From a bacterium (GTDB taxonomy: Bacteria; UBP7; UBA6624), in the NCBI GenBank assembly GCA_002716355.1, contig PBAU01000003.1, forward strand, positions 90,001 to 122,000: a stretch of 32,000 nucleotides of DNA. Reading direction: 5' to 3'. Every line of letters begins with the position of its first letter. Positions within the stretch are counted from its first letter, which is position 1. A model generated the notes under the pieces. It ran no database searches, was not told the DNA's origin, and saw nothing but the letters and a program-made list of their open reading frames with translations. Positions 1 through 32,000 of this stretch are shown piece by piece. The position numbers and the translations under genes are program-made.

Positions 1-171
1 ATTGATGAGATAACTTGTTTAATGAATGACGAACAGATAATTGAAAAATGTATTGAAGAGTCAGAGCTCTTGCTAAAAGAAGCTTTTGAAATTTTAAAAA
101 CGGTTTTGCCAGATGATTCTGGTTTTGATCCTGATTTTTGGCTTCAAATCTTTTCTAGGAGGATGAAATGA
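1..171 (+). CDS. 3' end of an unidentified CDS that enters from the left edge (57 codons visible, ...DPDFWLQIFSRRMK*)
   Basis: Frame 1 is open from base 1 to the TGA at 169-171. Its stop overlaps the sppA ATG (ATGA at 168-171), the same pattern as other coupled gene pairs in this window. No family recognised. Confidence 0.5.
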   Translation: MDEITCLMNDEQIIEKCIEESELLLKEAFEILKTVLPDDSGFDPDFWLQIFSRRMK

Positions 172-1076
172 AAAATAAAGGTTGGATATTTATAGTTGTT
201 GTTTTGCTATTAAGTTTTTTTGTTGATGATGTTAACTTAGATCAAAATATGGGATCTCATATTGCCCTACTAGAGATTAAAGGCCCGATCATGCAGGAGT
301 CATCCGGTATTTCTGCAGGTAGCAGGGATATAGCTAATGCAGTATTAAAAGCAGCTGAAAACAGCGAGGTAAGAGCTATTTTTCTTGATATAAATAGCCC
401 GGGAGGCACTGTTGGAGGCTCACAAGAGATATATTGGGCTTTGATGAAATTTAGAGATTCTGATTATTCCTATTTAGAAGATAATGGTGAGATGTTGACT
501 TCAAAAAAAATTATTCATGCTTATATTGGTGAGCTTGGAGCTTCCGGCGGTTACTATGCTGCTAGCGCAGCAAATCACATTTCCTCCCTACCCTCTTCTC
601 TAGTTGGTTCAATAGGTGTTATATTTTCAAATTTTAACTTTGTCAAGATGATGGAGAAGATAGGAATTGAGGATCAGACTTTTACAGCTGGAGAGTATAA
701 GGACCTAGGCAGTTCGTTTAAAACTATGAGTGATGAAGGCAAGAAAGTTATGCAGGAAATGATTGATGAATCTTATGATGTTTTTGTTAATGACGTTGCT
801 AATGGAAGAAAGGACTTGAGTGTGGAGGATGTAAGGAAGCTTGCAAACGGTTGGGTATACTCTGGAAACAAGGCTGTTGAAAACGGTCTTACTGATTCAG
901 TTGTTTACAGCTACAGGGAGGCTTTAGATAATTTGTGTTTAGAGATAGGAGAAGAGGCTCAGTGTGAGACTTACATGATTACACCGGAGCTCGATCCTTT
1001 TGCAGACATATTTAATCTTCTTGGTAAATTTGATTTATTGAATCATAATTTTTTTGCACTTTACCCTAATTATTAA
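168..1076 (+). CDS. sppA: Signal peptide peptidase SppA, 36K type (S49 peptidase)
   Basis: N-terminal TM anchor, plus the S49/ClpP-fold motifs INSPGGTVGGSQEIY and GELGASGGYYAASAANHI. AGGAGG lies 5 nt upstream of the ATG. Confidence 0.85.
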   Translation: MKNKGWIFIVVVLLLSFFVDDVNLDQNMGSHIALLEIKGPIMQESSGISAGSRDIANAVLKAAENSEVRAIFLDINSPGGTVGGSQEIYWALMKFRDSDYSYLEDNGEMLTSKKIIHAYIGELGASGGYYAASAANHISSLPSSLVGSIGVIFSNFNFVKMMEKIGIEDQTFTAGEYKDLGSSFKTMSDEGKKVMQEMIDESYDVFVNDVANGRKDLSVEDVRKLANGWVYSGNKAVENGLTDSVVYSYREALDNLCLEIGEEAQCETYMITPELDPFADIFNLLGKFDLLNHNFFALYPNY

Positions 1077-1120
1077 TATAAAATAAGCGTGAATTGTTGC
1101 AAATGGAGGCTGTTTTTTAA

Positions 1121-1753
1121 ATGATAGTACAAGCACAACCTAGGGAATTAATAATCACCTGTTTAAACTCTTATGCTAATTTCAATTTAGCTTATTGGAA
1201 TTATGCTGACCCAGGAAAGATAGTTAGGTTTTGGGTTGGCTACAGAGAGAGAGCTGAATTTTTGATTTCAGAAATGGAAGAATCTGAAGAAAAAGAGGAA
1301 ATGACAGCTAGGCTTTTTGAGGCTGATAGAGTTGTCCTAAAGAAACGTTTAGGTAATTTGAGGTCTAAAGATTTTGTTAATTTGCCTAGAGCCGATGTAC
1401 CTTTTGAAAGATGGTGGTGGTATATAGATTTGATTAAAACAAAATTTATAAAACCTGAACCTGGTTTTATGGGCAGTATTCCACAATCAGTTTCAAAGCT
1501 TTTCGGTTTTGGTGTTGAGGAGATTGTTGAGGAAGAGATAGAAATAGATTTGTCAAATTTAAAAATTGGAAAGGTTTGGATTGCACCAGGCTGTATTGTT
1601 TGCAATGCTTGTGAAGAGATATGCCCTGATGTTTTTGATGTTCAGGAAGAGAGTTGTGTTATTCGTGATGATCCAAATTTAGAACTCGTTCAAGATATTG
1701 TTGATGCTGCTGATGCATGTCCTGTAGAGGTTATCAAGTTCCAGCCAGCATAG
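1121..1753 (+). CDS. Protein with an unknown ~150-aa N-terminal domain fused to a C-terminal single-cluster Fe-S ferredoxin domain
   Basis: The C-terminus reads CIVCNACEEICPDVF...ADACPVEVI (CxxCxxCxxxCP followed by a distal CP). A GGAGG lies upstream of the ATG. Confidence 0.7.
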   Translation: MIVQAQPRELIITCLNSYANFNLAYWNYADPGKIVRFWVGYRERAEFLISEMEESEEKEEMTARLFEADRVVLKKRLGNLRSKDFVNLPRADVPFERWWWYIDLIKTKFIKPEPGFMGSIPQSVSKLFGFGVEEIVEEEIEIDLSNLKIGKVWIAPGCIVCNACEEICPDVFDVQEESCVIRDDPNLELVQDIVDAADACPVEVIKFQPA

Positions 1754-1757
1754 GTTG

Positions 1758-2585
1758 ATGAAAAAAATAGGATTAAGGGTGAACCCGGTTGATAAAAGGG
1801 TTGATTCCTTTTTGCCCAAAATAGTAAAAGATTTAAAATATTTTTCAGTAAAACCCATAATATTAAATGAAGATGCTGAACAAAAAGGAATGTATGTTCA
1901 GAAGGAGAAATACCTTGAAGAAGATCTTGATTTACTGATTGTTTTAGGAGGCGATGGCACTATTTTAAATGCTGGGCGAATGTCTGCCATTAACCAAGTT
2001 CCTATATTAGGAGTCTCTGTAGGCTCTTTTGGCTTTTTAACAAGCACTGATGTTGATGGCTTTAGAGAAACTTTCAAGTCTGTAATTGAAGGAAAATTTA
2101 TCCTTGAAAAGAGACCTTTGCTTGAAGGTTTAATTAAAGAAAAATGTTTTTTATCTGTGAATGATTTGGTTGTTTCTCATCATGGGCACTCTTCAGTTTC
2201 TCCTTTTGAGATTCAAATAGACCAATCTGTCTTGAAGTATAAAGGAGATGGTCTTGTTGTGTCTACTTCCACTGGATCTACAGCGTACAATCTTTCTGCA
2301 GGTGGTCCTGTTGTTGATCCAGAGATGTCATGTATGCTTTTAACTCCTATTTGTGCTCATCTTATTGGAGTTAGGCCAATGGTTATATCAAATAAAAAAG
2401 TTCTTATATCGGCAATAAAGTCAAAAAAATATTCACTTTCTGTAGATGGACAGCATGCAGTTGATTTTTCAAACCTTGAATCATTGGAAGTGAGAATAAG
2501 TGATTTGTTTTTTAAGCTAATAAGAAGTCAGCAATCTTCAGATTTCTGGACAGTCGTAAAAGAAAAATTTCATTGGGGTAATTGA
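1758..2585 (+). CDS. nadK: NAD(+) kinase
   Basis: GGDGT motif (VLGGDGTILNAGR) and STSTGSTAYNLSAGGP. The ATG at 1758 is preferred over the adjacent track TTG at 1755. Confidence 0.9.
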   Translation: MKKIGLRVNPVDKRVDSFLPKIVKDLKYFSVKPIILNEDAEQKGMYVQKEKYLEEDLDLLIVLGGDGTILNAGRMSAINQVPILGVSVGSFGFLTSTDVDGFRETFKSVIEGKFILEKRPLLEGLIKEKCFLSVNDLVVSHHGHSSVSPFEIQIDQSVLKYKGDGLVVSTSTGSTAYNLSAGGPVVDPEMSCMLLTPICAHLIGVRPMVISNKKVLISAIKSKKYSLSVDGQHAVDFSNLESLEVRISDLFFKLIRSQQSSDFWTVVKEKFHWGN

Positions 2586-3224
2586 TTGATTTATTTTTTA
2601 TTTTTTCTAGATTGGTTAACAGTTGGAAAAGTTTATACTTATGAAGGCGTTTTGTTTCGTGATAAAGTTTTTTACGAATCTAAACAAGAGGTTGAGTCCA
2701 AGGTAGTTTATTACCTGAGTGTTATTGAGGAGAATGACGATAGCACTGTTGAGGTTAGTATTATCTGTCAGCCTAGAAATAAAGATTCTAAATTTAACGA
2801 AATTCAGATTAATCTTTTGAAAGAGGTTTGTCTTCCTGAGATAAAAATCAATCTTGACAAAAAAACACCTACACTTCCAAGGTATTTAGGTTTTGGGCCA
2901 TACCAACTTTACCCTTACGACAAGGTTCAAGAAATGAAAGAAAATTTATATGAAGGTAATTTCACAAAGGATGACGTTAAGCATGGTTGGCAACTAAGGT
3001 ACATTCCTAAAAAAGAAAAAAAAGGTGTTGTCTTAGCTGGAGATTTAAAAATAGAAAATAGCAAAGGGTTGATACCGACTAAAAAAAGTTTAACATTTGA
3101 TGTTTTTTATATCTATGAGAACGAAAAGATAAAAAAAACAGAGATGGTTTTCGACTATCTTTTAGAGCCTTTTAATGTAAGTTCAACTTTCAGAATTCAA
3201 TTAAGGCTTATTGAAGATGCTTAA
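2586..3224 (+). CDS. Hypothetical protein
   Basis: Long ORF with a TTG start directly after the nadK stop. No motif recognised. Confidence 0.5.
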   Translation: MIYFLFFLDWLTVGKVYTYEGVLFRDKVFYESKQEVESKVVYYLSVIEENDDSTVEVSIICQPRNKDSKFNEIQINLLKEVCLPEIKINLDKKTPTLPRYLGFGPYQLYPYDKVQEMKENLYEGNFTKDDVKHGWQLRYIPKKEKKGVVLAGDLKIENSKGLIPTKKSLTFDVFYIYENEKIKKTEMVFDYLLEPFNVSSTFRIQLRLIEDA

Positions 3225-3801
3225 CCAGCAGTTTGATAAAAATTTAACCAGGCATGTTCCTGGCGAGTTTTCATTTGGATCTTTTATTGGAAAGTTTCTT
3301 CTTACAATATTGTCTATCATTTCACTTTATGCTTTTGTTGTTTATGTTGCTGACTCAAAAGCTCAAAATGAAATTCCTAAAATTATTGAAATAATACCTC
3401 CTCCAGGGAATTTGCCTCGAGAGCATATTGCATATGTTGAATTCAGTATACCTCTGGATGAATGGTCTGTTTTCGATGGTCTTGTCTATAGGATACATAG
3501 AAAAGATGGTTCAATTTCACCAAAAAAGAAAGTTTCAAATGCTGGAAGGTTGATATTGAAAAACAACGGTAAAAGTTTAATATTTATGATTAATCATCAA
3601 AATTTACCTGTGGTTGGAGAAAAGATAATAGTTGATATTTCTGGAATTCGTTCAAGATCTGGAGTTGGCTTAAGCATGCAGTTTTTAGAGTATGACATCA
3701 CTGATGAAAAACCTGACTTTCTGTTCGAGCAACTGCTTACCAGGCTGTCACTTTCTGAATTAAAGGTTTTATGGGACGAATGGCTTTCAGGAAATTTATA
3801 A
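3217..3801 (+). CDS. Hypothetical membrane-anchored protein, possibly with an SbsA-type Ig-like domain
   Basis: One TM helix (FLLTILSIISLYAFVVYV), then IPPPGNLPREHIAYVEFSIPLDEWSV, which resembles bacterial Ig-like (Big_5-type) domain openings. The ATG at 3217 overlaps the upstream stop. Confidence 0.5.
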   Translation: MLNQQFDKNLTRHVPGEFSFGSFIGKFLLTILSIISLYAFVVYVADSKAQNEIPKIIEIIPPPGNLPREHIAYVEFSIPLDEWSVFDGLVYRIHRKDGSISPKKKVSNAGRLILKNNGKSLIFMINHQNLPVVGEKIIVDISGIRSRSGVGLSMQFLEYDITDEKPDFLFEQLLTRLSLSELKVLWDEWLSGNL

Positions 3802-3850
3802 AAAACGCTAAAATAACAGAGTTTAGAGTCAAAGGGAAAATAGTTTAATT

Positions 3851-4087
3851 ATGGTGGTTGTTGTCGGATTTATACAATTTTACAAATTGGTTTTATTTGC
3901 AAGGATTCTTTTGAGTTGGTTTAGTGTTGATTGGAGAAGTCAGTATTTTTTTTGGATTGCTGATGTAACTGAGCCAATTTTAAGATTTGTTAGGCCTATC
4001 TTCCCAAGAATGGGAGGTATAGACTTTTCCCCTATTATTGCTTTTTATTTATTGGATTTGATTACTGGGGTGTTGATGAGATTATGA
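3851..4087 (+). CDS. YggT family membrane protein
   Basis: 78 aa with two TM segments. ARILLSWF...[24 protein letters not shown] is typical of the YGGT repeat. Confidence 0.7.
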
Positions 4088-5313
4088 GTTATTTTTTTGG
4101 TGAAGACAAAGAGGTTGAAAATATAGTACATTCAGAAATATCTAGACTAGAAGAAGGTTTAGAGCTTATTGCAAGTGAAAATGTTGCAAGTAAAAATGTA
4201 ATGCTTGCTCAAGGAAGCCCTCTTACAAATAAATATGCCGAAGGGTATCCTTCAAAAAGATATTACGGCGGTTGCGAAGAGGTCGATAAGGTTGAAAATT
4301 TAGCAATAGCAAGAGCTAAAAGTATATTTAATTGCTCTTATGCAAATGTTCAACCTCATTCTGGGTCACAGGCAAATCAAGCAGTTTATTCAGCTTTGCT
4401 TGAACCAGGAGACACAATATTATCGCTATCTCTTTCTGATGGTGGCCACCTTTCGCATGGGCATTTTGTAACCCAGGTTGGTAAAATTTTTAAAATCTCG
4501 AATTATTCATTGAATGAAAAAACAGAACTTATTGATTTTGACAAAGTTAAAAAAGTTGCTTTTGAGGTAAAGCCAAAATTGATAATTTGTGGATACAGTA
4601 ATTATTCAAGAAAAATTGATTTTTCTTCTTTTAGAGATATTGCAGACCAGGTAGGTGCTTATCTTTTGGGGGATATTGCTCATATTTCTGGAATTGTCGC
4701 AGCCGCCAAACACCCCTCCCCCTTTCCTTATTGTCATATTGCTACAACCACAACACATAAAACACTAAGGGGTCCAAGAGGTGGGATGATTTTAAGTTCA
4801 GATCGTGATATTTCTGAAAAAATTGATAAAGCTGTTTTTCCAGGGATGCAAGGTGGACCATTGATGCATGTTATTGCAGCTAAGGCTGTTGCTTTCGGGG
4901 AAGCAGCAAAACCTTCTTTTAAAGAGTATATAAATCAAGTTTTAAAAAATGCAAAATGTCTTTCTCGTTGCTTATCAGAAAATGGCTTGAGGATAGTTTC
5001 TGGAGGAACTGATAATCATTTATTTTCGTGTGATCTGAGAAATTGGAAACTTACAGGAAAAGAAGCTGAGGCTTTGCTTGGGGACGCAGGTATAACTGTT
5101 AATAAAAATACAATCCCTAACGACCCTCAAAGCCCTTTTGTAACTAGTGGTGTGAGAATTGGAACCCCAGCAGTTACAACAAGAGGAATGCGGGAAGCAG
5201 AAATGAAACATATTTCTGATTTTATAGTCAAGGTTTTGAAAGAGAAGGCTGATCCTAAAAAAATTAAAAATGAGGTACTTGAACTTTGTCAAAAATTCCC
5301 CCTCTACACGTAG
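4084..5313 (+). CDS. glyA: Serine hydroxymethyltransferase
   Basis: [23 protein letters not shown], and the PLP-lysine motif [18 protein letters not shown] overlap with the yggT-family stop. Confidence 0.95.
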
Positions 5314-5714
5314 CTTATTTATGTATAGGCTCAAATATTGGCAATTGTGAGCTTCATTTAAAAAACGCAATAAAGGAAATTAAAAAATGGCCAAGAACCA
5401 AGGTTGTAAAAGTTTCAAAAATTCTAGAGACGGAACCATGTGGACCTGTAAGAAATCAAGATAATTTTTTGAACCAGGTGGTAAAAATTAAAAGTTTCTT
5501 AAACCCTTTGAGCATTATTGACCTAATAGAGATTACTGAAAACAAAATGGGAAGAGACAGAGTTGACGTGCCAAAAAAAGGCCCTCGCATAATAGATATT
5601 GATTTAATAATTTTTGATGATTTTAAAATAGTCTCAAAAAGGTTAACACTGCCCCATCCCGCTATTGACTCAAGAGCTTATATTTCAAAGCTTATGGAGG
5701 ATATTGATGGTTGA
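5286..5714 (+). CDS. folK: 2-amino-4-hydroxy-6-hydroxymethyldihydropteridine diphosphokinase (HPPK)
   Basis: [20 protein letters not shown] and LTLPHP motifs. The start is uncertain: the TTG at 5286 overlaps the glyA end and there is no in-frame ATG nearby. Confidence 0.8.
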
Positions 5715-6558
5715 TTTTTTTTCAAGCTTTAAGAGCGAAATACAAATTTCTTTTGATAATTTAATAGCAGAAGATAAAATCTTTCAAGATGTTACTACTG
5801 ATTATTTAGAAATAAATGAAAAATCTGTCTCTGAAATTACATCTAGAACAGATGGTTTTGTTTCAGGTATTTCGATTGTTAAATCTTTTTTCAATTACCT
5901 TAACCTTAATTGCAGTATTGTTCATGAGCTTAAGGATGGCGATCCCGTTTCAAAAAATGATATGTTTTTTTCATTTGTTACAAGTGCTCCTGATGCCCTG
6001 AAAATTGAACGAATTGTTTTAAATTTAATTGCTAGATGCTCATCAATATGTACTGAAGTTAAGAATTGGAAGAGGATTATGGATCCCTACAAGGTAAAGC
6101 TTCTGGATACACGTAAAACTGCTCCTGGCAATCGTTATTTCGATAAGCATTCTGTGTTTATTGGAGGGGGAGGAAATCATCGATTTAATTTAGCAGATGA
6201 GGTTTTGATAAAGGAGAATCATTTGATTTTTTTCAAGGATTTAAAATCCGCAATTCAAAAAATACAAAAAAATAATAAATTTAAAACTGTTGTTGTTGAG
6301 GTTGAAAACATGAAGCAGCTTCAGGAAATTTGCAAATTAAATTTTGACAGAGTTATTTTTGATAACTGGAAGTATGAAGAGATAAGTGAAGGGATAAAGC
6401 TTGCAAAGGAAAAAAATAAAGATGTAGAACTGTCTGGAGGGATAAATTTATCAAACCTTGATTCATATTGTCTTTTGAAGCCTGATTTTATATCTGCTGG
6501 GTCTTTGACCAATCCAAGCAAAGATTTTGATATTTCAATGCTACTTAAACGTTATTAG
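5707..6558 (+). CDS. nadC: Nicotinate-nucleotide diphosphorylase (quinolinate phosphoribosyltransferase)
   Basis: LDTRKTAPGNRYFDKHSVFIGGGGNHRFNLADEVLIKENH. The ATG at 5707 (an ATGGTTGA overlap with the folK stop) is preferred over the track start at 5665. Confidence 0.9.
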   Translation: MVDFFSSFKSEIQISFDNLIAEDKIFQDVTTDYLEINEKSVSEITSRTDGFVSGISIVKSFFNYLNLNCSIVHELKDGDPVSKNDMFFSFVTSAPDALKIERIVLNLIARCSSICTEVKNWKRIMDPYKVKLLDTRKTAPGNRYFDKHSVFIGGGGNHRFNLADEVLIKENHLIFFKDLKSAIQKIQKNNKFKTVVVEVENMKQLQEICKLNFDRVIFDNWKYEEISEGIKLAKEKNKDVELSGGINLSNLDSYCLLKPDFISAGSLTNPSKDFDISMLLKRY

Positions 6559-7017
6559 AACTATTTGCGCTAAGTAGACTAAAGAAAAAATAAATCTGCC
6601 AAAACCGCTTGCTAAGACTCCCAACAAGGCTCCTTTTGCAACTTTTAAACTTTTATCTTTTGACCCGTGAGCTTTCATTTCCCATAAGAATGAACCCAAG
6701 AATGCGCCTATAAAAATACCCCAAGGTGGAATGATTGCAGCAAATAGGATTATTCCAGCTAAACATGCCCAAGGAGTTCCCTTTGATGATTTGTATTTCT
6801 TTAAAACACCTGTCCTTATCATGTGCTCAATAACACTATTTAAAATCCATACTGTAACCCCTATTATCAAAGGTAAAAAACCATTGGATTTATCGCTATT
6901 TGTCCATGCTAAGAATGTCATAAATAATAAAAGTTCAATACACGGTATTATTGGAAAAAAGCTTAATAGTGAAAAGATGCCACTAAATATAATTATTACC
7001 CAATCTATTAATTCCAT
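6541..7017 (-). CDS. Small multi-pass membrane protein, DUF456-like
   Basis: Four or five hydrophobic segments. KKYKSSKGTPWA and GAFLGSFLWEM...AKGALLGVL resemble DUF456. ATG at 7017; the track TTG is at 7020. Confidence 0.55.
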   Translation of the reverse strand: MELIDWVIIIFSGIFSLLSFFPIIPCIELLLFMTFLAWTNSDKSNGFLPLIIGVTVWILNSVIEHMIRTGVLKKYKSSKGTPWACLAGIILFAAIIPPWGIFIGAFLGSFLWEMKAHGSKDKSLKVAKGALLGVLASGFGRFIFSLVYLAQIVLITFK

Positions 7018-7044
7018 CAAAACTTATTTTAAAATATCCTCTTC

Positions 7045-7992
7045 ATGGATAGTAAAGAATTAATAAGTGAAATTAAGCGTCTAAAAAATGAAAAGAATGC
7101 TTTGATCCTTGCGCATAATTATGTCAAAGGTGAAATTCAAGATTTAGCTGATTATGTTGGGGACTCTCTTGGCTTGTCTAGAAAATCAGCTGAAACAGAT
7201 AACGAGTTGATTGTTTTTTGTGCTGTTCATTTCATGGCTGAAACAGCTAGTGTTCTTGCCAAGAGAAGGCAAAGAATACTATGTCCTGATTTAAATGCAG
7301 GGTGCTCTCTTTCAGAAACAATAACAGGCAGTCAGTTAAAAGAATGGAAAAAAGAACATCCAGACGCTATTGTTGTTAGTTATGTGAATACGTCTGCTGA
7401 GGTTAAGGCGGAAAGTGATTATTGTTGTACTTCTGGAAACGCTTTAAATGTTGTCAGATCGATACCAGAAGATAAAGACATCTTGTTTTTGCCAGATATG
7501 TTTTTGGGAGCTTGGGTACAGGAGGTAACTGGAAGAAAAATGCATATATGGCCTGGTGAATGTCATGTCCATGCTTCGCTTCCCCCAGAGAGAATTCAAG
7601 ATTTGATGAAAGTTCACTCTGATGCTGATTTCTTGATACATCCTGAATGTGGATGTTCAACCTCGTGTATGTATCTAGGCTCAGTGGGCAAGCTTGAAAA
7701 AAAACCACATATTCTTTCTACAGCAGGAATGGTTAAGCATGCAGAAAAAAGCAATGCTGAAACATTTGTTGTGGCTACAGAAACTGGCATCTTGCATCCT
7801 TTGAAAAAATCTTTGCCAAAAAAAGAATTTATACCTGCGTCAGACAGTATGGTTTGTCAATATATGAAAATGGTTACGCTAGAAAAACTCTATCTGTCTT
7901 TAAGAGACGAGAAACATGAGGTGAAAGTTGAAGAGCCTTTAAAGAGCAAAGCCAAGAAGGCTATAGTTCGTATGTTGGATATTGATGGCTAA
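7045..7992 (+). CDS. nadA: Quinolinate synthase
   Basis: ILAHNY, VHFMAETA, VSYVNTSAEVKA and HPEC motifs, plus cluster cysteines. Confidence 0.9.
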   Translation: MDSKELISEIKRLKNEKNALILAHNYVKGEIQDLADYVGDSLGLSRKSAETDNELIVFCAVHFMAETASVLAKRRQRILCPDLNAGCSLSETITGSQLKEWKKEHPDAIVVSYVNTSAEVKAESDYCCTSGNALNVVRSIPEDKDILFLPDMFLGAWVQEVTGRKMHIWPGECHVHASLPPERIQDLMKVHSDADFLIHPECGCSTSCMYLGSVGKLEKKPHILSTAGMVKHAEKSNAETFVVATETGILHPLKKSLPKKEFIPASDSMVCQYMKMVTLEKLYLSLRDEKHEVKVEEPLKSKAKKAIVRMLDIDG

Positions 7993-8545
7993 GGTAAAAA
8001 GAAAATCAACATCAGATCTAATAATCTCAAGGCCAACAGAAAAAGAAAGGAACGAAAAGAAAATTTCAGTAACAATCCTTTTAGATAATGTTAGAAGTGC
8101 AAGAAATGTTGGTTTGATTTTCCGCTTAGCTGATTGTGTTAATGTTAAAGAGGTGTGGATGTGTGGGATAACTCCTTATCCTGGGTTCACAGAGCATGCT
8201 ACAAATCAAATTAATAAAACAGGTGTAGGAGGCAGTGTTGAAACAGTTCCCTGGAAGCATTTTGACAAGGCTTTAGATGCTTTGAATGAGGCTAAGAGGA
8301 AAGGTTTGCATATTATTTGTTACGAACAGGCTAAAGGCTCAAGTAAATGGCCGGTTAAATTAAAAAAATATAATCTATTGCTCGTTTTTGGACATGAGAT
8401 AAAAGATGTAAGTGATTGTTTTATTGAAAATAATGATGAAGTTATTGAACTGCCGATAAGAGGTATAACGAATAGTTTAAATGTTGCTTTGTGTGCAAGT
8501 GCTGTTTTGTATGAAATTTTGAATCAGTTTGATGATGCTGGTTAG
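7985..8545 (+). CDS. SpoU/TrmH family RNA 2'-O-methyltransferase
   Basis: LLDNVRSARNVGLIFRLAD, LVFGHE, and the C-terminal knot motif ELPIRGITNSLNVALCASAVLYE. Confidence 0.75.
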   Translation: MAKVKRKSTSDLIISRPTEKERNEKKISVTILLDNVRSARNVGLIFRLADCVNVKEVWMCGITPYPGFTEHATNQINKTGVGGSVETVPWKHFDKALDALNEAKRKGLHIICYEQAKGSSKWPVKLKKYNLLLVFGHEIKDVSDCFIENNDEVIELPIRGITNSLNVALCASAVLYEILNQFDDAG

Positions 8546-8564
8546 CCTTAAAGCTGCTCTCAGT

Positions 8565-9128
8565 TTATTTTTTAGGAACGTTAATCATTGTTCCAATTTT
8601 TAATTTTGCAGGATCTATACCTGGGTTTAAATCCAGTAGAACATCAATTGTTGTGTTTAGAAATTTTGCTATACCTTCTAATGTGTCACCTTTTTTTATC
8701 CTGTATAAACCATCATCTTCTGGATAATCAGAATTCCATTGATCTCTGAGTGGTATCTTCAATTCCTCTCCAAGTTTTAGCTTGTCTGGATTCTTTATTT
8801 CATTTAATTCGATTATTGATTTTATTGTGACACCCCAGTCTCTCGCTATTGATGTTAGGTTTTCTCCAGATTTAACAACATGTATATCAAAATTATCATC
8901 CTTCTTTTCATCAGAGTGGTCATTGAAAACTGTATCTTCTGATTTCACTTCTTCTTGTAATTCAGGGTCTCCAAGCTCAAGGTAAACAGGTTTTTCATTT
9001 GTTTTTGGGCTTGCACTTGACTCTTTAGGGTTTTGTGTTTTTGTTGCTTTTGGAAGTATGGCCAAGGCAGCAATAACAACAATCAAAAAGGGAAGCAGGT
9101 TTGATTTGGTTTTTTTAATGTATTTCAT
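8565..9128 (-). CDS. Secreted or anchored protein with two LysM peptidoglycan-binding domains
   Basis: N-terminal hydrophobic anchor and two LysM repeats: HVVKSGENLTSIARDWGV...LKLGEELKIP and YRIKKGDTLEGIAKFLNT...LKIGTMINVP. Confidence 0.85.
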   Translation of the reverse strand: MKYIKKTKSNLLPFLIVVIAALAILPKATKTQNPKESSASPKTNEKPVYLELGDPELQEEVKSEDTVFNDHSDEKKDDNFDIHVVKSGENLTSIARDWGVTIKSIIELNEIKNPDKLKLGEELKIPLRDQWNSDYPEDDGLYRIKKGDTLEGIAKFLNTTIDVLLDLNPGIDPAKLKIGTMINVPKK

Positions 9129-9136
9129 TGGCGAGG

Positions 9137-9184
9137 TTGAGGGAGAGTCAATGCCTGGGTGGGTTCATTGAAAAACTCCCTCAA
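9137..9184 (-). promoter_or_regulatory. Leader hairpin upstream of the LysM gene, pairing SD-like and anti-SD-like arms around a 6-codon mini-ORF
   Basis: In mRNA sense: TTGAGGGAG-N30-CTCCCTCAA, a perfect 9-bp inverted repeat. GAGGGAG sits 7 nt before ATG AAC CCA CCC AGG CAT TGA. The LysM ATG follows 10 nt after the 3' arm and has no SD of its own. Confidence 0.35.
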
Positions 9185-9249
9185 TTTTAGTTTAGGCATT
9201 TTTAGACTAAGCATATATTTTTTACAATAAGCTTTGGTTAGCTTTTTTG

Positions 9250-10383
9250 TTATTTCTTGAATATTTTTTCAAAATTAAGATCCGGATCAGTAAACTTTCC
9301 TTTTTCTTGTATCACTTCATCATCAAGAAGTATCTTTCCTTCCTCTCTAAGATCAAGAATCATGTCCCAATGAAGTGCACTATTATTTTTTGAGCCACTT
9401 TCAGGATAGCCTTTTCCTAAAGCCATATGGAAAGTTCCACCAATCTTTTCATCAAAAAGTATATTTTTTATATGCCTGTCAATAGAGTAATTGGTTCCAA
9501 TTGCAACCTCTCCTGGAACTTTTGCCCCTTTGTCTAAGTTTATAAGCGAGAGAAGATGCTCTTCCCCAATTTTAGCTGAAGCATCAGCCACTTCGCCATT
9601 TTTAAAAATCAGATTAATATCTTGAACTAAAACACCTTGGTAAACAGTTGGCCATCTGTACCTTACCCTACCCTCTACAGAGCCTTCCACGGGCGCTGTA
9701 AAAACTTCTCCATCTGGAAAGTTTAGCTTTCCAGAACATGGAATCCATTTTCTGCCCTCTATTTCCATTTTTAAATCAGTTTCTTTTGAGAGTACCCTTA
9801 ATCTTTTTCCTTTATTGAGGATTGAGGCAAGTTTATCTTGCTCCACTTCAAACTCTTTCCAAAAAACAGAAGGATCGTCAAGATGGAGATTTCCTGCCTT
9901 GTAGACAAAATTAAAAAAATCCTCATAGCTCATTTCAGCTTCTTTGGCAAACGCTTCAGTTGGCCATAGCGTCCCAACCCAGTGAAAATCACCATCAGCA
10001 GATCTTTTCAAAGTTATATCTCTTATCTCTTCAGTTGATTTGTAGAACATTGATATTTTTTTTGTATCAACTTTGGACAAAAGCCTAGTATCGCTAGTTG
10101 CATTTATGCCTATTCTTGCATCAAGTGTTTTTGCTTCCAGCAATGAGGTTTCATGAACATAGCTCAATTGTTTGTCGTTTGCGTTTCTGATAAAAACAGG
10201 AGTACATGAGTCTAAATGTATATTTGTTTTTGGGTGAGCTCCAGTTTTTAAAATTTCTTTTATTATCTCTTTCACCAATGGTTCTGCCAAAGGAGTTGTG
10301 TTTACTGCCACTCTCCAGCCTTCTTGAACATTTAATGAATAATTTACAAGAACTTTTGCTAGTTTTTTTGCTATATCTTTCAT
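9250..10383 (-). CDS. M29 family aminopeptidase (AmpS/PepS-like)
   Basis: Length and motifs fit thermophilic-metalloprotease M29: FPDGEVFTAP, GEVAIGTN, GGTFHMALG and HWDMI. Confidence 0.8.
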   Translation of the reverse strand: MKDIAKKLAKVLVNYSLNVQEGWRVAVNTTPLAEPLVKEIIKEILKTGAHPKTNIHLDSCTPVFIRNANDKQLSYVHETSLLEAKTLDARIGINATSDTRLLSKVDTKKISMFYKSTEEIRDITLKRSADGDFHWVGTLWPTEAFAKEAEMSYEDFFNFVYKAGNLHLDDPSVFWKEFEVEQDKLASILNKGKRLRVLSKETDLKMEIEGRKWIPCSGKLNFPDGEVFTAPVEGSVEGRVRYRWPTVYQGVLVQDINLIFKNGEVADASAKIGEEHLLSLINLDKGAKVPGEVAIGTNYSIDRHIKNILFDEKIGGTFHMALGKGYPESGSKNNSALHWDMILDLREEGKILLDDEVIQEKGKFTDPDLNFEKIFKK

Positions 10384-10419
10384 AATGGTTTGATTTTATG
10401 ATAATAAAATAGCTTTATC

Positions 10420-10878
10420 TTGGAAAACAAAGCTAAAAAGCTCTCTTTTGCCGGCCTGAAAGTAATTGAAAGGGATGGGTCTTTAAAATTATTTCAACCT
10501 GATGAAAATTATTTTTTTTTCGATTTAGAAAATATAGAAGTTGAAACATGGGAAAAAAGAGGCAAAAGGGGTGCAAGGCTTTCTAATGGATATCAAGTTT
10601 TAGAAGGTTGGATCCTGTTTCCTCCAGGAGGTGTAAATTCAAGTAATGATATACCTGAAGGAATGCCAAAACTTGTATCACTGCGAGATTTAAACTTGAT
10701 GAGTAATAATTTTGAAAAAGAACTTTTGACAGAGCCAAAAAATCAAAGTTTGATAAATGCAATTTATCTTACTTCAAAATCAATTGTTGAAGGAGCCAAG
10801 AAGGCAGGCCTCAATATGACTCCAAAAATAGAGTCAATTTTGAAATTTATGAAAATCTATGTAGTTGATCTTGTTTGA
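10420..10878 (+). CDS. Hypothetical protein
   Basis: 152-codon ORF with a TTG start. No recognisable motif. Confidence 0.45.
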   Translation: MENKAKKLSFAGLKVIERDGSLKLFQPDENYFFFDLENIEVETWEKRGKRGARLSNGYQVLEGWILFPPGGVNSSNDIPEGMPKLVSLRDLNLMSNNFEKELLTEPKNQSLINAIYLTSKSIVEGAKKAGLNMTPKIESILKFMKIYVVDLV

Positions 10879-10935
10879 GTCATCTTAAGTGTAAATTTTA
10901 TTTTTGACCATTATTCAGAATAAAATGAATTGATA

Positions 10936-11619
10936 ATGCGTATAAAGTGCTTGATTATTGACCTTGACGACACTCTTTGTAACACTTTTTCAGATCTAGT
11001 CTTTCTTGCTCATCGGGATGCGTCTAAAGCAATGGTTGAAGCAGGTCTTGACATGCCTGTTGATGAAGTTTTTAAAAAAAGGATAAAAATATTAGAGCAA
11101 ACAATAGCTAATAATTTTTCAAAAACATTTGAAGAAATGCTTATTGAGGGCTTTTGCTGTTCTCAAAAAATTATTAATGCTGGTTTTGATGCATACTATA
11201 GTCGTGACATAGGTAAATTAACTCTTTTTCCACTTGCTCAAGACTTTTTAAATTTATGTTCTTTTTTAAAAATTGCACTTGTTACAAAAGGGAACAAATC
11301 AACTCAACTTCAAAAAATAAATAAATTAAACATTAAAAAACATTTTGATCATGTTGCAATTGTTGAAATATCAAATTCAAAAGAAGCTGAATTTAAAAGC
11401 ATTATGGAGAGATGGAACCTTCAGCCTCAAGAAATATTTGTAATTGGAGACAGGCCTGATGCAGATATTTATATTGGAAATAAATTAAAAATGAATACTG
11501 TTAGGTTTAAGTCTGAACATTATGCGAATATGAAACCAAGGAACAAGCTTGAAGTTAGCGATTACGAAGTAAAAAGTTACAAAGAGCTTATTGGCCTATT
11601 TGACAAAAACTTCATTTGA
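10936..11619 (+). CDS. HAD superfamily hydrolase
   Basis: HAD motif I LIIDLDDTL, motif II ALVTKG, and motif IV VIGDRPDADI. ATG at 10936; the track TTG is at 10930. Confidence 0.8.
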   Translation: MRIKCLIIDLDDTLCNTFSDLVFLAHRDASKAMVEAGLDMPVDEVFKKRIKILEQTIANNFSKTFEEMLIEGFCCSQKIINAGFDAYYSRDIGKLTLFPLAQDFLNLCSFLKIALVTKGNKSTQLQKINKLNIKKHFDHVAIVEISNSKEAEFKSIMERWNLQPQEIFVIGDRPDADIYIGNKLKMNTVRFKSEHYANMKPRNKLEVSDYEVKSYKELIGLFDKNFI

Positions 11620-12666
11620 CCAAACCGATGGTTGCGTCCAGCTAGATATTATTGATCTGTATTCTTCATAGGATATGTAATATGTAACTTTAGGCCTATC
11701 AAAGGCATCTAGAAGAACAGCTTGAACCTTTCCACCTTTCCTTAAGTCCAAATCATCCTCATAGGGAAAATCAAATTTATATGTTCTTAAAACCTTTCTA
11801 TATTTGTCCATAATTTTAAAGGTATGAATATCTCCTTCACAACTTAAAACAGGACACATTCCTTCTGGAGCTCCATAATTCAACATGGCTACTGCTATGT
11901 CTCCATCCTCAGTGCCCAATATGTCAACTTTTGCAAGTATTGGAACAAACTCGCCATCACCAAGTGGTTTCCAGCCATATTGAAAAACCATTTCAATATC
12001 ACCGTCAATATGCCCCCAATTGTTATTGTCGATTTCGGTTAGATTGTTATTTGTTGTTATTTTTTCAACACCATCTAATCCGCATTCAATGGATTTTTCC
12101 GAATCTTCTTTATCAGAGGAGAATATTATTTTATTTCCGTATCGTGTCATACTTCCAGAAGAGCCCTCTATTTCAAAAGTCCCAGAATCATTATCTGACT
12201 GGGGAAAACTGATTGTTCCAACTGGAGAGTATCCGTCATTGCGCATGATTTCTACAAAATTACTATTTTCATTTTTTGATCTGAATAATTGAACAAGTGG
12301 ATTGCTTAAAAGTTCATCTTTTGAATCTTTCGACACTTCAAAAGATAATTTACCAGAGCAAGGTTCCCAGTGTAAAAAATACCTATTATCATCTTCCTCT
12401 TGAGCAGCAGAAAGCAAATCTTCCTCTAAGCCTTCATTGCTTAAAATATCAGTTTCAGTTTCTTCCAGAGCTTCTGTGTCTGCTGTTTGCAAGCTTTCAG
12501 ATTTATCATTCAATGTAGTTTCTTCAATCTCTTCAACAGGGGCTATTGCTTCAACGCCTTTTTCGTTGTTTGTATTGCTTGCATCAATAGGTTCTTTTGA
12601 CCCGGATTTTTCACAAGCAAAAATGCTTAAGAAAAGAACGGTTAGTAACGGTAATTTATTATTCAT
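11596..12666 (-). CDS. Hypothetical lipoprotein with an acidic N-terminal linker
   Basis: SPII-type signal LLTVLFLSIFAC|EKSG followed by an E/D/T-rich low-complexity stretch. Its 3' end overlaps the HAD gene's 3' end convergently by 24 nt. Confidence 0.6.
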   Translation of the reverse strand: MNNKLPLLTVLFLSIFACEKSGSKEPIDASNTNNEKGVEAIAPVEEIEETTLNDKSESLQTADTEALEETETDILSNEGLEEDLLSAAQEEDDNRYFLHWEPCSGKLSFEVSKDSKDELLSNPLVQLFRSKNENSNFVEIMRNDGYSPVGTISFPQSDNDSGTFEIEGSSGSMTRYGNKIIFSSDKEDSEKSIECGLDGVEKITTNNNLTEIDNNNWGHIDGDIEMVFQYGWKPLGDGEFVPILAKVDILGTEDGDIAVAMLNYGAPEGMCPVLSCEGDIHTFKIMDKYRKVLRTYKFDFPYEDDLDLRKGGKVQAVLLDAFDRPKVTYYISYEEYRSIISSWTQPSVWSNEVFVK

Positions 12667-12722
12667 GATTTAGATTGTAATCTTATTTAGAATGTCAATG
12701 TTCAAAAAAACATTTTAATATT

Positions 12723-13490
12723 ATGAAGCTTCTTCAAATTGCTACACATCTAGATAAACTTTTGAAACAAGATAAATTTGATGACGGATGCTTAAATGGG
12801 GTTCAGGTCTTTGGAAAACCAGATGTGAGAAAGATTCTAACTAGTGTTTCTGTGTCCATGGAGCTAATCTCAAAAGCAATTAATGAAAATTTCGACTCGA
12901 TAATAGTTCATCATGGTCTTTTCTGGGGGGAAAGAAGCTACCCTTTAAATCATGTAAATAAGCAAAGGCTTAAGCTTCTTCTAGAGAATAATATTTCTTT
13001 AATTGCATACCATCTCCCTCTTGATGCACATAAAACTTTAGGCAACAACTATCCTGCCTGTAGGGAATATGCAAGTGAGTTCAATGGTACAAAAATCAAG
13101 CCTTTTGGTTCTCTTGGAGATTCTTTCATTGGAGCAAGTTTTGAATTGCATAAAGCCATTAGAGTTGAGGACGCTAAAAAGAAAGCTGAACTTTTTTATG
13201 ATCATGATGTTGTTCATTTAAATTGCAGTAAAAAATTTATAAAAAAAATAGCTATTGTCTCTGGTGCTGGAGCTTCTTTTTTGGAAGAAGCATACAAAGC
13301 CAATATTGACTTGCTGATCACCGGGGAGGCTGAAGAGTGGACAATGCATGAAGCAATTGAGTTTAACGTAAATGTTTTTGCCTGTGGGCATTACGCAACT
13401 GAAAGGATTGGAATAAAGATGCTGAGCAAGTATTTAAATGAAAAATTAAATATTGAATCTGTTTTTGTTGATATACCTAACCCTGTATGA
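12723..13490 (+). CDS. Nif3-like dinuclear metal centre protein (YbgI/GTP cyclohydrolase 1 type 2 homologue family)
   Basis: DSIIVHHGLFW, AYHLPLDAH, and the C-terminal GHYATE metal-ligand motifs. Confidence 0.8.
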   Translation: MKLLQIATHLDKLLKQDKFDDGCLNGVQVFGKPDVRKILTSVSVSMELISKAINENFDSIIVHHGLFWGERSYPLNHVNKQRLKLLLENNISLIAYHLPLDAHKTLGNNYPACREYASEFNGTKIKPFGSLGDSFIGASFELHKAIRVEDAKKKAELFYDHDVVHLNCSKKFIKKIAIVSGAGASFLEEAYKANIDLLITGEAEEWTMHEAIEFNVNVFACGHYATERIGIKMLSKYLNEKLNIESVFVDIPNPV

Positions 13491-13497
13491 TTAAAAG

Positions 13498-13890
13498 ATG
13501 AGTGATTTTCAAGAAAAAAAATATAGCATAAAAGAAGCTGAAGCCTTAATCCCAGGTTTAAAAAAAGATTTTGAAGAAATTGTTGAACTTAAAAAAAAAT
13601 TAGATGATATTGGATTTGATATTGTCTATGGGACTTTTCGAGAAGGTTGTTCCCCTAATGGCACAGGGTCATTGCCTCAGGATTTTTTAGATTTTTGTGG
13701 AATTATTGAAAATAATTTTCATAAAGTTGGAATATTATTAAGATCTCTTGATGAAGGAATTGTTGATTTTCCGGCAAAGAGAGGGAAGGATGATGTTTTT
13801 ATAACTTGGATTTATCCTGAATCCAAGATTAATTATTGGTATTTTCCAGAGGAAGGATACCAAGAAAAGAAATCAATAGTTGATTTTTGA
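13498..13890 (+). CDS. Hypothetical protein, DUF2203-like
   Basis: YSIKEAEALIPGLKKDFEEI...GILLRSLDEGIVDFPA...DVFITWIYPESKINYWYF resembles DUF2203. Recognised from memory only. Confidence 0.5.
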   Translation: MSDFQEKKYSIKEAEALIPGLKKDFEEIVELKKKLDDIGFDIVYGTFREGCSPNGTGSLPQDFLDFCGIIENNFHKVGILLRSLDEGIVDFPAKRGKDDVFITWIYPESKINYWYFPEEGYQEKKSIVDF

Positions 13891-13912
13891 TTCCTTCAAT
13901 TACAATTATGCT

Positions 13913-13974
13913 GTGCGGACAAGGCGCGACCGGCAAGGCCCTCGGCCAGCCGGTTTTGTCCGCACTTTTTTATT
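13913..13974 (+). terminator. Rho-independent terminator: a GC-rich compound hairpin plus T-tract
   Basis: Outer stem GTGCGGACAA (13913-13922) pairs with TTGTCCGCAC (13956-13965). Inner stems are ACCGGC/GCCGGT and GGCC-CTC-GGCC. TTTTTTATT follows at 13966-13974. The opposite strand has no T-tract. Confidence 0.75.
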
Positions 13975-14802
13975 ATGACAGGATATCCATTAAGTTCATA
14001 CAAGGGTGAAAAAGTTGATGTTTCAGTAGGAAATGTATCTTTTTCAAAAGATTCTTTTACTGTTGTTGCTGGCCCTTGTTCTGTTGAAACTGAAGAGCAG
14101 ATATTAAAAACAGCTGAAACTGTTTCAATGCTTGGAGCCTCTATTTTAAGAGGTGGCACCTACAAGTATAGAAAAAGTCCTTATACATTTTCAGGTTTGG
14201 GAGACAAGGGTGTTGAATATTTAAAAAAAGCTTCAATAAAAGCTTCTTTGCCAACTGTCACAGAGGTCATGTCGATTGATAAAGTTTCTTATTTGTCAAA
14301 AAATGTAGACATGTTGCAAATTGGTAGCAGAAACATGCATAATACACCACTTTTAAAAGAAATTGGAAAGACAAAGGTGCCAGTAATTTTAAAACGTGGA
14401 TATATGGCGACTATAGAAGAAACCCTTCTTGCAGCAGAACACATCGCAAAAGAAGGCAATCAGAATATAGTTTTATGTGAAAGAGGTATAAGGTGTTTTG
14501 ATGACTCTTTAAGGTTTACTTTGGATTTAGCTGGAGCCATCTTGCTTAAAGAAAATTCAAAATTCCCTGTAATAATAGATCCATCTCATGCTACAGGAAA
14601 ATCAAACCTTGTTAAGCCATTATGTTTAGCTGCATCTGCCGCTGGCCTTAATGGTGTAATGGTTGAAGTTCATCCTGAACCAAGAAAGGCCTTATCTGAC
14701 TCTGAACAAAGCTTAACATTTGACGAGTTTGCTGATTTGATGGATTCTTTGTCCATTTTTACAAAAAATAAAAATAAAATAACTAGAAGTGTCGGGGACT
14801 AG
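13975..14802 (+). CDS. aroF: 3-deoxy-7-phosphoheptulonate (DAHP) synthase, class I-beta
   Basis: VVAGPCSVETEEQ, LRGGTYKYRKSPYTFSGLG, QIGSRNM, ILKRG, IIDPSHATG. The last 10 nt overlap tRNA-Pro. Confidence 0.9.
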   Translation: MTGYPLSSYKGEKVDVSVGNVSFSKDSFTVVAGPCSVETEEQILKTAETVSMLGASILRGGTYKYRKSPYTFSGLGDKGVEYLKKASIKASLPTVTEVMSIDKVSYLSKNVDMLQIGSRNMHNTPLLKEIGKTKVPVILKRGYMATIEETLLAAEHIAKEGNQNIVLCERGIRCFDDSLRFTLDLAGAILLKENSKFPVIIDPSHATGKSNLVKPLCLAASAAGLNGVMVEVHPEPRKALSDSEQSLTFDEFADLMDSLSIFTKNKNKITRSVGD

Positions 14803-14869
14803 CGCAGCCTGGTAGCGCGACTGTTTTGGGAACAGTAGGTCGTGGGTTCAAATCCCGCGTCCCCGACCA
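14793..14869 (+). tRNA. tRNA-Pro (anticodon UGG), CCA encoded
   Basis: Hand-folded 77-nt cloverleaf: CGGGGAC/GTCCCCG acceptor, GCGC D-stem, ACTGT-TTTGGGA-ACAGT anticodon arm, GTGGG-TTCAAAT-CCCGC T-arm, then ACCA. Confidence 0.9.
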
Positions 14870-14877
14870 TCCTATCT

Positions 14878-15360
14878 TTACTTTTTTTCGGAATGATTCA
14901 TTTTTTGAATCTGCTCTTTTGTAAGCATCCCATGTAGCCATGTTTCAAAATCTGCTTTATGTTTTTTATAAAAATTTATTGCAGGCTCATTCCAGTCTAA
15001 AACTTGCCAAGTCATAGCGTTTAAGTTTAGTTTTTTGCATATAGCAACTGTTTTTTTGAACAGTAAGCTCCCCACCCCTTTGTTTCTGTATTCCTCAGTT
15101 ATGACAAAATCTTCCAAGTGTAAAATTTTTCCTTTCCATGTTGAATATCGTATAAAGTAAAAAGACAATCCAATAATCTTTTTTTCATCTTCAGCAATTA
15201 AAAATTGGTAGTATGGGCGATCGCCAAAACCATCATTCTCCAGGTCCTGCAATGTGATAGTTACTTCGTCAAGTGATTTTTCATAATCTGCTAATTCTTT
15301 TATTAGTTTTAAAACTAATGGTAAGTCTTTCTTTACACCTCGTCTGATTGTTATTTTCAT
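14878..15360 (-). CDS. GNAT family N-acetyltransferase (diamine/spermidine acetyltransferase-like)
   Basis: Acetyl-CoA motif A region EEYRNKGVGSLLFK, plus VLDWNEPAINFYKKHKA, typical of SSAT-like GNATs. Confidence 0.8.
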   Translation of the reverse strand: MKITIRRGVKKDLPLVLKLIKELADYEKSLDEVTITLQDLENDGFGDRPYYQFLIAEDEKKIIGLSFYFIRYSTWKGKILHLEDFVITEEYRNKGVGSLLFKKTVAICKKLNLNAMTWQVLDWNEPAINFYKKHKADFETWLHGMLTKEQIQKMNHSEKK

Positions 15361-15371
15361 AGTGGTTTTTA

Positions 15372-15448
15372 TGGTGGGCCATCGTGGACTTGAACCACGG
15401 ACCTCGCCCTTATCAGGGGCGCGCTCTAGCCAGCTGAGCTAATGGCCC
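15372..15448 (-). tRNA. tRNA-Ile (anticodon GAU), CCA encoded
   Basis: The reverse complement folds as GGGCCAT TA GCTC AGCTGGCTA GAGC G CGCCC CTGATAA GGGCG AGGTC CGTGG TTCAAGT CCACG ATGGCCC A CCA (77 nt). Confidence 0.9.
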
Positions 15449-15465
15449 AATAACAACTTATTTTA

Positions 15466-16467
15466 TTATTTAAAGCAATAAAACGGAGTTTCTTCAGCGG
15501 TTATTTCAAACTTTTGGTGTTTTTCGTTTTCGACAAGCGCATTTCCATTCTCACACCCGTTGACAAACCTGCCATGTACCTTTTGGCCTTTTGAATTTAT
15601 CCAGAATATCTTTCTACCTTTGTCAATAAGCATTTTGTTCCAAGATTCAAAAATATTATCTGAATCGTTTATATCTTTAATTTTTTGCTCTAATGATTCA
15701 AGCCATTTTTTTAGAATATGTGCTCTGGGGTTTTGCCATTTTGAATCTATTAATTTTTCATTCTCCATTGTAGTGGCATTTTTTATACTGGCTGGGATTG
15801 TATTTTTATCACCAAAAACATTCAAGCCAAGACTAAACACTGCATACTTCTCTTCACCTTTAATGCTTAAGCTCACTAAAGTTCCTCCTATTTTTTTACC
15901 ATTACAAACAATATCATTGGGCCAGGATATTTTTGCATTGCTAATTTCTGCTGCGGATAAAGATATTGCTATAGGGAGCATGTTGAGATTTGAGTTCTTC
16001 ATATGGCTGATGTTTAAAATCACACTTGCAAGTATTCCTTTTCCCAGTTTAGAAAACCATTTTCTCCCTGTTCTGCCTCTACCTGAGGATTGATATTCAG
16101 CTAAAATCAAAGCTTGCTCAACAGCTTTTGTTTTAATTAGCCTGTTTGCATATTCATGTGTTGAATTAACAGTTGTGAAATAATGATAATCTTTTATGAA
16201 TCTCCTCGGGCAAAAGTCAAAAAAATCAATTGGTGTTAATCTTGATTTCGATTTGAATGTTTGGATGTATTTGTTTTGTTTTATTGTTGACTTGAACCCT
16301 AGCTTTTCAAAATATTCAAGGCTCTTGTAAAAATTTGATTTTGAAATCTTTCCCTCGTTTAGGACCTTGTCAAGTTCCAAGAGACCATCTTCTGATCCAA
16401 AAATTTGCTGAAAAAGAAGTTTATCCTCTTTTGTAACTTCATAACCGCGCACTTGGTCAAAAATCAC
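15466..16467 (-). CDS. birA: Biotin--[acetyl-CoA-carboxylase] ligase with an N-terminal extension (possible HTH/repressor domain)
   Basis: Biotin-binding motif GRGRTGRKW and WPNDI. GTG start at 16467 overlaps the ribH stop. Confidence 0.85.
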   Translation of the reverse strand: MIFDQVRGYEVTKEDKLLFQQIFGSEDGLLELDKVLNEGKISKSNFYKSLEYFEKLGFKSTIKQNKYIQTFKSKSRLTPIDFFDFCPRRFIKDYHYFTTVNSTHEYANRLIKTKAVEQALILAEYQSSGRGRTGRKWFSKLGKGILASVILNISHMKNSNLNMLPIAISLSAAEISNAKISWPNDIVCNGKKIGGTLVSLSIKGEEKYAVFSLGLNVFGDKNTIPASIKNATTMENEKLIDSKWQNPRAHILKKWLESLEQKIKDINDSDNIFESWNKMLIDKGRKIFWINSKGQKVHGRFVNGCENGNALVENEKHQKFEITAEETPFYCFK

Positions 16468-16882
16468 AATTTTGTTCCAAGAGGTTCAGCAGAGCAAGGG
16501 CTGCTTCAGATCCTTTGTTGCCTTTTTTTCCTCCGGCTCTATCTTTTGCCTGTTCGATATTCTTTGTTGTCAATATCCCCATGCTTATCAGAGCTCCATG
16601 ACGAACTTGAAGACTTGCCAATCCATTAAATATTGAGCTACAGAGGAAATCGTAATGGTCAGTTTCCCCTTTCACTATAGCTCCAATTGTTATTATGGAA
16701 ACATCTTCAGGAAAGCTTGCATCTTCCAAAATTTTTGAAGCAAGGGAAAGTATTTCCCAAGACCCAAAAACTTCAAAATGGCTAAATTTTTTATTTCTTG
16801 AGTCAAGAATGCTTTTTGCACCTTGGAAAAGAGAATCGGTGATATCTTTGTTGAAGCTTGATTGAATGATTATTATTTTCAT
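16457..16882 (-). CDS. ribH: 6,7-dimethyl-8-ribityllumazine synthase
   Basis: Position in the rib cluster, plus motifs FEVFGSWEI, GAIVKGETDHYDF, GILTT and KGSEAA. Confidence 0.85.
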   Translation of the reverse strand: MKIIIIQSSFNKDITDSLFQGAKSILDSRNKKFSHFEVFGSWEILSLASKILEDASFPEDVSIITIGAIVKGETDHYDFLCSSIFNGLASLQVRHGALISMGILTTKNIEQAKDRAGGKKGNKGSEAALALLNLLEQNCDF

Positions 16883-17919
16883 ATTTTTATTTCTTTTGTT
16901 GATTCGATTTGTAAATCAAAACCTTCTAATGCAATGATGTTCCTCTTGTTGTTTGTAATTATTTTCATTTCCCCAACACCGCAGGCTTTGAGTATCTGGG
17001 CACCTATCCCATAAGATCTAAAATCCATCTCATTTTCTTCTTTCGATTGGTTTGTGTTTGAGCCAAGAAGAACAAGAATTCCTCTTTCTGCATTGCATAT
17101 CATTTCCATTGCTAGATTCAATCTTTTTTCAGAATTTGAACTAGTGTCTTTTTCTGAATGAACTCTCACAAGCGTTTCTTTTTCGCTTGAGATATCTCCT
17201 TTCACAAATGCAAAATGTGTTTCATTTGTATTTTTAGATTTAAAAATAAACATTTGCATATTGCTTTGATCGGGCAATTTGATTTTGCTTTTAAGAAAGA
17301 TGTTTGGTCTTTTTTTCAACAGATAAGAAATTAAATCAGCTATTGTGATTAGGGGTATATTATGCTTTTTTGCAAACTTCTTAAGGGAAGGCATTCTCAT
17401 CATTTCACCATCGTCTTCGAGTATTTCACATATAACACCTGCTTTTGGCAGGCCTGCAAGCTCACAAAGGTCTATAGACGCCTCAGTATGTCCTGCCCTT
17501 GAGAGAACGCCACCATCTCTGGCTCTTAGTGGGAATATGTGACCTGGTTGCCTAAAGTCACTTGGGCCTTTTAAAGGATCGATTAGCTGCATGATTGTTT
17601 TCGATCTTTCAAAAGAGCTTATTCCAGTAGTTATTCCTTCTATTGCATCGACAGAAATGGTAAATGCTGTACCATGAGGGTCCATGTTGTTTCTCGTCAT
17701 GGCGGTTAACCCTAATTGATCAAGCCTTTCTCCAGTCATTGGCACACATATAAGACCTCTTGCCTCTTTTGTCATGAAGTTTATATTCTTTGGGCTTGCA
17801 TGTATTGCGGCGCATATGAGGTCGCCTTCATTCTCTCTGTCTTCACTATCCGCAACAACAACCATACCCCCGCTCTGGAGCATCTTTATTGCTTCTTCAA
17901 TACTTTTCATTATTGCCAT
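16879..17919 (-). CDS. ribBA: 3,4-dihydroxy-2-butanone-4-phosphate synthase fused to a degenerate GTP cyclohydrolase II-like domain (RibBA/RibBX-like)
   Basis: The N-terminal half has the DHBP synthase motifs DSEDRENEGDL, RGLICVPM, PHGTAFT and GHTEASIDL. The C-terminal 139 aa keep LVRVHSE and IITNN but lack the Cys triad. Confidence 0.85.
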   Translation of the reverse strand: MAIMKSIEEAIKMLQSGGMVVVADSEDRENEGDLICAAIHASPKNINFMTKEARGLICVPMTGERLDQLGLTAMTRNNMDPHGTAFTISVDAIEGITTGISSFERSKTIMQLIDPLKGPSDFRQPGHIFPLRARDGGVLSRAGHTEASIDLCELAGLPKAGVICEILEDDGEMMRMPSLKKFAKKHNIPLITIADLISYLLKKRPNIFLKSKIKLPDQSNMQMFIFKSKNTNETHFAFVKGDISSEKETLVRVHSEKDTSSNSEKRLNLAMEMICNAERGILVLLGSNTNQSKEENEMDFRSYGIGAQILKACGVGEMKIITNNKRNIIALEGFDLQIESTKEIKI

Positions 17920-18494
17920 TTTCCTAATGAGTATCTGGAAATTACGTCAATTTCTAAATTGACAAGGTCTCCAGCTTTCATAGATTCTATATTTGTTCTC
18001 TTTAGGGTTTCTTCAATTAGGTAAATTTTTATTTTTTGTTTTTCTTTTGCAGCAATTGTTAAACTTATCCCAGAAATTGAAATGCTTCCTTTTTTCGAGA
18101 TAAAGCAGTCTAGGTTAGAAGGGTATTTTATTGTCCAAATAGAACTTAATTTGTCAATTCTTTCAATCTTGGAAACAGCCCCAACCCCGTCAATATGACC
18201 TAAAACTATGTGCCCCCCCATGGCTTCACCCAGCTTTAAAGCTCTTTCCCAATTAACAATTTTCCCCTTACACTTGGTGTTAAAAGCTGTTTTCAGAATT
18301 GTTTCTTTAGAAAGGTTAAAAGATGCAATGTTTTCTTTGTATTGATTTAAGGTTAAGCATACTCCGTCAATTGCGATAGATTCTCCAATTATTGGGTTTT
18401 TAAAATCATTAAGTTTGACATGAAGAATAATGGATTCTCCAATTGATTCAACCTCCATGATTGTCCCTTTGTCTTTAATTATCCCTGTAAACAT
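17910..18494 (-). CDS. ribE: Riboflavin synthase (alpha chain)
   Basis: Starts MFTGII. Internal duplication with SIAIDGVCLT and SISISGISLT. Confidence 0.9.
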   Translation of the reverse strand: MFTGIIKDKGTIMEVESIGESIILHVKLNDFKNPIIGESIAIDGVCLTLNQYKENIASFNLSKETILKTAFNTKCKGKIVNWERALKLGEAMGGHIVLGHIDGVGAVSKIERIDKLSSIWTIKYPSNLDCFISKKGSISISGISLTIAAKEKQKIKIYLIEETLKRTNIESMKAGDLVNLEIDVISRYSLGKWQ

Positions 18495-19527
18495 CCGTTA
18501 GGTATCCTTCTATTTTTACATCTTTGCCGATTTTTTTAATATTGATATCGCAAAGTTTTTTTGAATCTGATAAAGTTTTCCACTCCGAGGGTGAAAACCC
18601 TAAACCTTGACTCCCGATTAATTTTGGAGAAATATAAGCCACTATTTTGTCTGCAAGATTTTCTTTGATCAATTCAGATGAAAGCATTCCTCCTTCGCAC
18701 AAGACTGACTGAATTCCTTCTTTTCTTAACAACTCTAAAAGATTCTTTAAATTTTTTGCCTTGAGGTATTTAGGTTTTTTATCTAACCCATTTTTTCTCT
18801 TGCCCCAAATGTAAATCTTTCCATCTTTAAACATTTTGGCGCTTTCCGCTACTTTGTTTTTTCTATCTACCAAAACTTTTTTCCAGTTTTTAACCCTCAG
18901 GCTCCTGTTTAAAACAGGGTTGTCTTTTAATGCAGTTCCTGATCCAACAAGAATAGCATCATTTTTATTTCTTAATTTCTTACCATCATGCCTTGATTCT
19001 TTAGAGGTTATCCATTGAGATGTGCCATCACAAGCGGCTATTTTCCCATCTAGAGACAATGCGACTTTTATTGTTACTGAAGCTCTGTTTTTTTTAATTC
19101 CAGTTAAATAGCTGTAATTTAATAATTTTGATTCATTTTCAAGACAGCCTTGATAGACTTTTACTCCTGCTTGTTTAAGTATTCTTAAACCTTTTCCATT
19201 AACTTTCTTATTAGGGTCTTTCATCCCGACGAATACTGTTTTAACCTTTCTTTCTATTATCTGCTTTACACAGGGAGGTGTTTTGCCATAATGCGAACAT
19301 GGCTCAAGGTTTACATATAGCGTTAAGCCTTCTTCTTCTGTTTTGTCTAAAGCATCTATCTCAGCATGTTTTTGGCCATATGATGAATGATAGCCCTTGG
19401 CGATAATTTCATCATTTTTAGTCAGTACACAACCAACAAGAGGATTTGTTTTCGTTCTGCCTCTTCCTTTTTTGGCAATCTTTATTGCCTCAAGCATAAA
19501 TTCTTTATCTTTTTTTCGAAATTTCAA
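18475..19527 (-). CDS. ribD: Bifunctional diaminohydroxyphosphoribosylaminopyrimidine deaminase / 5-amino-6-(5-phosphoribosylamino)uracil reductase
   Basis: Deaminase zinc motifs HAEIDAL and PCSHYGKTPPC, followed by a reductase half. The TTG start lies 3 nt after the pheT stop. Confidence 0.9.
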   Translation of the reverse strand: MKFRKKDKEFMLEAIKIAKKGRGRTKTNPLVGCVLTKNDEIIAKGYHSSYGQKHAEIDALDKTEEEGLTLYVNLEPCSHYGKTPPCVKQIIERKVKTVFVGMKDPNKKVNGKGLRILKQAGVKVYQGCLENESKLLNYSYLTGIKKNRASVTIKVALSLDGKIAACDGTSQWITSKESRHDGKKLRNKNDAILVGSGTALKDNPVLNRSLRVKNWKKVLVDRKNKVAESAKMFKDGKIYIWGKRKNGLDKKPKYLKAKNLKNLLELLRKEGIQSVLCEGGMLSSELIKENLADKIVAYISPKLIGSQGLGFSPSEWKTLSDSKKLCDINIKKIGKDVKIEGYLTDVYRDN

Positions 19528-19530
19528 TTT

Positions 19531-21513
19531 TTAAATCCCGTTTTTTTTAAGCTCTTTTTTGAAAAGCTCAAATGCTTGATTTATTTCAGAATCTTTATAT
19601 GATTTTTTACCATCTCCAATAACAAGCCTCCAGGTTAGATTCCAATTTTCCTTTTTTTTGTAAACATCAAATAGGTAAATTTCATGAATCAAATCTAGTT
19701 TTATTTTTGCAATAACTGAGGTTACTTTCTTGACTTCATCTGAACTTTTTGTATTAACTGTTAAATCTCTGTGTGAAAATTTATGACTTGGTAGCTCTTT
19801 TGCTTTTTGTTTTGGCATCGGCCATAAAATTTTTAATTCAAGCTCGCAAGACCACACTAGCTCCTTTTTGCTCCCTATCTCTATTTCAATAGCTCCTAAC
19901 AGGCCTTGAAACACTTTCGCTTCTATCTTTAATGCCGAAGAGTCTAGAAAGTAATTGTTTTTTACGTCAAAATAAAAGACTTCTGAGTTCCATTTTTGAG
20001 CAATACTTTCAAGTATCGTTTTGATGAGTCTTGATCCGCCATCTTCCTCAGGGATGAGAAGGCCTAAATGTAAGCTTTCTTCATTTTCTTTAAAAACTTT
20101 TCCAACCTCAAAACTCCAAGTAGACTGAAAATCTTTTTTTCTTGAATCTTCATGGCCCTTCAGCAAGCATGCTGATATGGAATTCCTAAGAAAAGCTTTT
20201 TCTTTTGAACGAGGGTTTAATAATTTTACTGGCTTATTTTCTAAAACTGATTTTCCAAATAATGTTAGACCTTCAGAGACAAGACTTGATCTTATTTCTT
20301 GCCTGCCCCCAAAGGACAAAAGAGTATCTATGAGAAATTCTTCCAGCTGAAAGATGTCATCCATTTTTGAAGTTTTAATTTGAATTTTTGGAAGTGTTTC
20401 TTTTAGGCCCGTGTAGCCATAAACCCTTATAACCTCTTCGATAAGGTCTTCAGGAATGGACAAGTCAGTTCTATGTGATGGAATCAGCCACTCACCCTTC
20501 CTTAAGCCCTTTTTTCTTTTTATCTTCCAGGAATCATTCCAATTCCCCTCTCTGTCCTTCGATATCTGCCTAATGCCTAAGCTTTCTAAAATTTGAACCA
20601 CTCTCTCTTCAGGTATATTCATCCCTAATCTTTTATTTATCTCAGAAGCCTTAATTGATATTGAATGATTTTCTAAAGTTTCTTCTACTGAGCTTGCAGA
20701 ATAAACTTGATTTGTCCAACCCAAATTATCAAGCCACCATAAATACCTTTTTGCACCTAAAAGAAAGCCTTTTGGATCAACTATTCTTTGAAATCTGTAA
20801 GATGAATCTGTTGAAAGGTTTAACCTGTTTGCGCTTTGTCTGGTTGATGAATTTTTAAAACAGGCAGCTTCTAGCAAAAATTCAGAATCCGAGACATCAG
20901 AAGAACCTTTTTTTGATCCAATTATTCCAGCTAAGGCCAAAGGCTCATTTGATTTATTTTGGACAAGAAGGTCTCCAGCTTCAATTTCATAAGATTTATC
21001 ATCAAGGGCATTAAATTTGATCTTTTTGTTGGCTAATGAAATTTTTACCCCATCATTCATCACATTGAATGGAAAAAGATGTAAAGGCTGACCTGTTTCA
21101 AAAAGTACATAATTTGTTAGGTCGACAAGTGGGTTTATGGGGTTTCTGCCCATAAGCTTAAGCATTTTTTCAATATGAGCATTTGCTTCAGGTTTAATTT
21201 TCAAATGTACGCCTAAATAAGACTGGCAATTTTTACTTTCTATTTTTATTGGGTATTTGTTGTCTATTGGGAAATCTTTCAATTCCAATTTTTTTATTTC
21301 TAGGTTTTTTGCAGTTGCAAATTCTCTTGCCAAACCATAGATTGAAAGGACATCAGTTCTGTTGCTAGGTGTGCTTAAATCTAAAACTTTCTCGCCTTCA
21401 ACTTCAAGTATTTCTTCACATTCAAACCCTATTTCAGTGAATATGTCAGCTATCTCTTGTGTTGAATAGCTGCATTGTATGAACTCCTTTAACCAGCAAA
21501 TCGGAAGGCGCAT
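19531..21513 (-). CDS. pheT: Phenylalanine--tRNA ligase beta subunit, short form lacking the N-terminal OB-fold tRNA-binding domain
   Basis: N-terminus MRLPICWLKEF...; B3/4 region NPLVDLTNYVLFETGQPLHLF; B5 region IPSHRTDLSIPEDLIEEVIRVYGY; C-terminal FDX-ACB-like domain. 660 aa. Confidence 0.85.
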   Translation of the reverse strand: MRLPICWLKEFIQCSYSTQEIADIFTEIGFECEEILEVEGEKVLDLSTPSNRTDVLSIYGLAREFATAKNLEIKKLELKDFPIDNKYPIKIESKNCQSYLGVHLKIKPEANAHIEKMLKLMGRNPINPLVDLTNYVLFETGQPLHLFPFNVMNDGVKISLANKKIKFNALDDKSYEIEAGDLLVQNKSNEPLALAGIIGSKKGSSDVSDSEFLLEAACFKNSSTRQSANRLNLSTDSSYRFQRIVDPKGFLLGAKRYLWWLDNLGWTNQVYSASSVEETLENHSISIKASEINKRLGMNIPEERVVQILESLGIRQISKDREGNWNDSWKIKRKKGLRKGEWLIPSHRTDLSIPEDLIEEVIRVYGYTGLKETLPKIQIKTSKMDDIFQLEEFLIDTLLSFGGRQEIRSSLVSEGLTLFGKSVLENKPVKLLNPRSKEKAFLRNSISACLLKGHEDSRKKDFQSTWSFEVGKVFKENEESLHLGLLIPEEDGGSRLIKTILESIAQKWNSEVFYFDVKNNYFLDSSALKIEAKVFQGLLGAIEIEIGSKKELVWSCELELKILWPMPKQKAKELPSHKFSHRDLTVNTKSSDEVKKVTSVIAKIKLDLIHEIYLFDVYKKKENWNLTWRLVIGDGKKSYKDSEINQAFELFKKELKKNGI

Positions 21514-21522
21514 TTGTTTATT

Positions 21523-21684
21523 CTATCTTCCAAGTGTTGCTGTGCTCTCGCCACCAGGCCTTTGTTCAAGATCTTGAAGATTCATAACTTGACCATTTTT
21601 TTCATATTTAAAATTTAACTGCGCTCTGTAAGAAAAAGCAGCTACTAAAAAAATTAAAACAAAAATATAAATTCTTTTCTTCAT
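21523..21684 (-). CDS. Small (53 aa) signal-anchored hypothetical protein, absent from the supplied ORF track
   Basis: Hand translation: MKKRIYIFVLIFLVAAFSYRAQLNFKYEKNGQVMNLQDLEQRPGGESTATLGR*. The SD AAGGTGA (21695-21689) is 4 nt from the ATG. The ORF fills the otherwise non-coding gap between the giant gene stop (21696) and the pheT start (21513). Confidence 0.5.
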   Translation of the reverse strand: MKKRIYIFVLIFLVAAFSYRAQLNFKYEKNGQVMNLQDLEQRPGGESTATLGR

Positions 21685-21695
21685 AATATCACCTT

Positions 21696-24600
21696 CTATT
21701 TCGTGTCAACAATAACCTCGTCAATTTGCCAACCTGCACCAACCACACCATCAGCATTTCCATCTCCATCTAAAGTTTGATCATCTTCCCCCCAGAAGAT
21801 AAAGCAAACGTATTTGCCTCTAAATGGACTAAGGTCAATTGTTCTTTTGTTTCCAATCGAACTTCCTCCTGCATTTGCAAAAGTATCACCAATGCTATTG
21901 CTGTAAAGCCATACGTTTCCACCCATGTAACAATCATCTATTTGTGTATCGCTCCACCTTACAACTATGCCAAATGTGCTTGGGCTGGGAGTTTCGTAAA
22001 GCTCGTTAAACAACAACCTTGTCCAGCCTCCCTCTGACACGTAATAACCATTAGCACCGGTTGAATCACCTGAAGGGTATGGGTAAGTTATCTGTAGAGC
22101 TGTGTCGTCATATGTCCATCCATCTAGGTAATTACCAGTATTAGTGTTGGTTCCAGTCATCCACATCTTGCAGTCAAGATTTCCATCGTCACCAGGTATA
22201 ACCCTCCACCATTGACTGTCATCTATCCAGTAGCCCATTTCAGTCCATGTATGTTGATCTGTACAGCTAGACCCATCACCAGGGAAAGGCTCGTAAAAGA
22301 GAGTCTTGGTGAAATCAGGTTGTTCTACAAGCTGTATATTGTCAAAAATAAATCCTGTATCAACATCTTCAGCATTAGTTCTTTGAGCTAACCCTATGCA
22401 AACATTTGAATTTCCTGCAAATTCGCTAATGTCAAGATAAAGGTATGTCCAGTCATTTGTATCAAGAGATGGATTCGTAACTCCAGTATCAACATTGACA
22501 AGCTCATTTACTATAGGGGTATACTGTCTCCATTCTCCAACAAAACAATTATCTGAATTACCTATATCTGTATTAACCCAAAGACGAATGTCTTCAAAAT
22601 CTTCAGCCGGCCTATTTAGCTGATGTGCCAAAACCAAAGCAGGATTGCTTGTTAATGAAAGATCTAAAGCTTTTTGGGTTATAAAAATAGGATCTTCATC
22701 GTTATCGTATTGTTGGGTATCTGGATTCCAGCCAGCTATCCAGGATTGGCCAGAATATGAAGCATTTGCTACCGAGCTTGACCAAACTTGGAAATAGGAA
22801 GTTTCAGTGTTTCCAAAAGAAGTTGAAACCCAATTTCCAGTACCAGCTACTTCGTCATAAAGAACATCTCCCTCAAAATTATCATACATATAAGTTGGAT
22901 ATGTCAGAGATGTTTCTGGCCCTGCTGCAGTTCCTGTTGACCCATCATCTGCAACAGCTTGGATACCATAGCAATATTTTGAATTTAAATTCAGGTTGCT
23001 TAAAACAGTTCCGCATTTTCCATCAGAGCAGCTAATGGTTTCTGATGTGCTGTCATAAGAGCCGCTATCAATTGCTGGACATTCTGATTTATTTCCATTT
23101 GAGGAATTGCTTAATGCATGAGTGTAAATCAAATATTCACATTCTCCATTTGAGGAATCTACAGGATTGCAGTGCGACAATTCATAATCCCAATAGTTAT
23201 CTTCCCACTCAAGCTCAACATCTGTTACAGCTAAAGAGGTAAAGAAAGATCCCTCCATGTTTGGGCCAGAAAGAAACATGCCAATTAAATCGGTAATAAT
23301 AACCCAGTCATAAGACGCAGGAGACGGATCAGTTAAACCGCCAGAATTTGTTGCCCTTACTCTGAAGTTGTTTTCTCCGTAAGGCAAATCGAAAGAGTAA
23401 TTTTTTGGACTTGTACATGACTCCCAGGATTCTTGATTCAATGAACATTCAAAAGTTGCCTCTGGATCATCTGAACTAAATGTGAAATCAGCTGTGTTGA
23501 AAAAGGTTTTTGAAGGTGGAGAGCTGTTTATAAAAGTATCTGGAGGCAAAATGCTTGAATCAACATTCCAATTCCAAACAGCAGGAGTTAAATCAACATT
23601 TCCAGCAGCGTCAATTGCCATAACTTCAAAAGTATGAGCTCCATCTAAGAATCCAGAATAATCTTGAGGGCTTATGCATGATTCCCATACGCCATTGTCA
23701 ATCTTGCATTCAAAAGTGCTGTTTGCTTCATTACTTTCAAAAATGAAAGTTGCTGAAGAGTCTGGTGTTGGATCAGGAGGACCATCTGTTATTGTTGTTT
23801 CTGGCTCAGTTTGGTCTATTCTCCAAGTCCATGAAGCTGGTGTTAAATCTTCATTGCCAGCTTCATCAATTGATTTAACCTCAAACGTATAGACATCTTC
23901 AAGAAGGTCTGAATAAGTTTTTGTCCCTCCATTGCATTCTTCCCATTCAATATCATCTCCTGAAACAGCGTCAAGCCTGCACATAAAGTAATCTGTCGGT
24001 TCATCATCACGATACACAAAAGAAGCTGAGGTTGAAGCTGTTGGGTCATTTGGTCCAGAATCAATATATGTTTCTGAAGGTGTTGTGTCTATATCCCAAG
24101 ACCATGAATCCCCTGTTGTATCAGTGTTTCCAGCTTGATCAGTAGCATAAACCTTGAAAACATGGCTCCCTTCCGCTAAATCACTAAAGGTGATTGATCC
24201 GGTGTTGCACTCAGTCAAATCACCACCATCCAACTCACATTGGAATGTAGCATTTGGATTTTCAGGACTTTCATATGTGAAAGTTGGAGCGGTGTTGTTT
24301 GAAGGGTTGGAAGGCCCTGTGAGAATCACTGTAGTTGGATTGATGGTGTCTATGCTCCATGTCCAAGCATCTGCAGCACCTAAGTTCCCTAAGTCGTCAG
24401 TTGATCGAACTTCAAACACATGATTTGTATTTTGCTCTAAGTTCAAATAAGTTTTTGGGCTTTCACAGGATTCCCATTCGCCATCATCCAATTTACACTC
24501 AGATGTTGAAGTTTCATCTGTAGACCATTCAAACACAGCATCTATGGAGTTGGTTGGATCCATAGGTGCGGAAGTTATTGATGTTACCGGTCCTGTTATA

Positions 24601-27600
24601 TCTATCAACCAGTTGTATTCAGAAGGAGTTGGATCAATGTTTCCAGCAAGGTCTTGTGCCCTTGTTGAAAATGTATGGCTTCCGTCTGTTAATTCGATGT
24701 AAGCTATTCCGCTTTGGCAAGCTTCCCATTCTCCATCATCCAACTTACATTCAAAAATTGCATCTGTGTCTGAGGGGCTTGAGAATGTAAATATCGCTTC
24801 AGTGGATGTTGTTGGGTCTGTTGGAGTTGAATCAATTTGGGTAGTTGGAGAAACTGTGTCTATTGTCCAGGTCCATACTGCTGGAGATACATCTTCATTT
24901 CCAAGAGAGTCAAAAGCTCTAACTTCAAATGTGAATTCACCGTCTGTTTGAGAGGGGTAAGCTTTTGGGCTAGTGCATGATTCCCAATCAGGAAGAACTG
25001 GTGATAACCTACATTCAAAAGTTGCTTCTGGGTCATCAGAAGACTCTTTGAATTCGAATGCTGGAATAGTTGCATTTGTAGGATCGTCAGGACCATTCGT
25101 TATTTCAGTTTGAGCACCTGTGGTGTCAATATTCCAAGTGTGTTCAGCGTTTGCACCTTGCACTTCAATGTTTCCTGCAAGATCCACACTCCAAGCCTTA
25201 AATACCCACTGCCCTTCAGCCAATGAAGAGTAATCTGCAGAATAAGATCCGTCTCCTTGGTCTGTCATTTCATTTGCCTGGCATGTTCCATCATTTGAAA
25301 TGCAATAAAAAACTGAAGTTAAGCCAGGAAGTGTTTCCCATGGTTGATCCTGAACACTGACTTCAAAAGTCCCGTCTGTTTCATTAGACGGGTCAGAAGG
25401 TGAACTTGTTATTGTGGTTACAGGAGCAGCTCTGTCTACATTTGTTGTGCTTTCTGCTGGCGTTGCATCAATGTTGTTTGCTGCATCCCAAGCCCTAACC
25501 ATAAATGTATGTGTTCCTTCAGCTAGAAGCTCATATTCTTTTGGACTTGTGCAGAAATTCCATGAACTCGCTGATGAGAATTTGCATTGGAAGAAAGGAG
25601 CTTCTTCATCTGCAGAGAAATGCCAAGCTATGATGTCTTCATTTGTGTATATAGCAGGCTCTATGGTTATGTTTGTCTCAGGTGGAGTTTGGTCTATTGT
25701 CCATTCTCTTTCAGCAGGTGTCGGATCGGCTGTGCCTACATCATTTAAGGCCCGAACATAAAATGTCTTAATTCCTTCTGTCAGGTCAACATAAGCTTTT
25801 GAACCCGAACCATTTATGCCATTACAAGAAGTGTAAACAGTTTCATCAGGACTCAACATACATTCAAAAATACTATCTCCTTCAGGGTTTGTAAAGGTGA
25901 AGGTAGCATTATTTACATTTGTTATTCCGCTAGGGCCTGAAGTTATTGCTGTATCTGGTATTGAAAGGTCTATTGTCCAGGTGTAACTTGCAGGGCTGCT
26001 ATCAATGTTTCCTGCAACATCTTGTGACTTGACATAAAAAGTATGTTCTCCCCCAGACATGCCAGAATAAGTTTTTGGACTTGTGCATGATTCCTCCCAT
26101 TCACCGTCATCCAGCTTGCATTCGAAAATACTACCTGTCTCGTTTGAAGTAAATTCAAAAGTTGCCTCATCAGAACCGGACAAGGATGAAGGGCCTGAGT
26201 CAATTGTTGTATTTGGATCGGTGGTATCTATGGTGAATGAATATGAATCAGGATCACTTATATTTCCTGCAAGATCAGTTGCCCTTACCTCAAAAACATA
26301 TGCGCCTTCTTGATTCAAACCAGAATACTGCCAACCTGTTCCAGGACAAGATTCCCAATCTACATTAATGCCACCACTAAGCTTGCATTCAAACCACCCA
26401 GCAGGAAGTGTATCTTCATTGCTTGAGTAAGTGAATGCAACAGTTGTTTCGTTTGTTGGGTCGTTAGGACCAGAATCCACAGAGACTTCTGGCTTAACAG
26501 TATCAACTGTCCAGCTTAAAGTTTTTTCAACATCTGCAATTTCAGCTATCTCAATATGATGAGCTTTAACTATTAAATTCTGAGAACCTTCAGGCAGGCC
26601 AGAAGCAAGCCAATAATGTCCATCAGTATCTTTGTCATTGCAGTCAAACCAACTTGAATTGTTCAGATTGCACTCAAAAGAAACCTTTTCTTCAGGGTGA
26701 TTCATTTCTTCAAAATATATCTTCAAGCCTGTAACTTCATTTGAGAAATCTCCTTCTTCAATATCACTAGGAGGGTTTGCCTTAAAGCGAAGCTCTAAAG
26801 GTTGATGCTCTATAACAGCAAAATAATCGCGTTCATCAGCATCATCACCATCTATCGTTTCATTCCCAAGAGAATCAACCACCTTGTATTGAATGAAATA
26901 TTCGTCAAGGCTTGATTCAAGAACCGGCAAGTTAGTATAAACCGCATTGTAAAACTGTCCACCATCAGATGCTAGCTGCCATGAGCCCTCAAAAGATACA
27001 ACTGAACCATCTTCTGCTCTGAATATGAACATTTGATAGTAAGCCGTATCAATATCATTAGAGTCACCATCTTCAGAGTCATTTCCAAATTCAAAAGTAA
27101 TTTGATCTTCAAAAACGATTTCGGCACTATCTGGATCTCTTGTCTTGTGCGTTATGGAAGGGCCTGTTATATCAATTGTCCATTCATGAGATTTGGATGC
27201 AGAGTTCTCCAAGTCATCCAAGCTATCAACCCTAAAGTCATGTTCACCTTCTGTTAGAGCTGTAGGTGAACCGTAAGAAAATGGACTAACACACGGATCT
27301 GTTGTAACTCCATCTAGTACACAAGATGCACTAACTCCATCATGGGTAAAAGAAATTTGACCACTTGTAGCATTTGTTGGGTCATTGGGAACTGTCTCTA
27401 GGTTTATTGTTGGCCCAGTTGTATCAACCGTCCATGTGAAAGAGGCAGGAGTCTTGTCTTCTTTTTGGTTGTCGTCAAGAAGGTAAGCTTTAACCTGGAA
27501 AGTGTACTGGGCATCTTCAAGGTTTGGGTAAGTCTTGGTTCCGCCTGGGCAACCTTGCCACCCTGCTCCATTGAGGCTACATTGGAAACCAACTGCTTCA

Positions 27601-27788
27601 GTTGATGATGTGCTGAAGCTGAATGTCGCTGTTTTTTGATTAGTTACACCTTCAGAACTAATGCCCATTGAGTTGTCGTCAATTGATGTATTTGGAGCAG
27701 ATGGCCCTGTATCACCCCCTCCTCCACCGCCACCACAAGCGACAAAGATAAAAGCAAAAGCTATAAATATAAAATTAATTTTTTTCAT
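21696..27788 (-). CDS. Giant (2030 aa) surface lipoprotein: ~16 tandem two-Cys Ig-like modules, a Cys-rich FN3-like segment, and two MAM-like/choice-of-anchor-J-like jelly-roll domains
   Basis: SPII signal MKKINFIFIAFAFIFVAC|GGGGGGGD. AGGTG lies 6 nt upstream of the ATG at 27788, and the track's GTG at 27797 is inside that SD. Repeats are described in the repeat feature. The C-terminus has DNFEGD...GFIFDNIQLVE and ...GAGWQIDEVIVD. Confidence 0.9.
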   Translation of the reverse strand: MKKINFIFIAFAFIFVACGGGGGGGDTGPSAPNTSIDDNSMGISSEGVTNQKTATFSFSTSSTEAVGFQCSLNGAGWQGCPGGTKTYPNLEDAQYTFQVKAYLLDDNQKEDKTPASFTWTVDTTGPTINLETVPNDPTNATSGQISFTHDGVSASCVLDGVTTDPCVSPFSYGSPTALTEGEHDFRVDSLDDLENSASKSHEWTIDITGPSITHKTRDPDSAEIVFEDQITFEFGNDSEDGDSNDIDTAYYQMFIFRAEDGSVVSFEGSWQLASDGGQFYNAVYTNLPVLESSLDEYFIQYKVVDSLGNETIDGDDADERDYFAVIEHQPLELRFKANPPSDIEEGDFSNEVTGLKIYFEEMNHPEEKVSFECNLNNSSWFDCNDKDTDGHYWLASGLPEGSQNLIVKAHHIEIAEIADVEKTLSWTVDTVKPEVSVDSGPNDPTNETTVAFTYSSNEDTLPAGWFECKLSGGINVDWESCPGTGWQYSGLNQEGAYVFEVRATDLAGNISDPDSYSFTIDTTDPNTTIDSGPSSLSGSDEATFEFTSNETGSIFECKLDDGEWEESCTSPKTYSGMSGGEHTFYVKSQDVAGNIDSSPASYTWTIDLSIPDTAITSGPSGITNVNNATFTFTNPEGDSIFECMLSPDETVYTSCNGINGSGSKAYVDLTEGIKTFYVRALNDVGTADPTPAEREWTIDQTPPETNITIEPAIYTNEDIIAWHFSADEEAPFFQCKFSSASSWNFCTSPKEYELLAEGTHTFMVRAWDAANNIDATPAESTTNVDRAAPVTTITSSPSDPSNETDGTFEVSVQDQPWETLPGLTSVFYCISNDGTCQANEMTDQGDGSYSADYSSLAEGQWVFKAWSVDLAGNIEVQGANAEHTWNIDTTGAQTEITNGPDDPTNATIPAFEFKESSDDPEATFECRLSPVLPDWESCTSPKAYPSQTDGEFTFEVRAFDSLGNEDVSPAVWTWTIDTVSPTTQIDSTPTDPTTSTEAIFTFSSPSDTDAIFECKLDDGEWEACQSGIAYIELTDGSHTFSTRAQDLAGNIDPTPSEYNWLIDITGPVTSITSAPMDPTNSIDAVFEWSTDETSTSECKLDDGEWESCESPKTYLNLEQNTNHVFEVRSTDDLGNLGAADAWTWSIDTINPTTVILTGPSNPSNNTAPTFTYESPENPNATFQCELDGGDLTECNTGSITFSDLAEGSHVFKVYATDQAGNTDTTGDSWSWDIDTTPSETYIDSGPNDPTASTSASFVYRDDEPTDYFMCRLDAVSGDDIEWEECNGGTKTYSDLLEDVYTFEVKSIDEAGNEDLTPASWTWRIDQTEPETTITDGPPDPTPDSSATFIFESNEANSTFECKIDNGVWESCISPQDYSGFLDGAHTFEVMAIDAAGNVDLTPAVWNWNVDSSILPPDTFINSSPPSKTFFNTADFTFSSDDPEATFECSLNQESWESCTSPKNYSFDLPYGENNFRVRATNSGGLTDPSPASYDWVIITDLIGMFLSGPNMEGSFFTSLAVTDVELEWEDNYWDYELSHCNPVDSSNGECEYLIYTHALSNSSNGNKSECPAIDSGSYDSTSETISCSDGKCGTVLSNLNLNSKYCYGIQAVADDGSTGTAAGPETSLTYPTYMYDNFEGDVLYDEVAGTGNWVSTSFGNTETSYFQVWSSSVANASYSGQSWIAGWNPDTQQYDNDEDPIFITQKALDLSLTSNPALVLAHQLNRPAEDFEDIRLWVNTDIGNSDNCFVGEWRQYTPIVNELVNVDTGVTNPSLDTNDWTYLYLDISEFAGNSNVCIGLAQRTNAEDVDTGFIFDNIQLVEQPDFTKTLFYEPFPGDGSSCTDQHTWTEMGYWIDDSQWWRVIPGDDGNLDCKMWMTGTNTNTGNYLDGWTYDDTALQITYPYPSGDSTGANGYYVSEGGWTRLLFNELYETPSPSTFGIVVRWSDTQIDDCYMGGNVWLYSNSIGDTFANAGGSSIGNKRTIDLSPFRGKYVCFIFWGEDDQTLDGDGNADGVVGAGWQIDEVIVDTK
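23295..27695 (-). repeat. Coding tandem array of ~16 divergent copies of an 83-105-aa module
   Basis: Approximate consensus: T-x-x-P-x-T-x-I-x-S-G-P-x-x-P-T-N-x-T-x-A-x-F-x-F-x-S...F-E-C-[KR]-L-D-x-x-x-W-E-x-C-T-S-P-K-x-Y-x-x-L-x-E-G-x-H-x-F-x-V-R-A-x-D-x-A-G-N-x-D-x-T-P-A-x-x-x-W-T-I-D. Copies are clearly diverged at the DNA level; a few spot comparisons looked around three-quarters identical over the best ~40 nt. Confidence 0.85.
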
Positions 27789-27826
27789 AAAGTGCACCTA
27801 AAACCTATAAAACCTAGAGTTATTGT

Positions 27827-27850
27827 ATACATTTATATATATAAATGTAT
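27827..27850. promoter_or_regulatory. Perfect 24-bp palindrome in the intergenic gap upstream of the 2030-aa lipoprotein gene (candidate operator and/or promoter -10 region)
   Basis: ATACATTTATAT|ATATAAATGTAT, checked base by base. It lies 39 nt upstream of the ATG at 27788. On the minus strand a TTGAAT spans the last nuclease codons, 17-19 nt upstream of the TATA-rich core. Confidence 0.4.
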
Positions 27851-27860
27851 TTAAAAAAAA

Positions 27861-28646
27861 TCATTCAAAAAGATAACCAAACCAATCATCTAGATTTATT
27901 GTTGATTCAATACTGTCTTCTATTGAGTCAGGCAGCATATGAAAGAAATCAATTCCAGTCTCTTGCTCTACTTCGTCTACTGATTTTGCAAAACTGGAAA
28001 GAGGTTGGTCTGAGCTTTCGTTAGCCAATATAAAACCTATTGCTTTGATTTCTGGTTGAGTGTAGTCTAAAACCACCTTGTAATAATGGGATGGAACAGA
28101 AACGTTGTTCCCCCCTATCGTGTCTAATATTGGATAACCATCGCCAAAAACAGGACCTGTAACTATATGAATCTTGTCATTTGTTTTTGCAGCATCCCTT
28201 ACATCCGCCTCAAGATCTTTCCAAATGTAGCGGTTAAATCCTGCAAGCTGAGGAGACATGTTTGAAAGAAAAAAGGATTCACTCATTGCTGTATGATCCC
28301 ATTCCATATCTCCTGCCGGAGCCAAATGGCCCCTATCGTACCCAGAGCCACTATAGTCACTCAATGATGCTGAACCATTTTCAACTGCTGGATCTTCCCT
28401 ATAGTCATCCGTTCTTTCCATATCGGAAGATGCCTGTTCAGAGGTTAATGTGTAAGCAACCCATAATGCTTGTTCATGCTCTTCACTATAGCTTAACGTG
28501 TAAGCTGTATGTGATATTATCTCTTCTTCTTCCGAGTAGTATGGGAGGCTGGCTTCCTCATCGCTTAATGGAACATACAAAACATTATCTGAGTCGCATG
28601 AAATAAAAAAAGCAAACAAGGTTAACAGCCTGATTAATTTAAACAT
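27861..28646 (-). CDS. DNA/RNA non-specific endonuclease (beta-beta-alpha-Me, Serratia NucA / EndA family), lipoprotein-type signal
   Basis: Catalytic motif GYDRGHLAPAGD and the downstream metal-ligand region FFLSNMSPQ. Signal MFKLIRLLTLFAFFISC|DSD. Its ATG overlaps the upstream TAA (TAATG). Confidence 0.88.
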   Translation of the reverse strand: MFKLIRLLTLFAFFISCDSDNVLYVPLSDEEASLPYYSEEEEIISHTAYTLSYSEEHEQALWVAYTLTSEQASSDMERTDDYREDPAVENGSASLSDYSGSGYDRGHLAPAGDMEWDHTAMSESFFLSNMSPQLAGFNRYIWKDLEADVRDAAKTNDKIHIVTGPVFGDGYPILDTIGGNNVSVPSHYYKVVLDYTQPEIKAIGFILANESSDQPLSSFAKSVDEVEQETGIDFFHMLPDSIEDSIESTINLDDWFGYLFE

Positions 28647-31600
28647 TATTGAATGACGGTTATGTAATTGCTTACAGTAGGTGTCGTTTCAAGTTGCACA
28701 ACACTTGGATTCTCGTTTGGCACAATGTCAGAATAGTTCTGAATGCTGATGTTGTAAGTTTTGCTTACAGAAGGATTGCTATCTCCTCCACCACCACCAC
28801 AAGAGGTTACAAAGAGAAGGATTGCAAAAACACCTGCGATTCTCCTTTTCTTAATTACCGCTAAACTCATGAATGCAAGAGCAAAAATCAATTCAATATC
28901 AAAAGGCATAGAAGCAAGAGATGAATCACCAGTAAAATCATATGTAATAAGATAGATTATTTCATTTACCCCATTGTCAATGCCTTGTTCATCGTCAAGT
29001 GTTATTGTTACAGTGCCATTATCTGCATTAAATTCTTCTTCGCCAAGATTGCTTTCGCTGTCAGGAATACCATCAGAGTTCATGTCAAGCCAAATTTCAA
29101 CTAAGCCTATATCGAGTTTGTCATTCCCTGTTCCAGATGCTCTTAAAGTTATTTCGTTTAATTGGTTTTGCCCAGTTATCGGACCATCAGTTTTAATGTA
29201 AGAGAACCTAAAGACAGGTTGCTGGATTCCTGAAGGCTCGAAATCTAAAGTAATAGCTGGAACAGGATTTTCATGCTTTATAGAAATGTCATATATAGCA
29301 TCAACTATAAAGTTTCTTGTTTCGCTACCACCAATATTCCCATTTATCAGAGCTCTTACTGTAAAGCTGTTGCTGCCATCTTCCATGGCTGATATTGTGT
29401 GTGAGCCTTCTCCATCAGAAAGAGTATCTCCATTGCATGAAACCCAATCTGTATTATTGCTGTCCTGGCATTCAAAGTTTGCATTTGTATTTGAACTATT
29501 AAAAGTAAACAATGTAGAAGAATTATGGATTTCCTCACCTTCTTGAGGTCCACTGATTATTGTTACATCAGCCGTTTCGGTTTCTATTGTCCATGTATAT
29601 GAGTCAGCAGATTCATCCTGGTTGCCAGCAAGATCAGTTGCCCTCACCTCAAAAGTGTGGGTTCCTACAGTAAGGTCTGCATAAGTTTCAGGACTTGTAC
29701 AAGACTCCCAGCTAAGCTCATCCCTTCTGCATTCAAATGTGCTATTTGGCTCACTGCTTTCAAAATGGAAAGTTGCAGTAATATCTGTTGTTGGATTGCC
29801 CGGTTTTGGATCATTGATTGTTGTTTCAGGTCTAACTGTATCAACAGTCCAATCATGGGCTGCAGGGCTTTGATCAGTGTTTCCGGCTTCATCTGTTGCC
29901 CTGACCTTGAAGATGTGCCAACCCTCGGAAAGGTTGTTTATCTCATAAGGGCTTGTGCACGAAAACCAGTGACCATCAGCTGTTTTCTCACATTCGAATG
30001 TGCTGTTTGGCTCACTGCTCTCGAAATCAAACACTATCGATTGGCTATTTGTGAGATCGGGAGGGTCATTCGTTATTGTTGTTTCAGGGCTATCTGTGTC
30101 TATTGTCCAATTCCATTCAGCAGGGGTGCTATCTTCGTTACCTGCCTCATCGATTGCCTTTACAAGGAAGTTATGTAGACCTTCAGCTAAACCAGAAAAT
30201 AATGAGCCTGAGGTACAAGGTATCCAATTACCCTGATCAAGACTGCATTTGAAAGTAGCATTTGAATCGTTGGATTCAAAAACGAATGTTGCTGAAGTTT
30301 CATTTGTTGGATTGTCTGGTCCTGAGATGATTGTAGTGTTTGGCCCTGTTTGATCTATATTCCAGGACCAAGATGGATCATCACTTATGTTTCCAGCTTG
30401 ATCAGTTGCCTGAACCTTGAAAACATGAGAACCATCTGGAAGATTGCTGTATACTTTGGGGCTTGTACATGATTCCCATTGATTGTCATCTAATTTGCAT
30501 TCGAAGCTGACAGATTCATTGCTTTCAAATTCAAATGTTGCTTCAGCTGAATTTGAAGGATCTGAAGGGCCATTTGTTATGTCAACTGTTGGAGCCACAG
30601 TATCAACGGTTATATTTCTTAATTCAGCTAGTCCAACATTTCCAGCTTCGTCGATTGCTCTTACCTCAAAAACATGGGCGCCTTCGCTAAGTTCTACGTA
30701 AGTTTGTGGACTTGTGCACGTTTCCCATCCTGAAGAATCCATATTGCATTCAGTCGTTGAAGGCTCATCAGCTGAAAATTCATATGTCACTGTACTGCTT
30801 GCCCAATAACCTTCTGGCCCAGAGTCTATTGTTGTTACAGGAAGGGTAAGGTCAATAGTGATTGTTTTTGAACTGCTTTCCGAAATGTTTCCTGCAGGAT
30901 CTATTGTCCTGAAATGGAATGTATGGCTTTCTTCAGCAAGTCCTGAATATTCTTTAGGGCTTGTGCAAGCGCTCCAAGGTTCAAGTTCTTTACTGCATTC
31001 ATATGAAGAATCTTCCTCATTGCTTGAAAAGCTGTATGAAACTGTTGATACGTTTATTTTTCCCTCAGGTCCACTAACTGAAACAACAGGTTGAGTAAGG
31101 TCAATTTCCCAATTGTGGGTATCACTCCCTGTGTTTCCAGATTCATCTTCTGCGACAACAACAAAAGAATAATTATCCTCACCAAGAGAATTGTAAGTAT
31201 ATGGAGAAGTGCAATTAATCGCACTGCTTCCATTCAAGCTGCAGGTAAATGTTGCCATTGGATCATCTGACTCAAATTCAAAAATGGCATTAGTTTGATT
31301 TGTTGGATTATCTGGTCCTGAATTTATCGTGACGGAAGGAGCAAAGTCAATTGTCCATTCCCAAATTGCAGGCTCGCCAACATCGCCCTCTCCTGTAGCC
31401 TCAATTGCTCGTACTTCAAAAACATGCTGCCCTTCATCAAGACCTATGTACACTCTTGGGCTTGTGCAATTGCCTGCTTCCCAATTTTCACTATCTAGCT
31501 TGCATTCAAATATTACATTCGGTTCATCACTTGAGCTGAATGTAAAAGTTGCATCAGGGCTGGCGCTTGGGTCACTTGGACCAGAATCTATTGTTGTTAT

Positions 31601-32000
31601 TGGGGCTATGTCTATATTCCATTCAAACCATGGCGGAGTGGGATCTACATTGCCTGCTTGATCGATTGCTCTAACCTCAAAATTATGTGTTCCTTCGCTA
31701 AGGTTTGTATAAGTTTTTGGACTTGTGCATGTCTCCCATGGAGCATCATTGAAAGCGTTCCAATCAAGTCTGCATTCAAATGTTGTGGTGCTGTTTTCTC
31801 CTGAATTTGTATTTTCAAATTCAAAAGTGGCAGAATTTTCACTGGATGGGTTTGGCGGACCTGATATTATCACTGTATCTGGAGGATTTGAGTCCAACGT
31901 CCAAGTAATCGTCTCATCAACAAACTGTCCATTATCATGTGTTGCCCTTACGGTTAATGACTGCCCTCCATCAGCAAGCGCACCTGACTCCCAATAGCTT
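28646..32000 (-). CDS. Giant surface protein, 5'-truncated by the window edge (1117 codons visible): at least 10 complete two-Cys Ig-like modules, a unique C-terminal domain, and a hydrophobic/KKRR/lipobox tail
   Basis: The frame stays open upstream of the track's TTG at 31897 (...SYWESGALADGGQSLTVRATHDNGQFVDETITWTLDSNPPDT...), which continues the repeat pattern. The true start is therefore beyond 32000. Confidence 0.9.
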   Translation of the reverse strand, partial: SYWESGALADGGQSLTVRATHDNGQFVDETITWTLDSNPPDTVIISGPPNPSSENSATFEFENTNSGENSTTTFECRLDWNAFNDAPWETCTSPKTYTNLSEGTHNFEVRAIDQAGNVDPTPPWFEWNIDIAPITTIDSGPSDPSASPDATFTFSSSDEPNVIFECKLDSENWEAGNCTSPRVYIGLDEGQHVFEVRAIEATGEGDVGEPAIWEWTIDFAPSVTINSGPDNPTNQTNAIFEFESDDPMATFTCSLNGSSAINCTSPYTYNSLGEDNYSFVVVAEDESGNTGSDTHNWEIDLTQPVVSVSGPEGKINVSTVSYSFSSNEEDSSYECSKELEPWSACTSPKEYSGLAEESHTFHFRTIDPAGNISESSSKTITIDLTLPVTTIDSGPEGYWASSTVTYEFSADEPSTTECNMDSSGWETCTSPQTYVELSEGAHVFEVRAIDEAGNVGLAELRNITVDTVAPTVDITNGPSDPSNSAEATFEFESNESVSFECKLDDNQWESCTSPKVYSNLPDGSHVFKVQATDQAGNISDDPSWSWNIDQTGPNTTIISGPDNPTNETSATFVFESNDSNATFKCSLDQGNWIPCTSGSLFSGLAEGLHNFLVKAIDEAGNEDSTPAEWNWTIDTDSPETTITNDPPDLTNSQSIVFDFESSEPNSTFECEKTADGHWFSCTSPYEINNLSEGWHIFKVRATDEAGNTDQSPAAHDWTVDTVRPETTINDPKPGNPTTDITATFHFESSEPNSTFECRRDELSWESCTSPETYADLTVGTHTFEVRATDLAGNQDESADSYTWTIETETADVTIISGPQEGEEIHNSSTLFTFNSSNTNANFECQDSNNTDWVSCNGDTLSDGEGSHTISAMEDGSNSFTVRALINGNIGGSETRNFIVDAIYDISIKHENPVPAITLDFEPSGIQQPVFRFSYIKTDGPITGQNQLNEITLRASGTGNDKLDIGLVEIWLDMNSDGIPDSESNLGEEEFNADNGTVTITLDDEQGIDNGVNEIIYLITYDFTGDSSLASMPFDIELIFALAFMSLAVIKKRRIAGVFAILLFVTSCGGGGGDSNPSVSKTYNISIQNYSDIVPNENPSVVQLETTPTVSNYITVIQ
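28799..28870 (-). other. In-frame internal lipoprotein signal peptide-like segment (MSLAVIKKRRIAGVFAILLFVTSC) near the 3' end of the giant ORF
   Basis: ATG at 28870-28868, KKRR at 28852-28841, lipobox VTSC with the Cys codon at 28801-28799, then GGGGGD. No stop codon separates it from the upstream giant ORF, and no SD is visible upstream of this ATG. Confidence 0.45.
29300..32000 (-). repeat. Coding tandem array: 10 complete copies and 1 partial copy of the two-Cys module found in the 2030-aa paralogue
   Basis: Module boundaries fall at W-x-I-D / x-x-P-x-T-x-I-x-S-G-P. Each copy has F-E-C-x(9-17)-C-T-S-P and G-x-H-x-F-x-V-R-A-x-D-x-A-G-N. Hand-counted module lengths range from 83 to 94 aa. 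Confidence 0.85.

Follow-up and report, generated by a model that had tools for sequence, protein, structure and literature searches.

A native, lineage-specific cluster of predicted exported proteins, with putative tethered exoenzymes and a capture protein, in an uncultured marine bacterium

Within the window, the whole 32,000-nucleotide stretch of DNA that was analysed, every ORF from position 21523 to the right edge lies on the minus strand. Re-reading bore out the order and junctions given in the initial annotation: a giant ORF that runs off the edge (giant 1), a nuclease gene, a second giant gene (giant 2), a 53-codon ORF and pheT. Giant 1 and the nuclease share a TAATG stop/start overlap (28644–28648, minus strand), which is also seen in the related loci L010 and L017; in L013 there is a 7-nt gap at this junction and no overlap. 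The nuclease and giant 2 are separated by 72 nt containing a perfect 24-bp palindrome, giant 2 and the small ORF by an 11-nt spacer, AAGGTGATATT (21685–21695, minus strand), that holds the Shine–Dalgarno sequence AAGGTGA, and the small ORF and pheT by 9 nt. The functional coupling that had been read into this tight spacing does not follow from it, because the median gap across the window is 7 nt; 20 of the 31 junctions have gaps of 15 nt or less, and unrelated genes also overlap throughout.

Giant 1 is represented by its C-terminal 1117 codons and stop (28646–32000, minus strand), in a frame that is open to base 31999 and continues past the window edge. A 1636-aa ORF in GCA_002456105.1 (L001, positions 5091–10001) has these same 1117 aa, without a single difference, as its C-terminal part; the N-terminus of giant 1 was recovered from full-length copies, the window's allele being 1636 aa and the other copies 1807 aa long. 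In order, the protein comprises a signal peptide, a propeptide, a subtilisin S8 catalytic domain, ~11 Ig-like modules, a β-rich domain and a C-terminal membrane hairpin; the SPI-like signal and the S8 domain, the latter giving a Peptidase_S8 match on the full-length protein, lie outside the window. The closest solved relative is the deep-sea protease deseasin MCP-01 (3vv3; E = 4e-32), to which Asp, His, Ser and the oxyanion Asn all align. By sequence, giant 1 is a subtilisin-family (S8) protease whose catalytic triad is intact.

The same SPI-like signal and S8 domain rule out giant 1 as an N-terminal lipoprotein. Of the tandem giant lipoproteins proposed initially, this leaves giant 2; likewise, two of the three claimed SPII lipoboxes do lie at N-termini (giant 2 and the nuclease), but the third, LLFVTSC followed by GGGGG, is internal to giant 1, 75 residues ahead of its stop codon. 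It belongs to a C-terminal element (28784–28909, minus strand) made up of MPFDIE, a first hydrophobic helix, KKRR, a second hydrophobic helix that ends in the lipobox-like VTSC, and GGGGG, after which comes a conserved tail of ~50 aa. L010, L013 and L017 conserve the element at 50–83% identity, and neither its Cys nor its Gly5 varies among them; no Shine–Dalgarno sequence was found before its in-frame ATG. A conserved segment resembling a lipoprotein signal is an unusual feature within the C-terminus of a protease.

The nuclease gene (27861–28646, minus strand) encodes a 261-aa lipoprotein of the Serratia NucA/EndoG family (Endonuclease_NS, PF01223; E = 5.6e-54, 183.6 bits), with PDB matches to EndoG, EXOG, Anabaena NucA and Serratia nuclease, in agreement with the Serratia/EndA-type identity first suggested for it. 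The motifs DRGH (within YDRGHLAP) and SNMSPQ can both be read, and the signal ends in the lipobox FAFFISC, ahead of DSD. With the DRGH and Asn motifs intact, the product is confidently predicted to be a non-specific DNA/RNA nuclease bearing a lipoprotein signal.

Giant 2 (21696–27788, minus strand) is a 2030-aa lipoprotein, a length also returned by gene callers. AGGTG stands just ahead of its start codon, the ATG at 27788, and the signal, MKKINFIFIAFAFIFVAC, with the lipobox FIFVAC followed by GGGG, leads into Gly7. Segmentation with a self-HMM resolves a stalk of 15 Ig/PKD-like two-Cys modules (residues 30–1498; 23295–27701, minus strand), with a non-module insert at approximately residues 207–337. 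Both cysteines are invariant in all 24 modules (~82–103 aa) that were aligned from the two giants, confirming the earlier view that one two-cysteine module builds both; identity between the modules of giant 1 and those of giant 2 is 33–55%, and a Cys-Gly5-Asp tether is common to the two proteins. The proposal that these repeats are Ig-like is likewise sustained, as judged by profile and model: giants 1 and 2 match Big_13 (1.2e-37 and 3.6e-33, respectively) and the OmpL47-type domain (2.4e-43 and 2e-39), and an AF2 model of a stalk module (pLDDT 97.5) finds SiiE BIg, Y_Y_Y and PKD domains in Foldseek. The modules have diverged, and no DNA-level tandem repeat was found in the locus.

Beyond the stalk lies a β-rich, non-repetitive tip of 532 aa (21699–23294, minus strand). 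A Pfam search gave no match to it even at E ≤ 10, only six matches were obtained among 1.84 billion representatives, and the AF2 model is unusable (pLDDT 34). Comparison by hhalign with the MAM-like repeats of distant matches nevertheless returned 96.2% probability (E = 2.3e-9), with the middle part of the tip being a divergent InhA-like MAM domain, a β-sandwich; the initial guess of a MAM-type domain holds for at least one tip domain. One distant tip-domain homologue, L020, adjoins an S8 lipoprotein, the S8 domain of which is 23% identical to that of giant 1. The tip is also unusual in being out of step with the PheT phylogeny.

Two rival explanations are both unlikely. In one, the Ig-repeat proteins would form an envelope or S-layer-like coat, to which the enzymes are incidental; disulfide-bearing Ig-like arrays with membrane anchors at one end are what such a coat might contain, but giant 1 bears an intact protease head, the profile searches show no S-layer family, SLH or similar domain, and both the tip sequence and the module copy number (which differs between assemblies) are variable, making this reading improbable. 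The other, somewhat less improbable although still unlikely, is that of an epibiotic or predatory cell in which the giant lipoprotein binds host or prey while protease and nuclease digest it. The adhesin-like architecture, with its structural matches to SiiE-type BIg domains, and the variable copy number point in this direction, as does the discordance of the tip, which would be expected if diversifying selection or exchange acted on a receptor-binding part. Against this, the window and its flanks encode steps of riboflavin, NAD, folate and aromatic-amino-acid biosynthesis, so the genome is not obviously a dependent one, the record names indicate a 0.22–1.6 µm size fraction, and no toxin, immunity or secretion-system genes were found near the locus.

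The 24-bp palindrome, ATACATTTATATATATAAATGTAT (27827–27850), has a chance expectation of zero; it stops 38 nt short of the giant 2 start codon, on the upstream side, and is conserved in L010, L013, L016 and L017. Giant 1 too has a palindrome upstream, the related ATACTTTTAT-TAT-ATAAAAGTAT, beyond the window edge. A search of the window and L001 (~50 kb), with up to three mismatches allowed, found the shared motif, ATACWTTTAT-N3/4-ATAAAWGTAT, nowhere but at these two sites. That related palindromes precede both giant genes is unusual in itself, and the two genes are probably co-regulated through them.

The small ORF (21523–21684, minus strand) encodes 53 aa, with an N-terminus, MKKRIYIFVLIFLVAAFSY, that looks like a signal or membrane anchor; it contains no Cys and so is not a lipoprotein. 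The ORF persists, with its frame and N-terminus, across 10 related loci as five sequence variants, 42–74% identical, and profile searches gave no family match. The pheT gene that follows (19531–21513, minus strand; 660 aa) matches TIGR00472 over positions 152–791 of 798, the usual N-terminal region of ~150 aa being absent and the B3_4, B5 and FDX-ACB domains present; it is succeeded by ribD-ribE-ribBA-ribH. PheT is a conserved neighbour and not a member of the exported set.

The initial annotation had noted that the locus stands where pheS is expected, upstream of pheT, and looks more G+C-rich than the housekeeping genes, which together implied a horizontally acquired island inserted between pheS and pheT. 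Both observations are correct: pheS was found neither in the window nor within ~5 kb beyond giant 1, and the GC content is 40.6%, some 6 points above the 34.4% of other coding sequence. The insertion itself, however, is very improbable. GC3 barely moves (0.287 against 0.264 for the rest), and amino-acid content combined with housekeeping codon choice predicts 39.7% GC, so the higher GC of the locus is ascribed to amino-acid composition and its codon usage is native. Displacement of pheS is contradicted as well, since this gene (TIGR00468, 320 bits) is encoded on the other strand at a distance of ~22 kb, and relatives with PheT identity of 67–86% retain the order nuclease, giant 2, small ORF, pheT, rib operon. 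No integrase, tRNA or repeat was found at the borders. By these measures the locus appears native and lineage-specific.

The protease, nuclease and giant 2 genes are neighbours in all relatives for which sufficient sequence exists, in keeping with the co-localisation that had been proposed; among these relatives the nuclease is 88% identical in L010–12 and L017, 82% in L013 and 73% in L016. This is weak evidence of a functional unit, because pheT and the rib genes, whose functions are plainly unrelated, keep their place beside the cluster just as well; in so compact a genome that neighbourhood reflects inherited gene order and has no bearing on function. It is possible, though we consider it doubtful, that the three proteins act independently and are neighbours through frozen gene order alone. 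The short gaps and overlaps between unrelated genes in the window would suit this, as would the size of the nuclease family (7854 matches at E ≤ 1e-10) and the unrelated neighbours of nuclease homologues at 55–60% identity. Set against it are the palindromes, which in these ~50 kb precede the two giant genes alone, the module family and Cys-Gly5 tether that these share, and the predicted export of all three products.

We favour, at a probability of about one half, a native, lineage-specific cluster in which tethered exoenzymes and a capture protein would serve polymer scavenging by an uncultured marine bacterium. All three proteins would exit the cytoplasm by Sec; the nuclease and giant 2 would be held by N-terminal lipid, the latter via its poly-Gly linker, and the protease by its C-terminal hairpin. 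Ig domains are usually ~4 nm long, and disulfide-bonded stalks acting as rigid spacers would then reach ~45 nm and ~60 nm, keeping the protease head and the MAM-like binding tip off the membrane while the nuclease stays close to it. Polymeric organic matter (proteins, DNA and RNA) would be captured and cut, freeing peptides and nucleotides at the cell; no peptide or nucleoside transporter adjoins the locus. Deseasin-type secreted subtilases recycle marine protein (PMC6606773), and extracellular nucleases allow marine bacteria to draw P, N and C from extracellular DNA (PMC8289736, PMC4714964). Nucleic-acid scavenging is a plausible putative role. Polymer scavenging as a whole would fit an ocean bacterium that is small, streamlined and free-living. 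A diderm envelope is hinted at by nearby Mla-like genes, in which case the proteins, held by a C-terminal TM anchor or by N-terminal lipid, might be confined to the periplasm, barring another export route.

Each component has known counterparts. Like Serratia NucA, Anabaena NucA and EndoG (ββα-metal), the nuclease shows a full-length Pfam match, DRGH, the metal-binding Asn and export; it differs from them in having a lipobox-mediated lipid anchor in place of free secretion, and from many of its closest metagenomic relatives in lacking helix-hairpin-helix DNA-binding domains. No NuiA-type inhibitor gene was seen near it. Giant 2 recalls Salmonella SiiE and the LapA/MpIBP-type RTX adhesins in its long BIg-like stalk and distal ligand-binding domains; SiiE is the top Foldseek match of the module, and Ca_tandemer (NCBIfam) scores just above its cut-off. 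Its polarity is reversed, however, with the lipid anchor N-terminal and the tip C-terminal, it has no RTX repeats, T1SS signal or T1SS genes, and each module is predicted to carry a disulfide pair in place of the Ca2+ sites typical of such repeats. The modules of the giants score 134 and 146 bits against the OmpL47-type domain (NF047446; cut-off 40), but orthology to OmpL47 is rejected by the equivalog model (58–70 bits; cut-off 250), and Leptospira OmpL47, which is exposed at the surface and binds matrix components (PMC2698987, PMC2935396), is quite different in architecture and organism.

For the protease, the dentilisin locus of Treponema denticola also places an S8 gene beside lipoprotein genes, with presumed surface action, but dentilisin, the subtilase PrtP, has the lipoprotein partners PrcA and PrcB, homologues of which are absent here, and the PrtP model scores giant 1 at 16.5 bits (cut-off 300). 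Deseasin MCP-01 and other secreted subtilases of marine Pseudoalteromonas have an S8 domain followed by C-terminal PKD/Ig modules, as giant 1 does; like it, they come from the sea and are presumed to degrade protein polymers (PMC6606773). Deseasin MCP-01 has one PKD domain and is released, whereas giant 1 has 11–13 modules and a terminal membrane anchor of two helices, in which a lipobox-like site is embedded. Overall, all parts of the cluster are of known kinds, and the locus is a lineage-specific variant of them.

The right-hand end of the window carries a native, conserved and lineage-specific cluster, which is predicted to encode an intact S8 protease with a stalk of ~11 Ig-like modules and a C-terminal membrane hairpin (giant 1; 28646..32000, minus strand, crossing the window edge), an intact 261-aa lipoprotein nuclease (27861..28646, minus strand), and a 2030-aa lipoprotein whose stalk has 15 modules and whose tip is MAM-like (giant 2; 21696..27788, minus strand). 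We put at roughly 50% the probability that these three proteins are membrane-tethered tools for the capture and hydrolysis of polymeric organic matter, probably co-regulated via shared palindromes. Precedents for the activities are provided by the secreted marine subtilases (PMC6606773), and by extracellular nucleases through which extracellular DNA becomes a usable nutrient source (PMC8289736, PMC4714964).

The junctions, when read directly, bear out the gene order given in the initial annotation. All the long ORFs from 21523 to the right edge lie on the minus strand, and giant 1 runs without a stop up to base 31999. Its TAA overlaps the ATG of the nuclease by 1 nt, as TAATG (28644-28648); a 72-nt spacer after the nuclease stop contains a perfect 24-bp palindrome, ATACATTTATATATATAAATGTAT (27827-27850), and giant 2 starts with the ATG at 27788, with AGGTG just before it. 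An 11-nt spacer bearing a Shine-Dalgarno (SD) sequence, AAGGTGATATT, separates the end of giant 2 from a small ORF of 53 codons (21523..21684, minus strand), which in turn ends 9 nt from pheT; downstream of the latter are ribD-ribE-ribBA-ribH. Across the window (32 features, 31 junctions), the median intergenic gap is 7 nt and 20 of the 31 junctions are of 15 nt or less, including those between plainly unrelated pairs, namely, ferredoxin/nadK, pheT/ribD and biotin ligase/ribH; the spacer preceding giant 2, at 72 nt, is among the larger ones. Elsewhere, a DAHP synthase ORF and the beginning of a tRNA-Pro gene share 10 nt (13975-14869) and, together with the 7-nt median gap, this overlap indicates a very compact, streamlined genome. 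An assignment of the same gene (13975-14802) as KdsA, which would have been evidence for LPS, was rejected. The only Rfam matches in the window are two tRNAs; around pheT and the rib genes, neither a riboswitch nor a leader was detected.

The proposal that this locus sits in place of pheS, which normally precedes pheT, is refuted by the spacing, by composition and synteny, and by the location of pheS itself. A leftward extension that started with the window's first gene led to a contig (L026) sharing 99.99% identity with window 1-11076, and this contig carries pheS at L026 6596-7576 on the plus strand, equivalent to window -3237..-2257 (TIGR00468, 320 bits versus a cut-off of 237). It thus lies on the strand opposite to pheT, ~22 kb away, rather than immediately upstream on the same strand as in a pheST operon. 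MlaE/MlaF/MlaD-like genes flank pheS, and these hint at a diderm envelope. The identity of PheT (19531-21513, minus strand; 660 aa) rests on B3_4, B5, core and FDX-ACB domains. Its alignment to the bacterial model begins only at position 152, indicating that the ~150-aa N-terminal tRNA-binding region is missing, and its score of 353 bits is below the NCBIfam cut-off of 403. We attach no significance to the pheS/pheT aspect of the locus. The small ORF is kept in ten related loci as five variants, with a conserved N-terminus (MKKRIxIFxLIxL..AFSY), a variable C-terminal half and no family match; it probably encodes a small protein that is secreted or held in the membrane. A role as a pheM-like Phe leader peptide was rejected, as there is no Phe run, the N-terminus resembles a signal or anchor, and the 9 nt before pheT leave no room for an attenuator.

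A higher G+C content had also been suspected, and the coding GC of the locus is indeed raised (40.6% versus 34.4%), but not in a manner that indicates foreign DNA, since GC3 is 0.287 versus 0.264. The rise is located at codon position 2 (from 0.326 to 0.459): the encoded proteins have many Thr, Ser, Asp, Pro and Gly residues and few of Lys, Ile and Leu, and their amino acids combined with housekeeping codon preferences predict a GC of 39.7%. Moreover, the giant–nuclease–giant arrangement is kept in every relative with enough sequence. Three contigs with a nuclease 88% identical to that of the window (L010-L012), and a fourth (L017) with the same nuclease identity and a tip 72% identical, all keep giant 1, the nuclease, giant 2, the small ORF, pheT and the rib genes, while L013 (nuclease 82% identical) keeps giant 1, the nuclease and giant 2. 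Among loci with PheT 67% identical to that of the window, L016 keeps the 3' end of the nuclease, the palindrome, giant 2, pheT and rib, and L008 and L019 keep giant 2, the small ORF, pheT and rib. GC3, codon choice, the synteny kept in relatives and the position of pheS all lead to rejection of the foreign-island hypothesis. The lineage is isolated, as SHMT identity falls from 80-92% within the clade to ~62% against mixed phyla. The conserved adjacency reaches pheT and the rib genes equally well, and this lends weight to the main rival to a joint function, namely that the three are independent exported proteins that have remained neighbours only through frozen synteny.

The nuclease sequence was found on several public contigs (Tara Oceans and related marine metagenomes) and in the MAG GCA_002456105.1, and two of these contigs, L001 and L003, carry full-length giant 1. 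The L001 allele (L001 5091-10001) encodes 1636 aa and is identical to the window over its 1117 codons, whereas the longer L003 allele (L003 3714-9137) encodes 1807 aa; the extra 171 aa comprise one added module and an exact second copy of the neighbouring module. Nearly all the public contigs break inside giant 1, probably because of this length polymorphism. Recovery of the N-terminus by rightward extension shows that giant 1, originally described as a giant Ig-repeat lipoprotein, is actually a subtilisin on a long stalk. It begins with an ordinary signal peptide, MNKLFNFLFIFLCLIGSKSTA (..FIFLC), which is not a lipobox because Leu occupies the -1 position, and this is followed by a propeptide-like stretch and then a Peptidase_S8 domain (Pfam match to the full-length product). 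The Asp/His/Ser triad and the oxyanion Asn are present in the order of the Subtilase S8 family (PF00082), and among solved structures the closest is that of deseasin MCP-01, a deep-sea protease (3vv3, E 4e-32), with the pairings HDQG/IDTG, HGTGVGG/HGTHVSG, AAAGN/AAAGN and GTSCATP/GTSMATP. The same extension found no pheS among the genes beyond giant 1, which are, in outward order, a divergent RNase P RNA, ThuA-GSDH, RNase H, cutA, ispF and ispD.

Both giants are built from one family of two-Cys Ig-like modules, which is less readily expected of independent neighbours. With boundaries taken from a self-built HMM, giant 2 has 15 modules (residues 30-1498, with a non-module insert at ~207-337) and giant 1 has 11; in an alignment of 24 window modules, both Cys residues are invariant, identities are 27-55%, and modules from the two proteins are intermixed. 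No tandem repeat among them is seen at the DNA level. The modules match Big_13 (PF19077; 114.5 and 128.9 bits versus a cut-off of 27) and, more strongly, an OmpL47-type domain (NF047446; 133.8 and 146.4 bits versus 40); the scores against the Leptospira OmpL47 equivalog (NF047441) are 57.8 and 70.3 bits, below the 250 bits required for orthology. An AlphaFold (AF2) model of one module, built from the 24-module alignment, has seven strands and a pLDDT of 97.5, and superposes (Foldseek TM 0.65-0.80) on the BIg domains of SiiE, the Y_Y_Y domain of Bacteroides sensors, and the PKD domains of collagenases and Vibrio proteases. The profile matches above cut-off and the predicted β-sandwich fold together identify the modules as Ig-like domains. 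In the related locus L008, the modules are without the Cys pair.

At the end of giant 1, MPFDIE is followed in order by a hydrophobic helix, KKRR, a second hydrophobic helix ending in VTSC, GGGGG and a tail of ~50 aa (element at 28784-28909, tail down to 28649, minus strand). This element is conserved in three other lineages at 50-83% identity. The KKRR-helix-VTSC segment, 75 residues before the stop, reads like an embedded lipoprotein signal peptide, and processing by Lgt/LspA inside the giant 1 C-terminus is possible; to our knowledge, internal C-terminal lipobox processing of this sort has not been described. A separate small lipoprotein started inside the tail is unsupported: the in-frame ATG has no SD before it, making a distinct gene there unlikely. 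Giant 2 has a Cys-Gly5-Asp tether at its N-terminus, and the same tether is found here, near the C-terminus of giant 1, which also weighs against neighbours of independent function.

The assignment of the intervening enzyme as a Serratia-type nuclease is upheld by a match to Endonuclease_NS (PF01223; 5.6e-54, 183.6 bits versus a cut-off of 23), in which residues 40-240 align to positions 15-222 of 223; the aligned range was confirmed on the EndoG and NucA structures. Both the catalytic DRGH His and the metal-binding Asn are present in the translation (YDRGHLAP and FLSNMSPQ, respectively), and the solved relatives comprise EndoG, EXOG, Anabaena NucA and Serratia nuclease. Of the three SPII lipoboxes originally proposed, those of the nuclease (MFKLIRLLTLFAFFISC, ending FFISC|DSD) and giant 2 (MKKINFIFIAFAFIFVAC) stand when read by eye for a PROSITE PS51257-type pattern (a basic N-terminal region, a hydrophobic stretch and [LVI..][ASTVI..][AGS]-Cys); neither the giant 1 N-terminus nor the small ORF, which has no Cys, supplies a third. 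Members of the nuclease family abound, with 7854 proteins at E<=1e-10, and extra helix-hairpin-helix domains occur in many of those at ~60% identity. Homologues at 55-60% identity lie in unrelated gene neighbourhoods, as would be expected if the nuclease functioned independently of the giants; PADLOC likewise offers no joint role, giving no match for the nuclease, giant 2 or the small ORF and only a generic subtilase match for giant 1, and an anti-phage defence reading was rejected on this basis.

The tip of giant 2 comprises its last 532 residues (21699-23294). Neither the tip or its halves, nor the C-terminal domain of giant 1, has a Pfam match even at E<=10; a search of 5.8 billion proteins yielded one relative of the tip, and only six were found among 1.84 billion cluster representatives. 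A tip profile search reaches three proteins, P0123, P0125 and P0126, all with InhA-like MAM (PF20773) matches, although relative to the gathering score P0125 is clearly above, P0126 is above only when summed over the whole protein, and P0123 is below. In hhalign, the tip family aligns with the repeats of these proteins at 96.2% probability and E 2.3e-9, over the middle domain only (~190 aa). The earlier guess of a MAM domain is thus reasonable as remote homology, but the tip itself does not match the PF20773 profile and is not a formal member. A whole-tip AF2 model from a two-sequence alignment had a pLDDT of 34 and was unusable. Between the window and L016 (tip at 4731-6314), PheT is 67% and the tip 74% identical; between L016 and L019 (tip at 713-2269), the corresponding values are 79% and 40%. 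Tip divergence is decoupled from housekeeping divergence, as would fit an exposed binding part whose domain is exchanged or that evolves fast. A distant homologue of the tip (25% identity) occurs in a 634-aa lipoprotein in an unrelated genomic context (L020 9467-14490), where the next, overlapping gene encodes an S8 lipoprotein of 1054 aa that carries FG-GAP repeats. Given that its S8 domain and that of giant 1 are only 23% identical, and that this is a single case, we regard it as a lead rather than as evidence.

The palindrome pattern speaks for a shared function. No chance matches to the 27827-27850 palindrome are expected, even with three mismatches, and a sister palindrome, ATACTTTTAT-TAT-ATAAAAGTAT, lies ~27 nt upstream of the likely start of giant 1 (L001 5059-5081; L003 3682-3704). 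The common pattern, ATACWTTTAT-N3/4-ATAAAWGTAT, is conserved across relatives, and in the window and all related loci it occurs only before the two giant genes. A class A RNase P RNA gene (rnpB; Rfam RF00010, 262 bits), just past the right window edge and divergent from giant 1 (L001 4732-5059, minus strand), has its 5' end abutting the palindrome upstream of giant 1, and TATAAA-type -10-like elements lie within both palindromes; consequently, these may be promoter elements, operators, or both. The 27827-27850 palindrome was rejected as an intrinsic terminator, being AT-only and without a downstream T-run, and no terminator is predicted on the minus strand between 19000 and 32000.

Overall, the evidence for one functional system is mixed. 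Independent proteins held together by frozen synteny seem to us a rather unlikely explanation. A more elaborate version of the polymer-hydrolysis reading is a long shot: in this deep-branching, uncultured marine lineage, the cluster would be a single co-regulated 'surface digestion' module. A dedicated regulator would act on the palindromes before both giant genes; the MAM-tipped, ~60-nm lipoprotein would capture a specific polymer or particle, its tip being exchanged between lineages; and Lgt/LspA would cut the protease precursor at its embedded lipoprotein signal, so that one ORF would yield both a hairpin-anchored protease and a lipopeptide of ~50 aa, each anchored in the membrane.

If the reading as tethered hydrolytic tools is correct, a small, streamlined, uncultured ocean bacterium puts ~4000 codons into exoenzymes that are tethered rather than released, which bears on how models apportion the gains from polymer hydrolysis in seawater between private uptake and public goods. 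Concrete targets for expression studies are the nuclease, the S8 head and the MAM-like tip; of possible wider interest are the conserved lipoprotein-signal-like segment inside the giant 1 C-terminus, and the divergence of the giant 2 tip independently of housekeeping genes.

The components are of well-known kinds; the novelty lies in how they are put together, and in a few details still to be explained. The giant adhesins of the RTX/T1SS type have C-terminal RTX repeats and T1SS neighbours, whereas this locus has neither: there are no RTX or haemolysin-type matches in either giant, and the neighbours are pheT and rib on one side, and ThuA-GSDH, RNase H, cutA and ispDF on the other. For the deseasin subfamily, collagenolytic S8 proteases with a collagen-binding PKD domain, the similarity shown by giant 1 is in the sequence of the catalytic domain.

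What the first reader, a model, noticed from the sequence alone, without database searches (positions are those of the whole stretch)
28646..28912. A complete lipoprotein signal peptide and Cys-poly-Gly linker lie in frame, 74 codons from the end of the upstream giant ORF
The giant ORF ends ...SSLASMPFDIELIFALAF-MSLAVIKKRRIAGVFAILLFVTSC-GGGGGDSNPSVSKTYNISIQNYSDIVPNENPSVVQLETTPTVSNYITVIQ*.

The stretch MSLAVIKKRR / IAGVFAILLFV / VTSC is a textbook Sec/SPII signal (basic n-region, h-region, lipobox). It is followed by the same Cys-Gly(n)-Asp linker that opens the mature 2030-aa paralogue (FVAC-GGGGGGGD).

At the DNA level, 28784-28803 (tcctccaccaccaccacaag) and 27720-27739 (tcctccaccgccaccacaag) match at 19 of 20 nt, including the synonymous Gly codon choices.

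Read from the other direction, ELIFALAFMSLAVI followed by KKRR looks like a C-terminal sorting or anchor signal: a hydrophobic helix plus a basic cluster, as in LPXTG, PEP-CTERM and similar tails.

Possible explanations:
1. A small 74-aa lipoprotein gene became fused to the giant gene by loss of a stop codon, or by an assembly error.
2. An in-frame nested gene uses the internal ATG at 28870, although no SD is visible upstream of it.
3. The tail is a remnant of the 5' end of a third paralogue after recombination.
4. It is a real two-helix tail in which a C-terminal anchor is followed by an internally processed lipobox, which would be an undescribed topology.
Basis: partly seen in the sequence, partly recalled or inferred. 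Interest (0 to 1): 0.7.

Follow-up and report, generated by a model that had tools for sequence, protein, structure and literature searches.

The report
Lipoprotein signal inside a C-terminal anchor
A giant secreted protease of an uncultured marine bacterium ends in a conserved two-helix membrane hairpin whose second helix is a textbook lipoprotein signal, apparently inserted into a loop of the last beta-sandwich domain; this is a real, rarely seen and experimentally untested way of tethering a protein by its C-terminal end.

Summary
The last 555 nt of the ORF are identical in six independent assemblies. Four orthologue lineages (down to about 46% identity) keep the whole tail in frame under purifying selection.

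The tail belongs to a 1636-aa protein: N-terminal Sec signal, S8 subtilase, Ig-like repeats. The same C-terminal module occurs in four unrelated high-GC secreted proteins. Its order is beta-sandwich ending "YLVTYDF", hydrophobic helix 1, Arg/Lys cluster, helix 2 with lipobox, invariant Cys, Gly linker, then 40-60 more residues.

Tandem uninterrupted copies of that beta-sandwich exist in a Candidatus Omnitrophota protein. Against them, the hairpin, lipobox and Gly linker align as a clean insertion, and the post-Cys residues align with the domain's last strands.

NCBIfam NF058595 ("lipo-invert putative C-terminal anchoring domain") hits every tail-bearing protein, but only at 14-22 bits (cutoff 37). 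The kind is therefore catalogued, and this is a divergent variant, not a member. No paper on it was found.

Inferred mechanism: helix 1 stops transfer, and helix 2 re-exports the chain as an internal type II signal. Lgt and LspA would then lipidate and cleave at Cys1586, and the lipidated strands would complete the split domain and tether the protease. Lipidation, cleavage and strand complementation are untested.

The parts
28646..32000 (-). 3' part (1117 codons) of the giant gene, which runs off the window. The full product is 1636 aa: Sec signal, ~130-aa presumed propeptide, Peptidase_S8, about ten Big_13/OmpL47-type Ig-like repeats, a terminal split domain and the tail.
   Evidence: It is NCBI MBG97817.1, 'hypothetical protein [bacterium]'.
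28934..29221 (-). N-terminal two thirds (six predicted strands) of the last beta-sandwich domain, ending in IIYLITYDF.
   Evidence: hhalign against uninterrupted P0010 repeats: 99.5% probability, E 4e-22. AF2 pLDDT 74-86.
28898..28933 (-). Unstructured linker TGDSSLASMPFD. The motif [AV]S.PF[DN]IE is conserved only among the marine orthologues.
   Evidence: AF2 pLDDT below 50.
28853..28897 (-). Hydrophobic helix 1 (IELIFALAFMSLAVI), the presumed stop-transfer segment running from outside to inside. It contains the Met codon 28868-28870.
   Evidence: Hydropathy peak of 2.6. AF2 helix at residues 118-132. Present in all 8 family members.
28841..28852 (-). Basic cluster KKRR, the presumed cytoplasmic loop that also serves as the n-region of the internal signal.
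   Evidence: KKRR, KKRK, RRKK, RKKR, RRLR, RRRR, RQR and RRTR in the 8 members. Replacing the basic residues costs 5.8 bits against NF058595.
28799..28840 (-). Helix 2 (h-region) plus lipobox, IAGVFAILLFVTS-C, an internal type II (lipoprotein) signal. The Cys codon is 28799-28801.
   Evidence: PS51257 core matched. Cys is invariant in 8 of 8 members. Cys to Ala abolishes the NF058595 hit.
28784..28798 (-). Gly5 linker. The same Cys-Gly(n) opening is used by genuine N-terminal lipoproteins of this genome.
   Evidence: Deleting the Gly run abolishes the NF058595 hit.
28649..28783 (-). Post-Cys 45 residues (three predicted beta strands), proposed to be the last strands of the split domain.
   Evidence: pN 0.27 against pS 0.64. 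Collinear alignment with the ends of P0010 repeats. AF2 strands with pLDDT 73-78.
27861..28646 (-). Downstream gene, a 261-aa lipoprotein DNA/RNA non-specific endonuclease. Its start overlaps the giant ORF's stop (TAATG). It is syntenic in all orthologous loci.
21696..27785 (-). 2030-aa lipoprotein with the same Ig-like repeats. Its N-terminal signal is FVAC-GGGGGGGD. It has no C-terminal tail and serves as a comparison.
   Evidence: Its N-terminus scores only 9.2 bits against NF058595.

Best explanation
**Shown**
- The tail is a genuine, selected part of the giant S8 protease gene.
- It belongs to a recurrent C-terminal module found on Sec-exported proteins.
- The module is a roughly 165-residue beta-sandwich domain interrupted after the strand 'YLVTYDF'. 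The insertion consists of hydrophobic helix 1, a 3-4 residue Arg/Lys cluster, and helix 2 ending in a lipobox with an invariant Cys and a Gly-rich linker.
- The domain's last 40-60 residues follow the insertion.

**Inferred**
1. After the N-terminal signal has taken the roughly 1550-residue passenger across the cytoplasmic membrane, helix 1 stops transfer.
2. The basic cluster stays in the cytoplasm.
3. Helix 2 acts as an ordinary type II signal peptide in its normal N-in/C-out orientation and re-exports the rest of the chain.
4. The housekeeping enzymes Lgt and LspA (plus Lnt, if the organism has an outer membrane) lipidate Cys1586 and cleave in front of it.
5. The lipidated C-terminal strands complete the beta-sandwich of the passenger. 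The mature protease is then held on the membrane through its C-terminal end by a lipid, and by the leftover hairpin until that is removed.

**Rationale (inferred)**
A subtilase normally sheds its N-terminal propeptide, so an N-terminal lipid anchor would be lost. A C-terminal tether is needed instead. This design obtains one without a dedicated sortase-type enzyme.
For: **Not an artefact**
- Zero mismatches over the last 555 nt in six assemblies from different samples.
- Orthologues at 76%, 52% and 46% identity keep every element in frame.
- Synteny with the endonuclease gene is conserved.
- Synonymous sites are saturated (pS 0.64-0.86) while pN is 0.27-0.40, and it is lowest in the post-Cys part.

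**Recurrent module**
- An exhaustive HMMER search of 1.84 billion representatives found P0005, P0007 (another S8 peptidase), P0008 (CSLREA / choice-of-anchor Q passenger) and P0013 (choice-of-anchor T passenger) with the same order of elements.
- The three of these that are full-length (P0007, P0008, P0013), and the window protein, start with an N-terminal signal; P0005 is a 203-aa fragment without an N-terminus.

**Lipobox**
- Cys is invariant in 8 of 8 members.
- The PS51257 core is met in the window protein and, among the five relatives scanned, in P0001, P0005 and P0008 (not in P0007 or P0013); L013 and L014 carry the same LLFVTSC / LFFVTSC core.
- The distance from basic cluster to Cys is 13-18 residues.
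- The Cys-Gly(n) linker matches that of bona fide lipoproteins in the same loci.

**Split domain**
- Uninterrupted tandem copies occur in P0010.
- hhalign gives 99.5% probability up to TYDF.
- The hairpin-deleted profile aligns collinearly to template positions 24-165 of 167.
- MAFFT places the hairpin, lipobox and Gly run as one clean insertion with both flanks aligned.
- An HMM of the post-Cys segments hits P0010 only at the collinear ends of repeats 1 and 3. The best score is above the 95th percentile of 500 shuffles.
- AF2 predicts three post-Cys strands at pLDDT 73-78, although the helices and linker are poorly predicted.
- The spliced sequence gives pTM 0.71 with nine strands.

**Known analogue**
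- NF058595 hits all tail-bearing proteins and none of the controls.
- Its score depends on the Cys (-7.8 bits), the Gly run (hit lost) and the basic cluster (-5.8 bits).
Against: - No experiment shows lipidation or cleavage.
- No SignalP or LipoP run was available.
- Helix 1 is short: 13-15 apolar residues in the marine proteins.
- P0007 (LWAC) and P0013 (PMAAC) fail the strict PROSITE lipobox pattern.
- Support for homology of the post-Cys segment on its own is weak: hhalign E 0.11 over 9 columns, and 1.7 bits against a shuffle maximum of 4.4.
- In the spliced AF2 model the last two strands have low pLDDT.
- I had no coordinates or PAE, so contact between the post-Cys strands and the domain body was not seen directly.
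- Foldseek and PDB sequence searches gave no significant match.
- P0025 ends with a true stop right after TYDFAP, so a copy without the last strands can exist, though it may be a decayed gene.
- After LspA cleavage the passenger would still carry the hairpin, so the added value of the lipid is unexplained unless the hairpin is later removed.
- The phylum, and therefore the envelope type, is unknown.
Confidence: 0.6

Rival explanations
1. Plain two-helix membrane anchor. The hairpin holds the protease in the cytoplasmic membrane, and the Cys is not lipidated or cleaved. On this reading the lipobox resemblance is incidental, or the Cys has another role.
For: - Both hydrophobic segments and the basic loop are conserved.
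- Two distant members fail the strict PS51257 core.
- Nothing shows processing.
Against: - A single helix plus KKRR and a stop would suffice as an anchor.
- Instead, an invariant Cys at the end of helix 2, small residues at positions -1 and -2, and the same Gly linker used by genuine lipoproteins of these genomes are kept in 8 of 8 proteins across very distant lineages.
- The curated NF058595 model weights exactly this Cys and the Gly run.
Confidence: 0.17
2. Nested or additional small gene. Translation also starts at ATG 28868-28870 and yields an independent 74-aa prolipoprotein, which would mature to a 51-aa lipopeptide. This could occur with or without read-through from the giant ORF.
For: - Read from that Met, the peptide meets all PS51257 rules: Lys at position 7 and Cys at position 24.
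- A Met at this column is kept in all four marine orthologues.
- The genome rarely uses an SD, so the lack of one says nothing.
- The gene caller produced P0003 (87 aa), starting at the Met of MPFDIE, not at 28870; it looks like a product of a contig that begins inside the gene, but its contig was not examined.
Against: - There is no stop or intergenic signal in front of it in any lineage.
- P0005 and P0008 have no Met in helix 1.
- The post-Cys part is the collinear end of a domain whose first two thirds lie upstream in the giant ORF, so the single-chain product explains the conservation.
- The upstream codons are under the same constraint.
Confidence: 0.1
3. A classical tripartite C-terminal sorting signal (motif PFDIE, helix, KKRR) handled by a dedicated sortase-like enzyme, to which an unrelated lipoprotein leader became fused.
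For: - [AV]S.PF[DN]IE followed by a helix and a basic cluster is conserved in the four marine orthologues.
- Distant members carry 'choice-of-anchor' and rhombotarget-like passenger domains. These are passenger types that elsewhere use such signals.
Against: - The motif is absent from the distant members.
- The basic cluster is never at the C-terminus; 65-85 residues always follow.
- No exosortase, rhombosortase, sortase or CPBP gene lies in the window or next to three other tail genes.
Confidence: 0.08
4. Artefact or recent accident: an assembly error, a lost stop codon that fused a small lipoprotein gene, or a recombination remnant of a paralogue's 5' end.
For: - The 19/20-nt match to the paralogue's lipobox and Gly run.
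- One scaffold (L011) carries only the post-Cys part, next to an unrelated gene, with the break at the Gly run.
Against: - Identical DNA in six assemblies.
- Four diverged orthologues and four unrelated proteins share the architecture.
- Purifying selection acts on the tail.
- The codon match has P of about 0.02 and is not conserved.
Confidence: 0.03

Closest known systems
NCBIfam NF058595.1 'invert_tail', the lipo-invert putative C-terminal anchoring domain (a database model; no publication found)
   Same: - It lies at the C-terminus of secreted proteins.
- The model's internal positions, about 50-86 of 113, require a basic cluster, a hydrophobic stretch, a conserved Cys and a Gly-rich run. 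About 30 further positions follow. This was shown by mutational probing.
- All eight-family proteins tested hit it and controls do not.
   Different: - Scores are 14-22 bits against a cutoff of 37.
- The first ~30 and last ~25 model positions are not matched, and removing helix 1 does not lower the score. This is therefore a different sequence family with the same layout.
- Whether the NCBIfam family is also a split beta-sandwich could not be checked.
Ordinary bacterial lipoprotein (type II, Lgt/LspA) signal peptides, PROSITE PS51257
   Same: The n-region, h-region, lipobox and Cys, followed by a Gly linker, are indistinguishable from the N-terminal signals of the neighbouring 2030-aa and endonuclease lipoproteins.
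   Different: - It is located 1568 residues into an already exported protein, behind a stop-transfer helix.
- Cleavage would leave the lipid on a 51-residue C-terminal fragment, not on the main protein.
MYXO-CTERM / myxosortase (PMC11980579), and the wider tripartite C-terminal signals LPXTG, PEP-CTERM, GlyGly-CTERM and PGF-CTERM
   Same: - They serve the same purpose: tethering a Sec-exported protein by its C-terminal end.
- They share a helix followed by a basic cluster in the cytoplasm.
- MYXO-CTERM also relies on an invariant Cys predicted to be lipidated, possibly by Lgt.
   Different: - In those signals the motif and Cys precede a single helix, and the basic cluster ends the protein. The paper itself notes the 'inverted topology' relative to lipoproteins.
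- A dedicated enzyme cleaves them.
- Here a second helix restores the normal lipoprotein orientation, the Cys follows it, 45-65 residues come after it, and no dedicated enzyme is evident.
Domains that are cleaved internally yet stay assembled (SEA domain of mucins, GAIN domain of adhesion GPCRs). This comparison is from my own knowledge.
   Same: The proposed outcome is the same: a chain break inside a beta-rich domain, with the two fragments held together by strand complementation and one fragment carrying the membrane anchor.
   Different: - Those domains cleave autocatalytically and are eukaryotic.
- Here the cut would be made by signal peptidase II in an inserted membrane hairpin.
- The analogy is untested.

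Membership tests
NCBIfam NF058595 lipo-invert C-terminal anchoring domain | Whole-protein score at or above the curated cutoff of 37 bits | tested here: not met
   The window tail scores 14.3-18.5 bits. P0001 scores 18.7, P0005 21.8, P0007 18.2, P0008 18.2 and P0013 13.8.
NCBIfam NF058595 lipo-invert C-terminal anchoring domain | Internal basic cluster, hydrophobic stretch, conserved Cys and Gly-rich run near the C-terminus of a secreted protein | tested here: met
   Cys to Ala costs 7.8 bits or loses the hit. Deleting the Gly run loses the hit. Replacing the basic cluster with Ser costs 5.8 bits. An ordinary N-terminal lipoprotein signal with poly-Gly scores only 9.2 bits.
NCBIfam NF058595 lipo-invert C-terminal anchoring domain | Match along the whole 113-position model, including its first ~30 and last ~25 positions | tested here: not met
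   Matched model ranges lie within 20-100, mostly 31-86. Removing helix 1 does not lower the score.
Bacterial lipoprotein signal peptide (PS51257 / SPII) | Lipobox core {DERK}(6)-[LIVMFWSTAG](2)-[LIVMFYSTAGCQ]-[AGS]-C preceded by Lys or Arg | tested here: met
   VFAILLFVTSC follows KKRR. The core is also met in P0001, P0005 and P0008 (regex), and L013 and L014 carry the same LLFVTSC / LFFVTSC core. It is not strictly met in P0007 or P0013.
Bacterial lipoprotein signal peptide (PS51257 / SPII) | Located at the N-terminus, with Cys within residues 15-35 of the precursor | tested here: not met
   Cys is residue 1586 of 1636. The condition is met only if translation started at Met1563.
Bacterial lipoprotein signal peptide (PS51257 / SPII) | Diacylglyceryl modification by Lgt and cleavage by LspA | not testable with these tools
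   This needs lipid labelling, globomycin treatment or mass spectrometry.
Tripartite C-terminal sorting signals (LPXTG, PEP-CTERM, GlyGly-CTERM, MYXO-CTERM) | Family-wide signature motif directly before the helix | tested here: not met
   PF[DN]IE occurs only in the four marine orthologues. There is no shared motif in P0005, P0007, P0008 or P0013.
Tripartite C-terminal sorting signals (LPXTG, PEP-CTERM, GlyGly-CTERM, MYXO-CTERM) | The basic cluster ends the protein | tested here: not met
   Between 65 and 85 residues follow the cluster in all eight proteins.
Tripartite C-terminal sorting signals (LPXTG, PEP-CTERM, GlyGly-CTERM, MYXO-CTERM) | A cognate sorting enzyme encoded in the genome | tested here: inconclusive
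   None lies in the 32-kb window or beside the tail genes on L012, L016 and L017. Whole genomes were not available.
Peptidase S8 (subtilase), the passenger | Pfam PF00082 above its gathering score | tested here: met
   103.5 bits at residues 159-431 of the full protein from L003. This part lies outside the window.

The most novel reading that the evidence does not exclude
The module is a self-contained way of giving an exported protein a C-terminal lipid anchor with only the housekeeping lipoprotein machinery.

- A membrane hairpin that carries an internal type II signal is spliced into a loop of a beta-sandwich.
- LspA cuts the chain inside the domain.
- The N-acyl-diacylglyceryl-Cys-Gly5 fragment stays bound by strand complementation, as a bacterial counterpart of SEA and GAIN domains.

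The passenger is then lipid-tethered non-covalently. It could be handed to Lol or surface-export pathways, or shed in a regulated way once the leftover hairpin is clipped off in the disordered linker.
Probability: 0.35. Interest if true: 0.8.

Novelty: new variant of a known kind. Interest (0 to 1): 0.65.

Why it matters
C-terminal tethering of bacterial surface proteins is thought to need dedicated enzymes such as sortases, exosortases, rhombosortases, myxosortase or type IX secretion (T9SS). This module would achieve it with Lgt and LspA alone.

If confirmed, several things follow:
- LspA and Lgt can act on signals deep inside a polypeptide.
- Bacteria use split, non-covalently reassembled domains as anchors.
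- Annotation pipelines and signal-peptide predictors, which look only at N-termini, miss a class of lipid-modified products.
- Proteases that shed their N-terminal propeptide have a way to remain cell-bound.

The family is rare: about six 50%-identity clusters among 1.84 billion representatives with this profile. It is also wholly uncharacterised.

Tried and rejected
**Searches that gave nothing usable**
- The profile search of the 5.8-billion protein set with the six-tail alignment returned nothing. Low-complexity words probably swamped the candidate list.
- The genome-contig scan with the tail found no relative.
- The last homologue search (P0005) added only P0025. This copy is truncated by a real stop right after TYDFAP, followed by a terminator-like hairpin, and was not informative.

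**Structure and fold**
- Foldseek against the PDB with both AF2 models found nothing below E 0.01.
- A profile search of PDB sequences also found nothing significant. The fold is a generic beta-sandwich.
I rebuilt it with the unspliced relatives.

**Taxonomy and literature**
- Every NCBI name is just '[bacterium]' or 'uncultured bacterium'.
- Searches for 'lipo-invert', internal or C-terminal lipobox, internal signal peptide with LspA, and NF058595 found nothing relevant.

**Ideas dropped**
- The 19/20-nt identity as evidence of gene conversion, because P is about 0.02 and it is not conserved.
- The missing SD as an argument against internal initiation, because SDs are rare throughout the window.
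- A conserved neighbouring sorting enzyme, because none was found.

Full report
**1. The observation**

On the minus strand an ORF is open from the window end (31999) to TAA at 28646-28648.

...YLITYDF-TGDSSLASMPFD-IELIFALAFMSLAVI-KKRR-IAGVFAILLFVTS-C-GGGGG-DSNPSVSKTYNISIQNYSDIVPNENPSVVQLETTPTVSNYITVIQ*

Coordinates of each element are given. The Met codon is 28868-28870, 74 codons from the end.

- The segment VFAILLFVTSC fits the PROSITE PS51257 lipobox core.
- Hydropathy shows two peaks split by KKRR.
- The 20-mer 28784-28803 matches 27720-27739 at 19 of 20 positions. These are the only two matches in the window at up to 3 mismatches.

The stop overlaps the ATG (TAATG) of a 261-aa lipoprotein endonuclease (PF01223). 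That gene is followed by a 2030-aa lipoprotein whose N-terminus is FVAC-GGGGGGGD.

**2. It is not an artefact**

The endonuclease sequence led to six contigs from different samples and assemblers: NCBI MAG GCA_002456105.1, three Tara/ENA assemblies, one ENA+NCBI contig and one Logan assembly. All six have the last 555 nt of the giant ORF with zero mismatches.

The full gene encodes 1636 aa in L001 (1807 aa in L003, which has an extra repeat block). Its parts are:
- an N-terminal Sec signal, MNKLFNFLFIFLCLIGSKSTA
- about 130 residues, presumed to be a propeptide
- Peptidase_S8 at residues 159-431
- about ten Big_13/OmpL47-type Ig-like repeats
- a final domain and the tail

Three further orthologue lineages keep every element in frame, with the endonuclease gene next door:
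- L013: 76% identity over the tail
- P0001/L007: 52%
- L014: 46%

Between the window and L007, synonymous sites are saturated (pS 0.64-0.86). Non-synonymous differences are held to 0.27-0.40, and the post-Cys part has the lowest value.

The 19/20 DNA match has a probability of about 0.02 once the amino acids are fixed. The orthologues use other Gly codons.

**3. It is a recurrent module**

A profile of the two marine tails was scored by HMMER against 1.84 billion representative proteins. It found four unrelated, high-GC proteins with the same C-terminal layout:
- P0005, a fragment
- P0007, 689 aa, another S8 peptidase
- P0008, 1012 aa, with CSLREA, choice-of-anchor Q and rhombotarget-A-like regions
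- P0013, 1784 aa, choice-of-anchor T-like

In all eight proteins the order is the same:
1. a domain ending in [YF]L[VIF]T[YV]DF
2. a variable linker
3. a hydrophobic segment of 13-21 residues
4. three to four Arg/Lys residues
5. a hydrophobic segment of 13-18 residues ending in small residues
6. an invariant Cys
7. GGG(G)
8. 40-63 more residues with a beta-strand pattern

This order is shown. The three distant proteins that are full-length (P0007, P0008, P0013) and the window protein begin with a Sec-type signal, so the passenger is extracytoplasmic. No sorting-enzyme gene, and no other gene in common, flanks the tail genes in four contexts.

**4. The hairpin interrupts a domain**

One weaker hit, P0010 (Candidatus Omnitrophota, MCM8824475.1), carries three tandem, uninterrupted copies of the same domain of about 165 residues. 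An example is:

...YLLTYDFNGKASIGETFMCGVNLATDIVAKG...FPIMGGVMTIQ

| Test | Result |
|---|---|
| Profile-profile comparison of the tails with these repeats | 99.5% probability, E 4e-22, up to TYDF |
| Same comparison with the hairpin removed | Alignment runs collinearly to the end of the domain (template 24-165 of 167). KTYNISIQNYSDIV pairs with KTFQTIFTQATDIV, and TPTVSNYITVI with FPIRGGVITLV |
| MAFFT on unspliced relatives together with P0010 repeats | Helix 1, basic cluster, helix 2, Cys and Gly run form one clean insertion |
| HMM of the eight post-Cys segments against P0010 | Hits only at the collinear ends of repeats 1 and 3. Best score 1.7 bits; shuffle 95th percentile 0.2, maximum 4.4 |
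| AlphaFold2 on the natural 200 residues | Six strands before the hairpin (pLDDT 74-86), two helices (about 50-60), a disordered Gly linker, then three strands after the Cys at pLDDT 73-78 |
| AlphaFold2 on the spliced sequence | Nine-strand model, pTM 0.71, but the last two strands have low confidence |

I regard the split-domain reading as moderately well supported. I could not inspect coordinates, and the post-Cys segment alone is statistically weak (E 0.11).

**5. Relation to what is known**

NCBIfam release 20 contains NF058595.1, 'lipo-invert putative C-terminal anchoring domain'. It hits the window tail and all five tested relatives at 14-22 bits (cutoff 37). It does not hit any of the non-tail controls.

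I probed the model with edited sequences:

| Sequence tested | Score against NF058595 |
|---|---|
| P0005 tail, unedited | 21.2 bits |
| P0005 tail, Cys to Ala | 13.4 bits |
| P0005 tail, Gly run deleted | hit lost |
| P0005 tail, RRLR to SSLS | 15.4 bits |
| P0005 tail, helix 1 deleted | 22.8 bits |
| Window tail, unedited | 18.5 bits |
| Window tail, Cys to Ala | hit lost |
| N-terminal lipoprotein signal and Gly7 of the 2030-aa neighbour | 9.2 bits |

The curated model therefore has a lipoprotein-signal-like core in its interior (about positions 50-86 of 113), which is the same layout. Our proteins do not match its flanks, so they are not members by its threshold.

No paper in the searchable library mentions the model or an internal or C-terminal lipobox of this kind.

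The nearest published concept is MYXO-CTERM/myxosortase. There an invariant Cys before a single C-terminal helix is thought to be lipidated, perhaps by Lgt. The authors point out the inverted topology relative to lipoproteins (PMC11980579). The tail described here would solve that topology problem by adding a first helix, so that a normal type II signal can follow.

**6. Mechanism**

*Shown:* the architecture, its conservation, the Sec signal on the passenger, and the insertion into a domain.

*Inferred:*
- Helix 1 acts as a stop-transfer segment, and KKRR stays in the cytoplasm (positive-inside rule).
- Helix 2 acts as an internal SPII signal.
- Lgt and LspA process the chain at Cys1586, giving two products. 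One is the passenger with the hairpin. The other is a 51-residue lipopeptide (Cys-Gly5 and three strands) that completes the passenger's last beta-sandwich.

A plausible reason for the design is that subtilases discard their N-terminal propeptide, so only a C-terminal tether keeps the mature enzyme on the cell. Two of the five distinct passengers are S8 peptidases.

*Open points:*
- whether the leftover hairpin is later clipped in the disordered linker, where the marine orthologues conserve [AV]S.PF[DN]IE
- where the complex ends up
- what kind of envelope the organism has; the taxonomy could not be resolved beyond 'bacterium'

**7. Rivals**

- A plain two-helix anchor without lipidation remains possible. 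It does not explain the invariant Cys, lipobox and Gly linker.
- Internal initiation at Met1563 cannot be excluded, because the Met is conserved in the marine clade and SDs are rare in this genome. It is not needed, and P0005 and P0008 have no Met in helix 1.
- A sortase-type signal is contradicted. The basic cluster is never terminal, and there is no family-wide motif or enzyme.

**8. Verdict**

This is a real and conserved feature. It is catalogued only as a putative database domain, it is experimentally untouched, and here it appears in a divergent form with evidence that it splits a beta-sandwich.

- Novelty: new variant of a known kind.
- Interest: 0.65.

Noticed in passing
L011 866-1033 (TARA_SAMEA2623756 scaffold_249181): A 55-aa ORF consists only of the post-Cys ~40 residues of the tail. 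It is nearly identical to the L013 orthologue. A 33-nt AT-rich spacer and a divergent ScpB gene precede it, and a TAATG overlap with an endonuclease-like start follows it. Homology breaks exactly at the Gly run. It is either a chimeric scaffold or a deletion variant that lost the giant gene.
   Followed up: partly
L003 3714-9137 compared with L001 5091-10001 and the window: The giant protein is 1807 aa in one assembly and 1636 aa in another and in the window. The extra 171 aa are one additional Ig-like repeat plus an exact duplicate of the neighbouring repeat. This is either repeat-number polymorphism or an assembly difference.
   Followed up: no
window 28644-28648; L013 3424-3428; L007 1329-1343: The stop of the giant ORF overlaps the endonuclease start (TAATG) in the window and in L013. 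In L007 and L014 a 9-nt spacer separates them. This suggests translational coupling of the protease and nuclease genes in part of the clade.
   Followed up: no
window 21696-32000: Three consecutive genes encode exported hydrolase or adhesin-like proteins: an S8 protease with Ig repeats, a lipoprotein DNA/RNA endonuclease, and a 2030-aa Ig-repeat lipoprotein. This looks like a cell-surface scavenging locus.
   Followed up: partly
L015 4001-4684 (P0025): A 227-aa CLIPPER/DUF11-type protein carries the same terminal domain. It stops with a true TAG right after YLVTYDFAP, exactly where the hairpin begins in the tail family, and a terminator-like inverted repeat follows. It is a truncated or decayed copy.
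   Followed up: partly
L016 10604-10660: The gene directly after the tail-bearing P0013 starts with an ordinary lipoprotein signal ending in WTSC-GGGG. This mirrors the window, where lipoprotein genes follow the tail gene.
   Followed up: no
window, gene starts listed: Only about 3 of 17 gene starts have a recognisable Shine-Dalgarno sequence, and many ORFs are listed with TTG starts. Window GC content is 36%. The lineage is named only '[bacterium]' in NCBI, and no phylum could be assigned.
   Followed up: partly
window 168-1076 (+): An S49 (SppA-type) signal peptide peptidase gene lies in the same window. It is a housekeeping enzyme and could in principle clear cleaved signal remnants. No link to the tail was tested.
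   Followed up: no
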